NCBI GenBank assembly: GCA_963717505.1
Contig: OY970342.1
Span: 1,856,001-1,920,000 of the forward strand
Direction: 5' to 3'
Source: Candidatus Eiseniibacteriota bacterium
GTDB taxonomy: Bacteria > Eisenbacteria > RBG-16-71-46
Length of the DNA stretch: 64,000 bases
In this document: in pieces, positions 1 through 64,000 of the stretch
Numbering within the stretch: the first letter of the stretch is position 1
Layout of the letters: each line of letters opens with the position of its first letter
Translations under genes and position numbers: made by a program
The notes under the pieces: generated by a model
Seen by the model: the letters and a program-made list of their open reading frames with translations, nothing else
The model's database searches: none
What the model was told of the DNA's origin: nothing

Positions 1-1866
1 CCGATAGACGTTCTCCATCCCGATTCCTCGGTTGCGCGGGAACACGATCTCCTGGACCAGCGACACCACTTCGTCGGTCTTGGTCTGGTTGTCCCAGGAG
101 TAGTCGACTTCGTAGTAGTTCGGGAAGTGGATCCCGGTGTACCACTGGTTCTCCTTGGCCCACAGGTGTGGGTTGAACCACGCCGCGTACGCGCGGATGT
201 CGGTGCGCTGGATGAATCCCATGTCCGCCTGGAAGTCGGGCGAGGTGCCGCGGACCTCGAAGCCGGTGTTGAGCGGCCGCGAGTCGCGCGCCACCGACGC
301 GTAATAGGCGTCGCCCTGGGTCTCCTGTCCGGTCAGGCCGCCCAAGTCGGGCGGCAGCGAGCCAGGCGGGACTGACGAGAAGTCCTGCGCGCGGTCCCAG
401 CTGTGCGCGCCCTGGAACGTCAGGCTGAACTTGTCGGCCCAGCTCAGGCGGCCGTCGGCCGCCGCGACCCGGTTGTACTCGTCGTCGAGCGTGCGATCGG
501 CGCCGAACACTCCGACGTAGCTGCTCTTGAACACGTCACGGCGCAGGCGCCCGATGTTGAACACCGCGTTCTGATCCGAGTAGGGGTTCGCGGGATCCGG
601 CAGGCCGTCGATGCTCTCGCCCGAGCTGCGATCCGCAGAGCTGAGGACCCCGAAGGACATGCGACGGAGCTTGCCGCTGAGCTTGCCGCCGTACAGCGGG
701 TCCACGATCTGCCGGGTGTACATCAGGTTGATCGGCATGGTGAAGATGTCGCTGCCCTCCAGGAAGAAAGGGCGTTTTTCCGGATAGAAGATCGCGAAGC
801 GCTCGTTGATGTCGACCACACCGGCGTCCGCCTCGATCTGGCTGAAGTCGGGGGTGACGGTCAGGTCGGCGATCAAGTTGCTGGTCAGGCCGACTTTGGC
901 GTCGAGCCCGGCGCGACCCTCGGGATCTCCGTAGTCCATGCCGCTCGGCGACGACTCGGCCGCCGTCGTCGTGGTGTAGGTCGGCGTGATCTGGATGTTG
1001 CGCCCGGGGCGCACGCCCTGGAGCCCACTCATGCTGCCGATCTGCGTGTGGTAGCTGTTGATGTTGCGCGACACCGGTGACCAGTACATGTGGATGCCGT
1101 CGCGCCGGATGTCGCGGATCGCCTGGAAGCCGAACGTGACGTCCTGGCCCGGCTGGAAGCGCAGCGTGGTGAACGGGATCGCCATCTCGACGTCATAGCC
1201 GTCGTCGGTCACCCGGCCCTTACTGGTGTACTGGAAGTCGGGCGCCATGTCGCTGTCGCGGCCCTCCTGGTCGACACCGTCCATCTGAATGCCGGCCGGG
1301 TTCGAGCACAGGAAGAACGAGCGCTGCTTGTCGTTGTAGGTGTCGATCGAGACGCCAACCCAGTCGCCCTGCCACACCTGGTCGCGTGGCACGATCGGCG
1401 CCTGCACCTTGCGGGGATCGTCGCCGGCATGGAACGCGATGTAGAGATTCTTGTCGTCGTAGAGCACGAGTGTGACCGTGCCCAGCGTGTCCTTGACCCC
1501 TTCGACCGGACGGTTGTGGGTGAACGCCTCGAGCAGCGCCGCACGTTCCCAGACCGCGTCGTCGAGCACGCCGTCGACGTTGGGCGGCGTGTCGGTGCGC
1601 GGGGCGCGGAGCTTGGTCATGCTGTCGGCGCCGGCGAGTCTCAGGGTCGCCCGCATCCAGGGCACGGCCGAGATGGTCGACGAAGGCACGACCACGCTCG
1701 CGAGCAAGGTGGAGTCCGTGGTCGCTGCGGTCCTGACGGTCGGGGCGGCCGAGGTCGAGTCCTGAGCGCCGGCGTCCGGCGCCAGGTCCAAGGCGAATAG
1801 GCAGGAAAGCGCCAGTACCGTTCGCGGATCCAAAGCGCGGGTGCGGGCGGGAGCGTGCGGCTTCAC
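1..1866 (-). CDS. Secreted CBM9-like / DUF5916 domain protein; 3' end runs off the window start
   Basis: Missing from the ORF track because it has no stop in the window. Manual translation from GTG at 1866 (GGAGG upstream) gives a signal-like N-terminus, then PNVDGVLDDAVW, VLYDDKNLYIAF, VSIDTYNDKQRSF and GYDVEMAIPFTTLRF, typical of CBM9-like/DUF5916 proteins. Confidence 0.8.
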   Translation of the reverse strand, partial: MKPHAPARTRALDPRTVLALSCLFALDLAPDAGAQDSTSAAPTVRTAATTDSTLLASVVVPSSTISAVPWMRATLRLAGADSMTKLRAPRTDTPPNVDGVLDDAVWERAALLEAFTHNRPVEGVKDTLGTVTLVLYDDKNLYIAFHAGDDPRKVQAPIVPRDQVWQGDWVGVSIDTYNDKQRSFFLCSNPAGIQMDGVDQEGRDSDMAPDFQYTSKGRVTDDGYDVEMAIPFTTLRFQPGQDVTFGFQAIRDIRRDGIHMYWSPVSRNINSYHTQIGSMSGLQGVRPGRNIQITPTYTTTTAAESSPSGMDYGDPEGRAGLDAKVGLTSNLIADLTVTPDFSQIEADAGVVDINERFAIFYPEKRPFFLEGSDIFTMPINLMYTRQIVDPLYGGKLSGKLRRMSFGVLSSADRSSGESIDGLPDPANPYSDQNAVFNIGRLRRDVFKSSYVGVFGADRTLDDEYNRVAAADGRLSWADKFSLTFQGAHSWDRAQDFSSVPPGSLPPDLGGLTGQETQGDAYYASVARDSRPLNTGFEVRGTSPDFQADMGFIQRTDIRAYAAWFNPHLWAKENQWYTGIHFPNYYEVDYSWDNQTKTDEVVSLVQEIVFPRNRGIGMENVYR

Positions 1867-2062
1867 GGCGGTCCTCCAGCAAGTGCGAAGTGGCGTATGC
1901 GTGCCGAGGCGACGCAGATTCCGATACGGCAAGCTAGGCGAAACGTTGCTAGCGGTTATCAAGCCTGGGAAAGAACCTGCGACCGCGGGGGATTCCACCG
2001 ACGAAAGCGGCGAATTCGTCCGACGGGCGCGCTCACCGGGGTGGCTGCGGCCGTTTTCCTGG

Positions 2063-2091
2063 TTGCGAGGTGCCGGGGCCGCTCCTAGAAT
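2063..2091 (+). promoter_or_regulatory. Putative sigma70-type promoter of the amidohydrolase operon
   Basis: TTGCGA-N17-TAGAAT, about 50 bp upstream of ATG 2142. Confidence 0.45.
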
Positions 2092-2141
2092 CGCGGCCTT
2101 CCGCTCCACCCCAACGTCACTTCCTGAAGCCTGGAGTCCTC

Positions 2142-5100
2142 ATGGAATCGCTTGCCTGCCGCCGGCTGGCGCCGGCCGTCGCGTTTGCTTGCCTGATCAT
2201 TTCCGGGAGCGCCACCGCCGGTCCGTCGAAGGGCGCACACGCCATCGTCAACGCCCGTATCGTACTCGCTCCGGGCAAGGTGATCGAGCGTGGCACGATC
2301 GTCGTGCGTGACGGCATGGTCATGGCCGTGGGCGCCAACATCGCGGTCCCGGACGATGCCCGCGTATGGAACGGCGACAGCCTGACGGTCTATTCGGGCA
2401 TGATCGAATCGTTCTGGGATGCGCCCGAGCGCGGAGGGTCGCCGCGGCCTCAAGGTGGCGGATTCCCGCCGGCGGTCGCGCCGACCGAGCCCGTGCTCGG
2501 CGCGACGCATCCTCTGCCGTGCGTCACACCCGAGCGGCGGGTAGCCGAGGATGTTCCCGCGGTCGCCGAGTCGCTGGCCGCGCTGCGGCGCGCGGGCTTC
2601 GCGGTGGCGCACCTGGTGCCGGGCCACGGGATCATCCGCGGGCAGAGCGCCGTGGCCGGGCTCGCCAGCGTCGGCAAGAACGACGCCGTGCTCAAGAGCG
2701 ACGTGGCGCAGATCCTGTCCATGGAGCAGCAGCCGAGCGGCTATCCGAACTCGACCATGGGCGTGGTCGCGGTCATGCGCCAGGCATTTCTGGATGCTCG
2801 CTGGTACGAAGACGTGTGGGCACGCTACCGGCGCCAGCCGGCGGGCAAGCCCAAGCCGATGACCAACGTCGCGTGGGCCGCCCTCGGGACCGTGGTCTCG
2901 GGAAGTCAGCCGGTGTTCATCGAAACCGCCGGCATGCTCGAGGCGTTGCGTGCGGCCGCCGTTGCGCGCGAGGCGCGGGTGACGGCGCGGATCGTCGGGA
3001 GCGGTGACGAGTACAAGCGCGTCAAGGACATCGCCGCGACCGGCATGCCGCTGATCATTCCGGTGAACTACCCGGATGCGCCCGAGTTCGAGACCGCCGA
3101 TGACGCCCTCGAAGTCTCGACTCCGGACCTGCGGCACTGGAGCAACGCCCCGGGCAACGCGGCGGCGCTGGCCAAAGCCGGCGCCCGCTTCGCCCTGAGC
3201 GCCAAAGGGCTCAAGGACCCAACCGGATTCCGGGCGGCGGTGGCCAAGGCCATCGATCGCGGTCTGTCGCGCGACGTGGCGCTCGCGGCCGTGACCACCG
3301 TCCCTGCCGAGCTGCTCGGCCTATCCGATCGCCTCGGCACGATTGCCGCCGGCAAGGCGGCCACGTTCACGGTGACGCGCGGCGAGTTGTTCGATTCGAC
3401 CTCCAAGGTCGTTGAAGTCTGGGTGGACGGCGTGCGGCAGGCAGCGGCGGCGGCCGAAGACGTGCCCAGCCCCAAGGGCAATTGGGATCTGGCGTGGGGA
3501 AGCCAACGCGCCCGGTTGATCGTTCAGGTCACCCCGGATACCAGCGTCAAGCTGGTGATGGGCAGCGACACACTGGTGGCGAACGGGCCGCGGGTGGAAC
3601 GGGAGCGAGTTCAGTTCACGGCTCGGCTCAAGGATGGTCTTGCCGACTTCGACCTGAGTGCCCGCGACGAACGCCTGCTCGGCGACGTGGATCGCACGCC
3701 CAAGCAGGTCGTGGCAGTGCGCGCTCCCGAGAGTGCCGCCAAGGGCGAAAAGACGGTCGCCAAACCGACACCGGGAGCACAGCCCGCCGCTGTCGTCGTG
3801 ATGGGCGACGTCGAGGCGTGGCGCGCGCAGCCTCCAGCCCAGCCGGCCGCGATCTTGGTGCGCAATGCCACGATCTGGACGGTTGGCCCTCAAGGCACGA
3901 TCGAGAATGCCGACCTGCTGGTTCGTGGCGGCAAGATCTCGGCGGTGGGAGCGAATCTCAAGGCGCCTTCGGGCGCGATCGTGATCGACGGCGCCGGCAA
4001 ACACGTCATGCCCGGGATCCTCGACGCCCACAGTCACTCGGCGATCCTGGGCCAGGTCAACGAGTGCACCAACATCGTCACCGCTGAGGTCCGGGTTGCC
4101 GATGTGGTCAACTCCGAAAGCATCGAGATCTACCGGCAGCTCGCGGGCGGGACGACGATCATGCACCTGCTGCATGGCTCGTGTAACTCGATCGGCGGGC
4201 AATGCGCGGTGATCAAGAATCGTTGGGGCGAGGCGCCCGACCGGATGCTGATGGCGGCGCCGCCGACCATCAAGTTCGCTCTCGGCGAGAATCCGAAGCG
4301 CTCGAGTGTGTCCGGCAGCGCGGTGCCGCGCCGCTATCCCGACACGCGCGCGGGTGTCGAACAGTCGATTCGCGACGCGTTCACGCGGGCGCGTGACTAC
4401 GGACTGGCGCAGGAAGAGTGGACCAAGGGCCGCCGCCCGGCGCCGCCGCGCCGCGACCTGCAGCTCGACGCCGTGCTCGAGATTCTCAGGGGCCAGCGGA
4501 TGATCCATGCGCACTCCTACCGCCAGGACGAGATCCTGGCCCTGCTGCGGCTGTGCGAGGAGTTCGGCGTCACCCTGCAGACCCTCCAGCACATCCTCGA
4601 GGGCTACAAGGTCGCCGACGAGATGGCGAGCCACGGTGCTTCGGCCAGCGCGTTCAGCGATTGGTGGGCGTACAAATTCGAGGTGATCGACGCGATCCCG
4701 TACAACGGCTATCTGATGTGGGACCGGGGCGTGACCGTCTCCTACAACTCCGACAGCAACGACCTGGCGCGCCGGCTCAACACCGAAGCCGCCAAGGCGA
4801 TCAAGTACGGCGGTGTCCCGCCCGAGGAAGCGATCAAGTTCGTCACGCTCAATCCGGCACAGCAGCTCAAGATCGCCGACCGCGTCGGCTCCCTGGAGCC
4901 GGGCAAGGACGCCGACTTCTCGATCTGGAGCGGGACGCCACTGTCGCCCTATTCGCTGTGCGAACAGACCTGGATCGAGGGGCGCAAGTACTTCGATCGC
5001 GCCGCCGATCTGGCCGGCCGCGAGTCGCTGGCCAAAGAGCGCGAGTCGCTGGTGACCAAGGCGCGCGCCGCGGCGAAGCCGGCGGAAGGCGCCCGCGCGG

Positions 5101-5174
5101 GCGGAAGGCGTTTCGGTTATCTCGAGGAAGCCCAGCACGACGGCAGCTTCTGCGAAGAGGAGGGCGGACGATGA
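2142..5174 (+). CDS. Secreted two-domain amidohydrolase family protein
   Basis: Signal peptide and two amidohydrolase-like modules. The C-terminal module has PGILDAHSH, HAHSYR, NSDS and GSLEPGKDADF. ATG 2142 follows GGAG. Confidence 0.85.
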   Translation: MESLACRRLAPAVAFACLIISGSATAGPSKGAHAIVNARIVLAPGKVIERGTIVVRDGMVMAVGANIAVPDDARVWNGDSLTVYSGMIESFWDAPERGGSPRPQGGGFPPAVAPTEPVLGATHPLPCVTPERRVAEDVPAVAESLAALRRAGFAVAHLVPGHGIIRGQSAVAGLASVGKNDAVLKSDVAQILSMEQQPSGYPNSTMGVVAVMRQAFLDARWYEDVWARYRRQPAGKPKPMTNVAWAALGTVVSGSQPVFIETAGMLEALRAAAVAREARVTARIVGSGDEYKRVKDIAATGMPLIIPVNYPDAPEFETADDALEVSTPDLRHWSNAPGNAAALAKAGARFALSAKGLKDPTGFRAAVAKAIDRGLSRDVALAAVTTVPAELLGLSDRLGTIAAGKAATFTVTRGELFDSTSKVVEVWVDGVRQAAAAAEDVPSPKGNWDLAWGSQRARLIVQVTPDTSVKLVMGSDTLVANGPRVERERVQFTARLKDGLADFDLSARDERLLGDVDRTPKQVVAVRAPESAAKGEKTVAKPTPGAQPAAVVVMGDVEAWRAQPPAQPAAILVRNATIWTVGPQGTIENADLLVRGGKISAVGANLKAPSGAIVIDGAGKHVMPGILDAHSHSAILGQVNECTNIVTAEVRVADVVNSESIEIYRQLAGGTTIMHLLHGSCNSIGGQCAVIKNRWGEAPDRMLMAAPPTIKFALGENPKRSSVSGSAVPRRYPDTRAGVEQSIRDAFTRARDYGLAQEEWTKGRRPAPPRRDLQLDAVLEILRGQRMIHAHSYRQDEILALLRLCEEFGVTLQTLQHILEGYKVADEMASHGASASAFSDWWAYKFEVIDAIPYNGYLMWDRGVTVSYNSDSNDLARRLNTEAAKAIKYGGVPPEEAIKFVTLNPAQQLKIADRVGSLEPGKDADFSIWSGTPLSPYSLCEQTWIEGRKYFDRAADLAGRESLAKERESLVTKARAAAKPAEGARAGGRRFGYLEEAQHDGSFCEEEGGR

Positions 5175-6526
5175 GCCGGAGTCTGGATCTTCAGGGGCTC
5201 GGGAGCCACGGACTCCGGAGCGGCTTGCTGGCGATGTGGATGGTCGTCGGCGCGGGATTCGTTTCCGCCGAGACGATCGTGCTCACCGACGCCACGGTGC
5301 ACACGGTCAGCGGACCGGTGCTCGAGGACGCTTCGGTCGTGATTCGCGACGGGGTGATCGGCGAAGTCGGCGCCAGTGTCGCGATTCCCGCCGGGGCGCG
5401 GGTGATCTCGTGCTCGGGTAAGCACGTTTATCCCGGGTTCATCTCGCCCAATTCGGTGCTCGGTCTGACCGAGATCTCGAGCGTCCCGGGCAGCAACGAC
5501 GATCGCGAGATGGGAGAGATCAATCCCAACATCAGTGCCGAGATCATGATCAATCCCGACAGCGACCTGCTCCCGGTGGCCCGGGTGAATGGAGTGACCA
5601 GCGCGCTGGTCATGCCGCGCGGCGGACTGATCGCCGGCACCGCGGCATTGATTCATCTGGCGGGCTGGACGCACGAGGACATGACCGTGCTCGGCCCGGC
5701 GGGCCTGCTGGTCCAGTGGCCGCCGCTCAACCAGGCGCCGGGGGGATTCGGTGGGGGTGGAGCCCAGCGTCCCGAGGCCGCCCGTAAGCAACGCGACCAG
5801 TCGATCGCGGCGCTGCGCGATGCGTTCGAGCAGGCGCGCGCCTACAACCGTGCCCGCGGCGCCGAAGGCAAGGCCGGCATTCCCCGACACGACGGCGACG
5901 TGCGCTGGGAGGCGATGGCCAAAGCGCTGCGCGGGGAGATTCCGGTGATCCTGCGGGCGTCGACGCTCGCGCAGATCCGGGGCGCGCTCAACTTCGCCGA
6001 CGAGATGCAGCTCCAGCGCGTGATTCTCCTGGGTGGCCAGGATGCCTGGCGGATCGGCGACGAGCTCAAGCGCCGCAAGATTCCGGTGATCGTCAACGGC
6101 GTGCTCGATCCGCCGACTCGGATGCACGACGGTTACGACGCGCGCTACAGCGGGCCGGCGCGGTTGCACGCCGCGGGCGTGACGTTCTGTATCGGCGACG
6201 ACGGCGGGCGCGACGAGGCGGCGAACGCGCGCAACCTGCCGTACCACGCGGGCGCCGCCGCGGCGTACGGTTTGCCCCGAGACGAAGCGCTCAAGGCGGT
6301 CACGCTCTATGCGGCCCAGATTCTCGGCGTCGGAGATCGGCTAGGCTCGATCGAGCCGGGCAAGCAGGCCGACCTGTTCGTGTGCGACGGCGACCCGCTC
6401 GAGATCACTACCAAGGTCGAGCGGGTGTTCATCGCCGGGCAGGAAATGTCGATGGAAACCCGCCACACCCGGCTGTTCGAGAAGTACGACGCCCGGCCCA
6501 AGGGGGCGAAGGCCCGTCCGCGTTAG
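5171..6526 (+). CDS. Amidohydrolase family protein, probably non-catalytic partner
   Basis: ATGA overlap with the upstream gene. GKHVYPGF and GSIEPGKQADL motifs are present, but the HxH metal motif is replaced by SPNS. Confidence 0.85.
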   Translation: MSRSLDLQGLGSHGLRSGLLAMWMVVGAGFVSAETIVLTDATVHTVSGPVLEDASVVIRDGVIGEVGASVAIPAGARVISCSGKHVYPGFISPNSVLGLTEISSVPGSNDDREMGEINPNISAEIMINPDSDLLPVARVNGVTSALVMPRGGLIAGTAALIHLAGWTHEDMTVLGPAGLLVQWPPLNQAPGGFGGGGAQRPEAARKQRDQSIAALRDAFEQARAYNRARGAEGKAGIPRHDGDVRWEAMAKALRGEIPVILRASTLAQIRGALNFADEMQLQRVILLGGQDAWRIGDELKRRKIPVIVNGVLDPPTRMHDGYDARYSGPARLHAAGVTFCIGDDGGRDEAANARNLPYHAGAAAAYGLPRDEALKAVTLYAAQILGVGDRLGSIEPGKQADLFVCDGDPLEITTKVERVFIAGQEMSMETRHTRLFEKYDARPKGAKARPR

Positions 6527-6529
6527 CCT

Positions 6530-6558
6530 TTGACCGGTCCGGCGACCGGGCGTAGGCT
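6530..6558 (+). promoter_or_regulatory. Putative sigma70-type promoter of the kinase operon
   Basis: TTGACC-N17-TAGGCT, nearly identical to the boxes at 31240-31268. Confidence 0.5.
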
Positions 6559-6680
6559 TCGCACGCATTCTCCACACAGGATGTTGGTCGATCGAGGCCG
6601 CGACCGAGCCTGCGCACAGCAACTCCCCTGCGCCTGCGGGCTGTGACACGACCCGCCCCGATCGCAGACGAGGTGACGCA

Positions 6681-9170
6681 ATGCAGGGCCGCCGCTTGGG
6701 TCGCTACCGGATCCTCGAGCCTTTGGGCGAGGGGGGAATGGGTAGCGTTTGGCGCGCCGACGATGAACTCCTTGGCCGTGCCGTCGCGGTCAAGCTCCTG
6801 CCCGACAATCTGGCCGACTCTCCGCAGGCCAGAAGGCGCTTCCTGCGCGAAGCGCGACTGGTGTCGGTCCTGGACCACCCGGGGCTGGTCACGCTCTACG
6901 AGGCCGGCGAGGAAGACGGCCGCCTGTTTCTCGTCTTCGCGCTGATCGAAGGGCGAACCGTTCGCGAACTGCTTCGCGGTGGACCGATGCTCACTGCCGA
7001 TGCCGTACGCATTGCCACCGAGGCCGCCGAAGCGCTGGGGCACGCCCATGCCCGGGGCGTCGTTCACCGGGACATCTCGCCCGGCAATCTCATGGTCAAC
7101 CGCGAGGGCCGGACGGTGGTCATCGACTTCGGGCTCGCCCTGGGAGCCAACACGTCCCGCATCACCTCGTCGAGCGCCACCGTGGGCACCGCACCCTACA
7201 TGCCTCCCGAAGTCATCAGCAATTGTCCGATGGACCATCGAGGCGACGTCTACAGTCTGGGAGCCGTGCTGTACGAAATGGTCGTGGGCCGGCCGCCATT
7301 CCGCGCCGACCAGACCGCGGCACTCATCTACTCCGTGCTCCACGACGAGGTTCGTCCGCCTTCGGCATTGCGCAAGGAAGTGGACCCGCGGCTAGATGAC
7401 GTGATCCTCAGGGCGCTGGCCAGGGATCCCGCGGCGCGGTTCGCACGTATCGAGGAGTTCGCCGGCGACCTGCGCGCAACCTCCGGGATCGAGGCGATCG
7501 CCCCGACCGCAAAGCGGCTGGGCCACATGGCCGAGTTCGGCCGCTCCAACGTCGCCATTGCGCGCACCGAGCTGGCGGTCCTGCCGTTTCGCCATGTCGG
7601 CCCGGCGGGTGAAGCGGACGTCGTCGCCGAGCACTTCGCCCGCGGCCTGTCGGACATCGTCAGCGCGGCGTTGGCGCGCTTTGCTCGCTTGCAGATCGTG
7701 CCCCCGGGCCACGAGTCCGCCACCGAAGGCGTGCCGTGGCGCAACCTTGCCCGCCAGCTCGGAGTCCACCTGATCCTGGTGGGAACGGTGCGCAAATCGG
7801 ACACGCACCTGCGTGTGAGCTTCAGTCTGATCGACGGATGGCTGGGGGAACAGGTCGGCGGGGACACCATCGAGGGAACCGCGTCGGATCTGTTCGCATT
7901 CGAAGATCGCCTGGTGGCCGGCATCATTCGTGCGTTGAACCTGGAAGCCGTCGAAACGGTGCGGGTTCCCGCTCTCGCCGCCACCGCGGCGCACGAGAAG
8001 TATCTTCAGGCGCTCGGCTACCTCCAGCGCACCGACAACGAAGCGTCGGTCGATGGCGGCATCCGGCTCCTGGAAGGGCTGATTCACACCGAGGGCTCGG
8101 GTGCACTCCTACAATCGGCCCTGGGGCGCGGGTACCTGCGCAAGTACAATCTGACCTTCGAGCACGAGTGGAAGGACCGCGCCGAGACGTCGTGTCGGAT
8201 GGCGCTGGCGCTGGATCCCCATTCCCCCGATGTCCTGATCACGCTGGGCAGCGTCCTCTACCACTCGGGCCGACACGACGAAGCGGTTGCGGCACTGCAA
8301 CAGTCGCTCGATCTGAATCCGGGCAACGCCGATGCGTGGATCGAGCTGTCGTATGCCCGAGAGGCGCGTGGCGACCTGAGCGGCGCCGAGCACGCCGCGC
8401 TGGAGTCGATCGCACTACGGCCTGGGAGTTGGCGAACCCACGACCGACTGGCGCTCGTGCGGTTCCGGAAGGGTCTGTTCGAGACAGCGGCAGCGGCCTG
8501 GAGTCGGGCCCTCGAGCTCGTCCCGGACAATGCCATGGTCATCACCAATCTCGGATCGGCCTACTTCCACCTGGGACGGCTCGAGGACGCGGAGCGGGAA
8601 TACCGCCGCGCCCTCGGAATTGCCCCGGGCGCCAACACGTTCAGCTACCTGGGAACAGTCCTGTTCTTTACCCAACGGAGCGGTGAAGCCGTGGCCTTGT
8701 TCGAGAAGGCCGTCGCACTGAGACCGAAGGATGCGAGAACGTGGGGAAACCTGGCCGACGCCCAGCGATGGACTCGGGGACTCGACGCCAAGTCGTGCCT
8801 GTCGTTCGAAAGAGCGGTGGTCCTGACCCGTGAGCACTTGGCGGGCAATCCCGCCAGCGCCGAGGACTGGTCCAGGCTCGGCAGGTGGCTGGCCAAACTC
8901 GGCAAAGTCGAGGAGTCGGTGGATGCGACACGCCGAGCGCTCGATCTCGCGCCCGAAATCCTGGCCATCCACAGCCGGGCAGCGACTGTATTCGAGTTGG
9001 CAGGCAACAGAGAGTCAGCAGTCCAAAGTTTCGAGCACGCCCTGACGTCAGGGTACGGCCGCGTCGAGCTGGAGCGGGATCCGGAGCTCGAGCGTCTGCG
9101 ACAGGACCCGCGGGTGGCGAGGTTGTTGAGCACCGGCGGGAACACTGATTCGGGTCCCGGAGGTCGCTGA
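6681..9170 (+). CDS. Hanks-type Ser/Thr protein kinase with TolB-like domain and C-terminal TPR repeats
   Basis: GEGGMG P-loop, VAVK, HRDISPGN, DFG, GTAPYMPPE and DVYSLG; a LAVLPF TolB-N-like segment; multiple TPRs; GAGGTG RBS. Confidence 0.92.
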   Translation: MQGRRLGRYRILEPLGEGGMGSVWRADDELLGRAVAVKLLPDNLADSPQARRRFLREARLVSVLDHPGLVTLYEAGEEDGRLFLVFALIEGRTVRELLRGGPMLTADAVRIATEAAEALGHAHARGVVHRDISPGNLMVNREGRTVVIDFGLALGANTSRITSSSATVGTAPYMPPEVISNCPMDHRGDVYSLGAVLYEMVVGRPPFRADQTAALIYSVLHDEVRPPSALRKEVDPRLDDVILRALARDPAARFARIEEFAGDLRATSGIEAIAPTAKRLGHMAEFGRSNVAIARTELAVLPFRHVGPAGEADVVAEHFARGLSDIVSAALARFARLQIVPPGHESATEGVPWRNLARQLGVHLILVGTVRKSDTHLRVSFSLIDGWLGEQVGGDTIEGTASDLFAFEDRLVAGIIRALNLEAVETVRVPALAATAAHEKYLQALGYLQRTDNEASVDGGIRLLEGLIHTEGSGALLQSALGRGYLRKYNLTFEHEWKDRAETSCRMALALDPHSPDVLITLGSVLYHSGRHDEAVAALQQSLDLNPGNADAWIELSYAREARGDLSGAEHAALESIALRPGSWRTHDRLALVRFRKGLFETAAAAWSRALELVPDNAMVITNLGSAYFHLGRLEDAEREYRRALGIAPGANTFSYLGTVLFFTQRSGEAVALFEKAVALRPKDARTWGNLADAQRWTRGLDAKSCLSFERAVVLTREHLAGNPASAEDWSRLGRWLAKLGKVEESVDATRRALDLAPEILAIHSRAATVFELAGNRESAVQSFEHALTSGYGRVELERDPELERLRQDPRVARLLSTGGNTDSGPGGR

Positions 9171-9174
9171 TGAT

Positions 9175-9579
9175 ATGGCCACGAAAACCGTAACCGTCAC
9201 CGTCAGGCTGAACAACTTCAAGCTGAACATCAACAACATGCGGCCGAAGGCCTTCACGCTTGCGGATGACGAAATCGTCTGGCATTGCTCTAGCGCGCGC
9301 ATGAAGGTCGACTTCAATTATCCCGGGTATTATTCGCCGTTCGACTGGACGTCGAAAATCATTCCAAGGAACACACGGACGCCGTGGACCGTCGAACATC
9401 CGAGAGGTGTCACCAAGTACACGCTGACCATTTATCACGCCGACGGCACGGTGGTCGTGGATCCCGAGGTGGATGCGGATGGCGGGGATCCGGGCCGGCT
9501 GTCGTCCAGGAAGAAGGCATCGAAGAAGAAAGGCGCGAAGAAGAAGGCTGGGAAGAAGTCGGCGCGGAAGCGGAAGTAG
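9175..9579 (+). CDS. Small hypothetical beta-rich protein with Lys-rich (histone H1-like) C-terminal tail
   Basis: 134 aa ORF packed between the kinase and propeller genes. It ends VVVDPEVDADGG...RKKASKKKGAKKKAGKKSARKRK. Confidence 0.75.
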   Translation: MATKTVTVTVRLNNFKLNINNMRPKAFTLADDEIVWHCSSARMKVDFNYPGYYSPFDWTSKIIPRNTRTPWTVEHPRGVTKYTLTIYHADGTVVVDPEVDADGGDPGRLSSRKKASKKKGAKKKAGKKSARKRK

Positions 9580-9588
9580 GAGCATGAC

Positions 9589-12500
9589 ATGACGCCGTTG
9601 CCGGGGTGGGGAACCGGTTCACTCGGTAGTCGCATCAGCGTCTCGATCGCGCAGGTGCTCGGGATCGCCCTGGTGACGGCGGCCATGTCAGGCTGTGACG
9701 GGTTTCAGCACACGCCCTCGGGGGGTGAAGCGATCGACGCGATCGACGAACGCTACCTCCAGCCCAGGGTCTACCCGGGCGATGTGTTGCGAGTCGAGCC
9801 CCGAGAGGCCGCGCTCGACCACGTCCGGCTGATGCACGAACAGACTGGAACCCCGCACGTGGCACCCGGAGACGTCCCCGCGACCGGAACCCGTTGCCTC
9901 TGGAAATCGGCGGGTCCGAGCAACATCAACGGCCGGGTGACTTCGATCTCGATCGCCATGCAGACCCCCGAGATCGTGTTCGTGGCAAGCGTCGGCGGCG
10001 TCTGGCGCTCCACGGACCGGGCGCGGCGATGGCAGCGGGTTCTGGGCAATGCCCGGCCGGGCGTGTTTGGCGCCGTCGTCGTCGACGGGCTGGGCGAAAC
10101 CGTCTATGCCGGCGGTGGGGATCCCAACTATCAGGAGATCGCATGGGGCGGGGGCCCCGGAATCTGGCGATCGACCGACGGCGGTGACTCCTGGAGTCAC
10201 GAGTCGGTCGCGGAACTCGACCGAGCGGTGATCTTTCGGTTGATCATGGATCCCAACGATCCGGATCACGTTTTTGCGGCAACCAGCGCGGGGGTGTGGG
10301 TCCGCGCTTCAGGGTCATGGGTCCGCCTCTCGGGCATGGACGCGCCGTGCAGTGACATCGCCGTGGACTTTTCGACCGCAAGCCCGATCGCGTTCGCCGG
10401 AATCTACGAAGACCTGGGGTCGTTCACCCGCGGAGTCTGGAGGCACGTCGGGTCTTGGGAACCGCCGTCGAGCGCGATACCTCAGAACGGGGGCATCATC
10501 GCGCTGGCCATGGCGCCCAGCACTCCGGCCACGATCTACGCCAAGGTCCAGAAGCAGAACTCGAGAAGACCGCTGGGAGTCTGGCGTACGACCAACGGCG
10601 GGACCAGCTGGAGCAGGAAGTCCGCCCTGAGCAACAAGGACGACATTGCCTGGTACACGAGCGGCATTGCCGTTCATCCGGGGGACCCCGATGTCGTGTG
10701 GCTGGGGCTCATCGGGCTCTATCGCAGTACGAACGGTGGAGCGAATTGGACGGAGCGAAAGTTTGGAGACCATTCCAACGTGGAACTGCACATTGACCAA
10801 CACGCGATCGCATTCGATCCGGCCGATCCCAACTTCCTCTACGTCGGCAATGATGGAGGGCTCATCCGCAGCACGGACATGTCGGCGGTGGACGAGTCGG
10901 GCGACAACAAGTGGCACTGGGAGAGCGTCAGCCACGGGATGGTCATCACCGAGTTCTACCGGATCGCAACCCGGTCGGCCACCGGAACGCTCCTCGGCGG
11001 TGGAACGCAGGACAACGGCACGGCGCTCACCTTCGGCAACAGGACCTGGTACGTCCACCAGCACTGCGATGGAGGTTATGTCGCCGTCGACGCCGCGAAC
11101 GTCCTCGGTGTCTACGAGTCTTGTGACGGCAGCCTGGTTCGTTACGGCAATCCGGTCCCGGGCAAGATCGACTGGGGAAGCACGATCGTCTCCTGGCCCG
11201 GGTCGTTCAAGGATCCTCACGACCCAGTGGCGACCGACCCCGAGAACCCTGGACACGCGGTCGCGGTTTCGTGGCTGAATCACGAGCAGCCGCGACTCAA
11301 ATACACGACCACGAACGGTGCGACGTGGACCAGCATGCCGGGGCCCCTTCCCGACGATGCCACGGTCACCGCGATCGCAGTTGCGCCGGCTCAAGGCTTC
11401 ACGACGTTCTACGTCGGGTATCGGAGCCCCGGGGAGGGTGCGGGGGTGCGTTCGACAGCGAACCGCGGCACCGGTTGGACCCAGCCAAACGGCTTTCCCG
11501 ATGTCTCCCCGAACGCTATTGCCGTCGACCCGAACGAGCCGACACACGCGTTCGTCGCCGTCGGTGGCAACGAGGGAGCCATGGGCACGATCCTGCGCAC
11601 CACCGACTCGGGAAAGACCTGGGTCGACGTGGGCGGGTCCGGTGCCACGGGGCTCCCCGAGGCGCCGATGACCGGCGTGGCGATCGATCCAGTGGTCGAT
11701 CCCGTGGTCGGGCACGTGATCTATGCCTGCGGCTTCGTCGGCGTCTTCAGAGGAATCGTGGCCGACGACGGTAGCGCGACCTGGGCTCCATTCGATCAGG
11801 GACTGCCCGAAGGGCTGGACGTCAACGACATGACACTCAACACGGCGACCCGGATGCTCTCGATCGGAACCAGAGGCTACGGCGTCTACGAGCGCTATGT
11901 CGGTGACGCCGAATGTCCGCAAGATCGAGTGCTGGTCCGCGACAACGTCTTCGACCGAGGCAACGGGCCGGCTCTGATCGGTGAACCGAACCCCGAGGAC
12001 CCGGTGGATCTCAACGGGGACGGACTGTGGGCCGCCAACAGCTCGGTCGACGGCAGCATCAACTGGTGGACGTCGACGGACATTCGCGTCGCGGTGAAAG
12101 ACGCGGCGGGATCCGCGATCCCGGACTACGATCACGTGGAGTTCGAATCGTGCCCGATCTGGTCGGATCAGGAAGCATGTCCGCGTGGCATGCTGTGGGA
12201 TGCGCGCCCCAACCCGGGCGATGTGGCACGCGTCTTCGTCCAGGTCACGAACCATGGACTGACGCCGATGACCCAGGTACGGGTCACGGCGCTGTGGTTC
12301 GGCGGCAGCGTTCCGGCGCCGCCGCTTCCCGGCACCTTCTGGAGTGCGAGCTTTCCGACTGGTTCAGGTTGCGCACCGATCTCGGCCAACTCCGGTTGGC
12401 AGTACGTGGACCCCGCGAAGCGCTGCGACACCATCGATGTCGTGAACCCGGGCGAGCCTCGCGTTGCCTCCTTCGACTGGCAAGTTCCACCCGGCGCCCA

Positions 12501-13035
12501 GCCTCCATTCCAGTATCTGGCGGTGATCGAATCCAACCAGGCGCCGCTCGGATCCGCGCGCGGGGACCACGACATGGATGTGCTGGTGCCCAACTCCCAT
12601 CAGGTCGCACTTCGCTCCCTGAACGTCTCGCAGGTGGTCACCGCGAGTGCCGCGCGCGTTCAGGAGTTGATCCGCATCGCTCCAACCGGTGTTGTCGCGG
12701 GGACCGTTTTCACCGTCACGTTCGGAGGACGGGAGCCCGGTGACGAGATGCGCCTGTTCGTTCCTCAGGGCGCCGTCGACTGGATCGGCGCGGCCCGGGA
12801 CACCGCCAGCGACTCGCTCGTTACGCCCGGGCACATGATCCCGGCAGGGTATGCCGGATTTAGGGCGGATTCGGTCGCTCGTGGCGAGATCCTCACGGGG
12901 TCCCCTCTGGATCTCGCTCTGGTGTTCTTCCCAGGGCACGCGGGGGTGGCTCGCCCCCGCTATCTGCACGTGGTCGCCCGGAACGGGGTCCGGGTCCTGG
13001 GGGGAATGACCTGGGTCGTAAGGCCTAACCCATAG
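9589..13035 (+). CDS. Exported VPS10/BNR (Asp-box) beta-propeller protein with C-terminal Ig-like region; possible lipoprotein
   Basis: WKSAGPSNINGRV and repeated Asp-box-like motifs (WRSTDGGDSW, RTTNGGTSW, RSTNGGANW); HIDQHAIAFDP and GGTQDNGT; hydrophobic stretch ending AMSGC. Confidence 0.8.
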   Translation: MTPLPGWGTGSLGSRISVSIAQVLGIALVTAAMSGCDGFQHTPSGGEAIDAIDERYLQPRVYPGDVLRVEPREAALDHVRLMHEQTGTPHVAPGDVPATGTRCLWKSAGPSNINGRVTSISIAMQTPEIVFVASVGGVWRSTDRARRWQRVLGNARPGVFGAVVVDGLGETVYAGGGDPNYQEIAWGGGPGIWRSTDGGDSWSHESVAELDRAVIFRLIMDPNDPDHVFAATSAGVWVRASGSWVRLSGMDAPCSDIAVDFSTASPIAFAGIYEDLGSFTRGVWRHVGSWEPPSSAIPQNGGIIALAMAPSTPATIYAKVQKQNSRRPLGVWRTTNGGTSWSRKSALSNKDDIAWYTSGIAVHPGDPDVVWLGLIGLYRSTNGGANWTERKFGDHSNVELHIDQHAIAFDPADPNFLYVGNDGGLIRSTDMSAVDESGDNKWHWESVSHGMVITEFYRIATRSATGTLLGGGTQDNGTALTFGNRTWYVHQHCDGGYVAVDAANVLGVYESCDGSLVRYGNPVPGKIDWGSTIVSWPGSFKDPHDPVATDPENPGHAVAVSWLNHEQPRLKYTTTNGATWTSMPGPLPDDATVTAIAVAPAQGFTTFYVGYRSPGEGAGVRSTANRGTGWTQPNGFPDVSPNAIAVDPNEPTHAFVAVGGNEGAMGTILRTTDSGKTWVDVGGSGATGLPEAPMTGVAIDPVVDPVVGHVIYACGFVGVFRGIVADDGSATWAPFDQGLPEGLDVNDMTLNTATRMLSIGTRGYGVYERYVGDAECPQDRVLVRDNVFDRGNGPALIGEPNPEDPVDLNGDGLWAANSSVDGSINWWTSTDIRVAVKDAAGSAIPDYDHVEFESCPIWSDQEACPRGMLWDARPNPGDVARVFVQVTNHGLTPMTQVRVTALWFGGSVPAPPLPGTFWSASFPTGSGCAPISANSGWQYVDPAKRCDTIDVVNPGEPRVASFDWQVPPGAQPPFQYLAVIESNQAPLGSARGDHDMDVLVPNSHQVALRSLNVSQVVTASAARVQELIRIAPTGVVAGTVFTVTFGGREPGDEMRLFVPQGAVDWIGAARDTASDSLVTPGHMIPAGYAGFRADSVARGEILTGSPLDLALVFFPGHAGVARPRYLHVVARNGVRVLGGMTWVVRPNP

Positions 13036-13059
13036 CGGGGCATCGATCCCAGCCCCGCT
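13034..13059 (+). terminator. GC-rich hairpin after the propeller gene (possible terminator, no U tract)
   Basis: AGCGGGGC-N10-GCCCCGCT at the stop codon. Confidence 0.35.
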
Positions 13060-13147
13060 GGCTTGACTCCGGAGGGACTACCTCCGAGGCTCCGCCGGCA
13101 CAGCCACTGCCAACCTTTTTCCCCGCAAGACCATCCTACTCTTGCGG

Positions 13148-13726
13148 ATGGAGCACTCGGGCCCCGGAGTGACCCCGCTGAGCGATGACTCGCTGCCGCC
13201 GGCACACGGCTCGGACGTCGACGACGCGCGTCGCGCGGCCTCGGGCGACCGGGTGGCGTTCGAGCGCCTGTACCGGGGTCACGTGGGGCGGATCCACAGC
13301 TTGGCTCGGCGCCTGGCGGGGTTCGAGGACGCGAACGAAGTCACCCAGGACGTGTTCGTGCGGGCCTGGCAGAAACTCGGAACTTTTCGTGGCGAGGCGC
13401 AGTTCGGAACATGGCTGTATCGTCTGGCAATCAACGTGATGCTCGCGCATCGAGGCCGGCTCGGCGCCCGGCGCGACCGCTATGGCGGCGCGGACGAGGT
13501 GCTGGATCACCTCTCGGCGCGTCCCGCGCAGATGGACCTGGCCCTCGACTTCGAGACTGCGCTGGAACGATTGCCGGAAGGGGCGCGACAGGTGTTCGTG
13601 CTGCACGACGTCGAGGGTTTCAAGCACGAGGAGATCGGCCGCATGCTCGGCATCTCGTCGGGAACGTCCAAGGCGCAGCTCCACCGCGCACGCATGTTGC
13701 TGCGCAGGAATCTCGGGAGATCGTGA
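13148..13726 (+). CDS. ECF-subfamily RNA polymerase sigma factor
   Basis: GDRVAFERLY, EVTQDVFVRAW, FGTWLYRLAIN and region-4 FKHEEIGRMLGISSGTSKAQLHRAR. Start codon uncertain (13142, 13148 or 13169). Confidence 0.92.
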   Translation: MEHSGPGVTPLSDDSLPPAHGSDVDDARRAASGDRVAFERLYRGHVGRIHSLARRLAGFEDANEVTQDVFVRAWQKLGTFRGEAQFGTWLYRLAINVMLAHRGRLGARRDRYGGADEVLDHLSARPAQMDLALDFETALERLPEGARQVFVLHDVEGFKHEEIGRMLGISSGTSKAQLHRARMLLRRNLGRS

Positions 13727-13730
13727 GTTC

Positions 13731-14483
13731 ATGAAGCACGCCCCACTGACATCGGACCCCTGGACCGACCGGCTGTCGGAGTACCTGGACGGCACGCTCG
13801 ACGCGCGGACGCGCGCCGGAGTCGTGGCGCACTTGCCGGGTTGCGCCGAGTGCAGCGCCGCGCTCGAAGAGCTGCGGCTGGTCAAGGCGCGCGCTACGGC
13901 GCTCGAGGATCGTCCGCCGGCAGCCGACCTGTGGCCGGCGATCGCACGCCGGCTCGACGAGAAGCCGATGGGCGTCGGGGCGCGAATCGCAGGCTGGTTC
14001 GGCGGCGCGCGCATCGCGCTCACCGTTCCGCAGTTCGCCGCCGCCGCCGCACTGTTGATGGTGATGTCGGGGGGTGCCGCGTGGTTCCTGGCTCAGCGTC
14101 CTGCGGCTCCGATCGCCGCGCGGACGGGAGACGTATTCAGATTCGCGACCCCGGCTCCCGGCACCCATGGCGTCAACGGCGGAAATGGCGCCAACGGCAC
14201 CAACGGCGCGCTCAACGCCGGCTACGACCTGACGCGCTACGACGCGACCATCGCCGACCTCGAATCCGTCCTGCGCACGCATCGCGCGGTGCTCGACACA
14301 TCGACCGTGCGGGTCATCGAACAGAACCTTGCGGTCATCGATCGCGCGATCGCCGATGCGCGCAGTGCGCTGGCCGCGGATCCGGCGAGTATCTATCTGA
14401 ACAACCATCTGGCGGCGCAGTTGCAGGCCAAAGTGCAGCTGCTGCAGCGTGCTGCCGCCGTGGTCACGGTTCACCAGGGCTAG
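13731..14483 (+). CDS. Zinc-finger (zf-HC2/ZAS) transmembrane anti-sigma factor
   Basis: LSEYLDG...HLPGCAEC (HxxxCxxC), one TM helix, directly downstream of the ECF sigma gene. Confidence 0.88.
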   Translation: MKHAPLTSDPWTDRLSEYLDGTLDARTRAGVVAHLPGCAECSAALEELRLVKARATALEDRPPAADLWPAIARRLDEKPMGVGARIAGWFGGARIALTVPQFAAAAALLMVMSGGAAWFLAQRPAAPIAARTGDVFRFATPAPGTHGVNGGNGANGTNGALNAGYDLTRYDATIADLESVLRTHRAVLDTSTVRVIEQNLAVIDRAIADARSALAADPASIYLNNHLAAQLQAKVQLLQRAAAVVTVHQG

Positions 14484-14497
14484 GGAGAAGCGAGGAC

Positions 14498-15514
14498 ATG
14501 AGACTCCGCTGGGCTGTCCTTCTGTCGATGATCATGGCGACGGCAGCCGCCGCAGCAGGGACCGATACGACGGTGCAGGCGCGCAAGGGCGCGCGTCTCT
14601 ACCTGAACAACTTCGGCGGCAACATCGCGGTCGAGGCCTGGCGCAAGAACGCAATCCACGTGGTCGCCGATCACTCGGATCGCGTGAAGGTGGTCATCGT
14701 GGAGTCCGGGCCCGACATCCAGGTTCAGTACGCTTCTCGACGCCGGCCGGCACGGATCGACTACCGCATCCAGGTGCCCGAGTGGCTGCCGCTCAACCTG
14801 GAAGGGATTCACTCGAACATTCGGGTCAAGGGCGTGAACAGCGACGTGCTCGCCGAGACCGTGCACGGACTGATCAGCGTCGAAGGCGGGTCGGGGCTGA
14901 TCCGGTTGTCGTCGATGAACGGCCCGGTCAGTTCGGTCAAATCGCGCGGACGGCTCGAGGCCGAGTCGATCAACGAGGCCGTGCGCGTGATCGACGCCCA
15001 GGGCGAAGTCGTGGTCAGCGCGGTCAACGGCGACATCGACCTGGAGGGCATCGACGCCGGGCGCATCTCGGTGTCGACCGTGAACGGCGACGTGCATTTC
15101 CTGGGCAATCTGCACAAGGACGGCCAGTACGACTTCTCCACCCACCAAGGCGACTTGATCTTGGGCATGCCCGAAAACCTCGACGCCACGATCTCGGTGG
15201 CCACATTCAACGGCGACTTCGAGTCGGTCTTCCCGGTGCGCCTCGACAACGCCCGCTACGGCCGGCGCTTCCACTTCGCGATGGGCGAGGGCAGTGCGCG
15301 ATTGAGTCTCGAGTCCTTCGGCGGATCGATCCGCCTGGTGTCGGTAGCCGAGGCGATGCGCGACGCTCAGGAGCGCCAGCGCGAGTGGCTGCAGGAAGAG
15401 CGGGAGCGCGCGCAGGAGGAGCTGGAAGAGGCGCACGAGCGCGAGCAGGAACGGAAAGAAGAGATGCAGGAGAAACAGGAGAAACAGAAGTACCAGGAGC
15501 GTCGCCACCGCTAG
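14498..15514 (+). CDS. DUF4097 family beta-strand repeat protein with charged C-terminal coiled coil
   Basis: Signal peptide; repeated S/T-x-N-G-x-I/V units (SAVNGDI, STVNGDV, ATFNGDF); common third gene of ECF/anti-sigma operons. Confidence 0.8.
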   Translation: MRLRWAVLLSMIMATAAAAAGTDTTVQARKGARLYLNNFGGNIAVEAWRKNAIHVVADHSDRVKVVIVESGPDIQVQYASRRRPARIDYRIQVPEWLPLNLEGIHSNIRVKGVNSDVLAETVHGLISVEGGSGLIRLSSMNGPVSSVKSRGRLEAESINEAVRVIDAQGEVVVSAVNGDIDLEGIDAGRISVSTVNGDVHFLGNLHKDGQYDFSTHQGDLILGMPENLDATISVATFNGDFESVFPVRLDNARYGRRFHFAMGEGSARLSLESFGGSIRLVSVAEAMRDAQERQREWLQEERERAQEELEEAHEREQERKEEMQEKQEKQKYQERRHR

Positions 15515-15521
15515 CGCGAGA

Positions 15522-17960
15522 TTATCGGACCACCACCAGCTTGCCGGTCACGGCACCTTCGGCGCCATCGAGTCGAAGACCATAGAGTCCTGGCGCCAGC
15601 CGTCGCGCGTCGAGGCGCGCCTCGTGAGATCCGGCCTCGAGCCAGACGTCGTCGAGCGGACGCGCCACTTCGCGGCCCTGGATGTCGAAGAGCCGGAGCG
15701 TGACGGTTCCGGCGCGGCCGAGGACGAAACGCGCACGCGATTCGACCCGGACGGGATTCGGCGTGAGGGTCAAACTCGTGCGCGGCAGGATGGGGGCGTC
15801 GACACCGACGATCGCAAACGTCTGGTCGTCGAGGAACGCGATATTGGGGTGATGGAAGTTGTTCACGGTTTTGAAGCTGCCGCAGACGGCAACGATGTGA
15901 AACTCTGTGTTCGATTGAGTTGTGATGTCCGCGGGTACGCCGTCGAGTGTCGGAGCCCAGACCAGCAAAGGCTTGGGGCCTGGCGCCTGTCCATCGGCGA
16001 TGAAGGCGGCGAGGAACTCCCTCGGCTGGCCTTGAACGGCGTAGAATTCGCCGCCGATGTACAGCCGACCGAGCGCGAGCCTCATCGCAGTCACCACTCC
16101 ATCCGGGTTCGGTGACCAGGGTTCGGCGGCCCCGGTCGAGACGTGGAACGCGAGCAGGAACTGGCGATCGAACACGCCGAATTGCTGAAAAGCCCCACCC
16201 GCGTAGACGATCTCGTCCCCGGCCTCGACGGCTAGAACAGTAGCCCCCAGCGCGGCGGAGTCGGGAGGAAACGGCGTCCACGACGTGGCCACGCCGGCGT
16301 CGGCGTTGACCTGTCCGAGTCCGTTGCGGGGGCTGCCGCGCAGCGTGTCGAACGACCCGGCCACATAGACCCGCTCGCTGTCGACCTCCTTGATGTCGTA
16401 AACGTGGCCCGTGTTTGGCGGGCTCAGGAATTCGGGCCGAACACCGCCACCCAGGTCGAGGGCGGCCAGCCCCTGACTCGGGTCTCCGCCGATCGAGCTG
16501 AATGCGCCGCCCACCCATATGTGCCCGGTTCTGTAGCCGAGGGCGTTCACCGGGGAATTCACCGCCGGCGCCCATGACGACAAGTTCCCGACGACGTCGA
16601 TGACCGCGAAGTTGCTGCGCGGCTGTCCGGCCGCCGCCGTGAAGCTGCCGCCGACGAGTAACCAGGGGAACGCGAGCTCGAGCTCCATCACCGTGCCCGT
16701 CACCCCCGGATTGAACGCGTGTGCTTTGCCGCGGTCGGCTGAAGCGGGATTGGTGATGATCGCCGCGAGGTTCTGACGCGCGACCCAACCGACCGAGAAG
16801 AAGTTGCCGCCGATGAACGCTCGGGTCGGGTCGACGGCGACCGCGTGGACCGGGCCTGCGGCATTCGGATTCCAGCTGCCCGCGAAATCGTCGGCGGTCG
16901 AAAGGTTCGCGGCTCCGTTGCGCGGTGCGTTCCCGGCGTTCGCGAAGTCTCCGCCAATCCAAAGTTGACCGGCAATGAAAAGAATGGTCCGCACGCGCGC
17001 ATCGGCGCCCGGATTCCAGGGGCGCAGCACCGAAAGTGTGAGGTCGAATGCCGTCAGCCGCTGTCGGGACTGACCCAGGACCGTGGTGAAGTCGCCGACC
17101 ATGTAGACGTTGGATGGATCGGCGGTGAACGCGAACACTTCTCCGTTGACGTTGGTCGCCGGGGCGAGGGTCCCCGACGACGTGATGATCGCGAGATTGG
17201 TGCGGGGCTGACCGCCGACCATCGAGAACAGGCCGCCGATCGCGAGGTTCAGCCCCGAGCGGAACACCGCGTTCACCGGGCCGTTGACGTTTGGATTCCA
17301 GGTCTGCAGCGCTCCGGTGGCGGGATGGAGCGCCGCCACGCGGTTGCGGGTCGTGCCGCCGATCGCGGTGAACTCGCCGCCGACGTAGATCAGGCTCGAG
17401 AAGGAGCCGAGGAAACGCACGCTGCCGTTGGCGCCCGGATCCCAGGAGTTGACCGCACCGCTCGCGGGGTCCAGGGCAGCGAGTCGCGACCGGGCGACCC
17501 CTGCGATCGTGGTGAAGTCCCCGCCGACGTAGAGCATCCCGCCGGAGAGCAGGATGCTGCGCACGGTGGCATCCGGTTGCGGCGCCCAGGCCGTTACGTT
17601 GCCCGTGGCGTCGATGTGGGCGAGACAGCGGCGAGTGATCCCGCGGATGGTGGTGAACGATCCACCCAGGAACCATCCACCCGACCCGTCGGCAACCACC
17701 GCATGCACGACACCATTGATGTGGAGAGGTGGACCCTCCAGGGCCCCGGTCGACCGGTTCGTGACGGCACCACTCCCGGTGGGTGGGCCCACGCGCTGGA
17801 ATTGGCCGCCGATGAACATGAGGTCGAAATAGGGCTCGACCGCGTACACCGGCCCGTCGGTCACCCAGAACGACTCGTGGAGAGACTGTGCCGAGACGGA
17901 CATCGGCACCGTCAGGAACAGAAGGAAGGCGAAGACGAGATGACTCGGTCTTGGGATCAT
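15522..17960 (-). CDS. Secreted beta-propeller repeat protein with C-terminal T9SS/FlgD-like tail
   Basis: Signal peptide; about a dozen repeats of the form WxPxxNGxV...LYVGGxFTxIGGxxRxxLAA; tail PNPV...LRLFDIQGREV...PGLY...GKLVVVR. Confidence 0.82.
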   Translation of the reverse strand: MIPRPSHLVFAFLLFLTVPMSVSAQSLHESFWVTDGPVYAVEPYFDLMFIGGQFQRVGPPTGSGAVTNRSTGALEGPPLHINGVVHAVVADGSGGWFLGGSFTTIRGITRRCLAHIDATGNVTAWAPQPDATVRSILLSGGMLYVGGDFTTIAGVARSRLAALDPASGAVNSWDPGANGSVRFLGSFSSLIYVGGEFTAIGGTTRNRVAALHPATGALQTWNPNVNGPVNAVFRSGLNLAIGGLFSMVGGQPRTNLAIITSSGTLAPATNVNGEVFAFTADPSNVYMVGDFTTVLGQSRQRLTAFDLTLSVLRPWNPGADARVRTILFIAGQLWIGGDFANAGNAPRNGAANLSTADDFAGSWNPNAAGPVHAVAVDPTRAFIGGNFFSVGWVARQNLAAIITNPASADRGKAHAFNPGVTGTVMELELAFPWLLVGGSFTAAAGQPRSNFAVIDVVGNLSSWAPAVNSPVNALGYRTGHIWVGGAFSSIGGDPSQGLAALDLGGGVRPEFLSPPNTGHVYDIKEVDSERVYVAGSFDTLRGSPRNGLGQVNADAGVATSWTPFPPDSAALGATVLAVEAGDEIVYAGGAFQQFGVFDRQFLLAFHVSTGAAEPWSPNPDGVVTAMRLALGRLYIGGEFYAVQGQPREFLAAFIADGQAPGPKPLLVWAPTLDGVPADITTQSNTEFHIVAVCGSFKTVNNFHHPNIAFLDDQTFAIVGVDAPILPRTSLTLTPNPVRVESRARFVLGRAGTVTLRLFDIQGREVARPLDDVWLEAGSHEARLDARRLAPGLYGLRLDGAEGAVTGKLVVVR

Positions 17961-18060
17961 ACTCGGTTGGACGATGTTACCGGTCCGCCGTCAGCCGACC
18001 GACCGAGCCCCAGGCGAGCGGAGGCCCAGGTCCCCGAGGAGGCCGGCCGCCTCAGCATCG

Positions 18061-18109
18061 GCTTTGCGGCACAAAGTGCTTGACGGCAACACGGCTGAGC
18101 CGGTAATGT
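18061..18109 (+). promoter_or_regulatory. Promoter with adjacent palindromic candidate operator
   Basis: CTTTG-N5-CAAAG (18062-18076) directly upstream of TTGACG-N18-TAATGT. Confidence 0.5.
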
Positions 18110-18119
18110 CTCGCCCGCG

Positions 18120-18740
18120 ATGGCAGACATCACGCCCCTTCGACCTCACCGGCGGCCCGACGAGCCGCCCGCGCTTTCCGAACACGCGATCGACGACCTG
18201 CGCTTCATCCGTCAGACGATGGAGCGTGCCGGTGTGTTCACCGCGGTCCCGGGCTGGGGCATGGTGGTGGTCGGCGCCACCGCGTGCGCCGCGGCGTTCT
18301 TCGCCGCGCGCGAAACCACCCCGGCGCTCTGGCTGACGGTGTGGAGCGTCGAGGCGGTGGCGGCGCTGGTCATCGGGCTCGCGGCCATGGCGCACAAGTC
18401 GCGCATGGCAGGCGTGTCCGTGTTCGCCGGCACCAGTCGCCGGTTCTTCCTGAGCTTCTCGCTGCCGCTGGTCGCGGCAGCCGTCCTGACCGTCGCGTTG
18501 TTTCGTGCCGGAATGGCCTCGCTGCTCCCCGGCGTGTGGCTCCTGCTCTACGGCACCGCGTTCGTCTCCGGCGGCGCATTCTCGGTGCCGATCGTCCGCG
18601 TGCTCGGGTTCTGCTTCCTGGCCATCGGCGTCGTCACGCTCGCCGCCCCGACGTCGTGGGGCAATCCGATCATGGCCGCCACGTTCGGCGGACTCCACCT
18701 GGTCTTCGGCGTCGTGATCGCGAGGCGCTACGGTGGCTAG
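18120..18740 (+). CDS. Multi-pass membrane protein (hypothetical)
   Basis: About six hydrophobic segments; AIDDLRFIRQTME N-terminus and FGGLHLVFG near the C-terminus; overlaps the wHTH gene. Confidence 0.75.
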   Translation: MADITPLRPHRRPDEPPALSEHAIDDLRFIRQTMERAGVFTAVPGWGMVVVGATACAAAFFAARETTPALWLTVWSVEAVAALVIGLAAMAHKSRMAGVSVFAGTSRRFFLSFSLPLVAAAVLTVALFRAGMASLLPGVWLLLYGTAFVSGGAFSVPIVRVLGFCFLAIGVVTLAAPTSWGNPIMAATFGGLHLVFGVVIARRYGG

Positions 18741-19101
18741 AGCCGGAGCTCTGAAACGCGGTCGGGGCGCCGCCGGCGCGCTCGGCCGTGCCGCCCCGCC
18801 CGAGCCCGCCCACGCGCTCGACCGCATCATCCACGAGCGGACCCGGCTCGGCATGGTCAGTGCCCTCGCGGTCAACGACTCGCTCACGTTCTCGGAACTC
18901 AAGACCTTGCTGGGATCGACCGATGGAAACCTCAGCGTGCACGCCCGCAAGCTCGAGCTGGCCACCTACGTCACGTGCACCAAGCAGTTCGAAGGGCGGG
19001 TGCCCAAGACCCGCTACCGGCTGACGGCCGCCGGCCGCCGTGCGCTCGAGGCCTATCTGAACCACATGGAGGCGCTCATCCGTGTCACGCGCTCGCGATG
19101 A
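18733..19101 (+). CDS. Winged-helix transcriptional regulator (HTH_34 / MarR-ArsR-like)
   Basis: [17 protein letters not shown]...TFSELK...[13 protein letters not shown]...[13 protein letters not shown]. Confidence 0.85.
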
Positions 19102-19120
19102 CTCGCGGCACCGCCCGGCG

Positions 19121-19921
19121 GTGAACGGCGGGCACGCCAACGGCAACGGCGTGGTGAACGGCGCGCGCCCAGCCACCCATGCGACCCGCCGCGAAGCCGC
19201 CCACGAGCCGATCGAGTTCCGCGGTCTGCACGTGGCCTGCATCATGGACGGCAACGGCCGCTGGGCGACCTCGCGGAACATGCCGCGGGTCGCCGGCCAT
19301 CGTGCCGGCGTCGAGACCGTGCGCGCGATCGTCGAGGCCGCACCCGGGTTCGGCATCGGCACACTGACGCTCTACGCGTTCTCGTCCGACAACTGGCAGC
19401 GCCCGCGGCGCGAAGTCGCCGCCCTGCTCGATCTGCTGCGCCAGTACATCCGGCGCGAGACCGAGCGCTGCGTCCGTGACGGCGTGCGGGTCTCGTTCAT
19501 CGGCCGGCGCGACCGGCTGAGCGATGCCGTCGTCCGCTCGATGGAGCAGATGGAGGCGGCGACGCTCGCGGGTCGCAACCTGCACCTGCGGGTCGCCGTC
19601 GACTATTCGTCGCGCGACGCGATCCTGCGCGCCGCCGCGCGCGCGCCGGCGGGCATCGAGCTGGATCGCGACCAGTTCCTGCACATGCTCGCCGATGGCG
19701 ATCCGCCGGTGATCCGACCGCGCTACGTCGACCTGATGGTGCGCACCGGCGGCGAGCAGCGGCTGTCGGACTTCCTGCTATGGGAGTGCGCCTACGCCGA
19801 GCTGTACTTCACGCCCCAGCTGTGGCCGGACTTCGCCGCCCAGGACCTGGAGCGCGCGGTGGCCGAGTACCACCGGCGTGACCGGCGCTTTGGCCGCGTT
19901 CCCGACGCGGCCGTCAGCTAG
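19121..19921 (+). CDS. uppS: cis-prenyltransferase (polyprenyl diphosphate synthase, UppS family)
   Basis: [26 protein letters not shown] and [21 protein letters not shown]. Start is GTG 19082 or 19121. Confidence 0.9.
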
Positions 19922-20022
19922 CCAAAGCACACCTGCCGGAACACCAATCGACGGACCGCTGCGCCGCGAACGTTACTGCACACTTGTGCCCGTGACGGAT
20001 ATGAGCCTAGAATGCGGCCGCC

Positions 20023-20919
20023 ATGCGCGTGGAGTACCGCGAGGAGCCCTGCCGGACCGCTCTCAACGAAGTCCGCGGGATGCCGTTCCGGTGGTCGCTC
20101 AACCCCTACACCGGATGCGCGCACCGCTGCGCCTTCTGCTACGTGCGCGCCTTCGAGCAGCGCGCCGACCGTCCGGCCGATGGCCGATACGGGTGGTCGA
20201 TCCGGGTCAAGATCAACGTCGCCGACGTGCTGCGCACCGAGCTGGCCCGCCGTTCCTGGCAGCGCGAGACCGTGGTGCTCGGCGCCGCGACCGATCCCTA
20301 CCAGCCGGCCGAGGGGCGATACCGTCTGACTCGCCGATGCATGGAGGTCCTGTCGGCTGCGAGCAATCCGTTCGGTCTCATCACGCGTGGCCCCCTGATC
20401 GTCCGAGATCGCGACGTGCTCCAGGAGGCCTCGAAACGCGCCAAGGTCTCGGTGCATCTGTCGGTGCCGACCGTCGATCCCGACGTCTGGAGCAGGACCG
20501 AGCCCGGAACCGCGCCTCCGCACCAACGCCTGCGCGCCGTGCGCATGCTGGTCGACGCCGGGATCGACGCCGGAGTCGCGATGGCGCCGATCCTGCCCGG
20601 GATCTCGGATCGACCGGATCAGCTCGAAGCGGTGGTGCGCGCGGCACGCGATGCCGGTGCTACGCGATTGTGGGGTGGGGCGGTCTACCTGCGTCCGGGA
20701 ACGCGTGAGCACTTCTTCGAGACGCTGGCCCGGCACTGGCCCGAGCAGCTGGGGGAGTACCAGTCGATGTTCCGGGAGCGCGCGTACCTGCCGACCGCCC
20801 GGACCAAGGCGATCTCCGACCAGGTCCACGAGCTCAAACAACTTCACGGCATTCGCGATCGTCGGCTTCACCCGCTGCGACCGCCGCCCGGGCCGGACCA
20901 GCTCGAGTTGGCGGTCTGA
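20023..20919 (+). CDS. Radical SAM protein (SplB-like / Rv2578c-type)
   Basis: SLNPYTGCAHRCAFCY (CxxxCxxC), TDPYQPAEG and EPGTAPPHQRL. Confidence 0.88.
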   Translation: MRVEYREEPCRTALNEVRGMPFRWSLNPYTGCAHRCAFCYVRAFEQRADRPADGRYGWSIRVKINVADVLRTELARRSWQRETVVLGAATDPYQPAEGRYRLTRRCMEVLSAASNPFGLITRGPLIVRDRDVLQEASKRAKVSVHLSVPTVDPDVWSRTEPGTAPPHQRLRAVRMLVDAGIDAGVAMAPILPGISDRPDQLEAVVRAARDAGATRLWGGAVYLRPGTREHFFETLARHWPEQLGEYQSMFRERAYLPTARTKAISDQVHELKQLHGIRDRRLHPLRPPPGPDQLELAV

Positions 20920-21050
20920 CCCAAAGCTTCTTGGGGCGCTGCGGGGTGGAAGAGTAAGCTCGGGCCACGAACAGGACGTTCGGATGCTCCCCGCATCACG
21001 AGCCGACGCTCGTCCACGCGCCCGCGAGTTCGGCTGCTCAGGAGTGAGCC

Positions 21051-22385
21051 ATGCGTCTGGACCTGCGGTTCCCGCTGCTCGCCCTTGCCCTGCTCACGTT
21101 GTCGTGCGCCAGCTCGTCGCAACTGGCCAGGCGTGCTGACCGTGCGCTTCAGAAGCAGGATTTCGACAAGGCCTATCGCGAGGCCAGGGCCTCGCTCGAC
21201 AAGGACTTCTCGAACCAGCACGCGCGCGAGGTCATGTCGGCCGCGGCGGACGTGCTGATCCGCAGACAACAGCAGGGCATATTGAGTGTCGCCGACTACG
21301 ACACGCTCGCGGCCGCCGAACAGCTACTGGATCTGCGCGGGTTCGTCGACGAGGTGCGCCGCTACGAAGCGGAGCTGCCGATGAACCCCGAGTTCGACGA
21401 GGCTGCGCGTCGCATTCGCCAGGGTGCGGCGGGCTACCTCTACGCCGCCGGCCGCGCCTACGAGGACGCCGGGAGATTCCGCCAGGCGTACCGCAGCTTC
21501 GAATCCGCGATCCGCTTCGTGCCCGGCTACTCGGATCTCGGCACCCGCATGCCCACGGTGTTCGAGCAGGCGCTGATTCGCGTCGCGGTCGTCCCGTTCC
21601 TCGACGAGACCGGGCTGCCGCTGCTGGCTCTCGAGCTGGACGCGCAGATGATGGCCGAGCTGGCGCGGCCCCTGGGCGAGACGCGCTTCACCGAGCTGAT
21701 CCCGAGCGCACAGGTGCGCGCTCACATGGAATCCGGCGATGAGGGAGACCTTTCGCGCGATCGGGCGCTGGCGGTCGGCAAGGCGGCGGGCGCCGGCGTG
21801 GTCGTGTGGGGTCGCCTGCGCGGACTGCGCAGCGAACATCACGTCGACCACTACCACGGACACCTCTATCGAAAGACCTCGTATGAAGACACCTCGGGTG
21901 TCGAGGTCGACCGCTACCACGAGGTTCCGTTCGACGCGACGCACCGGCGGCGCGAGGTCGAGCTGCGCTGGGAATCGGAGGCCATCGACGTCGCCACCGG
22001 CGGCACGCTGCTTCGCGACGGCGGCGAGGCGAAGGCCTGGGCGCGCACCGTGTACTCCGATTTCGGCGGCGAGGGCGATCCTGACGATTACTGTCTCTAC
22101 ACGTCGGACATGCGCCGGCAGGATTGGGCGCGGTGCGACCGCCTCGACAACGATTGGCACGAGGTCTTCGGTCGATGGTCCGTGCCCCAATTCCTCGAGC
22201 AGACCCGCGAGCACCACGACCGGCGTCAGTACCGGTCCCAATATCGAGGGGAGTTCCGCCGAGGCCGGGGCGGCGACCCCTTCTACCTCGACGACCTGCC
22301 GGTGACGTCGGACCTCGCGCTGCTCGCACTGAGCGAAGTCCCGAGCCGGGTGCTCACGGGCCTGCTCGAGTTGGAGAACCGATGA
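21051..22385 (+). CDS. Hypothetical lipoprotein with TPR-like and CsgG/TolB-N-like regions
   Basis: Lipobox LTLSC after a hydrophobic stretch; helical TPR-like part; RVAVVPF motif; AGGAG RBS. Confidence 0.7.
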   Translation: MRLDLRFPLLALALLTLSCASSSQLARRADRALQKQDFDKAYREARASLDKDFSNQHAREVMSAAADVLIRRQQQGILSVADYDTLAAAEQLLDLRGFVDEVRRYEAELPMNPEFDEAARRIRQGAAGYLYAAGRAYEDAGRFRQAYRSFESAIRFVPGYSDLGTRMPTVFEQALIRVAVVPFLDETGLPLLALELDAQMMAELARPLGETRFTELIPSAQVRAHMESGDEGDLSRDRALAVGKAAGAGVVVWGRLRGLRSEHHVDHYHGHLYRKTSYEDTSGVEVDRYHEVPFDATHRRREVELRWESEAIDVATGGTLLRDGGEAKAWARTVYSDFGGEGDPDDYCLYTSDMRRQDWARCDRLDNDWHEVFGRWSVPQFLEQTREHHDRRQYRSQYRGEFRRGRGGDPFYLDDLPVTSDLALLALSEVPSRVLTGLLELENR

Positions 22386-23164
22386 CCACATCGAGATGCG
22401 CTGTAATCACGGGAGCCGCCCAAGGAATCGGACGCAGGACTGCCGAGACGTTCGGCCAGGCCGGCTACCGCCTGGCGCTCATCGACCTGCGCATGCCCGA
22501 AGCAACGCTCGATTCACTCCGCTCACTCGGCGCGGAGGCCTTCGCCCACACCGGGGATATCACGAAGGAAGACGTCATCGAGGTTTTCGCGCACGAGGTG
22601 CACGACCGCTTTGGCCCTGCGGATGCGCTGGTGAACAACGCCGGCATCGCATTCATTTCGCCGGCCGAGCTCACGTCCGCTGCCGACTATCGACACGTTC
22701 TGGAGGTGAACCTGGTCGCCCCGTTCCTCCTCGCCAAGGCGTTCGGCACACGAATGCTGGCGGCGCAGCGCGGCAGCATCGTCAACGTGGCCTCGGTCGC
22801 TGGATTGGTCGGCGTCGCCGATCGCGCCGCCTACAACGCCTCGAAGCACGGGTTGATCGGACTGACTCGCACACTCGCCGCCGAATGGGGCGGGCGCGGC
22901 GTTCGCGTGAATGCCGTGTGCCCCGGCTGGGTCAAGACCGAGATGGATGTGGTCTCTCAGACCGAAGGGCACTATTCCGACAGCGACATCACCGGCCGCG
23001 TGCCCATGGGCCGCTTCGCCTCGCCCGATGACGTCGCCAACGCGATCCTGTTCCTCGCCGATGGCACGAAGAGCGCCTTCATCAACGGCGCGGCACTCAC
23101 GGTCGACGGTGGCTGGACGGCCGACGGCGGCTGGGAGTCGTTACGTCACAGCCACCGGTCATGA
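22382..23164 (+). CDS. SDR family NAD(P)-dependent oxidoreductase
   Basis: TGAAQGIG, NNAG, YNASK and VNAVCPG; ATGA overlap with the lipoprotein gene. Confidence 0.92.
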   Translation: MTTSRCAVITGAAQGIGRRTAETFGQAGYRLALIDLRMPEATLDSLRSLGAEAFAHTGDITKEDVIEVFAHEVHDRFGPADALVNNAGIAFISPAELTSAADYRHVLEVNLVAPFLLAKAFGTRMLAAQRGSIVNVASVAGLVGVADRAAYNASKHGLIGLTRTLAAEWGGRGVRVNAVCPGWVKTEMDVVSQTEGHYSDSDITGRVPMGRFASPDDVANAILFLADGTKSAFINGAALTVDGGWTADGGWESLRHSHRS

Positions 23165-23184
23165 AGTGCCGGGTGCTCTGACCG

Positions 23185-23700
23185 CTACGGCAGGTTCGAG
23201 CGCGGGTCGCTCGGCGGCAGGTCCTGGCGGCCGTGGCCGAGCGCGTGGGTGACGGCGGTCCCGGCTTCCTCCCAGAAGCTGTAGTCCGGGTACTTGCCGG
23301 GGCCGTCGATCAGCAGGTCTTCCTTCTCGTAGATCAGCTCGCGGCCATCGGTCTCGGCCATCTCGAAGTCGGTGGTCATCTGGAGCGCCAGCGTCGGGCA
23401 GGCTTCGGCGCACAGTCCGCAGAAGATGCAGCGGTTGAAGTTGATGCGGAATGCCGAGGGGTAGCGGCGGCCGTCTTCGCGCTCGGCGGGCTGGATGGTG
23501 ATGCAGTCGACCGGGCACGACGCGCTGCACAGGTGGCAGGCGACGCAGCGCTCCTCGCCGCTCGGGTCGCGGGTCAGCACGATGCGCCCGCGGTAGCGGA
23601 ACGGTACGTCGGGCTTCTGCTCCGGGTACTGGATCGTCACCGGCTTCTTGAACATCTGGCGCAGCGTCACGCCCATTCCGGTGATGATTTCTTTCAGCAT
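23185..23700 (-). CDS. nuoI: NADH-quinone oxidoreductase subunit I
   Basis: [20 protein letters not shown] and [12 protein letters not shown] (two 4Fe-4S motifs). Confidence 0.93.
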
Positions 23701-23716
23701 CGGTTCCCCGTGGGCG

Positions 23717-26106
23717 TCAGGCGGTGGCGAGCGACGCGATTCGAGCGACCGCGCCCTGGGCGGTGCCGGCGGGCCACGCCACATCGCGTGAGAGCAGCAG
23801 TGTACCCGCGGGCACCGTCGCATGCACGCGGACCGCGAACTCGATCGTCGCGCCATTCAACGTCAGCGCAGTGCTACCGCCGTTTCCGAAACGCTGGGCG
23901 TCGGCGGCCGATACGTACGCGAGCGCCGGGCCGGCCATCTTCTGGATCGGTGCCGAGACGCGCGAGAGCAGTTCGCTGCCCAGCGTGCGATCCATGCGAT
24001 AGACCGCGAGGCCATCGCCCGACGATGCGAACGCGGGAGCCGCGGACGCTGGAGCCTCGAGCGCCGTGAGGTCGAGGCGCACGCCTTCGCTGCCGGCCTG
24101 GAGGTCGGCGAGCGGCGCCCAGAGCGGGGTCGCCCGCGCGCATGCGGTGCGCAGCTCGGCGAGCGAACGCGCCCGCGGCTGCCCGACCGCCGACACGCGA
24201 AGCGCCTCGAGCGCTTCCCACGCCATGCGCGCCGAACTCTCGGGCGGAGCCACGTGGTAGTCGCGCGGGAAATCCTCGTTCTGAACGCGATCGCGCACCG
24301 AGAGTCCGGGCAGCCGCGCCGGCGCGAATGCCTGGAGCCGTCCGCCGCGGTTCACGTAGCTGCCCTGGGACTCGTAGGTCACGGTGGTCGGCAGGAACAC
24401 GTGCGCGGCCTCGTGGAGCGTGCCCGGCAGATAGTCGAGCACCATCAACAGATCGAGCTTGCGGAGTGCCGCAACCGCTTTCGCGTCCCACGACGAAACT
24501 TCGCACTCGACCAGGACCGCCGCGCGCAACTTGCCGGCGGCGAGGTCGGCGAGGATGCCCGCGAGGCCGCTCCGGGCCATGGCCGTAGCACCGAATCCGT
24601 TGGGACCCGGGAACAGGCAGCCAAATCGCGTGGCAGCCTGGCGCACGCGCACGGCCTTCGCGAGTGCGGCGCCCGCCACGTAGGCCGGGCCGTCCATCAG
24701 GTCCGAGCCGAGCAGGATGCCGGGTCGCTGGGCGGAGCCGAGCGCATTCGCTGCGGCGTCGAGACCTTCGCCCCCGGTCGCGCCGAGCTTCGCGGTCAGG
24801 GACGCGAGTGCGGCGGCGATCTGGGTCGGCGCGGTGGAGATCACGGTCGCGACATCGTTCAGGTAGCGCTCGATCGGGCCGACGACGAACACCTTGCCGC
24901 CGCGCCGCGCCACCTGTCGTGCGGCCAGGGCGGCCATCGGTGCTTCGTCGATCAACGAGGCGCCCGCCACGAGCAGGACGTCACAGTGCGCGATATCGGC
25001 CTGATCGAGCGACTCGCAGCCGGCGGCGGTGATCGCATTCAATGCAGCGACTGCGCGAGCCTCGCGTTCGACTTCGTCGAAGTGCGCGATCTGAACACCG
25101 GCGAGCGGCCCGCTCGCCAGGGCATCGAGCGCGACGTGGGTTTCGACCGAGGCGCGAGCCGAGGTCACGAGCGCGATGCTCTGAGCACCATGCTCGCGCG
25201 CGATCGCGTGCAGCGCGCCGCCGGCCAGGCCGATTGCTGCCGGCCAGTCGCCGGTCTCGCCCTGGACCCGGATCGCCCTGGGGCGCGCGGGGTCCATGAC
25301 GTAAGCGTGCCCGAACTGGCCGCGGTCGCACATGAAGCGCCGTTGACCGCCGGGTTCTCACGCACGCGCACGCGCTGCAGCTCGCGATGGCGTGCACCGG
25401 GATGGACGTTGCAGCCGACCGAGCAGTGCGGGCACACCGACGGCGCGATCTCGAGGTCCCACACGCGCGACTTGAAGCGGAACAGCTTGTCGGTGAACAC
25501 GCCGGTCGGGCACATCTCGACCAGGTTGCCCGAGAACGGACTCTCGAACGGTCCGTCCTCGAAGCGGCCGAAGTAGACGCGGTCGCGGCTGCCGGTGACG
25601 CCGAAGTCGCGGCCGCCGGCGTACTCCTGGTAGAAGCGGCTGCAGCGATAGCAGGCGATGCAGCGATTCATCTCGTGGACGATGAACTCGCCCAGGAACT
25701 GGTTCTCGAACGTGCGTTTCGGGATCTTCATGCGCCGCTGCCCGTGGCCGCCGGCGATGGTCAAATCCTGAAGCTGGCACTCGCCGCCCTCGTCGCAGAT
25801 CGGGCAGTCGTGCGGGTGGTTGAGCATCAGCCACTCGATCACGCTCTTGCGCAGGGCGACCGACTCCTTGTCGAGTGTGGTGACCTCCATGCCGTCTTGC
25901 GCCGCGGTCATGCACGCCATCACCGTGCGCGGTTTGCCGTCGCTGCCGGTGACCGTGCACGCGCACACCCGGCACGAGCCGACCGCTCCGAGATCCTTGT
26001 GATAGCAGAACACCGGGATCGGCACTCCGGCCTTGAGCCCGGCCTCGACCAGGTTGGTGTTGGGCTCGACCGTGATCTTGCGGCCGTCGATCAGGATTTC
26101 AGGCAT
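23717..26106 (-). pseudogene. nuoG: NADH-quinone oxidoreductase subunit G, split by one frameshift near 25338 (probably a sequencing indel in an intact CDS)
   Basis: IPVFCYH, GSCRVC, NHPHDCPICDEGGECQLQD, RCIACYRC and CPHCSVGC; continues in another frame as (F)MCDRG. Confidence 0.88.
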
Positions 26107-27415
26107 GGCTCATTTCCGGCGATGGCGTCCGGGCTCCCGGGAACGTGCAGCGTCCGGCCCGAACATGCTCTTCGAGAACGTGGCGGAAGTGCGCGTACAG
26201 ACCCTTCACCGGCTCGGCGGCGCCGCGCGGCGTGCGCGCAGAACGAATTGGGTCCGATGTGGCGATAGAGTTGGTCGAGCCAGTCGAGATCGGCCATGGT
26301 GCCGCGGCCGTTCTCGATGCGGCTCGAGGATCGCGACGCCGAACGGCAGTCCGTCGCGGCACGGCGTGCAGAACCCGCACGATTCGCGCGCGAAGAACTG
26401 CTGCAGATTCAGCACGCCCGCGCACCGGGCAATCGTCCTCGGAGAACACGATGAAGGTGCCGGTGCCGAGTCGGCTGCCGACCTTGGCCGACCGGCTCGA
26501 AGTCGAGCGGGACGTCGAGATGGTCCGGTGTCAGGAACGAAGTCGAGGCCCCGCCCGGGATCACACCCAGCAGCTTCTTGCCGCCGCGCACGCCGCCCAT
26601 CTCGCTCATCAGCTCGCGCAGCGTGGTGCCGATCGGCCGCTCGACGCACATCGGGCGCTCGATCGAGCCGCGAGCCGCCGTAGAGCTTGGTGCCCGCGCC
26701 CTCGGGATTCCTGGCCAGACCCTTGAACCACGCGGCACCGTTGCGGACGATTCCGGGAACGCACGCGAGCGTCTCCACGTTGTGCACCGTAGTCGGCCGG
26801 CCCCACAGGCCCTTGGTCGCCGGGAACGGCGGCTTGGCGCGCGGCTGAGCGCCGGCGGCCCTCGAACGCGTTGAGCAGTGCAGTCTCCTCGCCGCAGATG
26901 TAGCGGCCGCCACTCCGGTGGACAGGATGTCGTACGACCACCGTGTGCCGGCGACACCGTCGCCCAGGTATCCGGCACGACGCGCTTCGTCGATCGCGGT
27001 CTCGAGTGCTCTCGCCTGCGGGAAGTACTCGCGGCGAATGAAGATGAACCCGTCGGTCATCTCCATCGCCCAGCCGGCAAGAATCATGCCCTTCGATCAG
27101 GACGTGCGGGTTGTTCTCGGCGATCACCCGGTCCTTGAACGTGCCGGGCTCCATCTCGTCGAAGTTGCATACGAGGTACTTGGGGCCGCCGTCGTGCTTG
27201 TCGCCGCTCGGGACGAACGACCACTTGAGGCCCGAGGGGAACCCCGCGCCACCGCGGCCGCGCAGTCCCGAGTCCTTGATCATCGGGATCAGGTCGGCCG
27301 GCTTCATGTCCTTGAGCGCGCGGTCGACCGCCTGATAGCCGCCGGCCGCCCGATACTCGTCGAGCGAGGCGGCGACCCCGTTCCTGGCTTTGGCGGCGAG
27401 CAGGACGTCGGTCAT
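26099..27415 (-). pseudogene. nuoF: NADH-quinone oxidoreductase subunit F with about 8 single-base frameshifts (possibly an artefact)
   Basis: SGLRGRGGAGFPSGLKW, DEMEPGTFKDR, YICGEETALL, RAKPPFPA, NVETLA, ESCGFCTPCRDG and SFCAH are spread over all three frames. Confidence 0.88.
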
Positions 27416-27422
27416 GGGCTCG

Positions 27423-28094
27423 CTACCAGCGGATGCCGGCCATCACCGGGAGCACCATGGTGTCGACCCCTTCGGTGAATGCGTGGTGGAAACGCACGTC
27501 GATGAACAGCGAGGAACTCTGCTCGATCTCCATGTCGATGCCGAAGCCGACGTTGTAGCCGAACGCGCCGGACTCGCGGCTGCCGGTGATGACCTCGCCC
27601 GGCACCCAGCCGCCTCCGAGCCATCCCCACCACGGGTCCCAGTACGGGGGGATGTAGACCAGCGCGTTCTGGGTGATCTGAACGTTGCGCTTGTAGAAGC
27701 CAACCCCACCCGTTATCCAGGGCACATTGTCCCCCGTGGGATTGAACCGATAGACGCTGTTGAGGGTGATCGACCACAGGCTGGAGTAAGCGTTGTCGAA
27801 AGTGATCGAGTCCGAATTGGCGTGTTCGAGCACCACCGGGTCGACCGACAGCCAGTTGTGGGTCCACTCGACCTGCATCGACATCTTGGGCGACAGGTTC
27901 CGCCCCAGCGCGAACGCCATCACCCCGCTGGAGTTGAGGAACTCGTTGAGGTCCCCGACCGGACTGGTGACGCCGCCGGCCGCGAAGCCGGTGCCGCGGC
28001 GGAAATAGCCGCCGGCCGAAGCGTCGGCGACCATCAGGGTCGCGCTCAACAAGAGTCCGGCCATCATTCCGAATCGAATCGACTGCTTCTTCAC
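27423..28094 (-). CDS. Outer-membrane beta-barrel protein (OmpA/OmpW-like barrel)
   Basis: GTG after AAAGGAG; signal peptide ending ASA; amphipathic strands PWITGGVGFY, FGYNVGFGID and LFIDVRFH; C-terminal aromatic residue (GIRW). Confidence 0.8.
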   Translation of the reverse strand: MKKQSIRFGMMAGLLLSATLMVADASAGGYFRRGTGFAAGGVTSPVGDLNEFLNSSGVMAFALGRNLSPKMSMQVEWTHNWLSVDPVVLEHANSDSITFDNAYSSLWSITLNSVYRFNPTGDNVPWITGGVGFYKRNVQITQNALVYIPPYWDPWWGWLGGGWVPGEVITGSRESGAFGYNVGFGIDMEIEQSSSLFIDVRFHHAFTEGVDTMVLPVMAGIRW

Positions 28095-28137
28095 GCTGCC
28101 CGCTCCTTTGTCCGGTCGTGGTGCTGCGATCAACAGT

Positions 28138-28671
28138 TCATCCCTTGCGAATCTTGCCGACCAGCGCCCGCACCGACGCGGCATCGGTCGTGCAGGGTCC
28201 GTGGATCGTTTCGCCGGCCAGCAGGCACGGGGCTTTTTCGCAGTGGCCGAGGCACACGATCGGCAACAACGTGATCTCGCCGTCGGCGGTGGTCTCGCCC
28301 GGGCGAATGCCCAGCTCGGTGGACACGCGCTCCAGCAGCGTCGCCGCCCCGGTCAGGTGGCACGAGATGCTGTCGCACACGAACACCACCTTCTTGCCCG
28401 CCGGACTCCGGAACAACAGGTTGTAGAACGTCGCGACTTCGTCGACCTCGGCCGGCGTCATCATGCAGCGCGCCGCGACCCGTTGAACCGCGGCATCGTC
28501 GATCCAGCCGTGGCGCTGCTGTTCGTCCCACAGCGCGTCGACCACGTGCTCGCGCGCGACCGCGCGCTCGTCGGGTCCCAGCTCCATCCGCACCGGATTG
28601 CCGCGGACGTCGAGCTTGGGCGCCGTAGCCTGGGCGCCGAGGGAGCGGGGCTCGCGCTTCACGTCGCTCAC
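28138..28671 (-). CDS. nuoE: NADH-quinone oxidoreductase subunit E
   Basis: EVATFYNL, VCDSISCHL and CLGHCEKAP 2Fe-2S motifs; GTGA overlap with the nuoD stop. Confidence 0.9.
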   Translation of the reverse strand: MSDVKREPRSLGAQATAPKLDVRGNPVRMELGPDERAVAREHVVDALWDEQQRHGWIDDAAVQRVAARCMMTPAEVDEVATFYNLLFRSPAGKKVVFVCDSISCHLTGAATLLERVSTELGIRPGETTADGEITLLPIVCLGHCEKAPCLLAGETIHGPCTTDAASVRALVGKIRKG

Positions 28672-30560
28672 TTGTCGATGTCTCCGAGCACGAAGTCGAT
28701 GCCACCCAGCGTGATCACCAGGTCCGAGACCTTCTGGCCGCTGCACCATCATCGGCAACGCCTGGATGGTGCGGGAACGACGGCGTGCGGATGAACACCC
28801 GGTAGGGCAGGTTGCGTGCCGTCGCTGATCACGTGGTATCCGTACTCGCCCTTCGAGCCTTCGGTCGCGACGTAGGCTTCACCGGCCGGCGGCACGAAGC
28901 CACGCGACACGTTCACGAAGTGATGGATCAGGCTCTCGATGTCGTGGAGCATGCGGCCCGGCTCCGGGATCGAGTAGCCGATATTCGGGCGTGATGTAGT
29001 CGCCGTCGGGCATGTGGCGCACGCATTGCTCGATGATCCGGTAGCTCTGCCACATCTCGGCCATGTGGACCAGGTAGCGGTCGTAGTTGTCGCCGGTGGA
29101 CGCGGTCGGGACGTCGAACTCGAACTTGTCGTAGCCGGAGTAGGGCGTGACCTTGCGCAGGTCCCAGCGGAGCCCGCAGGCGCGCAGGTTCGGTCCGGTG
29201 AAGCCCCAGGTCGATCGCGTCGTCGAGCGAGATGCCGCCGGTGTCGCGGCAGCGGGCCACGAAGATCGGGTTGCCGGTCAGCAGTTTCTCGACGTCGCCC
29301 ATCTGCTTCGGGAAGCGCTTGAGCCAGGCTTCCATGTCGTCGCGCCAGCCCTCGGGCAGGTCCTGGGCGACGCCGCCGATGCGGAACCAGCTCGGGTGCA
29401 TGCGCCCGCCGGTGACCTTGGCGACGAAGTCGAGGATCTGCTCGCGGTGCTCGAACGTGAAGAACACCGGGGTCAGGGCACCCGCGTCCTGCGCGAACGT
29501 GCCGATCCACACCTGGTGGCTGATGATCCGGAACAGCTCGGCCATCATCACGCGGATCACCTGGGCGCGCTCGGGCACCGTCGACGCCGAGCAGCGTCTC
29601 GACCGACAGCACGTAGGGCAAGTTGTTCTGGACGCCGCGACAGGTAGTCGATGCGGTCGGTGTAGGGCAGGAAGCGGTGGTAGGTCTGGCGCTCGGCGAT
29701 CTTCTCCGGGCCGCGGTGGTGATAGCCGAAGTCGATGTCGAGGTCCTCGACGTTCTCGCCGTCGAGCTTGAGGATCAGCCGGATCACGCCGTGGGTCGCC
29801 GGATGATTCGGCCCCATGCTCATGATCAACGTGCCTTCCTCCTCCTGCTTGTACTGCGGGTAGTCGTCGATCGCCTGCTCGAAGGCGAGCACGTCTTCCT
29901 GGTTGAACGGCGCCATCTCGGAGCCGCGGTAGGGGTGATCCTTGCGCAGCGGGTGCCCTTCCCAGCACGACGGCATGTACAGGCGGCGCGGGTCGGGATG
30001 GCCGTCGAAGCGGATGCCGAACATGTCCCACATCTCGCGCTCGTACCAGTTGGCGGCGCGGGTAACGCCGAGGTCGCCGTCGGCAGGTGCGGGTTCTCGG
30101 CGCCGAGATCGACCGCCAGGCGCACCTGGGGCTTGCCCGGCTCGAGCGCGGCCAGGTGATAGATCGTGCGGAATCCAGCGCCGCGCGGCCGGTTGTCGAT
30201 GGCGCACGCGTACTCGAGCCGGCGGAAGCGTGGGGTGGCGTCGTGCTTCAGGTACTCGAGCGCGGGCCCCAGCTGCTCGGGCCTCACGCGCCAGGTCAGC
30301 GTGTCGGACGGGCCGAAGTTCTGGTGGTCGCGCTTGAGCTCGCCGAGGCGCTCACGCAGGCCTTCCTCGACGGTTTCGAGTCCGTCGGTCCGCGGCGACA
30401 CAGGCGAAGGCGGCGTCCAGGTCGGCGTGTACGCCGCCGGCAGCCCGCCGTCGGGTCGGACGATGGTGCCGCGCGGCCGCGTGCCTTCGAGCCCCGGGCC
30501 ACGCGGATCGTCGGTGGTGGTGACGCCGACGATGCGTGGCGGCTTGATGGTGCCCGAGGT
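28668..30560 (-). pseudogene. nuoCD: NuoC/NuoD portion of an apparently fused nuoBCD gene, multiply frameshifted
   Basis: [71 protein letters not shown] and DFVLGDIDK-stop across changing frames. Confidence 0.85.
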
Positions 30561-31122
30561 TGCCGTCCTTCCGGCGCAGCACCTCGCGGAACGGCCGCTC
30601 GGTCTTCTTGATCTTTTCCTGGAGCAACATCAGCGCCTGGATCACCGACTCGGGCCGCGGCGGGCAACCCTGGATGTAGGCGTCGACCGGCAGCAGCGTG
30701 TCGACGCCCTGGACCACGGAGTAGACGTCGTACATGCCGCCCGAGTTGGAGCAAGAGCCCATCGAGATGACCCAGCGCGGCTCCATCATCTGCTCGTAGA
30801 TCCGGACCAGCGCGGGCGCCACCTTCTTGAACACCGTGCCGGCGACGACCATCAGGTCGGCTTGCCGCGGCGATCCGCGCATGACCTCGGCGCCGAAGCG
30901 CGAGATGTCGTGGCGCGAGGTGATCGAGGTCGCCATCTCGACGAAGCAGCACGACAGACCGAAGAACATGGGCCACATCGAGTTCGCCCGACCCCAGTTG
31001 ACTAGGTCGTCGAGTTTGGCGAGGAGCAGCGAGTTCTCGAGCGCCTCGGGGATGGAGGAGGGTGCTTCGAGGGTGTTGGCGATGGTCGGTCGGACGTCCG
31101 TGGTCACTCGCACCTCGGGCAT
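30352..31122 (-). CDS. nuoB: NADH-quinone oxidoreductase subunit B (N-terminal domain of the probable nuoBCD fusion; frameshift near 30560)
   Basis: [33 protein letters not shown] and [10 protein letters not shown]. Confidence 0.9.
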
Positions 31123-31239
31123 GGAGGCTGGCGTGCGATGGCTTGGATTCGATGGGTCAGGCTGTAGATATAGCTGAGGCGCGGGAAGTTAGCACATGCG
31201 GGTGGATGGGGGAGAAGCGGCGTCCGACCGAGATAGTCG

Positions 31240-31410
31240 TTGACCGGATCATGCCCCGGGCCTAGCCTTTTCTCACCTCCCTCCGCTTCGCGGAACGGAC
31301 GCCCCGCGCCGCGAAGCAGAATTTGGCTGGTCCGGATCCGGGATCGTTCGCCGCCGGTTGCTGCCCGGCTGCGGGACGAGCCGCCGCATGTGCCCCTTGC
31401 GCGGAGGTGA
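31240..31410 (+). promoter_or_regulatory. Promoter plus conserved structured 5' leader, copy 1
   Basis: TTGACC-N17-TAGCCT, then TCACCTCC; core CGGTTGCTGCCCG...CGAGCCG...GCCCCTTGC...GGAGGTG is shared with copies 2 and 3. Confidence 0.6.
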
Positions 31411-31413
31411 TCG

Positions 31414-34400
31414 ATGGCCAAGTCCCTGGCGATGCTCCTGCTCACAGGAGCGTCCACGTTGCTGCCGAGCCTGTTGCTGGCAGCCCCCGATTTCACGGAC
31501 GTCGATGCGCAGCCGGTGTTGATGAACGCCGGCATGGCGCGTGAGCTGCAGTCGCGGAGCACGTCCCTTGCCACCGCGGCGAACGTCATCGACACGGTCT
31601 ACGTCGGCTACACGCCTGGCCACACGAGCCACAACTGGTGGTCCGTTTGGTCCGGGGCCGACAAGTTCCACGACGGTGGCCCTTATCGAAAGCCACCGGC
31701 ACAGGGCGGCATGTGGGACTTCGAGGGACCGTACCCCAACGGCGATTCGCTGCAGGGCTGGACGCCGGTGCGCAATCAGATGAGCGGCACGGGTGGCATC
31801 ACGATCCCCGACTATCAGCGCCCGTGGCGGTGCGTGGACTATGGCAACGAGGCCAGTGCGGTCATCCCCGGAGTTGGGCGAACGGGTGGTGTGGTCGGCG
31901 TGTGGCACGTGGACGCGGGCGACCTCCAAGCGGTGCCCGCATCGGTCGACGACGCGGCCGACGGACTCAACGGCGCCGGCCCGGGGGTCGGTGGCGTCAA
32001 CTGGACTCCGCTCGCCGGCAGCGCGTCGGCGTGGATGGGCCTGAGGCGTCACGGCGACAACACGCACGTTGACGACGTGAGCCGTGGTGGCACGGGCAAC
32101 CCGTTCAACGAGGACGCGCTGGTGTTCAGCGCGCTCCTGGGCTCGGTCTCGCTCGGCGGCACCGACAAGCGCTTCCCCGGCTACGGCGACCAGATGGACC
32201 AGATGCTGTACCGCGACGTGGACGTGACCGGCACGGGAACCCTGACGGTCGCCTTCTCCTACCGGACGAGGCTCGCGACCGGCGTGATCACCGCCAACAT
32301 CACGCGCTCCGGCTGGTTCCAGTGGGATCCGCTGACCGTACTGACCGGCGGAACCAACCCGAACTTCATCGCCAGCACGGGCAACGAAACGCCGCCGGCA
32401 GATTCGTTCATGGTCTACGTCGGCGCGCCCGCCGAGAGCGTGGTCGTGCTGTCGGACAACGATCCGCACCCGATCTACGACAAGAAGCGTCGCTGGGCGG
32501 GAGAGGTGATCCGCGGCAACCAGGGCCTGTATACCCAGATCCTGAGCGTCGGGGGCACCGTGCCGCCGACCGCGTTCAGTGCCACGGTGAGCGCGGCCGA
32601 GCTGGACCGCATCACGGCATCGCCGACCGCCGGAGTCTCGAACCGGGTGCGCATCGTGTTCCGGGTCAAGACCAACCAGACCTTCAGCGACGAGAGCGTG
32701 AACCAAACCGGTTCGTCGTCCGAAGGCGTGGGGGCCGCGATCGTCGATGCCGTAACGATCTCCAAAGATGCCGGACCCGCATCGAGCGTCGGAGCTTTCG
32801 AGACGCCGGACGAGATCGACAACTCGAGCGACTACGGGCCCTACGGGAACGTGTCACACCCGAATCATCCGCAGAACGTGTGGAAGTCGACCGGCAAGCC
32901 GGTCAAGGTCTACACACACGTGCACCCGATGGCGGGGGACATCGGCCGCGGTTACATCCCGCTGGTCTACCAGGACATCTGCGGCCAGCCCGGCAACCCG
33001 GCCCGCATCTGCGACCTCGACGGCACCGTGGCCTCGGCGGGTGACCACGACAACTTCGAGTCGTCCGGTGGCGTGTTCGGCACGGCCGAGCAGGATCCCT
33101 TCGACGGCATGTACTCGCCCGCCATCAACCTGACCGGCCAGGGCTTCACGACCCGGTTGATCAATGGAGTCGTGACCTCGGTGAACAACATGGGTCTGTC
33201 GGCGGACGACGCCGACGCGACCGCGGACTACTACCTCGACTACGAGCTGTACGCCGGCCGGTTCAATATCTTCACCACCGGTTCCGCCTGGCGCGTCGGC
33301 TGTATCAGCTACCCGGGGGCCAACACTGCGACGGGCGCCGGCGAATACAAGCGCTGGGGCCAGGTCCGGTTCCCTGGGTTCATCAACTTCAACCCCGACA
33401 AGCAGTGCTTCCGAATCCTCGATGGCATCCGAACCTTTGGCATGATGCGAACCAGCAACGTCTCCGGGATCCCCGACTCGCTCCGGATCTTCGTCGGCAC
33501 GCGACAGGAGGCTTACCGTTTCGGCGTTCCGGTATCCGAGAACTTCGACGGTGGTTACTGGGACAACCTGAGCCTGGCGATCGTGGACGGGGTGGACGCG
33601 GACCCGGTGTCGGTCGACATCTGGCACTTGTACCAGGACACCTTCCCGAGGAACGAGAACGACGGACTGGTCGGCTTCACCGCCGCGTTCGACACGACGT
33701 CGGGACTCATGAAGAGCGGTCTCAACATCGCCCAGACCACCGGGAACCAGTTGCGATTCACGGTACCCGGCGACACGACGGTGGTGATCGCGGAGGGCGA
33801 CAACGTCCGCATCGACCTGGTGTTCCGCATCCTTCCGGGTCCGGGGAACCATACGAACCCGGGTGCGGCGCCGGCTGCCCAGCGCCTCAAGCGGCTGCCG
33901 ACCGCCCCCACGCCGATCACCGGGGGCGTCGTCGGCTCCGCGAACTTCTGGGAAAACTACATGGGCGACCGGGGCGCCAAGGGCGCAGGAACGCATCCGT
34001 CGCCGCGCTGGAGCCCCCAGGTCTGGCACTCGGCGCGCATGGACACTGCTGAAGTCAACATCTTCCAGCAGCAGAGCCGGATCAACGCACAGCCGGCCAA
34101 CGCCGGTCTATTCATGACCGCGTATCACGAAGACGAGATCACCACGGGCAACCGCCGCGCGCTGGCGATCGCCCGCAACCTCTGCTTCATCGCCGACACC
34201 GCGGCCGCGGTTTCGACGAACATGGTGATCTGCGGCTCGGGCGCGATGCCGGCGGGTGCTGTGTATCCGCCGGCGTGGGCGTTCGCGGCGGGCTCTGGAT
34301 TGGCGACTGCCGGTACTGGCGATCCTACGGCGTCCCCGGGCCAGGTTCAGAGCTGCCCGGGACCCGCCGGGGCCGGACTGTGTCGGACGATCGAAGGAAC

Positions 34401-35913
34401 CAAAATTCTGCCCGACGGTCTGTTCACGCCCGGAACGCACATCGCATACTTCTTCCGGCGCGAGGACCTGCCGCCGTCGTCGCCGAGCACGTTCCTGTGC
34501 CCGGATACCACCCAGGTGTCCCCGCAGCTCTCCGAAGGGTCAACCGACGGACACCGCTGGCAGGAGATGTCGGTGCTGCCCGACCGGTGGAAGGACAGTG
34601 ACTACGTTCATCCGGTGCTTGGCACCCCCGGCAACGGCGAAGCCTGCGTGTTGTTCGTCGACAACAACGATCGCCGCGGCAACGAAAGGGTGTGGATGGG
34701 CATGGCCGACACGCTCGGCATGAACGCAGCGGCGAAACGTGGCGCCAGTAATGGCTGGAGCGCGGCCGGGGGCGGCGCCGACGTCAACGACCCGGTCTAT
34801 TTCGTGCGCCGGCACGTCGGCCAGGCTGGGACGACCTTCGACAAATACGACATCAAAGCGTCGGAGTCCCTCGGTACCCACTCGGGCAGCCTCGGGAGCC
34901 GAATCGGGTTCTCGAACCCCGCGAACACGCAGATCGACGGCAAGCGTTCGTTCAACGGCCCGTCGCCGATCATGCTGACTACGTTCTACAAGTTGCTCGT
35001 GATCCTGACCGGCGACCTGAACTCGAGCATTTGGGGCCCGTTCAACAATAAGAGTGCGAACGACGCCGGGATCATGACCTCGTTCGCAACCAGTGGCGAT
35101 CCGTCGGACCCGAACCGCGGCTTCTACGTCGCCGGGAACGGCTGGAACGAAGCCGCGACCGGGCCGGCGTACACTTTCATCACCTCGATCCTGGGCACCG
35201 ACCTGATCAACGTGAGCTATCTGGCCAACTCGGGAAACACGGCCTTCCAGGCGGATGTTGTCCCCACAGCGGCATTGCCGTCCGCCACGGGCGACGTCTG
35301 GGCGGTCAACAACTCGTGCACGTTCACCCTTGACGTCCAGTGGCCGATCTTGGCTGAGGCGACCGAAGCCACGTTCTACGAGGATCCGTTCGAAAACGGC
35401 CCCCATCCGTCAGGCATCTTCAAGTCGCATACCGCGCTCAACCCGTGGATCGCTCTCTCGGACGGCTGGGACATCGAGGACTTCCTGCAACGCGACCAGC
35501 GGTTCCCGCGGCAGCCGTGCGGCTACTACTACAAGGCGTTCCAGGACGCGTTTTACTCCATCGCCGGGTGCAATATTGTCGGCCAGCCCTTTCAGTGTTT
35601 CATCGCAGTCGTGGAAGGAGAACGCCGGCTCGTGAACTTCATGCACCTGAGCAACAACCCGGTGCGTTCCGGCTACGCGACGTTCACGATCGGTCTGGCT
35701 CGAGGCGACCGAGTCAAGATCCAGTTGTTCGACGTGGCTGGGCGATTGGTTCGCACGCTGGCCGACCGCAACTTCATAGCCGGCGAGCACGCGCTCACCT
35801 GGGACGGAGTCGACAACTCCGGACGCCGCGCCGCGCGGGGCGTCTACTTCGCGAGAGTCGAGTACCAGAACCAGGGCTTCAAGGAGAACGGCAAGCTGGT
35901 GCTCTTGAAGTAG
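31414..35913 (+). CDS. Giant secreted protein, paralog 1 (1499 aa), with C-terminal FlgD-Ig/T9SS-like domain
   Basis: GGAGGTG RBS, signal peptide, colinear with the genes at 53881 and 58563; tail NNPVRSG...FDVAGRLVRTL...WDGVDNSG...GVYF...KLVLLK. Confidence 0.85.
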   Translation: MAKSLAMLLLTGASTLLPSLLLAAPDFTDVDAQPVLMNAGMARELQSRSTSLATAANVIDTVYVGYTPGHTSHNWWSVWSGADKFHDGGPYRKPPAQGGMWDFEGPYPNGDSLQGWTPVRNQMSGTGGITIPDYQRPWRCVDYGNEASAVIPGVGRTGGVVGVWHVDAGDLQAVPASVDDAADGLNGAGPGVGGVNWTPLAGSASAWMGLRRHGDNTHVDDVSRGGTGNPFNEDALVFSALLGSVSLGGTDKRFPGYGDQMDQMLYRDVDVTGTGTLTVAFSYRTRLATGVITANITRSGWFQWDPLTVLTGGTNPNFIASTGNETPPADSFMVYVGAPAESVVVLSDNDPHPIYDKKRRWAGEVIRGNQGLYTQILSVGGTVPPTAFSATVSAAELDRITASPTAGVSNRVRIVFRVKTNQTFSDESVNQTGSSSEGVGAAIVDAVTISKDAGPASSVGAFETPDEIDNSSDYGPYGNVSHPNHPQNVWKSTGKPVKVYTHVHPMAGDIGRGYIPLVYQDICGQPGNPARICDLDGTVASAGDHDNFESSGGVFGTAEQDPFDGMYSPAINLTGQGFTTRLINGVVTSVNNMGLSADDADATADYYLDYELYAGRFNIFTTGSAWRVGCISYPGANTATGAGEYKRWGQVRFPGFINFNPDKQCFRILDGIRTFGMMRTSNVSGIPDSLRIFVGTRQEAYRFGVPVSENFDGGYWDNLSLAIVDGVDADPVSVDIWHLYQDTFPRNENDGLVGFTAAFDTTSGLMKSGLNIAQTTGNQLRFTVPGDTTVVIAEGDNVRIDLVFRILPGPGNHTNPGAAPAAQRLKRLPTAPTPITGGVVGSANFWENYMGDRGAKGAGTHPSPRWSPQVWHSARMDTAEVNIFQQQSRINAQPANAGLFMTAYHEDEITTGNRRALAIARNLCFIADTAAAVSTNMVICGSGAMPAGAVYPPAWAFAAGSGLATAGTGDPTASPGQVQSCPGPAGAGLCRTIEGTKILPDGLFTPGTHIAYFFRREDLPPSSPSTFLCPDTTQVSPQLSEGSTDGHRWQEMSVLPDRWKDSDYVHPVLGTPGNGEACVLFVDNNDRRGNERVWMGMADTLGMNAAAKRGASNGWSAAGGGADVNDPVYFVRRHVGQAGTTFDKYDIKASESLGTHSGSLGSRIGFSNPANTQIDGKRSFNGPSPIMLTTFYKLLVILTGDLNSSIWGPFNNKSANDAGIMTSFATSGDPSDPNRGFYVAGNGWNEAATGPAYTFITSILGTDLINVSYLANSGNTAFQADVVPTAALPSATGDVWAVNNSCTFTLDVQWPILAEATEATFYEDPFENGPHPSGIFKSHTALNPWIALSDGWDIEDFLQRDQRFPRQPCGYYYKAFQDAFYSIAGCNIVGQPFQCFIAVVEGERRLVNFMHLSNNPVRSGYATFTIGLARGDRVKIQLFDVAGRLVRTLADRNFIAGEHALTWDGVDNSGRRAARGVYFARVEYQNQGFKENGKLVLLK

Positions 35914-35928
35914 CGGCGCCAGGCTCGA

Positions 35929-35966
35929 TGTCCGGTTGCGGGACCCGCGAGTCCCACAACCGGACA
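35929..35966. promoter_or_regulatory. Inverted repeat; candidate enhancer (bEBP binding site) or terminator hairpin
   Basis: TGTCCGGTTGCGGGAC-N6-GTCCCACAACCGGACA (15/16 match); each arm is itself a TGTCC...GGAC(A) pseudo-palindrome. Confidence 0.5.
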
Positions 35967-36041
35967 CTCCGGGCCCGTTCGCCGAAAGCGGCCCTGGCGC
36001 CAACTCGCTGCGCGGCAACGAGTGGGCCGGATTCCCCACTC

Positions 36042-36057
36042 CGGCACGATACTTCTA
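36042..36057 (+). promoter_or_regulatory. Possible sigma54 -24/-12 promoter (degenerate -12)
   Basis: CGGCACGATACTTCTA versus consensus TGGCACGNNNNTTGCW; the -12 GC is CT here. Confidence 0.35.
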
Positions 36058-36070
36058 TATAGGGACGGGC

Positions 36071-37312
36071 ATGGATGTCCCTCGCAAACCCCGTCCCGAC
36101 CGCCGTCCGCTCTACTACGGCGGCGCCGTGCTCACCCTGATCGCGGTCACCGTCGGCTTCAGCCGGCTCAAGCCCGCGGCCCCCTCGGTCGAGCGCGCAA
36201 CGCTGTGGACCGATGTGGTCCAGCGCGGCCCGATGCTGCGCCAGGTGCGCGGCTCGGGGACCCTGGTTCCCGAGCAGATGCGCTGGATCCCGGCGGTGAC
36301 CGCCGGTCGGATCGAGCGCATCTTCGTTCGTCCCGGCACACGCGTGGAGTCGAGCACCGTGTTGCTCGAGCTGAGCAACCCGGACGTCCAGCTCGAAGCT
36401 CTCGACGCCGACCGCCAGCTCTCGCTCGCCGAGCAGGGGCTCGCGAGCCTCGAGTCCTCGCTGACCACCGGGGTCATCGCCCAGGAGGGTGCCGTGGCCA
36501 CCGCGCACAGCGAGCACAGTGAGGCCAAGCGCGCGGCCGCCGGCGCCGAGCGGCTGAACCAGGAAGGGCTGATCTCTTCCAACGAACTGGAGCGCGCCCG
36601 CGACCGCGTGACCGAAATGGCCACCCGGTACGAAGGCGAGACCAAGCGTCTCGAAGTGATGCGCAACAGTTCGCACACGCAGCTCGATCTCCAGCGCGCG
36701 CAGGTCGAGCGCCTGCGCGCGATCGCGCGCTTTCACCAGGGTCGCGTGGCTTCGATGAAGGTCCTCGCGGGTGCGGCCGGGATGTTGCAGGAGATGAATC
36801 TGGAAGAAGGGCAGTGGGTGAATCCCGGCCAGTTGCTCGGCAAGGTCGCGCAGCCCGAACGGCTGAAGGCGGTGTTGCGCGTACCCGAGACCCAGGCCAA
36901 GGACGTACAGATCGGCCAGTCGGTCGAGGTCGACACGCGCAACGGCAAGGTGAGCGGCGTCGTCTCACGCATCGATCCCTCGGTCCAGGAGGGGACGGTG
37001 TCGGTCGACGTCTCGCTCCAGGGCGAGTTACCGGCCGGCGCGCGGCCCGATCTGAGTATCGACGGAACGATCGAGATCGAGCGGCTGGGCAGCGTCCTCC
37101 ACGTCGGGCGTCCGGCCATGGGTTCGAGCGGAACCACAGTCGGACTCTTCCGGCTCGAGCCGGGCGGACGCGAAGCGGTGCGGGTCCCAGTGCGTCTCGG
37201 CCGCACGTCGGTCAACCACGTCGAGATCGTCGATGGTCTCGACGTCGGCCAGGAAGTGATTCTTTCCGACATGTCCCGCTGGGACAACGTCGATCGCGTT
37301 CGCATCCGATGA
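36071..37312 (+). CDS. Efflux periplasmic adaptor (HlyD/MacA family membrane fusion protein)
   Basis: N-terminal TM segment, VQRGPMLRQVRGSGTLVP, coiled-coil hairpin, GVVSRIDPSV and VEIVDGLDVGQEVI. Confidence 0.9.
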   Translation: MDVPRKPRPDRRPLYYGGAVLTLIAVTVGFSRLKPAAPSVERATLWTDVVQRGPMLRQVRGSGTLVPEQMRWIPAVTAGRIERIFVRPGTRVESSTVLLELSNPDVQLEALDADRQLSLAEQGLASLESSLTTGVIAQEGAVATAHSEHSEAKRAAAGAERLNQEGLISSNELERARDRVTEMATRYEGETKRLEVMRNSSHTQLDLQRAQVERLRAIARFHQGRVASMKVLAGAAGMLQEMNLEEGQWVNPGQLLGKVAQPERLKAVLRVPETQAKDVQIGQSVEVDTRNGKVSGVVSRIDPSVQEGTVSVDVSLQGELPAGARPDLSIDGTIEIERLGSVLHVGRPAMGSSGTTVGLFRLEPGGREAVRVPVRLGRTSVNHVEIVDGLDVGQEVILSDMSRWDNVDRVRIR

Positions 37313-37365
37313 TGCGGACTCACGAGAACCAGGCCGGTCCGACCGGCGGAGGAAAGGAGCAACGC

Positions 37366-38154
37366 ATGATCGAAGCACCGATGCTCACGTCGCGGACCGG
37401 CGGCAACGGCGGCAGCACCACGATGTCGCCGGCCAAAGGTGCGGCCCCGGTACGGTCGAACCACGGCGAAGTCCTGCTCAAGCTGGACAACGTCGCCAAG
37501 GTCTTCTACACCGACGAAGTCGAGACCCACGCCCTGTCCGAGGTTCATCTCGAGATTCGCAAGGGCGAGTACGTCTCGATCGCTGGTCCGTCCGGCTGCG
37601 GCAAGTCCACGCTGCTCTCGATCCTCGGCCTGCTCGACTCGCCGACCGACGGGCGCTATCAGCTCAAGGACCGGCCGGTCGAGAGCCTGAAGCTGTCGGA
37701 ACGCGCGCGCATCCGGAATCGGGAGATCGGATTCATCTTCCAGAGCTTCAACCTGATCGGCGACCTGTCGGTCTACGAGAACGTGGAGCTGCCGCTGACC
37801 TATCGCGGCATGGCCGCCGTCGAGCGCAAGCGCCGGGTGAACGACGCGCTCGAGCGCGTGGGCATGGCGCACCGCACCAAGCACCTGCCGAGCCAGCTCT
37901 CGGGCGGCCAGCAGCAGCGCGTCGCCGTGGCGCGGGCGCTGGTCGGCGACCCGGCGATCCTGCTCGCCGACGAGCCGACCGGGAATCTCGACTCGCGAAA
38001 CGGCGAAGCGGTGATGGACCTGTTGCGCGAGCTGCATCGCGCCGGCGCGACGTTGTGCATGGTGACGCACGATCCGCGGTTCTCGCGTCATGCCGATCGC
38101 ACCATCCAGTTGTTCGACGGACGCATCGTGGAGGATCGCGCCGAGGTTCGCTAG
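37366..38154 (+). CDS. ABC transporter ATP-binding protein (LolD/MacB type)
   Basis: [24 protein letters not shown] and [10 protein letters not shown]; AAAGGAG RBS before ATG 37366 (alternative start 37309). Confidence 0.93.
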
Positions 38155-38179
38155 GACCTGGGCGCACGGAGGGCCGAAC

Positions 38180-40600
38180 GTGGACACGCTGTTCCAGGAT
38201 GTTCGCTACGCGTTGCGCTCGCTACGACGCACGCCGATGGTCACGATCCTCGCGGTGCTGTGCCTCGCGATCGGAATCGGAGTCAACACCACCATCTTCA
38301 GCGTGGTCGATGCCGCGTTCCTGAGCCCGTTCGGGTTCGACGAGCAGGACCGGCTGGTGGTGGTCAACGACCGCAGAATCAAGGGGGACGAGGACGACGG
38401 CGCCGGAGTCTCCTACGCAAACCTGAAAGACCTGGACGGCGCGGTGTCGTCGCTGGCCGGGATGGCGGCGGTCACCGACCGCAGCCTGACTCTGTCCGAC
38501 GGTGACGAGCCGCAGCGGTACCAGGGCGCGACCGTGACTTGGGACCTGTTTTCGCTGCTGGGCGTGGACCCCTCGCTCGGCCGCCACTTCCGTGAGGACG
38601 AGGATCAGGCCGGAGCCGCCGGGACGGTCATGCTCGGCGACAAGCTCTGGCGCGAGCGCTACCAGTCCGACCCGAAGATCGTCGGCAAAGCGATTCCAGT
38701 GAACGGCAAGCTGCACACGGTGATCGGCGTCATGCCGCCGCGCTTCGCATTCCCGCGCCGGCACGAGCTATGGATTCCGGTGGCGCCGATCGAGGCGGCG
38801 AACCCGCGCTCTAATCGCAACCTCGAGGTCTATGCCCGGCTGGCGCCGGGCGTCACGCTCGACCGCGCGCGCAACGAGATCGAGGCCGCGTCGTCGCGAC
38901 TCGCCGAGGTCTACCCGGCCGAGAACCAGGGCTGGGTCACCCGCCTGCGCCCGCTGCGGGAGGCACTGTTTCCGAAGGAGGACCGTCTGTCGATCCTGGC
39001 GATGATGGCGGCGGTCACCTGCGTGCTGCTGATCGCCTGCGCCAACGTCGCCAACCTGATGCTCACCCGCGCGACCGCGCGCGCCCGCGAGATCGCGATC
39101 CGCTCGGCGATCGGCGCCGGTCGCGGCCGGATCGTCCGCCAGCTGCTCACCGAGAGCGTGGTGATCGCGCTCGCGGCCGGGGCACTCGGCAGCCTGATCG
39201 CGGTCTGGGGACTCGACCTGATCGACGCCGCGATCTCGCCTGAGAATCGTCCCCCTTACTACTTCCAGTGGAAGATCGACCAGACCGCGCTGCTCTACAC
39301 CTTGGTGATCTCGATCGCGACCGGGATCCTGTTCGGACTCGCCCCCGCGATTCAGGCGTCGAAGGAGAACCTGACCAACGCGCTCAAGGACGGCGCGCGC
39401 GGCGCGCTGGCCGGGGGTCGCAATCGGCTGCGCAAGGGGCTGGTGATCGCCGAAGTCGCTCTGGCCCTGGTGTTGCTGGTTTCGGCGGCGCTGTTCGTCC
39501 GCAGCTTCACGACGCTCCAGGACCGGGAAGTCGGCTTCGATCCGTCGCGACTGATGACGCTGCGCATCTACCTGCCCGGCGAAGCCTACGTGCCGGACGA
39601 AGCCAAGCGGCTGCGGCTCGAGGACCTGGTGCGCCGCATCGAAGCGCTGCCGGGGGTCGAAGCCGCGGTCGCATCGAACACGATCGTGATGTCGGGGGGC
39701 GGTGGCGAGGACGGACTGATCATCGAAGGCCGCGACGTGGTTCGGGGCGAGGAGCCGCTGGCGTACTACACCGGCGTCACCGCGCACTGGCACCGGACGC
39801 TTGACGTGCCGATCGTGCGCGGCCGCGATCTGACCGAGTCCGAGGCGCAGACACGCTCGGGTGTGGCGGTGGTCACCGAGTCGTTCGGGCGCCGGCACTG
39901 GCCGGACCAGGATGCGATCGGCCGGCGCTTCGCGTTCGCCAACGAGGCCGAGCGGCAGTGGATCACGGTGGTCGGTATCGCACGTGACTACCACGTGAGC
40001 GGAGTCGACGACCGTGATGTCGTCCCGTTCATGGTGGTCGGCTATCCCTATGTGCCCACGCTCAACAACGGGATCACCGTTCGTGCCAAGTCCGGCGACC
40101 CGGCGCGCCTGATGCCCGCGATCCGCGGCGCGATCCGGGCCTCGGACGCGAGCCTTCCGGTGTTCGCGGTCAACACCATGGACGAGGTCCGCCGCGCCAG
40201 CTTCTGGGAGTACGGACTGTTCGGCTCGATGTTCACCATCTTCGGCGGCATCGCGCTATTGCTCGCGACGATCGGGGTCTACGGGGTCATCGCCTACGGC
40301 GTCAGCCAGCGGACCCACGAGATCGGCGTGCGCATGGCGCTCGGCGCTCATGAGCGCGACGTGCTCGGCATGGTGATGGGTCAGGGGTTGACGCTCGCCG
40401 GAATCGGCATCGGCATCGGGCTGGTCGCAGCCCTCGGCGCCGGCCGAGTGATCGCGAGCATCCTGTTCACCAGCCCGAGCGACCCGGTGAGCTTCGTCGG
40501 CATCGCCGTGCTGCTGACCGCGACCGTGGCGCTGGCGAGCTGGGTGCCGGCACGCCGCGCCGCCCGCGTCGATCCCATGGTCGCGCTTCGGCAGGACTAG
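38180..40600 (+). CDS. ABC permease, duplicated MacB/FtsX (ADOP-like) 1
   Basis: QDVRYALRSL, LLIACANVANL, REIAIRSAIGA, EIGVRMALGA and PARRAARVDPMVALR. Confidence 0.92.
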   Translation: MDTLFQDVRYALRSLRRTPMVTILAVLCLAIGIGVNTTIFSVVDAAFLSPFGFDEQDRLVVVNDRRIKGDEDDGAGVSYANLKDLDGAVSSLAGMAAVTDRSLTLSDGDEPQRYQGATVTWDLFSLLGVDPSLGRHFREDEDQAGAAGTVMLGDKLWRERYQSDPKIVGKAIPVNGKLHTVIGVMPPRFAFPRRHELWIPVAPIEAANPRSNRNLEVYARLAPGVTLDRARNEIEAASSRLAEVYPAENQGWVTRLRPLREALFPKEDRLSILAMMAAVTCVLLIACANVANLMLTRATARAREIAIRSAIGAGRGRIVRQLLTESVVIALAAGALGSLIAVWGLDLIDAAISPENRPPYYFQWKIDQTALLYTLVISIATGILFGLAPAIQASKENLTNALKDGARGALAGGRNRLRKGLVIAEVALALVLLVSAALFVRSFTTLQDREVGFDPSRLMTLRIYLPGEAYVPDEAKRLRLEDLVRRIEALPGVEAAVASNTIVMSGGGGEDGLIIEGRDVVRGEEPLAYYTGVTAHWHRTLDVPIVRGRDLTESEAQTRSGVAVVTESFGRRHWPDQDAIGRRFAFANEAERQWITVVGIARDYHVSGVDDRDVVPFMVVGYPYVPTLNNGITVRAKSGDPARLMPAIRGAIRASDASLPVFAVNTMDEVRRASFWEYGLFGSMFTIFGGIALLLATIGVYGVIAYGVSQRTHEIGVRMALGAHERDVLGMVMGQGLTLAGIGIGIGLVAALGAGRVIASILFTSPSDPVSFVGIAVLLTATVALASWVPARRAARVDPMVALRQD

Positions 40601-40602
40601 TC

Positions 40603-43044
40603 ATGGACGCCATCTTGCGCGATCTACGCCACGCCGTGCGCTCGTTGAGCCGGGCTCCGGGCCTGGTGATTGTCGTCGTCCTGTCGCTGGCACTCGGGAT
40701 CGGAGCCAATTCGACGGTGTTCAGCCTGATGAATGCCGTCGTGTTGCGGCCCATGCCCGCGGATCGGCCGGAGGAGCTGGCGATCCTCTACACCAGCGAG
40801 TCCGACGGCCGGAAGTGGGGCACGACGTCCTATCCGGACTACTTGGACTTCCGCGACGACGTGCGCGCGTTCCGGAGCCTCGGCGCCTACAGCGTGGCCC
40901 CGATCCAGCTCGCGAGCGGCGACGATCCGGCGCGGCGCGTCTTAGGGGGGATCGCCACCGGCAACTACTTCACCACGCTCGGGGTCGAAGCCGCCCTGGG
41001 CCGCACGCTCCAGCCGGCCGACGATGAGGCTCCGGGCGCGAGCCCTGTGGCGGTGCTGAGTCACAGCCTGTGGTCGCGAGCGTTTGGCAGCGACCCGACG
41101 GTGGTCGGACGGACCGTGCGGGTGAACGGCCATCCGTTCAGCGTGGTGGGTGTACTGCCGGAGCGCTTCAAAGGGCTGATGATGGGACTCGCGCCCGACC
41201 TCTGGGTGCCCACCGCCATGGTCGGCGCCGCCAATCCGAGCAGCGACCTGCTGACTCAGCGCGGCGGCCGATCCCTGATGGTCGTCGGCCGGCTCGCGCC
41301 CGGAGTCGACATTCGCGCCGCACGAGCCGAGTTGGACGGCGTGATGAGCCGGCTGGCCGCCGAGCATGTCGCCGACAGCGGCCGGGTGGCGACTCTGCTT
41401 CCGGAACGCGAAGCCCGAGTCATGCCCCAGGCGCGCGGCGCGCTTGTTGGATTCTTCGGTCTGCTGCTGGCGATCGTCGCCCTGGTGCTGGCGATCGCCT
41501 GCCTCAACGTTGCCGGCTTGATGCTGGCCCGGACCACGACCCGGCGGCGCGAGATCGGTATTCGACTGGCGCTCGGAGCCAGCCGGGCTCGACTGGTTCG
41601 CCAGCTCCTCACCGAGTGCGTCCTGCTCTCGCTGCTGGGCGGCGCTGCTGGACTGCTGCTCGCACAGTGGGGCACCGATCTCCTGCTCGCCTTCCGTCCG
41701 CCTTTGCCGTTCGACGTGGTGATCGACCTGAGGCCAGACGGCCGGGTGCTGGCGTTCACCATCCTGATTGCAATGGCAACCGGCATCGGCTTCGGTCTGG
41801 CGCCGGCGCTCGAGGCGGTTCGCCCCGACGTCCAGCCGGCGCTACGCGACACCGCGGGTGGGCCGCGCCGCTCGCGCATGCGCAGCGTTCTGGTCGTGGT
41901 TCAGGTGGCGCTGACCGTGGTGCTGCTCGCGGGCGCCGGACTCTTCCTGCGCGGACTCGAGCGCGCGGTGACGCTCGATCCGGGATTCGTCCCCGAGAAT
42001 CTCCACGCTCTGTCGTTCGACCTCGAGCTGACCGGCTACTCCACTGAACGAGGCTGGGCCTTCCAGGAACAATTGCTCGAGCGGGTGTCGGCGCTGGACG
42101 CGGTCGAGTCGGCGGCGATCACCGAGTACCTGCCGATGTCGCTGGGCTGGAGCAGGACCACGGTGTCGGTCGAGGGCGAGCCACCGCATGAAGGTTCGCC
42201 GCCCGAGATCTCGACCGGAATCGTGTCCGCGGGCTACTTCAAGACGATGCGGATTCCCATCGTCCACGGACGCGAGTTCTCGTCGTCAGATCGCGACGGC
42301 AGTCAGCCGGTGGCGATCGTGAACCAGAAGTTCGCGGAGATGCACTGGGCCGACCAGAATCCGATCGGCCGGCGGATCACGTTCGACGAGAACGGCCAGA
42401 CCGGCTGGATGACCGTGGTCGGCGTGGCGCGCAACGGCAAGTACCAACTCATCAACGAAGACCCGAGACCGTTCGTCTACGTGCTTTCGAGCCAGGCGGC
42501 GACCGAGCAACTGACTCTGGTGGCGCGTATCCCCGGCGATCCGCGCCAGGGTCTGGCCGCCATTCAGTCCGTCCTACGCTCTCTCGATCCCACGCTGCCG
42601 GTGTTCGAGATCCGGGCGGTCGAGGAGCTGCTGGGCGTGACGCTCACCCCGCTACGCATGGTGTCGTCGCTGCTCGCCGGGTTCGGCGTGCTGGGCATGC
42701 TCCTGGCCGCCATCGGGCTCTCCGGGCTGGTCGCGTTCTCGGCCAGCCAACGCACGCGCGAGATCGGCATTCGGTTGGCCCTAGGTGCGGTGCCCGAGCA
42801 GATCCTTTCGCTGGTACTCGGCCAGGGGATGCGTCTCGCATGGCTCGGGCTCGCGATCGGCTCCGTCCTCGCGGTTGCTGTGACCGGTCTGGTGCGTTCC
42901 TGGTTGTTCGGAGTCAGCTCCGCGGATCCATTGACCTATGCGGCAGTCACGTTGCTGATCACCGGAGTCACACTGCTCGCGGCCTGGATTCCCGCCCGCC
43001 GCGCGGCGCGTGTCGACCCCATGGTCGCCTTGAGACAAGAGTGA
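40603..43044 (+). CDS. ABC permease, duplicated MacB/FtsX (ADOP-like) 2
   Basis: Same duplicated MacB-PCD/FtsX architecture and C-terminal VDPMVALRQE. Confidence 0.92.
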   Translation: MDAILRDLRHAVRSLSRAPGLVIVVVLSLALGIGANSTVFSLMNAVVLRPMPADRPEELAILYTSESDGRKWGTTSYPDYLDFRDDVRAFRSLGAYSVAPIQLASGDDPARRVLGGIATGNYFTTLGVEAALGRTLQPADDEAPGASPVAVLSHSLWSRAFGSDPTVVGRTVRVNGHPFSVVGVLPERFKGLMMGLAPDLWVPTAMVGAANPSSDLLTQRGGRSLMVVGRLAPGVDIRAARAELDGVMSRLAAEHVADSGRVATLLPEREARVMPQARGALVGFFGLLLAIVALVLAIACLNVAGLMLARTTTRRREIGIRLALGASRARLVRQLLTECVLLSLLGGAAGLLLAQWGTDLLLAFRPPLPFDVVIDLRPDGRVLAFTILIAMATGIGFGLAPALEAVRPDVQPALRDTAGGPRRSRMRSVLVVVQVALTVVLLAGAGLFLRGLERAVTLDPGFVPENLHALSFDLELTGYSTERGWAFQEQLLERVSALDAVESAAITEYLPMSLGWSRTTVSVEGEPPHEGSPPEISTGIVSAGYFKTMRIPIVHGREFSSSDRDGSQPVAIVNQKFAEMHWADQNPIGRRITFDENGQTGWMTVVGVARNGKYQLINEDPRPFVYVLSSQAATEQLTLVARIPGDPRQGLAAIQSVLRSLDPTLPVFEIRAVEELLGVTLTPLRMVSSLLAGFGVLGMLLAAIGLSGLVAFSASQRTREIGIRLALGAVPEQILSLVLGQGMRLAWLGLAIGSVLAVAVTGLVRSWLFGVSSADPLTYAAVTLLITGVTLLAAWIPARRAARVDPMVALRQE

Positions 43045-43054
43045 GGAGATTGCG

Positions 43055-45463
43055 ATGACAGGCATCGGTCAGGATCTGCGTTTCGCGTGGCGCATGCTCG
43101 CCAAGAGTCCAGGCTTCACCGCGGTGGTCGTGGTGGTGATGGGACTCGGCATCGGCGTCAATGCCAGCATTTTCACCGCGGTGCGTGGCATCCTCCTTCG
43201 CCCGCTGCCGTTCTTCGAGCCCGATCGCATCATGGCGATCCAGTCGGCTGCACTCAATCGCCAGGGCGAGTACATGGAGATGTCGTCTCCCGACTATTCC
43301 GACGTGGCCACGCGGTCCAAATCGTTCACCGCGCTCGGCGCCTGGACCGAGAGCCAGGCGTACCTGACGATCGGCAACGATCCCGAGCGCTTTGAAAGCG
43401 GGATGATCACGCCGTCTCTGTTCGGCGTGCTGGGTGTTCGCCCGATCCTCGGTCGCGACTTCCTGCCCGAGGAAGGCGTCGAAGGCAAGCAGCTTTCATC
43501 GGTCCTGATCAGCCATCGCATCTGGAAGAATCGGCTCGGCTCCGATCCCGACGTCGTGGGTCGCACCTTCCGGATGAACGGCCGGGTGCGCACCGTAGTC
43601 GGGGTCATGGGACCCGGATTCCAGTTCCCCGAGACCGCGGACTTCTGGATCCCGATGGCGTTGGACCCCGTCAAAGATCACCGAGCCGGGCGGTTCCTGG
43701 ACGTGGCCGCTCGCCTGCGTCCGGGCGTGACGGCGGCCGCCGCTGGTGCTGAGGTCCAAGGCGTCGCCCAGGTCGTGGCGCGCGTACATCCCGAGACCAA
43801 CGAACATATTGGCGCCCGCGTTCTACCGCTGCGCGAGTCAATGGTCGAGGAGGTCCGGCCGGCGATGGCCATGCTCATGGTCGCCGTCGGATTCGTGTTG
43901 CTCATCGCCTGCGCCAACGTGGCGAATCTGATGCTGGCTCGCGCTTCGGCGAGGCAACGCGAGCTAGGATTGCGCACAGCCCTCGGTGCCGGCCGTGCGC
44001 GCATCGCGCGTCAGTTGTTGACCGAGAGCCTGCTGGTCGCTGGACTCGGCGGGGCGCTCGGGGTGGTCATCGCGTACTGGGCCAACGACCTGATCCTGGC
44101 CTCGATTCCCCAGGAGCTGCCGTTCTGGATGCGAATCGAGGTCGATGGCATGGTCCTGCTCTACGCGATCCTGATCACGCTGGGTTCGGGCATTCTGTTC
44201 GGGTTGGCGCCGCTGCTGCACATGTCGGTGCGCCGGCTCCAGGAGTCGATTCGGGAAGGCAGCGGCCAGTCCGGCGTCGGCCGCGGCGCGGCGCGAGTGC
44301 GCAACGCGCTGGTGGTCGCCGAAGTCGCGCTGGCCATGGTGCTGCTGGTCGGCGCCGGTCTCATGATCCGGAGCTTCCTGTACAAGCAGGAAGTGCGCGG
44401 AGCCCTCGATCCGAGCGGGGTGCTCACGGGCCGCGTCACGCTGCCGGTCGCCAGCTACACCGACGACGATGCCCGGCGCCGATTCTTCACCGAAGTGGTG
44501 CAGCGGGTGGCGGCGTTGCCCGGTGTGACTCGAGCCTCGGCGATCAACGTGCTGCCGATGGGGAACGACCTGTGGATCACGTCCGTGATGCGTGAGGGGA
44601 CCGAGGACGTGCGCAGCAATGCCCCAGACGTCGGCTTCGCGTTCATCCTGCCTGGCTATTTCGAAACCATGCGAATCCAGTTGGTCGCTGGGCGCGAGTT
44701 CACCTGGGACGATGACCAGGATGCTCCGCCGGTCGCGATCGTCAACCAGTCGGCCGCGCGCCAGCTGTGGCCGGGCGAGGATCCGATTGGCAAGCGATTC
44801 GCGACCAGCTTCACCGACTCGGGCGCCGTGCTCACCGTGATCGGCGTCGTCACCGACGTTCGGCCGCACGCCGAGCACAGCCGGGTCGCCCAGTTGTTCG
44901 TACCGCACCTTGCGGATCCGGTGCAGACCATGACCCTGGTGGTGCGGACCGAGGGCGAGCCTGCGGCCCTGACTCCGGCCATCCGCGGCTTGCTTCGGGA
45001 ACGCGACCCCGATCTGCCGTTCTACGACGTAGCGAGCATGTCGGCCTCGATGAGCCGCGCCCTGTGGGAGCCACGGCTCTACACCTGGTTGATGAGCGTC
45101 TACTCGGTTCTGGCGGTGGTGCTCGCCGCGGTTGGCATTTACGGCGTCATGGCGTTCCGGGTCGCCCAGCGCACGCAGGAGATCGGCATCCGCATGGCGC
45201 TGGGCGCCGCCCAGAGCACGGTCCTGCGCATGGTGGTCGGCCAGGGCTTGTTATTGGCGGTGATCGGACTCGGAATTGGCACAGCGGGGGCCTACGGACT
45301 CACCCGCTTCATGGCCGACTTGCTGTTCGGCGTGCGGGCCGATGACCCGCCGACCTTCGTCGGCGTGGCGGTGATCCTGGCGGTGACCGCGGTGCTGGCG
45401 TGCTGGGTGCCCGCGTATCGCGCCTCGCGCGTCGACCCGATGGTCGCGCTCCGACACGAGTGA
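43055..45463 (+). CDS. ABC permease, duplicated MacB/FtsX (ADOP-like) 3
   Basis: QDLRFAWRML, LLIACANVANL, EIGIRMALGA and VDPMVALRHE. Confidence 0.92.
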   Translation: MTGIGQDLRFAWRMLAKSPGFTAVVVVVMGLGIGVNASIFTAVRGILLRPLPFFEPDRIMAIQSAALNRQGEYMEMSSPDYSDVATRSKSFTALGAWTESQAYLTIGNDPERFESGMITPSLFGVLGVRPILGRDFLPEEGVEGKQLSSVLISHRIWKNRLGSDPDVVGRTFRMNGRVRTVVGVMGPGFQFPETADFWIPMALDPVKDHRAGRFLDVAARLRPGVTAAAAGAEVQGVAQVVARVHPETNEHIGARVLPLRESMVEEVRPAMAMLMVAVGFVLLIACANVANLMLARASARQRELGLRTALGAGRARIARQLLTESLLVAGLGGALGVVIAYWANDLILASIPQELPFWMRIEVDGMVLLYAILITLGSGILFGLAPLLHMSVRRLQESIREGSGQSGVGRGAARVRNALVVAEVALAMVLLVGAGLMIRSFLYKQEVRGALDPSGVLTGRVTLPVASYTDDDARRRFFTEVVQRVAALPGVTRASAINVLPMGNDLWITSVMREGTEDVRSNAPDVGFAFILPGYFETMRIQLVAGREFTWDDDQDAPPVAIVNQSAARQLWPGEDPIGKRFATSFTDSGAVLTVIGVVTDVRPHAEHSRVAQLFVPHLADPVQTMTLVVRTEGEPAALTPAIRGLLRERDPDLPFYDVASMSASMSRALWEPRLYTWLMSVYSVLAVVLAAVGIYGVMAFRVAQRTQEIGIRMALGAAQSTVLRMVVGQGLLLAVIGLGIGTAGAYGLTRFMADLLFGVRADDPPTFVGVAVILAVTAVLACWVPAYRASRVDPMVALRHE

Positions 45464-45471
45464 GGGACATC

Positions 45472-46572
45472 ATGCGAACTCGAGCCTTTTGGTGGCTGTT
45501 GGCGCTCGCGACGGGCATCGGTCTGCTCGCCGCCCTGGCGCCGATCCCGAGGGCGTTGGCGGCCGAGAGTCCGCTCGATCTGATCGAGCGCGGACGTTGG
45601 CGCGAAGCAAAGGCGATCCTCGAGCCGCGGGTCGCCGCGAATGCGTCCGACGCCGAGGCGGCCTGGCTGCTGTCGCGGGTGCGGCTGGCCTATGACGACA
45701 ACCAGGGCGCGCTCCAACTGGCCGAGAAGGCGGTGGCACTCGACGACGCCGACGCGCGTTTCCACGAGCAGCTGGCGATGGTGCTGGGCGACAAGGCGCA
45801 GGATGCCGGTCCGTTGTCGCAGATGCGTCTCGCCGGAAAATTCAAGAAGGAGGCGGATCGCGCGGTCGCGCTCGATCCGCGCCGCTTCCGGGCGCAGCAA
45901 GCGCTGCTGTCCTTCTACGTGAAAGCGCCGGGGATCGCCGGCGGCAGCAAGGAGAAGGCGCGCGCCAAGGCGGAAGAGATCCTGGCGCTCGATCCGGTCG
46001 AAGGCCAACTCGCGCACGCCCGGCTGGCGATGGAGCTGAAGGATTCGACGGCGGCGCTCGATCGCTATCGCAAGGCCGTGGCCGCCGACCCCGAGAGTTA
46101 TGAGGCGCGGATTGCACTGGCGAGCGCCCTGGCACAGCGGCCCGCGAACCTGGCGGAGGCCGAGCAGCATGCACTCGAAGCCCGGCGCATCGACTCCGGC
46201 CGCATCGGATCGTGGGCGTTGCTGGCCGGCATTTACGCGCACAACAGACGCTGGCCGGAACTCGATGCTCTGCTCGCGGAAGCACGCAGCGCGGTGCCCG
46301 GCAATCGCTCGGCCGAGTACTCGGCGGCGCGCACGATGGTCGTCACGCGCAGCGATCCGGCGCGCGCCGAACGACTGCTGCGCGACTACCTCACCGTCGA
46401 GCCGGAACCGGAATCCCCCGGACGTGCCGCCGCTCACTGGCGGCTGGCGCTGGCGCTCGAGCAGCAGGACCGCGGCCGCGAAGCCGTCGCCGAGCTGGAA
46501 TCGGCGGTTCGACTGGATCCCGATTTCGAGCCGGCGAAGAAAGACCTGAAACGCATGAGGAAGCAATCATGA
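45472..46572 (+). CDS. Exported tetratricopeptide repeat protein
   Basis: Signal peptide, Ala-rich helical TPR-like repeats and a KAPGIAGGS motif; ATGA overlap with the next gene. Confidence 0.8.
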   Translation: MRTRAFWWLLALATGIGLLAALAPIPRALAAESPLDLIERGRWREAKAILEPRVAANASDAEAAWLLSRVRLAYDDNQGALQLAEKAVALDDADARFHEQLAMVLGDKAQDAGPLSQMRLAGKFKKEADRAVALDPRRFRAQQALLSFYVKAPGIAGGSKEKARAKAEEILALDPVEGQLAHARLAMELKDSTAALDRYRKAVAADPESYEARIALASALAQRPANLAEAEQHALEARRIDSGRIGSWALLAGIYAHNRRWPELDALLAEARSAVPGNRSAEYSAARTMVVTRSDPARAERLLRDYLTVEPEPESPGRAAAHWRLALALEQQDRGREAVAELESAVRLDPDFEPAKKDLKRMRKQS

Positions 46573-47327
46573 ACGGCACACAGCACGTCCCGACCACGGG
46601 CGAGGGGCCGGGGAACGTAGCCGCCACCGGAACGCTCCTGCGCACGGTTGGCCTCGACAAGAACTTCGGCCAGGGCAATGCCCGAACCTGGGTGCTGCGC
46701 GGCGTGTCGCTCGAAGTGCAGGAAGGCGAATTCGTCTCGATCATGGGGCCGTCGGGGGCCGGCAAGTCGACGCTGCTCCACATCCTCGGCATGCACGAAA
46801 GTGCGTGGGAAGGCGAGTACTGGTTCCTCGACGAGCCGGTGCACGCGCTCAAGCCTCACGCCCGGGCGGCGCTGCGCAACCGGAACATCGGCTTCGTCTT
46901 CCAGCAGTACCACTTGCTCGACGACCTGACCGTCTACGAGAACATCGAGATCCCGCTCAGCTACCGCAACGTGCCCAAGTCCGAGCGCGCCGGCATCGTC
47001 GCCGAGGTGCTCGACCGTTTCCAGATCGTGGGCAAGAAGGACCTGTATCCGCGCCAGCTCTCGGGCGGCCAGCAGCAGCTGGTGGCGATCGCGCGCGCGA
47101 TCGTGGCCAAGCCGCGGCTGATTCTCGCCGACGAGCCGACCGGCAACCTGCACTCCGACCAGGGTCGCGAAATCATGGAGCTGTTCGAGCGCCTGAACCG
47201 GGCCGGCACCACCATCCTGCAAGTCACTCATTCCGACAGCAATGCCCGCTACGGGCACCGCGTCATTCGCCTGCGCGACGGTTGGATCGATGCCGCTCGG
47301 TCGGAAGGCGCGACCCCTTCCGTGTGA
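46569..47327 (+). CDS. ABC transporter ATP-binding protein (LolD/MacB type) 2
   Basis: GPSGAGKST, LSGGQQQLVAIARA and LADEPTGNL. Confidence 0.93.
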   Translation: MNGTQHVPTTGEGPGNVAATGTLLRTVGLDKNFGQGNARTWVLRGVSLEVQEGEFVSIMGPSGAGKSTLLHILGMHESAWEGEYWFLDEPVHALKPHARAALRNRNIGFVFQQYHLLDDLTVYENIEIPLSYRNVPKSERAGIVAEVLDRFQIVGKKDLYPRQLSGGQQQLVAIARAIVAKPRLILADEPTGNLHSDQGREIMELFERLNRAGTTILQVTHSDSNARYGHRVIRLRDGWIDAARSEGATPSV

Positions 47328-47334
47328 GGCGGCC

Positions 47335-49731
47335 ATGGACACCGTGATCCACGATCTGCGCTGCGCCCTGAGGGCGTTCCGCCGCGAGCCCGGCTTCGCA
47401 CTCGCGGCCATCCTGACCCTGGCGCTCGGCATCGGCGCGACCACCTCGATCTTCAGTGTGGTCAACGGCGTGCTGCTCAAGTCGCTGCCCTACCCCGAGC
47501 CCTCGCGCCTGGTCTCGTTCCAGAACCACGTTTCGGCGCTCAACCTGCGCGACGTGCTGGCGTGGAGCCGGAGTTTCGCGGCCGGCGGCGGCTGCGTGCC
47601 GCAACCGCTCGCGTGGACCGACGGCCTCGAGCCGGTGCAGCTCGAAGTCGGCCTGGTCACCGGTGGGCTGTTCGAGGCGATGGGCGTGCCGCCCGCGCGC
47701 GGGCGGACGCTGACCGCGGCCGACGATCACGTCGGCGGCGAACGCATCGTGGTGGTCAGCCATGGGTTCTGGATGGGATCGCTCGGCGGCGACGCCAACG
47801 TGCTCGGTCGCACGCTGCGGCTCGCGGGCGAAAGTTATCGAGTGGTCGGCGTCATGCCCGCGGGGTTCTCGATCCCGAGGATCGAGTCCGAGGTGTTCGC
47901 ACCGCTCGAAGCGGTGTTCCCGCCCGCGGCTCAGTTCCGGGGGATCAACTTCCTGCGCACCAGTCTGCGGTTGGCGCCCGGCGTCACGCTCGGCCAGGCG
48001 CGCCAGGAAATGGTCGCGATCGGCCAGCGTCTGGAGCAGGTCGACCCGCAGGAGAACACCGGGCGGAACTGGGAACTGAGTCCGCTTCGCGACCGGATTG
48101 TCGGCAACGTGCGCACGGCGCTGTGGATCCTGCTTGGCGCGGTGGGCCTGGTATTGCTGGTCGCATGCTCGAACTTCGCGAGTCTGCTGCTGACCCGCTC
48201 GACCTCGCGCGTCCACGACCTCTCGGTGCGCTCGGCGCTCGGCGCCGGGCGGCCTCAGCTCATGCGCCTGCTGGTCACTGAGAGCGTGCTGCTCGCGCTG
48301 ATCGGGGGCGGGCTGGGAGTGCTGTTCTCGCAATGGGCGGTCGATCTTCTGCTGCTGCTGTCGCCGGCGAACCTGCCACGCCTCGGCGACATCGCGGTGG
48401 ATGGTCGCGTCCTGGCGTTCGCGCTCGCGCTGTCCGTGTCGACCGGAATCGTCTTCGGACTGATGCCGGCCTACCGGGCCGCGCAGGGCGCGGAAGCCGA
48501 AGCGCTCAAGCGGAGCGGCGCCACGGTGGCGCATGCCGCGGGCGGCCAACGCCTGCTCGGCGGACTGGTGACGGCGCAGATCGCGCTCGCGCTGGTGCTA
48601 CTCGCCGGCGCCGGCCTCCTGGTCAACGGTTTCTGGCGGTTGCGCTCGGTGCCACCCGGATTCGATCCGCGCGGCACTCTGACCTTGCGTATCGAGCTGC
48701 CCGAAGCCAAGTACCCGGACCTCGCGGCCCAGAGTCGTTACCGCGATCAGGTGTTCGAGGCGTTGAGCGACCTTCCCGGCGCTCGGGTTGCGATGATCAG
48801 CGAGTTGCCGCTCACCGGCGACGCGCTGATGCACAACGTCCTGGTCGACGGCGCACCACCGGTGCCGCGCGGCACCGAGCCCGAGCTGTTCAGCCGCAGC
48901 GTCCAGGGCAACTACTTCGAGATCATGCGCATCCCGATCGTCGCCGGACGCGCGCTCGCCGCCACCGACCGCGCCGACGCGATGCGGGTCGGCGTGATCA
49001 ACGAGAGCATGGCGCGCGAGTACTTCCCCCGCCGCTCGCCGATCGGGCAGCGAGTGCGTTGGGCGAGCCAGGAAGTGCCGGAGTGGATCACGATCGTCGG
49101 CGTCGCCGCCGACGTCCGACACTTCGGCCTGCGCGAGCGCGAGCAGCCGGCGATCTACACACCGTACGCGCAATTCGGCGCGGACTGGAAACGCTGGATG
49201 CACGTGGTGGTGCGCGGCGAACGCGGGATCGCAGGCCTGGTGGCGCCGGTCAAGGCGCGTATCGCCTCGGTCGACCGCGAGATTCCGCTGACCCGAGTGC
49301 AGGGCATGGAGGAAATCCTGGGCGCCTCGCTGGCCGGCGAGCGCTTCAATCTGGTGGTGATCACGATCTTCGCAATGGTGGCACTGGCGCTCGCGGTGCT
49401 CGGGGTGTTCGGCGTGACCGCGTACGCCGTCGGCCGGCGCACGCGCGAGTTCGGTCTGCGCATGGCACTGGGCGCCACCGGCGCCGACCTGTGGCGCCTG
49501 GTGCTCGGGCGCGGTGCGGTCCTGGTCGGGATCGGTTTGGGCGTGGGTGTCGCAGGCGCGTTGTTGCTGACCCGCCTGATGACCAGCCTGCTTTACGAAG
49601 TTCAGCCGAACGACCCGGTCACGTTCGCGGTCGTCGCTCTCGTTCTGGGCGTGGCGTCGCTCGCCGCGTGCGCGATGCCGGCACTGCGGGCGACCCGAAT
49701 GGAGCCGCTGTCGGCGTTGCGGGTGGAATGA
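47335..49731 (+). CDS. ABC permease, duplicated MacB/FtsX (ADOP-like) 4
   Basis: HDLRCALRAF, LLVACSNFASL, EFGLRMALGA and MEPLSALRVE. Confidence 0.9.
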   Translation: MDTVIHDLRCALRAFRREPGFALAAILTLALGIGATTSIFSVVNGVLLKSLPYPEPSRLVSFQNHVSALNLRDVLAWSRSFAAGGGCVPQPLAWTDGLEPVQLEVGLVTGGLFEAMGVPPARGRTLTAADDHVGGERIVVVSHGFWMGSLGGDANVLGRTLRLAGESYRVVGVMPAGFSIPRIESEVFAPLEAVFPPAAQFRGINFLRTSLRLAPGVTLGQARQEMVAIGQRLEQVDPQENTGRNWELSPLRDRIVGNVRTALWILLGAVGLVLLVACSNFASLLLTRSTSRVHDLSVRSALGAGRPQLMRLLVTESVLLALIGGGLGVLFSQWAVDLLLLLSPANLPRLGDIAVDGRVLAFALALSVSTGIVFGLMPAYRAAQGAEAEALKRSGATVAHAAGGQRLLGGLVTAQIALALVLLAGAGLLVNGFWRLRSVPPGFDPRGTLTLRIELPEAKYPDLAAQSRYRDQVFEALSDLPGARVAMISELPLTGDALMHNVLVDGAPPVPRGTEPELFSRSVQGNYFEIMRIPIVAGRALAATDRADAMRVGVINESMAREYFPRRSPIGQRVRWASQEVPEWITIVGVAADVRHFGLREREQPAIYTPYAQFGADWKRWMHVVVRGERGIAGLVAPVKARIASVDREIPLTRVQGMEEILGASLAGERFNLVVITIFAMVALALAVLGVFGVTAYAVGRRTREFGLRMALGATGADLWRLVLGRGAVLVGIGLGVGVAGALLLTRLMTSLLYEVQPNDPVTFAVVALVLGVASLAACAMPALRATRMEPLSALRVE

Positions 49732-49948
49732 TGTGCCTGAATCCCGCGGCGGTCCCGCGCTCCGGATAGCGCCCGGTCGCTGGTCGCGCGCCAAGCCGCG
49801 CTCGTCCCGCGAAGTCCGACGGTTTCCCGGCCCATGGTAGCCTGCCGACCTCATCCCCGGGCCGCATTCGCGGTTCCGCGAAACCCTCGACCGGGAAACG
49901 CGAGGCGCGCCGGCGCCTGGAGCGCCGGGGCCGATACTGGAGGCAATC

Positions 49949-50737
49949 ATGACGATTCTCACGCAGCACGCACAGGGCACGTTTTGCTGGCCCGAGCTGG
50001 CATCCACTGATCAGAATGCCGCGAAGAAGTTCTATGGCGAGTTGTTCGGGTGGACTTCGACCGACGTTCCGATGGGGCCGGATGCCGGTTCCTATACGTT
50101 GTTCAAGAAGGGCGGGAACGACTGCGCCGCGCTATACCCGCTCGGTCCCGACATGCTCGCGCAGGGCGTGCCGCCGAATTGGGGCGCATACATTGCGGTG
50201 AACAGCGCCGACGAAACCGCGAAAAAGGCCAAGGAGCTGGGCGCCACGGTGATCATGGAGCCGTTCGACGTCATGGGCACGCTCGGCCGCATGGCGGTGG
50301 TGCAGGACCCGACCGGCGCGGTATTCAGCGTCTGGCAGGCCAAAGATCACATCGGCGCCGGAGTGCTCGACGAGCCCGGAGCGATGTGCTGGACCGAGCT
50401 GATGACCGGCGATCCCGACAAGGCACGCTCGTTCTATACCAAGCTCGTGGGCTGGACCACGCAGGAGATGAGCGCCGATTTCGGCAACTACACAATGTTC
50501 CTGCGGGAGGGCGGCGCCAAGGCCGGCGGCCTGATGAAGACGCCCGACGAAATGGCCGGGGTGCCGCCGCACTGGATGACCTACTTCGCGGTCAGCGACA
50601 TCCAGCAGACGACGGCGCTGGTCCAGAAGCTCGGGGGCACGGTCAACGTGCCGCCGATGCCGATCCCGAACATCGGCAGCTTCGCGGTCTACGCGGATCC
50701 GCAGGGGGCGGTGTTCGCGGTGCTGCAACCGCAGTAA
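49949..50737 (+). CDS. Two-domain VOC/glyoxalase family protein (CFP32/Rv0577-like)
   Basis: GTFCWPEL...AKKFYGELFGW is repeated as GAMCWTEL...FYTKLVGW; DPTGAVF and DPQGAVF; GGAGG RBS. Confidence 0.9.
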   Translation: MTILTQHAQGTFCWPELASTDQNAAKKFYGELFGWTSTDVPMGPDAGSYTLFKKGGNDCAALYPLGPDMLAQGVPPNWGAYIAVNSADETAKKAKELGATVIMEPFDVMGTLGRMAVVQDPTGAVFSVWQAKDHIGAGVLDEPGAMCWTELMTGDPDKARSFYTKLVGWTTQEMSADFGNYTMFLREGGAKAGGLMKTPDEMAGVPPHWMTYFAVSDIQQTTALVQKLGGTVNVPPMPIPNIGSFAVYADPQGAVFAVLQPQ

Positions 50738-50750
50738 TCAGCCTTCGCTT

Positions 50751-50797
50751 GCGCGGCGGGGTTGCGACCTTCGGGTCCGCGACCCCGTTCGCGTTTT
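50751..50797 (+). terminator. Probable intrinsic terminator
   Basis: CGGGGTTGCGACC-TTCG-GGTCCGCGACCCCG hairpin with a cUUCGg loop, followed by TTCGCGTTTT. Confidence 0.6.
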
Positions 50798-50855
50798 CCC
50801 GTACACTCGCCGGCCGAGATGACCTTCGCGCGCGACCTGTCGTGACGGAGCCCCG

Positions 50856-52217
50856 ATGACCGGCCGGCCACCCCGCCTTCTGATCGCCGACGATCAGCCC
50901 GACGTCCTGCAGGCCCTGAAGCTGCTCCTGCGCGGCGAGGGCTGGACCATCGAGACCGCGACGTCGCCGGCCGGCGCCCGGCAGACGCTCGAAGCCGGCG
51001 ATTTCGACCTGGCGCTGCTCGACTTGAACTACACGCGCGACACGACGTCCGGGCGCGAGGGTCTCGACCTGCTGCAACGGCTGCAGGCGTTCGATCCGAC
51101 GCTGCCGGTGGTGGTGATGACCGCCTATGGCAGCGTCGAGGGCGCGGTCGAGGCCATGCGGCGTGGGGCGCGCGACTACGTCGAGAAGCCGTGGGACAAC
51201 ACGCGCCTGATCGCCACCCTGCGCACCCAGGTCGATCTCGGCCGGGCGTTGCGCGCCGGGCAACGACTGGCCGACGAGAATCAGCTGCTCCGGCGCGAAG
51301 GCGAGGTCGAGATGATCGCGCGCTCGTCGGCAATGGCGCCGGTGCTCCAGGTGATGGAGCGGATCGGCCCGTCGGAGGCCAACGTTCTGGTCACCGGCGA
51401 GCACGGCACCGGCAAGGAGCTGGTCGCGCGTTGGCTGCACGGCGCCTCCGGGCGCGCGGCGCGGCCGCTGATCACGGTCAACGCCGGCGGACTGTCGGAG
51501 GGCGTGTTCGAGAGCGAGCTGTTCGGGCACGTCAAAGGTGCCTTCACCGGGGCGCGCGCCGATCGCGCCGGCCGGTTCGAGCTGGCCGACGGTGGCACGT
51601 TGTTTCTCGACGAGATCGCCAACCTGCCACCGGCGCTCCAGGCCAAGCTGCTGCGCGTGCTCCAGACCGGCGAGTTCGAGCGCGTGGGCTCCTCGCGTTC
51701 CCGGCGCGCCGACGTGCGCGTGATCTCGGCGACCAACGCCAACCTGGTCGAAGAAGTCGCCGCCGGGCGCTTCCGCGAGGATCTGCTGTTTCGGCTGAAC
51801 ACGGTCGAGATCAAGCTGCCGCCGCTGCGCGACCGCCGCGAGGACATCGGGCCGCTCGCCGAGCATTTCCTGCGCCGCCACCGAGCGCGTTACCGCAAGC
51901 CGCTCGAGCGCTTCGAGCCGGCGGCGTTGCAGGCGCTGCTCGAGCATTCCTGGCCCGGCAACGTGCGCGAGCTGGATCACGCGATCGAACGCGCGGTGCT
52001 GATGGCGTCGGGGGCCACGGTGGGTGTCGCCGACCTGGGGCTGCGCGCCGGCGCCGACGGCACCGTGCGGCTCGAGGACCTCACCCTCGAAGAAGTCGAG
52101 CGCGTGCTCATCCAGAAGGCGCTCAGGCGACACGACGGCAACGTGAGTGAGGCGGCCCGCTCCCTGGGGTTGTCCCGCAGCGCGCTCTACCGCCGCCTCG
52201 CCCAGCACGGATTGTGA
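50856..52217 (+). CDS. Sigma54-dependent response regulator (NtrC family; REC-AAA+-Fis HTH)
   Basis: IADDQ and LLDLN receiver motifs, GEHGTGKE, ESELFGHVKGAFTGA, LFLDEI, WPGNVREL and a C-terminal HTH. Confidence 0.94.
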   Translation: MTGRPPRLLIADDQPDVLQALKLLLRGEGWTIETATSPAGARQTLEAGDFDLALLDLNYTRDTTSGREGLDLLQRLQAFDPTLPVVVMTAYGSVEGAVEAMRRGARDYVEKPWDNTRLIATLRTQVDLGRALRAGQRLADENQLLRREGEVEMIARSSAMAPVLQVMERIGPSEANVLVTGEHGTGKELVARWLHGASGRAARPLITVNAGGLSEGVFESELFGHVKGAFTGARADRAGRFELADGGTLFLDEIANLPPALQAKLLRVLQTGEFERVGSSRSRRADVRVISATNANLVEEVAAGRFREDLLFRLNTVEIKLPPLRDRREDIGPLAEHFLRRHRARYRKPLERFEPAALQALLEHSWPGNVRELDHAIERAVLMASGATVGVADLGLRAGADGTVRLEDLTLEEVERVLIQKALRRHDGNVSEAARSLGLSRSALYRRLAQHGL

Positions 52218-53572
52218 GGAACAAGCGACAGGCACGGCGCCCGCGGCCGGGCCACGGCACGCGCATTCTGTTGCTGACGCTCGCCGGCGGGCTGCCGTCG
52301 ATGCTGGCGGCGCTGCTGCTGGTCTGGCTCGGCGACTTCACGCCCAAACTTCGCTGGACGGTGACCGCGATCGTCGGCGCCTCTTGGATCGGCTTCGCGT
52401 TCGCGGTGCGCGAGCGCGCGATCCATCCGATCCAGACGCTGTCGAACATGCTGGCAGCACTCCGCGAGGGAGATTTCTCGATGCGTGGTCGCGCGGCATC
52501 GCACGAGGATCCGGTCGGACTCGCCTACTACGAGGCGAACACGTTGAGCGAGACGCTGCGCCAGCAGCGGCTGGGAGCACTCGAGGCCACGGCACTGCTG
52601 CGTCGGGTCATGGAGGAGATCGACACCGCGGTGTTCGCGTTCGATGGTGAACGCCGGCTGCGCCTGTTGAATCGCGCCGGCGAACGACTGCTGGGCCGGC
52701 CGCCGGAACAGCTCCTCGGCCGCGATGCGCTGGCGCTCGGTCTCGAGGACGCGCTGGAAGGCGAGGCGCCGCGGGTGACCGAGTTGTCGTTCCCCGGAGG
52801 TGCGGGACGCTGGGCGATCCGGCGCGGCGAGTTTCGCCAGGCCGGTATTCCCCATCGGTTGTTGGTGCTGTCGGACGTGAGCCGCACGTTACGCGAGGAA
52901 GAACAGCAAGCGTGGCAGCGACTGGTGCGCGTCCTGAGCCACGAGATCAACAACTCGCTGACCCCGATCACTTCGATCGCGGCCAACCTGCGATCGCAAC
53001 TCGGGCGCCCCGAGCCTCCGGCCGGATTCGACGAGGACCTGCGCACCGGACTCGACGTGATCGCGACTCGAGCCGATGCGCTCACGCGCTTCATGGCCGC
53101 CTACGCGCGACTCGCGCGGCTGCCGCGCCCGCGTCTGGCGCCGGTCGACGTCGAGACCTGGGTGCGGCGCGTGGCCGGCCTCGAGTCGCGGGTCGCGGTC
53201 GAAGTGCGCCCGGGTCCGCCGTGCGAGTTGAACGCCGACGGCGACCAGCTCGATCAGCTCCTGATCAATCTGGTGCGCAATGCCGCCGACGCCGTGCTCG
53301 AGTCGCGGGCGCCGGGGATGGCAGGCGGTCGCGTCGGCATTACCTGGCGCACAGCCGCAGATCGTCTGGACCTCGAAGTGGTGGACGATGGTCCCGGGCT
53401 CTCCGAGACCGAGAACTTGTTCGTTCCGTTCTTCACCACCAAACCCGGCGGATCGGGGGTGGGGCTCGCACTCAGCCGCCAGATCGCCGAAGGGCACGGG
53501 GGAGCACTGACGCTCGCAAATCGTGACGACGCACGCGGCTGCGTGGCCCGACTGCACCTGCGGCGAGCCTAG
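52214..53572 (+). CDS. Sensor histidine kinase (NtrY/NtrB-like, with PAS-like region)
   Basis: Two TM helices, LSHEINNSLTPI H-box, NLVRNA, DDGPG, FFTTKPGGSGVGL. Confidence 0.92.
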   Translation: MRNKRQARRPRPGHGTRILLLTLAGGLPSMLAALLLVWLGDFTPKLRWTVTAIVGASWIGFAFAVRERAIHPIQTLSNMLAALREGDFSMRGRAASHEDPVGLAYYEANTLSETLRQQRLGALEATALLRRVMEEIDTAVFAFDGERRLRLLNRAGERLLGRPPEQLLGRDALALGLEDALEGEAPRVTELSFPGGAGRWAIRRGEFRQAGIPHRLLVLSDVSRTLREEEQQAWQRLVRVLSHEINNSLTPITSIAANLRSQLGRPEPPAGFDEDLRTGLDVIATRADALTRFMAAYARLARLPRPRLAPVDVETWVRRVAGLESRVAVEVRPGPPCELNADGDQLDQLLINLVRNAADAVLESRAPGMAGGRVGITWRTAADRLDLEVVDDGPGLSETENLFVPFFTTKPGGSGVGLALSRQIAEGHGGALTLANRDDARGCVARLHLRRA

Positions 53573-53657
53573 GTCGGCGTCTCATCGGTCCTCGATGGAT
53601 GTTCCATACTCCGCGAAACGACGAGCAAGGCCCGCCCCACGGAATGACAAGAAACTG

Positions 53658-53876
53658 TTGACTCGCCGTCGAGTCCGGTCCTAGCATTTCCGTACCTCCT
53701 CTCCGGCTCAAGAACGGACGGGCCCCCCGCCGTCCGACAGGGATGTCAGGTCGTAAGGGCGGACCCCCAGCCGTCCAACAAGGATTGGGAAGCACGATCC
53801 GGGAAATCGTTCGTCGGTCGGTTGCTGCCCGAACGCCGAACGAGCCGATTGCAACTGCCCCTTTGCAACGGAGGTG
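53658..53876 (+). promoter_or_regulatory. Promoter plus conserved structured 5' leader, copy 2
   Basis: TTGACT-N18-TAGCAT, ACCTCC, two C-loop hairpins and the shared core at 53819-53876. Confidence 0.6.
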
Positions 53877-53880
53877 TGCC

Positions 53881-56800
53881 ATGAGGTTCCGCTTTGCCCT
53901 GCTGCTCTCGATTGGAGCAGCCTCCCTCGCGCCGAGCCTGGCCGCGGCATTCGACGACCTCGCCGGGAACCCGCAACCCAAGCTGTTGAACGCGCGCATG
54001 GCGCAGGAGCTGCGCTCGCGCGCAGCGTCCCTACCGACCTCGGCGACCATCATCGACACGGTCTACGTCGGCTACACGCCGGGTCACACCGCCGACAACT
54101 GGTGGTCGATCTGGTCGGGCTCCGACAAGTTCCACGACGGCGGGCCCTATCACCGCCCGCCCGTGCAAGGCGGTATGTGGGATTTCGAGCCGCCCTACCC
54201 GCACGGCGACTCCCTCCAGGGCTTCACCCCCCACCGCGTCGAAATGACCGGCACCGGCGGTTTGACGATCCCGGATGCCGGCCGTCCGTGGCGCTGCCTC
54301 GACTATGGCAACGAAGCCAGCTCGATCATTCCGGGCGTAGGCCGCACGCACGCCGTGGTCGGCGTGTGGCATGTGGACCGTGGGGACCTGCAGGCGGTTC
54401 CTGCTTCGGTGAACGACGCCGTGGACCTGACGAACGGCGCCGGCAATGGCGTCGGCGGCGTCAACTGGACCCCGCTGGTCGGCGGGGCGTCCGCATGGAT
54501 GGGCCTGCGGCGCCATGGCGACAACTCGCACGTGGACGACGTCAGCCGTGGCGGCACCGGGAATGCTTTCACCGAAGACGTCATGGATCTCAAGGACCTT
54601 CATGGTGCGATCTCATTTGGCGGCACGGACAAGCGCTTCCCAGGCTACGGCTACCAGATGGACCAGATGCTGTACCGCGATGTGGACGTCACGGGCGTCG
54701 GGACCCTCACGGTCGGCTTCTCCTACAGGACGAACATGTCGACGGGGGTCGTGACCAACAACATCACGCGCAGCGGCTGGTTCCAGTGGGATCCGCTCAC
54801 GGTGATCACCGGTGGCTCGAACCCGAACTTCATCGAGAGCACCGGCAACCCGACGCCTCCCGCGGACTCGTTCATGGTCTACGTTGGCGCGCCGGCAGAA
54901 AGCGCGATCGTATTGTCAGACGGTGCTTCGCATCCGGTCTACGACCAGAAGCGACGCTGGGCGGGCGAGGTGATCCGTGGCAACGAAGGGCTGTACACGC
55001 AGATCCTGAGCGTGGGCGGCACGGTGGCGCCCGCGGCGTTACTTGCGACTGTCAGCGCGCCCAAGCTCGCGACTCTCAAAGCCGCGACCGCAGCCGGTGT
55101 CTCCAACGTCGTACGCATCGTGTTCCGGGTCAAGACCAACCAGACGTTCGACGACGAGAGCGTGCAGAACGCCGGCTCGTCCTCGAATGGCGCGGGTGCC
55201 GCGATCGTGGACCAGGTCACCATTTCGAAGGACGGTAGCGTCCCCGTGGTCCTCGGCGGGTTCGAGAGCCCCGGGGAAATCAACAATGCGATGGACTTCG
55301 GCCCGTATGGGAACAAGTCGCACGCACAGCATCCGCTGAACGTATGGAAGTCGACCGGCAAGCCGCTCAAGATCTACTCCCACATTCATCCGATGGCGGG
55401 CGACCCGGGTCGTGGCTACGTCCCGCTGGTCTACCAGGACATCTGCGGCCAGCCGGGGGATTTGAACCGTATCTGCAACATGGTCGGCGTCGTGATGTCG
55501 GTGGGCGACCACGACAACTTCGAGGCCTCGGGCGGGGTCTTCGGCACGGGCGAGCAGGAGCCGTTCGACGGCTTCTGGTCGCCGACCGTCAACCTGACGG
55601 GCCAGGGGTACACCACCCGGATCATCAACGGCGTGGTCACGCCGGTGAACAACATGGGGCTGTCGGCCGACGACGCCGACCCGACCGAAGATTTCTATGT
55701 CGACTACGAGATGTACACGGGGCGATTCGACATCTTCGCGACTGGCAACGCCTGGCGTTTCATGTTCAAGTGCTTCCCGGGTGGAGTTGGCACCAGCCAG
55801 GCCGGTCAGTACAAACGCTGGGGCACCGGCCGTCCTCCGGGGTTCATCTACTTCAACCCCGACAAGCAGTGCTTCCGCAATCTGGACGCCGGCTACGGCA
55901 ACGGACTGATCCGGACCACAAACGCTTCAGGCATCCCGGATTCAATCCGGATCGAGATCTACCCACGCCAGGAGTGCTATCGCTTCGGCGTCTCGAACTC
56001 CGAGAACTTCGACGGCGCCTACTTCGACAACCTCAGCCTGTCGATCGTCGATGGCGCCGGGGGCGACCCGGTGTCGATCGACATCTGGCAGTTCTACCAG
56101 GACACCTTTCCGTCGAACACCAACGACGGGCTGGTCGGGTTCACCGCGGCGTTCGACACCACCAGCGGTCTGTTGAAGAGTGGCATCAACATTTCGCCGT
56201 TGACCGGCAACACGTCCCGGTTCAACGTGCCGGGAGACACGACGGTAGTCAACGCGGAAGGCGACAACGTCCGCGTCGACCTGGTGTTCCGCATTCTTCC
56301 GGGTCCGGGCAACTACACCAACCCGGGAGCGGCGCCCGCCGCGCAACTGCTGAAGAAGCTCCCGACCGCGGCCACGCCGGTAGCGGGGGCGGTGTCCGGC
56401 TCGTCGAATTTCTGGGAGAACTTCATGGCGGACCGCGGTGCCATGGGGGCGGGTACGCATCCCGCGCCCCGGTGGAGCCCGCAGGTGTGGAACGCGGCGC
56501 GCATGGATACGGCCGAGGTAAACGTCTTCCAGCAGCAGAAGCGGATCAACGCCCAGCCAGCCAACGCCGGTCTGTTCATGACCGCGTACCACGAAGACGA
56601 ACTCGTGGCACCGGGAAGCCGTCGTGCGCTGTCCATCCCTCGCAATATCTGCTTCATCGCGGACACGGCGGCGGCGGTGTCGACCGCTTCCGTGATCTGC
56701 GGCTCGGGCGCGATGCCCTTGGGCGCGGTGTATCCACCGGCATGGGCGTTCGCCGCGATTGCAGGTCTGGCGGAGGCCGGAACCGGCAATCCTTTGGCCT

Positions 56801-58374
56801 CCCCGACGCAGATCCAGAGCTGTCCGGGCCCCGCCGGGTCGGGTCTGTGCCAGACAATCGAGGGCACCAAGATCCTACCCGATGGTCTGTTTACGCCGGG
56901 CACGCACATCGCCTACTTCTTCAGGCGCGAGGATCTGCCGCCGTCGACGCCCTCGACGTTCCTGGCGCCCGATACGAACCAGGTGTTCCCGCAAAACTCG
57001 GAAGGCTCGACCGACGGTCACCGCTGGCAGGAAGTGTCGGTGCTGCCGGACCGGTGGAAGGACTCGGACTACATCCACCCGGTGCTCGGAACTGCGGGCA
57101 CGGGTGAAGCGTGCGTGCTGTTCGTCGACAACAACGACCGGCGCGGCAACGAGCGGGTGTTCATGGGCGTTGCCGACTCGCTCGGCATGAACGCCGCGAA
57201 CAAGCGCGGCGGCAGCAACGGATGGAGCGCTTCCGGGGACGCCGACGTCAACGATCCGACGTACTTCGTGCGCCGGCACGTCGGCCAGGCCGGCACGACG
57301 TTCGACAAGTACGACATCAAGGCGTCGGAGTCCTTGAACACGAATTCTGGCAGCATTGGCAGCCGGATTGCGTTCTCGAATCCGGCGAATACCCAGATCG
57401 AGGGCAAGCGGTCGTTCCAGGGCCCGTCGCCGACCATGCTGACCAGTTTCTACAAGATCCTGTTCACGGTGACTGGGGACCTGAACTCGAGCGTCTGGGG
57501 TCCGTTCAATAATAAGAGTTCGAACGACGCCGGCATCATGACCAGCTTCGCGACCAGCGGCGATCCGTTGGATCCCAATCGTGGCTTTTACACGATCGGC
57601 GATGGCTGGAACGAAGCCGCGACCGGTGCGGCGTACGCGTTCATCACCTCGATCCTCGGCGCCGACCTGATCAGCACCAGCTACCTGTCGTACTCCGGAA
57701 ACACGGCGCTCACCGCCCAGTTGGTTCCCACCGCCGCGCTGCCGTCGGCGTTCGGGAGCCGCTACGGCGTCCAGAACAGCTGCAGTTTCACGCTCGATGT
57801 GCAGACCCCCGTCCTGGATGAGGCGGTGGTGTCGATGGAATACGAGAAGGTGAGCGTCGAGCCCTACCCCGCGGGGATCCTCAAGCCGCATACGGCGCTC
57901 AATCCGTGGATCGCGCTGTCGGACGGCTGGGACATCGAGGTCATGTCCTCGGTCGACGGGTACTCGTCGCGCGGGCGGCTGCACTATTACTACCATGCGA
58001 TGCAGGACGCGTTCGGCACGATCGCAGGCTGCAACGTGGTCGGCGCGCCGTTGTTCATCACGGATGCTCCGAACACCGGCAACGGCCGGTTGTTCAACTT
58101 CATGAGCCTACGCAACAACCCGGTGCGCTCGGGATCGGCGACCTTCGCGATCGGGGTTGCGAAGAGCGACTGGGTGACCATCCGGATCTTCGACGTGGCC
58201 GGGCGCCTGGTACGCACGGTGGCGGACCGGAACTTCATGGCGGGTGAACACAGCGTGACCTGGGACGGAGTCGACAATGCGGGCCGGACGGCGGCGCGCG
58301 GGGTCTACTTCGCGAAGCTCGAGTACCGGAGCCAGGGGTTCAAGGACGCCGGCAAGCTGGTGCTGCTGAAGTGA
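53881..58374 (+). CDS. Giant secreted protein, paralog 2 (~1497 aa), with C-terminal FlgD-Ig/T9SS-like domain
   Basis: GGAGGTG RBS, signal peptide MRFRFALLLSIGAASLAPSLAAA, colinear with paralogs 1 and 3. Confidence 0.85.
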   Translation: MRFRFALLLSIGAASLAPSLAAAFDDLAGNPQPKLLNARMAQELRSRAASLPTSATIIDTVYVGYTPGHTADNWWSIWSGSDKFHDGGPYHRPPVQGGMWDFEPPYPHGDSLQGFTPHRVEMTGTGGLTIPDAGRPWRCLDYGNEASSIIPGVGRTHAVVGVWHVDRGDLQAVPASVNDAVDLTNGAGNGVGGVNWTPLVGGASAWMGLRRHGDNSHVDDVSRGGTGNAFTEDVMDLKDLHGAISFGGTDKRFPGYGYQMDQMLYRDVDVTGVGTLTVGFSYRTNMSTGVVTNNITRSGWFQWDPLTVITGGSNPNFIESTGNPTPPADSFMVYVGAPAESAIVLSDGASHPVYDQKRRWAGEVIRGNEGLYTQILSVGGTVAPAALLATVSAPKLATLKAATAAGVSNVVRIVFRVKTNQTFDDESVQNAGSSSNGAGAAIVDQVTISKDGSVPVVLGGFESPGEINNAMDFGPYGNKSHAQHPLNVWKSTGKPLKIYSHIHPMAGDPGRGYVPLVYQDICGQPGDLNRICNMVGVVMSVGDHDNFEASGGVFGTGEQEPFDGFWSPTVNLTGQGYTTRIINGVVTPVNNMGLSADDADPTEDFYVDYEMYTGRFDIFATGNAWRFMFKCFPGGVGTSQAGQYKRWGTGRPPGFIYFNPDKQCFRNLDAGYGNGLIRTTNASGIPDSIRIEIYPRQECYRFGVSNSENFDGAYFDNLSLSIVDGAGGDPVSIDIWQFYQDTFPSNTNDGLVGFTAAFDTTSGLLKSGINISPLTGNTSRFNVPGDTTVVNAEGDNVRVDLVFRILPGPGNYTNPGAAPAAQLLKKLPTAATPVAGAVSGSSNFWENFMADRGAMGAGTHPAPRWSPQVWNAARMDTAEVNVFQQQKRINAQPANAGLFMTAYHEDELVAPGSRRALSIPRNICFIADTAAAVSTASVICGSGAMPLGAVYPPAWAFAAIAGLAEAGTGNPLASPTQIQSCPGPAGSGLCQTIEGTKILPDGLFTPGTHIAYFFRREDLPPSTPSTFLAPDTNQVFPQNSEGSTDGHRWQEVSVLPDRWKDSDYIHPVLGTAGTGEACVLFVDNNDRRGNERVFMGVADSLGMNAANKRGGSNGWSASGDADVNDPTYFVRRHVGQAGTTFDKYDIKASESLNTNSGSIGSRIAFSNPANTQIEGKRSFQGPSPTMLTSFYKILFTVTGDLNSSVWGPFNNKSSNDAGIMTSFATSGDPLDPNRGFYTIGDGWNEAATGAAYAFITSILGADLISTSYLSYSGNTALTAQLVPTAALPSAFGSRYGVQNSCSFTLDVQTPVLDEAVVSMEYEKVSVEPYPAGILKPHTALNPWIALSDGWDIEVMSSVDGYSSRGRLHYYYHAMQDAFGTIAGCNVVGAPLFITDAPNTGNGRLFNFMSLRNNPVRSGSATFAIGVAKSDWVTIRIFDVAGRLVRTVADRNFMAGEHSVTWDGVDNAGRTAARGVYFAKLEYRSQGFKDAGKLVLLK

Positions 58375-58383
58375 CGCAGGGGT

Positions 58384-58407
58384 GAGGGGCGGGCGCGCCC
58401 GCCCCTC
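58384..58407 (+). terminator. GC-rich hairpin after paralog 2 (possible terminator)
   Basis: GAGGGGCGGG-CGCG-CCCGCCCCTC perfect stem; no U tract. Confidence 0.45.
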
Positions 58408-58437
58408 GTCGCTGCAGGAAAGATGGGTGACACGCCG

Positions 58438-58558
58438 TAGAATCACATAGGTCCTCCCTGATCCGTTGAAGCACGGCAGTTTCGATCTGGATCGCGCATG
58501 TCCCGGTTGCTGCCCGGACCTGCCCGAGCCGCTGCAGGCGCCCCTTGCAACGGAGGTG
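58438..58558 (+). promoter_or_regulatory. -10 box plus conserved structured 5' leader, copy 3
   Basis: TAGAAT, then CCTCC and TCCGTTG (complementary to CAACGGA at the RBS); shared core at 58504-58558. Confidence 0.55.
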
Positions 58559-58562
58559 TTCC

Positions 58563-61500
58563 ATGAGATTCGCCCGCTTACTGCTGCTCCTCGTAGCCGT
58601 CACCCTCCTACCCAGCTTTGCCGCCGCCGCCAGCCAAGAGGATGTCGTCGGCTTCGATCTGCAGCCGGTCATGATGAACGCACGCATGTCGCTCGCGCTG
58701 CGTGCGTGTCCGTCGGTCCCGGGTACCACCGCGCAACCGGGCTTTGGAACCGCAAGCCCTCAGCGGTACCGCGTCTGCGAGCCGCCGGTTTCCGGGACCA
58801 CGGTCGACACGGTCTTCGTCGGTTTCACTCCCGGGCACACCGCCGACAACTGGTGGTCGATCTGGTCGGGCTCCGACAACTTCCACGATGGCGGTCCCTA
58901 CCATCGCCCGCCGCAGCAGGGCGGCATGTGGGACTTCGAGGGTTCATATCCCAACGGCGACAGCCTTCAGGGCTGGACGCCGGTGCGCAACCAGATGAGC
59001 GGCACTGGTGGCCTGACCATCCCTGACCACCAGCGACCCTGGCGCTGCATCGATTACGGCAACGACGCCAGCGCTGTCATCCCGGGTGTCGGTCGCACGC
59101 ATGGTGTTACGGGCGTGTGGCACGTCGACGCGGGTGATCTGCAGCCGGTCGCTGCTTCGGTCGACGATACGCAGGACGGCCTGAATGGCGCCGGTCTGGG
59201 TGTCGGTGGTGTCAACTGGACCCCACTCGCCGGTAGTCGTTCGGCGTGGATGGGACTCCGGCGGCACGGTGACGTCACGCACGTCGACGACGTCGCGCGT
59301 GGTGGCACTGGCAACCCGTTCAACGAAGATGCAATGGTCTACAACGCGCTTGCGGGCGCAGTCTCGCTGGGCGGTACGGACAAGCGCTTCCCGGGATACG
59401 GCGATCAGATGGACCAGCTGCTGTATCGCGACGTGGACGTGACGGGCACGGGCGCCCTGACGGTTGGGTTCTCCTACCGGACGAACATGTCGACCGGTGT
59501 TGTAACCAACAACATCACGCGCAGCGGTTGGTTCCAGTGGGATCCGCTGGTTGCGAGTACCGGGGGGATCAACCCCAACTTCCTGGGCAGCACCGGCAAT
59601 CCGACGCCGCCCGCGGACTCGTTCATGGTGTACGTCGGCGCTCCGGCGGAGAGTGCGGTCGTCCTGTCGGACGGCTCCTCGCATCCGATCTTCGACAAGA
59701 AGCGCCGCTGGGCGGGCGAGGTCATCCGCGGCAACGAACGACTGTACACGCAGATCCTGAGCCGCGGCGCCACGAATGCGACCACGGCGTTCAGCGCGAC
59801 GGTGAGTGCCGCAGAGCTGGATCGGATCACGGCGTCGCCGACCGCGGGGGTCTCGAACCTGGTACGCATCGTGTTTCGGGTCAAGACCAACCAGACGTTC
59901 AGCGACGAGAGCGTGAACAACGCCGGTTCATCGTCCGAGGGCGCGGGCGCTGTGGTAGTCGACAACGTCACGATCTCGAAGGACGGTGGCGCCGCCGTGA
60001 CCATCGGTGCCTTCGAATCGGTCAACGACATCGACAACTCGACCGACTACGGTCCTTACGGCAATCAAACGCACCCGCATCACCCCCTGAATTCGTGGAA
60101 GTCGACCGGCAAGCCGACCAAGGTCTACACCCATGTCCACCCGATGGCGGGCGACCCCGGACGCGGATACATCCCGCTGGTCTATCAGGATCTGTGCGGC
60201 CAGCCGGGCAGCCCGGCGCGGATCTGCGACATGATCGGTGTGGTCGCCTCGACCGGTGACCACGACAACGCCGAATCCTCGGGGGGCACGTTCGGCACCG
60301 CCGAGCAGGAGCCGTTCGACGGCATGTGGTCGCCGACCATCAGCTTGGTCGGCCAGGGCCATACCACCCGAATCATCAACGGCGTGGTGACCCCGGTGAA
60401 CAACATCGGGCTGTCCGCCGACGACGCGGATGCCACCGAGGACTATTACATCGACTACGAGATGTATACCGGCAGGTTCAACATCTTCACCACTGGCAGC
60501 GCCTGGAGGTTGGGGGTCATGAGCTATCCAGGCGGCAACGCGGCGAGCCAGGGCGGCCAGTACAAGCGCTGGGGGATGCCGCGCTATCCGGGATGTATCT
60601 ACTTCAACCCCGACAAGCAGTGCTTCCGGAACCTCGACGCGGCATTGGGCTGGGGCATTGTCCGCACCACCAACGCCTCGGGGATTCCTGACTCGCTCAA
60701 GATATTCGTTGGGCCGCGTCAGGAGGCCTACCGCTTCGGCGTGCCGGTATCCGAGAACTTCGACGGCTGCTACTGGGACAACCTCAGCCTGGCGATCGTC
60801 GACGGGGCGGCCGCGGACCCGGCGATGGTGGACATCTGGCATTGGTACCAGGACACCTTCCCGTTCAACAGCAACGACGGACTGGTGGGGTTCACCGCGG
60901 CGTTCGACACCACGACTGCTTTGATGAAGAGCGGCATCAACATCTCGCAAACGACGGGCAACACCTCGCGCTTCACCGTGCCCGGAGACACGACCGTGGT
61001 GATCGGAGCGGGCAACAGCGTCCGAATGGACATGGTGTTCAGGGTCCTGCCCGGCCCTGGGAACTACACCAACCCAAGTGCCGTGCCGGCTGCCCAGCTT
61101 CTGAAGCGGCTGCCCACCGCGGCGACGCCGGTGGCGGGCGCGGTCTCGGGCTCGTCCAACTTCTGGGAGAACTACATGGCCGACCGGGGCGCCAAGGGCG
61201 CTGGAAGTCATCCCACTCCCGGTTGGGGCCCGCAGGTGTGGAACTCCGCGCGCATCGACACCGCGGAAGTCAACGTGTTCCAGCAGCAAAAGCGGATCAG
61301 CGCCCAGCCGGCCAACGCCAGCCTGTTCATGACGGCTTATCACGAGGACGAGTTGGTGTCCCCGGGAACCCGCCGTGCGCTGGCGATCCCCCGCAACATC
61401 TGCTTCATCGCGGACACCTCGAACGCGGTGACGACGCAAACCGTGATCTGTGGCTCGGGATCGATGCCGCTCGGTGTGGTCTATCCGCCGCTATGGGCTT

Positions 61501-63128
61501 TTGCGCCGAACTCGGGTCTGGCGAGGGCCGGCACCGGCAATCCACTGGTCTCCCAGACGCAGATCCAGAGTTGCCCCGGACCTGCCGGAGTGGGTCTGTG
61601 CCAGACGATCGAGGGCACCAAGATCCTGCCTGATGGTCTATTCACGCCGGGCACCCACATCACCTACTTCTTCCGTCGCGAGGATCTGCCGCCGGCGTTG
61701 CCCATGACCTACCTGGTGCCCGACACATCCATGGTGGTTCCGCAGCCTTCGGAAGGCTCGACCGACGGGCACCGCTGGCAGGAGGTGTCGGTGCTGCCCG
61801 ACCGCTGGAAGGACAACGACTACGTCCACCCGGTGCTCGGAGTTCCGGGCAGCGGTGAAGCGTGCGTGCTGTATGTCGACAACAATGACCGCCGGGGCAA
61901 CGAGCGGGTGTTCATGGGCGTCGCCGATAGCCTGAACATGAACAGCGCGGCCAAGCGCGGCGGCAGCAACGGCTGGAGCGCCGCGGGTGACACCGACCCC
62001 AACGACCCGGCCTACTTCGTGCGGCGTCACGTCGGCCAGGCCGGCACGACGTTCGACAAGTACGACGTCAAGGCGTCCGAGTCGCTGAACACCAACACCG
62101 GAAGCATCGGAAGCCGGATCGGGTTCTCGAACCCGGCGAACACGCAGATCAACGCCAAGCGGTCGTTCCAGGGACCTTCGCCGGTCATGCTGACCAGTTT
62201 CTACAAGGTGCTGGTCACGCTGACCGGAGACTTGAACTCGAGCATCTGGGGCCCGTTCAATAATAAGAGTTCGAACGACGCCGGCATCATGACCCAGTTC
62301 GCGACCAGCGGCGATCCGGTCGATCCCAACCGTGGTTTCTACACGGCGGGCGACGGCTGGAACGAAGCGGCCACGGGGCCGGCGTTCACCTTCATCACCA
62401 CGATCCTGGGCGCGGATCTCATCAACGTGAGCTACCTGGCGGCGTCGGGAAACACCGCGCTCGACGCCGACCTGATCCCCACCGCGGCGCTGCCCTCGCT
62501 CGTCGGCAACCTCTACGGAGTGCGCAACGCCTGCACGTTCACGCTCGACGTGCTGACGCCGGTGCTGTCGGAAGCCGTCGCGTCGATGAACTACGCGGAC
62601 CCGGATCAGACCGGACCCTATCCGGCTGGAATCTTCAAACCGCACACCGCGATCCGACCGTGGATGGCGTTGTCGGACGGCTGGGATATCGAAGTGCTGT
62701 CGTCGCCGGGCCGATATTCGTCGCGCGGGCGGCTGCACTACTACTACCACGCGTTCCAGGACGCGTTCGGCACGATCGCCGGCTGCAACGTGGTCGGCGT
62801 GCCGATTGCGACCACCGACACGCCGAACAACGGCAGCGGGCGCGTGTTCAACTTCATGAGCCTGCGCAACAACCCGGTGCGCTCGGGGTCGGCGACGTTC
62901 GCGATCGGGGTCGCGAAGAGCGACTGGGTGACCATCCGGATCTTCGACGTGGCCGGACGACTGGTACGCACGGTGGCGGACCGGAACTTCATGGCGGGCG
63001 AGCACGCGGTGACTTGGGACGGAGTCGACAATGCGGGCCGGACGGCGGCGCGCGGGGTTTACTTTGCCAAGCTCGAGTACCGCAGCCAGGGCTTCAAGGA
63101 CGCTGGCAAGCTGGTGCTGCTGAAGTAG
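58563..63128 (+). CDS. Giant secreted protein, paralog 3 (~1521 aa), with C-terminal FlgD-Ig/T9SS-like domain
   Basis: GGAGGTG RBS, signal peptide MRFARLLLLLVAVTLLPSFAAAA, colinear with paralogs 1 and 2. Confidence 0.85.
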   Translation: MRFARLLLLLVAVTLLPSFAAAASQEDVVGFDLQPVMMNARMSLALRACPSVPGTTAQPGFGTASPQRYRVCEPPVSGTTVDTVFVGFTPGHTADNWWSIWSGSDNFHDGGPYHRPPQQGGMWDFEGSYPNGDSLQGWTPVRNQMSGTGGLTIPDHQRPWRCIDYGNDASAVIPGVGRTHGVTGVWHVDAGDLQPVAASVDDTQDGLNGAGLGVGGVNWTPLAGSRSAWMGLRRHGDVTHVDDVARGGTGNPFNEDAMVYNALAGAVSLGGTDKRFPGYGDQMDQLLYRDVDVTGTGALTVGFSYRTNMSTGVVTNNITRSGWFQWDPLVASTGGINPNFLGSTGNPTPPADSFMVYVGAPAESAVVLSDGSSHPIFDKKRRWAGEVIRGNERLYTQILSRGATNATTAFSATVSAAELDRITASPTAGVSNLVRIVFRVKTNQTFSDESVNNAGSSSEGAGAVVVDNVTISKDGGAAVTIGAFESVNDIDNSTDYGPYGNQTHPHHPLNSWKSTGKPTKVYTHVHPMAGDPGRGYIPLVYQDLCGQPGSPARICDMIGVVASTGDHDNAESSGGTFGTAEQEPFDGMWSPTISLVGQGHTTRIINGVVTPVNNIGLSADDADATEDYYIDYEMYTGRFNIFTTGSAWRLGVMSYPGGNAASQGGQYKRWGMPRYPGCIYFNPDKQCFRNLDAALGWGIVRTTNASGIPDSLKIFVGPRQEAYRFGVPVSENFDGCYWDNLSLAIVDGAAADPAMVDIWHWYQDTFPFNSNDGLVGFTAAFDTTTALMKSGINISQTTGNTSRFTVPGDTTVVIGAGNSVRMDMVFRVLPGPGNYTNPSAVPAAQLLKRLPTAATPVAGAVSGSSNFWENYMADRGAKGAGSHPTPGWGPQVWNSARIDTAEVNVFQQQKRISAQPANASLFMTAYHEDELVSPGTRRALAIPRNICFIADTSNAVTTQTVICGSGSMPLGVVYPPLWAFAPNSGLARAGTGNPLVSQTQIQSCPGPAGVGLCQTIEGTKILPDGLFTPGTHITYFFRREDLPPALPMTYLVPDTSMVVPQPSEGSTDGHRWQEVSVLPDRWKDNDYVHPVLGVPGSGEACVLYVDNNDRRGNERVFMGVADSLNMNSAAKRGGSNGWSAAGDTDPNDPAYFVRRHVGQAGTTFDKYDVKASESLNTNTGSIGSRIGFSNPANTQINAKRSFQGPSPVMLTSFYKVLVTLTGDLNSSIWGPFNNKSSNDAGIMTQFATSGDPVDPNRGFYTAGDGWNEAATGPAFTFITTILGADLINVSYLAASGNTALDADLIPTAALPSLVGNLYGVRNACTFTLDVLTPVLSEAVASMNYADPDQTGPYPAGIFKPHTAIRPWMALSDGWDIEVLSSPGRYSSRGRLHYYYHAFQDAFGTIAGCNVVGVPIATTDTPNNGSGRVFNFMSLRNNPVRSGSATFAIGVAKSDWVTIRIFDVAGRLVRTVADRNFMAGEHAVTWDGVDNAGRTAARGVYFAKLEYRSQGFKDAGKLVLLK

Positions 63129-63143
63129 GAGACTCTCAATCGT

Positions 63144-63185
63144 GAACTAGCGGTTTCGCCAACGGAATGGCGAAACCGCTAGTTC
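63144..63185. terminator. Perfect 18-bp inverted repeat between convergent genes (bidirectional terminator candidate)
   Basis: GAACTAGCGGTTTCGCCA-N6-TGGCGAAACCGCTAGTTC. Confidence 0.6.
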
Positions 63186-64000
63186 GTCGCGCGCAGGTCC
63201 GCGGGCACGTGCGGCTCGGCAAGCAGTTTGCGGAACAACTCCCAGCGCTTCGAGTCGTCCGCGTCGACGCCGGCGTTGGCAGCGAGCCAGCGCCGGACTT
63301 CCGCCTTGCCGAGTCCGTAGTTGACGACGTAACTGCGGTAGCGCTCGACGAAGCGCTGGCTGCGCTCGGCGCGCTCGGGGGTGGTCGCGAGGTTCCGGAT
63401 GCGCCACGAGATCGCCTCCTCGCGCGAGACCTGGCCGTCCACGAAACGCCTTGCGATCTCGATGCCGCCGCCCTCGAGCGAGTCCACGGCCGCGTTCACC
63501 CGTGTGTAGCGCTCGTAGAGCGTGGTGTCGAGCCCCGCCAATGGGAACAGCACGCGTTTCTCGAAGGCGGCGCGTTCTTCCGGGGTGAACACCACCTCGG
63601 GAGCGAAACTCGCGCTGCCTTCCGAGATCAAGGCCAGGGGGGAATAGAGCGGGAGCACCGAGAACTCCTGCCAGCCGCGGCCACGCACCAATTCCTCTTC
63701 GATCAGGACGCTGAGGACGTGGTGTCCCGGGTAGCCTTCGTGGCAGGCCAGGTCGATCGCGCGGTCGATGTGGATCGGCAGGTCGGTGTTGACCTGGATC
63801 AGACTGCGGTAGTTGCCCTGGTACCAGTTGTAACCGCCCCACGGCTGGTCGTGAACGAACTCGAGGTCGAAGGTTTCGGAGTCGGGGAGCGCGATGTAGC
63901 GAGCGTTGCGGGCACGGGCTTCGGCGAGTGCCGCCTGGAATACGGCATCCAGTCGATCGGGGCGCACCACGAACGACTGGCGGAAGCGCTCGAGGCGTGA
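63179..64000 (-). CDS. DUF885-related protein with metallopeptidase-like motif; 5' end outside the window
   Basis: WGGYNWYQG, LACHEGYPGHH and ISEGSA motifs; the frame is open to the window end. Confidence 0.7.
   Translation of the reverse strand, partial: SRLERFRQSFVVRPDRLDAVFQAALAEARARNARYIALPDSETFDLEFVHDQPWGGYNWYQGNYRSLIQVNTDLPIHIDRAIDLACHEGYPGHHVLSVLIEEELVRGRGWQEFSVLPLYSPLALISEGSASFAPEVVFTPEERAAFEKRVLFPLAGLDTTLYERYTRVNAAVDSLEGGGIEIARRFVDGQVSREEAISWRIRNLATTPERAERSQRFVERYRSYVVNYGLGKAEVRRWLAANAGVDADDSKRWELFRKLLAEPHVPADLRATN

Follow-up and report, generated by a model that had tools for sequence, protein, structure and literature searches.

An uncatalogued leader element of the putative Shine-Dalgarno-masking type upstream of three giant-protein genes in an Eisenbacteria genome, and a conserved leader RNA of their relatives

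Results

The giant-protein genes and their shared leader motif

The genome is a single contig of 4.16 Mb with a G+C content of 67.7% and a rated completeness of 86.7%, and the window analyzed here is its 64,000-nucleotide stretch G000:C1:1856001-1920000, to which positions refer unless contig coordinates are given. In protein comparisons, the closest relative with a name was a Candidatus Eisenbacteria MAG. Three genes on the forward strand of the window, at 31414-35913, 53881-58374, and 58563-63128, encode giant proteins of 1499, 1497, and 1521 amino acids (copies 1, 2, and 3) that share one architecture, comprising a signal peptide and, at the C terminus, a FlgD_ig / T9SS-type sorting domain; besides FlgD_ig, none of the three matched any further family. 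A sigma-54-dependent response regulator and a PAS histidine kinase are encoded directly upstream of copy 2. A fourth paralog lies beyond the window at G000:C1:1649877-1654379. Protein identity among the four paralogs is 74-78%, and identity at four-fold sites is 0.50-0.59 compared to 0.35-0.39 from composition alone; the silent sites of the paralogs are close to saturation.

A preliminary description of this DNA had reported a motif common to the leaders of all three giant-protein genes, with leaders of roughly 140, 185, and 110 nt. The letters and positions of the motif were confirmed at 31355-31409, 53819-53876, and 58504-58558, and the leaders measured 141, 187, and 110 nt from the anti-SD (Shine-Dalgarno-complementary) tract to the ATG at 31414, 53881, and 58563, respectively. 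The motif opens with CGGTTGCTGCCCG, a 13-mer starting at 31355, 53819, and 58504 with no further exact copy in the window, and continues through CGAGCCG, YGCA, and GCCCCT(T)TGC to CGGAGGTG, ending at 31409, 53876, and 58558. In all copies, the module is on the gene strand between promoter-like hexamers and the SD. The three genes of the window do share it, but the leader of the fourth paralog is different. Genome-wide, the seed GGTTGCTGCC occurs 22 times and continues into the full motif in only three places, which are the window copies.

A covariance model of the core (R1), a kind of search that the preliminary description had proposed, scored 86-87 bits on the three copies and found only these among 89 family genomes, with a best foreign score of 30 bits in the 88 others. 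None of the 14 best foreign matches examined was upstream of a giant-protein homologue, and most lacked a usable start. Nothing significant was found when R1 was run unfiltered on 33 loci of other paralogs; about half of 20 extra paralog upstream stretches were left out because they held too little coding sequence to anchor the start codon. The genus is represented by this one genome in the family set searched. One metagenome contig (L184) matched a pattern with 25 specified bases and was rejected as a chance match, since its G+C content is lower and neither an SD nor a start codon follows the motif, and a pattern with 18 specified bases gave more than 119 matches in genome contigs of unrelated taxa, which were read as chance and uninformative. 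With no further true copy in the R1, paralog-locus, and metagenome searches, the window element is confined to this genome as far as searched.

With Rfam 15 at gathering thresholds, no matches were found in the whole window or on eight related loci, and in E-value mode, the three leaders gave only junk hits of 11-19 bits against thresholds of 34-90, in agreement with the preliminary description, which had recognized no known riboswitch. A literature search found no paper joining Eisenbacteria to a riboswitch or S-layer. In the reading favored below, the window element is a young 5′-UTR RNA module with this genome as its sole carrier among those searched.

Conservation of the core

Across the three copies, 46 of the 66 core positions are invariant, whereas 190 of 559 four-fold sites (34%) are identical in all three genes (binomial P = 3.5e-9), so that conservation is well above the neutral residue of duplication that the preliminary description had named as the competing outcome. 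When the stretch from CGGAGGTG to the ATG was left out, 34 of 51 positions were invariant (P = 1.9e-6). Pairwise identity is 0.67-0.74 from -66 to -1 but drops to 0.14-0.50 in the sequence preceding this stretch and to 0.47-0.55 in the first 90 bases of the genes, which are signal-peptide codons. The core is thus an island of identity between diverged flanks, indicating that gene conversion is not the explanation. Within the core, the loop letters are invariant while the stems and spacers vary from copy to copy.

The copies differ by single-base indels, and an in-frame TGA (31408-31410) is found two codons ahead of the copy 1 ATG, showing that the core is non-coding. An upstream open reading frame or an N-terminal extension was considered and rejected on the same observations, as the indels are not multiples of three. 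The window element is real, lineage-specific, and under selection, and most likely acts on translation initiation.

Predicted hairpins

RNAalifold applied to the three cores predicted a hairpin P1, with YCGG and CCGR enclosing the loop UUGCUGC, and an extended hairpin P2, in which CCG of CGAGCCG is paired with CGG of CGGAGG (columns 31-33 with 55-57) and YGCA with UGCR around a loop containing GCCCCU. As a consequence of the CCG:CGG pairing at the base of P2, the first two G's of the SD are within the stem in the predicted fold. All of these features are on the forward strand. P1 is predicted at 31353-31369 in copy 1 (GCCGG-UUGCUGC-CCGGC, with the invariant 7-nt loop), at 53818-53832 in copy 2 (UCGG-UUGCUGC-CCGA), and at 58503-58517 in copy 3 (CCGG-UUGCUGC-CCGG). 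CGAGCCG and P2 together span 31377-31404 in copy 1 (CCG-C-CGCA, loop UGUGCCCCU, UGCG-CGG, the last two G's being the first two of the SD), 53841-53871 in copy 2 (CCG-A-UUGCAA, loop CUGCCCCU, UUGCAA-CGG), and 58525-58553 in copy 3 (CCG-C-UGCA, loop GGCGCCCCU, UGCA-A-CGG). Upstream of P1, a smaller putative hairpin, P0, was placed at 31335-31345 (the mini-hairpin GAUC-CGG-GAUC, presenting GGGA), 53795-53809 (CGAU-CCGGGAA-AUCG), and 58483-58494 (CGAU-CUGG-AUCG).

The potential for pairing is present in every copy, as all 23 of the 23 P1/P2 cells are standard pairs compared to 0-50% with slid partners. P1 is closed by a C-G pair in copies 1 and 3 but by a U-A pair in copy 2. Overall, P1 and P2 showed one pair with a double change (one or two compensatory changes), a level reached in 163 of 500 shuffles, and covariation is without statistical power here because there are only three paralogous copies, a caveat already raised in the preliminary description. 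The pairings proposed there, CGGUU with AGCCG and CGCA/UGCG in copy 1 against UGCA/UGCA in the others, are literally true, but their covariation is no better than that of the shuffles, and the CGGUU:AGCCG helix never varies, being invariant in all three copies. Computed stability of the cores was not above that of shuffles (z of +0.9 to +1.6), and full leaders gave z of -1.0 to +0.5. Since P1 and P2 are also palindromic as DNA, symmetric changes cannot separate RNA from DNA as the level of action.

Shine-Dalgarno sequences, their complements, and predicted masking

The 3′ end of the 16S rRNA is GGAUCACCUCCUUUCU, and the SDs of the three genes are unusually strong, with 7-10 nt complementary to it. 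In copy 1 (31403-31416, including the ATG at 31414), the SD GGAGGUGAUC is a 10-nt complement of the 16S tail with a duplex energy of -20.3 kcal/mol, while GGAGGUG serves as the SD in copy 2 (53870-53883, ATG at 53881, -14.4 kcal/mol) and copy 3 (58552-58565, ATG at 58563, -15.1 kcal/mol).

Each leader also carries SD-complementary tracts near its putative 5′ end, read in the DNA as TCACCTCC (31273-31280) in copy 1, ACCTCC (53694-53699) in copy 2, and CCTCC (58453-58457) with TCCGTTG (58462-58468) in copy 3. These are the tracts and positions given in the preliminary description, and the tract of copy 1 is indeed a perfect complement of its SD. In every leader, a second tract is found right behind the first, CUCCG, UCUCCG, or UCCGUUG, complementary to CGGAG or CAACGGA. 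In copy 1, the tandem (31273-31285) consists of UCACCUCC (31273-31280), the perfect complement of GGAGGUGA (31403-31410) and paired in the minimum free energy (MFE) fold, followed by CUCCG (31281-31285). In copy 2 (53692-53705), it consists of GUACCUCC (53692-53699) and UCUCCG (53700-53705), with 53693-53699 paired with the SD in the MFE fold. In copy 3, CCUCC (58453-58457) is followed by UCCGUUG (58462-58468), the complement of CAACGGA at 58546-58552, and neither tract is paired with the SD in the MFE fold. The tandem arrangement CCTCC-N0-6-TCCG is present in three of three leaders and in 4 of the 258 genes with a GGAGG SD that served as controls, a comparison in which the pattern was defined post hoc and the three copies are kin.

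In MFE folds of the full leaders, 5′ CACCUCC or ACCUCC was paired with GGAGGUG in copies 1 and 2, and the first nucleotides of all three predicted transcripts, whose 5′ ends were placed from promoter-like boxes, were paired. The computed cost of opening the SD in the predicted transcript was 11.9 kcal/mol for copy 1 (as high in 1 of 100 upstream shuffles and in the top 2% of the 258 controls), 7.5 kcal/mol for copy 2 (14 of 100 shuffles as high), and 2.3 kcal/mol for copy 3 (93 of 100 shuffles higher). The mean for the control genes was 5.4 ± 2.4 kcal/mol, among which copies 2 and 3 are average. These computations indicate clear masking of the SD in copy 1, possible masking in copy 2, and no predicted masking in copy 3. 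Duplexes between the 5′ 30 nt and the SD segment were no better than those with random genomic 30-mers (fractions of 0.08, 0.34, and 0.50, the segment used for copy 3 being too far downstream).

The preliminary description held that each transcript begins with an anti-SD. The tracts exist, but the starts depend on promoter-like hexamers, and a sigma-70 scan listed none in 31000-31500; the hexamers of copy 1 are missing from that list because the -10 box matches at only three of six positions. They read TTGACC (31240-31245), a 17-nt spacer, and TAGCCT (31263-31268) in copy 1 (31240-31268), and can be aligned with those of copy 2 (53658-53687), TTGACT (53658-53663), an 18-nt spacer, and TAGCAT (53682-53687). 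For copy 3 (58438-58453), the candidate -10 boxes are TAGAAT (58438-58443) and TAGGTC (58448-58453), and the choice between them decides whether CCUCC is transcribed, as it may precede the start. The putative transcription starts of the window leaders were thus placed by the pattern TTGACY-17/18-TAGCNT alone.

A conserved leader in the wider gene family

Among 34 loci of the gene family examined, 18 have another leader, called here the wide-type leader, three are the window copies, and 13 have other upstream sequences. The wide-type leader is about 200 nt long and hardly varies even between genera that share only about 40-60% protein identity. Two covariance models were built, R2 from its 3′ 99 nt and R3 from its 5′ hairpin. 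R2 matched 71 of the 89 family genomes at an E-value of 1e-17 or better, including 41 of the 44 high-quality ones, and the leader is single-copy in each of them except one, which has two. In the genome studied here, the wide-type 3′ domain is at G000:C1:1649782-1649879, belonging to the fourth paralog, with an R2 score of 91 bits. When 151 genomes sampled from the phylum were searched, R2 matched, at 25-41 bits, seven of the nine that belong to two other families of the order, and 0 of 82 genomes from the remaining families of the phylum. The four of these seven matches that were compared (G040, G043, G044, and the unpublished G038) are directly upstream of the homologous gene.

The wide-type leader begins, at a start placed from a -10-like box, with a covarying hairpin. 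This hairpin has the loop GAACUGCCUAA and double changes at eight of its nine pairs, and its covariation count was 92 cells, whereas shuffles gave 38.7 ± 6.1 (none of 500 reaching 92) and slid partners gave 7-23. The 3′ domain is nearly invariant and has the consensus fold GAYACCUC:GAGGUARUC, with one C-G to U-A compensatory change in three related sequences. A conserved SD-like sequence, GGAAAGGGGGGAU, has no conserved start codon behind it, and its duplex with the 16S tail (-18.0 kcal/mol) is better than that of the real wide-type SD (-14.4 kcal/mol). An ATG in the upstream part of the leader was rejected as a coding start, being out of frame in 4 of 18 aligned sequences inspected by eye (L004, L006, L012, and L033). 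The wide-type leader had no Rfam match in gathering mode on related loci or in E-value mode on one leader. It is a better-supported new RNA than the window element.

R2 and R3 gave no match at the three window leaders, and local alignment of the window and wide-type leaders gave P values of 0.4-0.9. The two types are alike in preceding paralogs or orthologs of the same giant FlgD_ig-tailed protein and in being absent from Rfam, and, by eye, in their layout, where an anti-SD of the ACCUC type is followed by a hairpin whose loop is of the UGCCC type and then by (C)GGAGGU; in the wide type, only a few nt separate this hairpin from the SD. They differ in the distance of the anti-SD, which is about 65 nt from the SD in the wide type and at the predicted 5′ end in the window leaders, and in the covarying 5′ hairpin and SD-like G-run of the wide type, both of which are missing from the window leaders. 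We therefore treat the likeness as analogy, homology being undetected. A hairpin with a CCC-containing loop beside the SD was also seen in 35 of the 258 controls and, besides the window and wide types, in four other leader classes of the gene family, an observation made post hoc.

Duplication history

Phylogenetic analysis of 18 proteins groups all four paralogs from this genome in one clade (100/100), within which the branching order is not resolved, and the sister of that clade is the wide-type gene of a neighboring genus. Elsewhere in the tree, a paralog lacking the wide-type leader is sister to the wide-type gene of its own genome (100/99), which belongs to another genus. This topology indicates that the duplications were recent and repeated. 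After each duplication, therefore, the ancestral leader stays with a single copy and different ones arise in front of the new copies, and the window leader is such a new leader, which three copies have since retained long enough for their silent sites to come near saturation.

Discussion

The reading that we favor, at a probability of roughly 40%, is that the window module is a cis-acting RNA that limits or gates translation initiation by masking the SD. The conserved stretch probably masks the ribosome-binding site through a putative structure. In the predicted structure, P0 would present GGA and be followed by P1 with its invariant UUGCUGC loop, by CGAGCCG, and by P2, whose GCCCCU-containing hairpin would abut a very strong SD. 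If these helices form, masking may operate at two levels. Locally, the CCG:CGG base of P2 would cover the first G's of GGAGG, and at long range, in a transcript beginning at the putative start, the 5′ CCUCC and then UCCG would close the whole leader onto CGGAGGUG, a closure that would also bury the 5′ end. Through either, translation would be held back, and the invariant loops are probable recognition sites for a putative trans-acting partner that would shift the balance. The gene family offers a precedent for a structured leader, as the ancestral leader combines a covarying 5′ hairpin with an anti-SD:SD consensus helix.

In ROSE and fourU thermometers, the anti-SD is in the same short hairpin as the SD, and heat-shock or virulence genes are controlled. 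The window leaders resemble them in having an upstream SD-complementary tract that is proposed to occlude ribosome binding with no ligand needed. They differ in that the anti-SD is 110-185 nt upstream, that the genes encode 1500-aa proteins with FlgD_ig / T9SS tails and not heat-shock or virulence regulators, and that strong masking is predicted in one copy only. The ROSE and fourU models gave no match up to an E-value of 10 on the three window leaders.

A rather unlikely alternative is that the leader stabilizes the mRNAs of these very large and probably abundant secreted proteins, a buried 5′ end and ribosome loading on the strong SD together blocking 5′-end-dependent decay, with no translation switch at all. 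Known stabilizers of this kind include the 5′-terminal stem-loop of ompA mRNA and STAB-SD, which blocks the nuclease RNase J. Like the genes that they serve, those of the window have a long leader ahead of a secreted protein and a 5′ end predicted to be base-paired, and an ompA-type helix near the 5′ end would be present in the predicted window transcripts if their putative 5′ ends hold. The pairing of the first nucleotides in the MFE folds of all three leaders, the exceptional strength of the SDs, and the presence of an RNase E/G homologue (358 bits) would all fit. The ancestral leader, which opens with a covarying hairpin and carries GGAAAGGGGGGAU, resembles STAB-SD, the stabilizer of cry3A mRNA (PMC4113751). 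This STAB-SD feature, an SD-like sequence that pairs with the 16S tail and has no start codon, is however found in the wide-type leader only; the window leaders have no upstream SD-like tract and instead carry anti-SD tracts at the predicted 5′ end. Stabilization also leaves the invariant loops and CGAGCCG unexplained, the start sites on which a buried 5′ end depends are putative, and RNase J was not found with the TIGR00649 profile in this genome, which is 86.7% complete.

It is unlikely, and somewhat more so, that the leader is a docking platform for a trans-acting RNA-binding regulator, with the hairpins merely presenting its sites. The regulator could be CsrA bridging the GGA of the P0 loop and that of the SD, or a putative protein or small RNA that recognizes the loops UUGCUGC and GCCCCU. 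Leaders controlled by CsrA/RsmA, such as those of flagellin hag and glgC, carry two or more GGA sites, of which one overlaps the SD and another is displayed by a hairpin loop. Every copy of the window leader has a GGA in or at the putative P0 loop and another in CGGAGG, about 45-65 nt apart and thus at a spacing that a dimer could bridge, although GGA is frequent in DNA of 68% G+C. The target would again be a costly exported protein, and a csrA gene is present (PF02599, 91.4 bits, G000:C1:3982879-3983037). The invariance of the loop letters amid variable stems and spacers is what docking would predict, but the most conserved loops, UUGCUGC and GCCCCU, are not GGA sites as in CsrA targets. Loops of the UGCC/GCCC type also appear, as GAACUGCCUAA and UUGCCCAU, in the unrelated ancestral leader, a recurrence that was noticed post hoc. 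The neighboring regulators are the sigma-54 activator and the PAS kinase, and no gene for a candidate docking factor is linked.

Those neighbors, immediately upstream of copy 2, bear on a further explanation that we consider doubtful, in which control is exerted on DNA and P1 (CCGG-N7-CCGG) and P2 (TGCA-N9-TGCA) are operators for a roadblock factor or for the adjacent two-component system. As DNA, both hairpins read as palindromes, and symmetric operators would be just as likely to show their one or two "compensatory" changes. Several observations argue against it: the sites are 10-60 nt from the start codon and downstream of the promoter-like boxes, conservation is higher in the spacers, which are the loops, than in the half-sites, the reverse of the usual pattern in operators, G-U pairs are found in the P2 extension of copy 3 and in the anti-SD helix of copy 2, and none of the three leaders matched the sigma-54 -24/-12 pattern on the gene strand.

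The preliminary description is supported insofar as the element is conserved, selected, and non-coding and has SD complements, but its translational switch is not established; computed masking is strong in copy 1 only, and nothing indicates ligand sensing. A ligand-sensing riboswitch, the strongest form of such a switch, is very improbable, and this reading of the window element is not supported: alternative pairings that exclude one another can be drawn (CGG(UU) with CCG or AGCCG, and CCG with the CGG of the SD) and the loops are invariant and unmatched in Rfam, but riboswitch aptamers are typically old and widespread, whereas this element is limited to three paralogs in 1 of 89 genomes, shows covariation indistinguishable from shuffles, has a small core with neither a multi-helix junction nor a stability signal, and precedes genes other than those for small-molecule metabolism or transport. 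Just as improbable is the absence of any function, as a residue of duplication or through homogenization by gene conversion, since, although the genes are paralogs of one lineage-specific clade and two of them are adjacent, the core is 70% invariant despite near saturation at silent sites and both flanks have diverged, the first 90 coding bases included.

Implications

As an uncatalogued leader of the SD-masking type, the window element is modest when taken alone, being young, known from one genome, and without statistics, but it led to the wide-type leader, a much better supported RNA that is absent from Rfam. It is conceivable, if improbable, that the window and ancestral leaders are two forms of a dedicated post-transcriptional control of giant T9SS-type surface proteins, in which hairpins would display UGCC/GCCC-rich loops beside an SD that an anti-SD further upstream can close, and a putative sensor, whether protein, small RNA, or metabolite, would read the loops and decide whether the SD opens; this would be a new class of riboregulator, rebuilt by each duplicate. 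If SD masking is indeed how the leaders act, an uncultured phylum would be using structured leaders that conceal the ribosome-binding site to control its largest and costliest exported proteins. The gene family is in this respect a natural experiment on how 5′-UTR control is rebuilt after gene duplication.

Genomic setting of the giant-protein genes

Immediately upstream of the second giant-protein gene in the window lie genes for a sigma-54-dependent response regulator (Response_reg, Sigma54_activat and HTH_8 domains) and a PAS histidine kinase (window 50856-53572); a search of the giant-gene leaders of the window for a -24/-12 promoter found none. The interval between giant genes 1 and 2 (window 35936-49731) holds one gene for a membrane-fusion protein of the HlyD type and four large genes that code for MacB_PCD/FtsX permeases (38090-40600, 40603-43044, 43055-45463 and 47242-49731). 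Just past the stop codon of giant gene 2 is a G+C-rich inverted repeat, GGGGCGGGCGCGCCCGCCCC (58381-58410), which lacks a U-tract and may be a terminator or a processing hairpin parting giant genes 2 and 3. The genome carries RNase E/G and a csrA gene (G000:C1:3982879-3983037, minus strand, 91 bits; locus L241); RNase J was not found with TIGR00649 in this assembly, rated 86.7% complete.

Duplication of the giant-protein genes and their leaders

According to the protein tree, the giant-protein paralogs arose by recent duplications that took place independently from one genus to another (L001 versus L007 of genome G008; the four paralogs c1-c4 of G000), and only one paralog in each genome has kept the ancestral, wide-type leader. 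Leaders of other paralogs (L031 at about 1400-1485, L026, L017 and L022) have a hairpin with a C-rich loop a few nucleotides 5′ of the Shine-Dalgarno sequence (SD), for example GCCCGCAU-CCCCC-AUGCGGGC, a feature counted post hoc and present in 35 of 258 control genes with a GGAGG SD. The L031 leader also reads TAGCCT followed by CUCCG, as does window copy 1.

The wide-type leader

The wide-type leader of G000, about 200 nt long, precedes the fourth giant-protein paralog, outside the window (L004:1283-1488, G000:C1 about 1649674-1649879), and was also found before orthologs (L006-L033 and L185-L214); it occurs in 71 of the 89 family genomes, with one copy per genome. Covariation is strong in its 5′ hairpin, and the predicted consensus fold contains an anti-SD:SD helix. 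All wide-type leaders conserve, at the same position about 150 nt 5′ of the start codon, an SD-like tract, GGAAAGGGGGGAU (L020:1315-1328), behind which there is no conserved start codon, a likeness to STAB-SD, the 5′ mRNA stabiliser of cry3A. Its computed pairing with the 16S 3′ tail is stronger than that of the real SD (-18.0 versus -14.4 kcal/mol).

Set against L236 and L238, one divergent wide-type leader (L240:68-164, minus strand) has GCAGUGC in place of the repeated GCAUUGC at both of its sites, such that a predicted U-U mismatch becomes G-G on both sides at once, a simultaneous replacement for which the consensus fold does not account. Across the fourth paralog and its orthologs, the 3′ 85 nt of the leader are nearly invariant, and an Rfam search with the wide-type leader matched no family. 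The wide-type leader looks like a so far undescribed structured RNA of Eisenbacteria.
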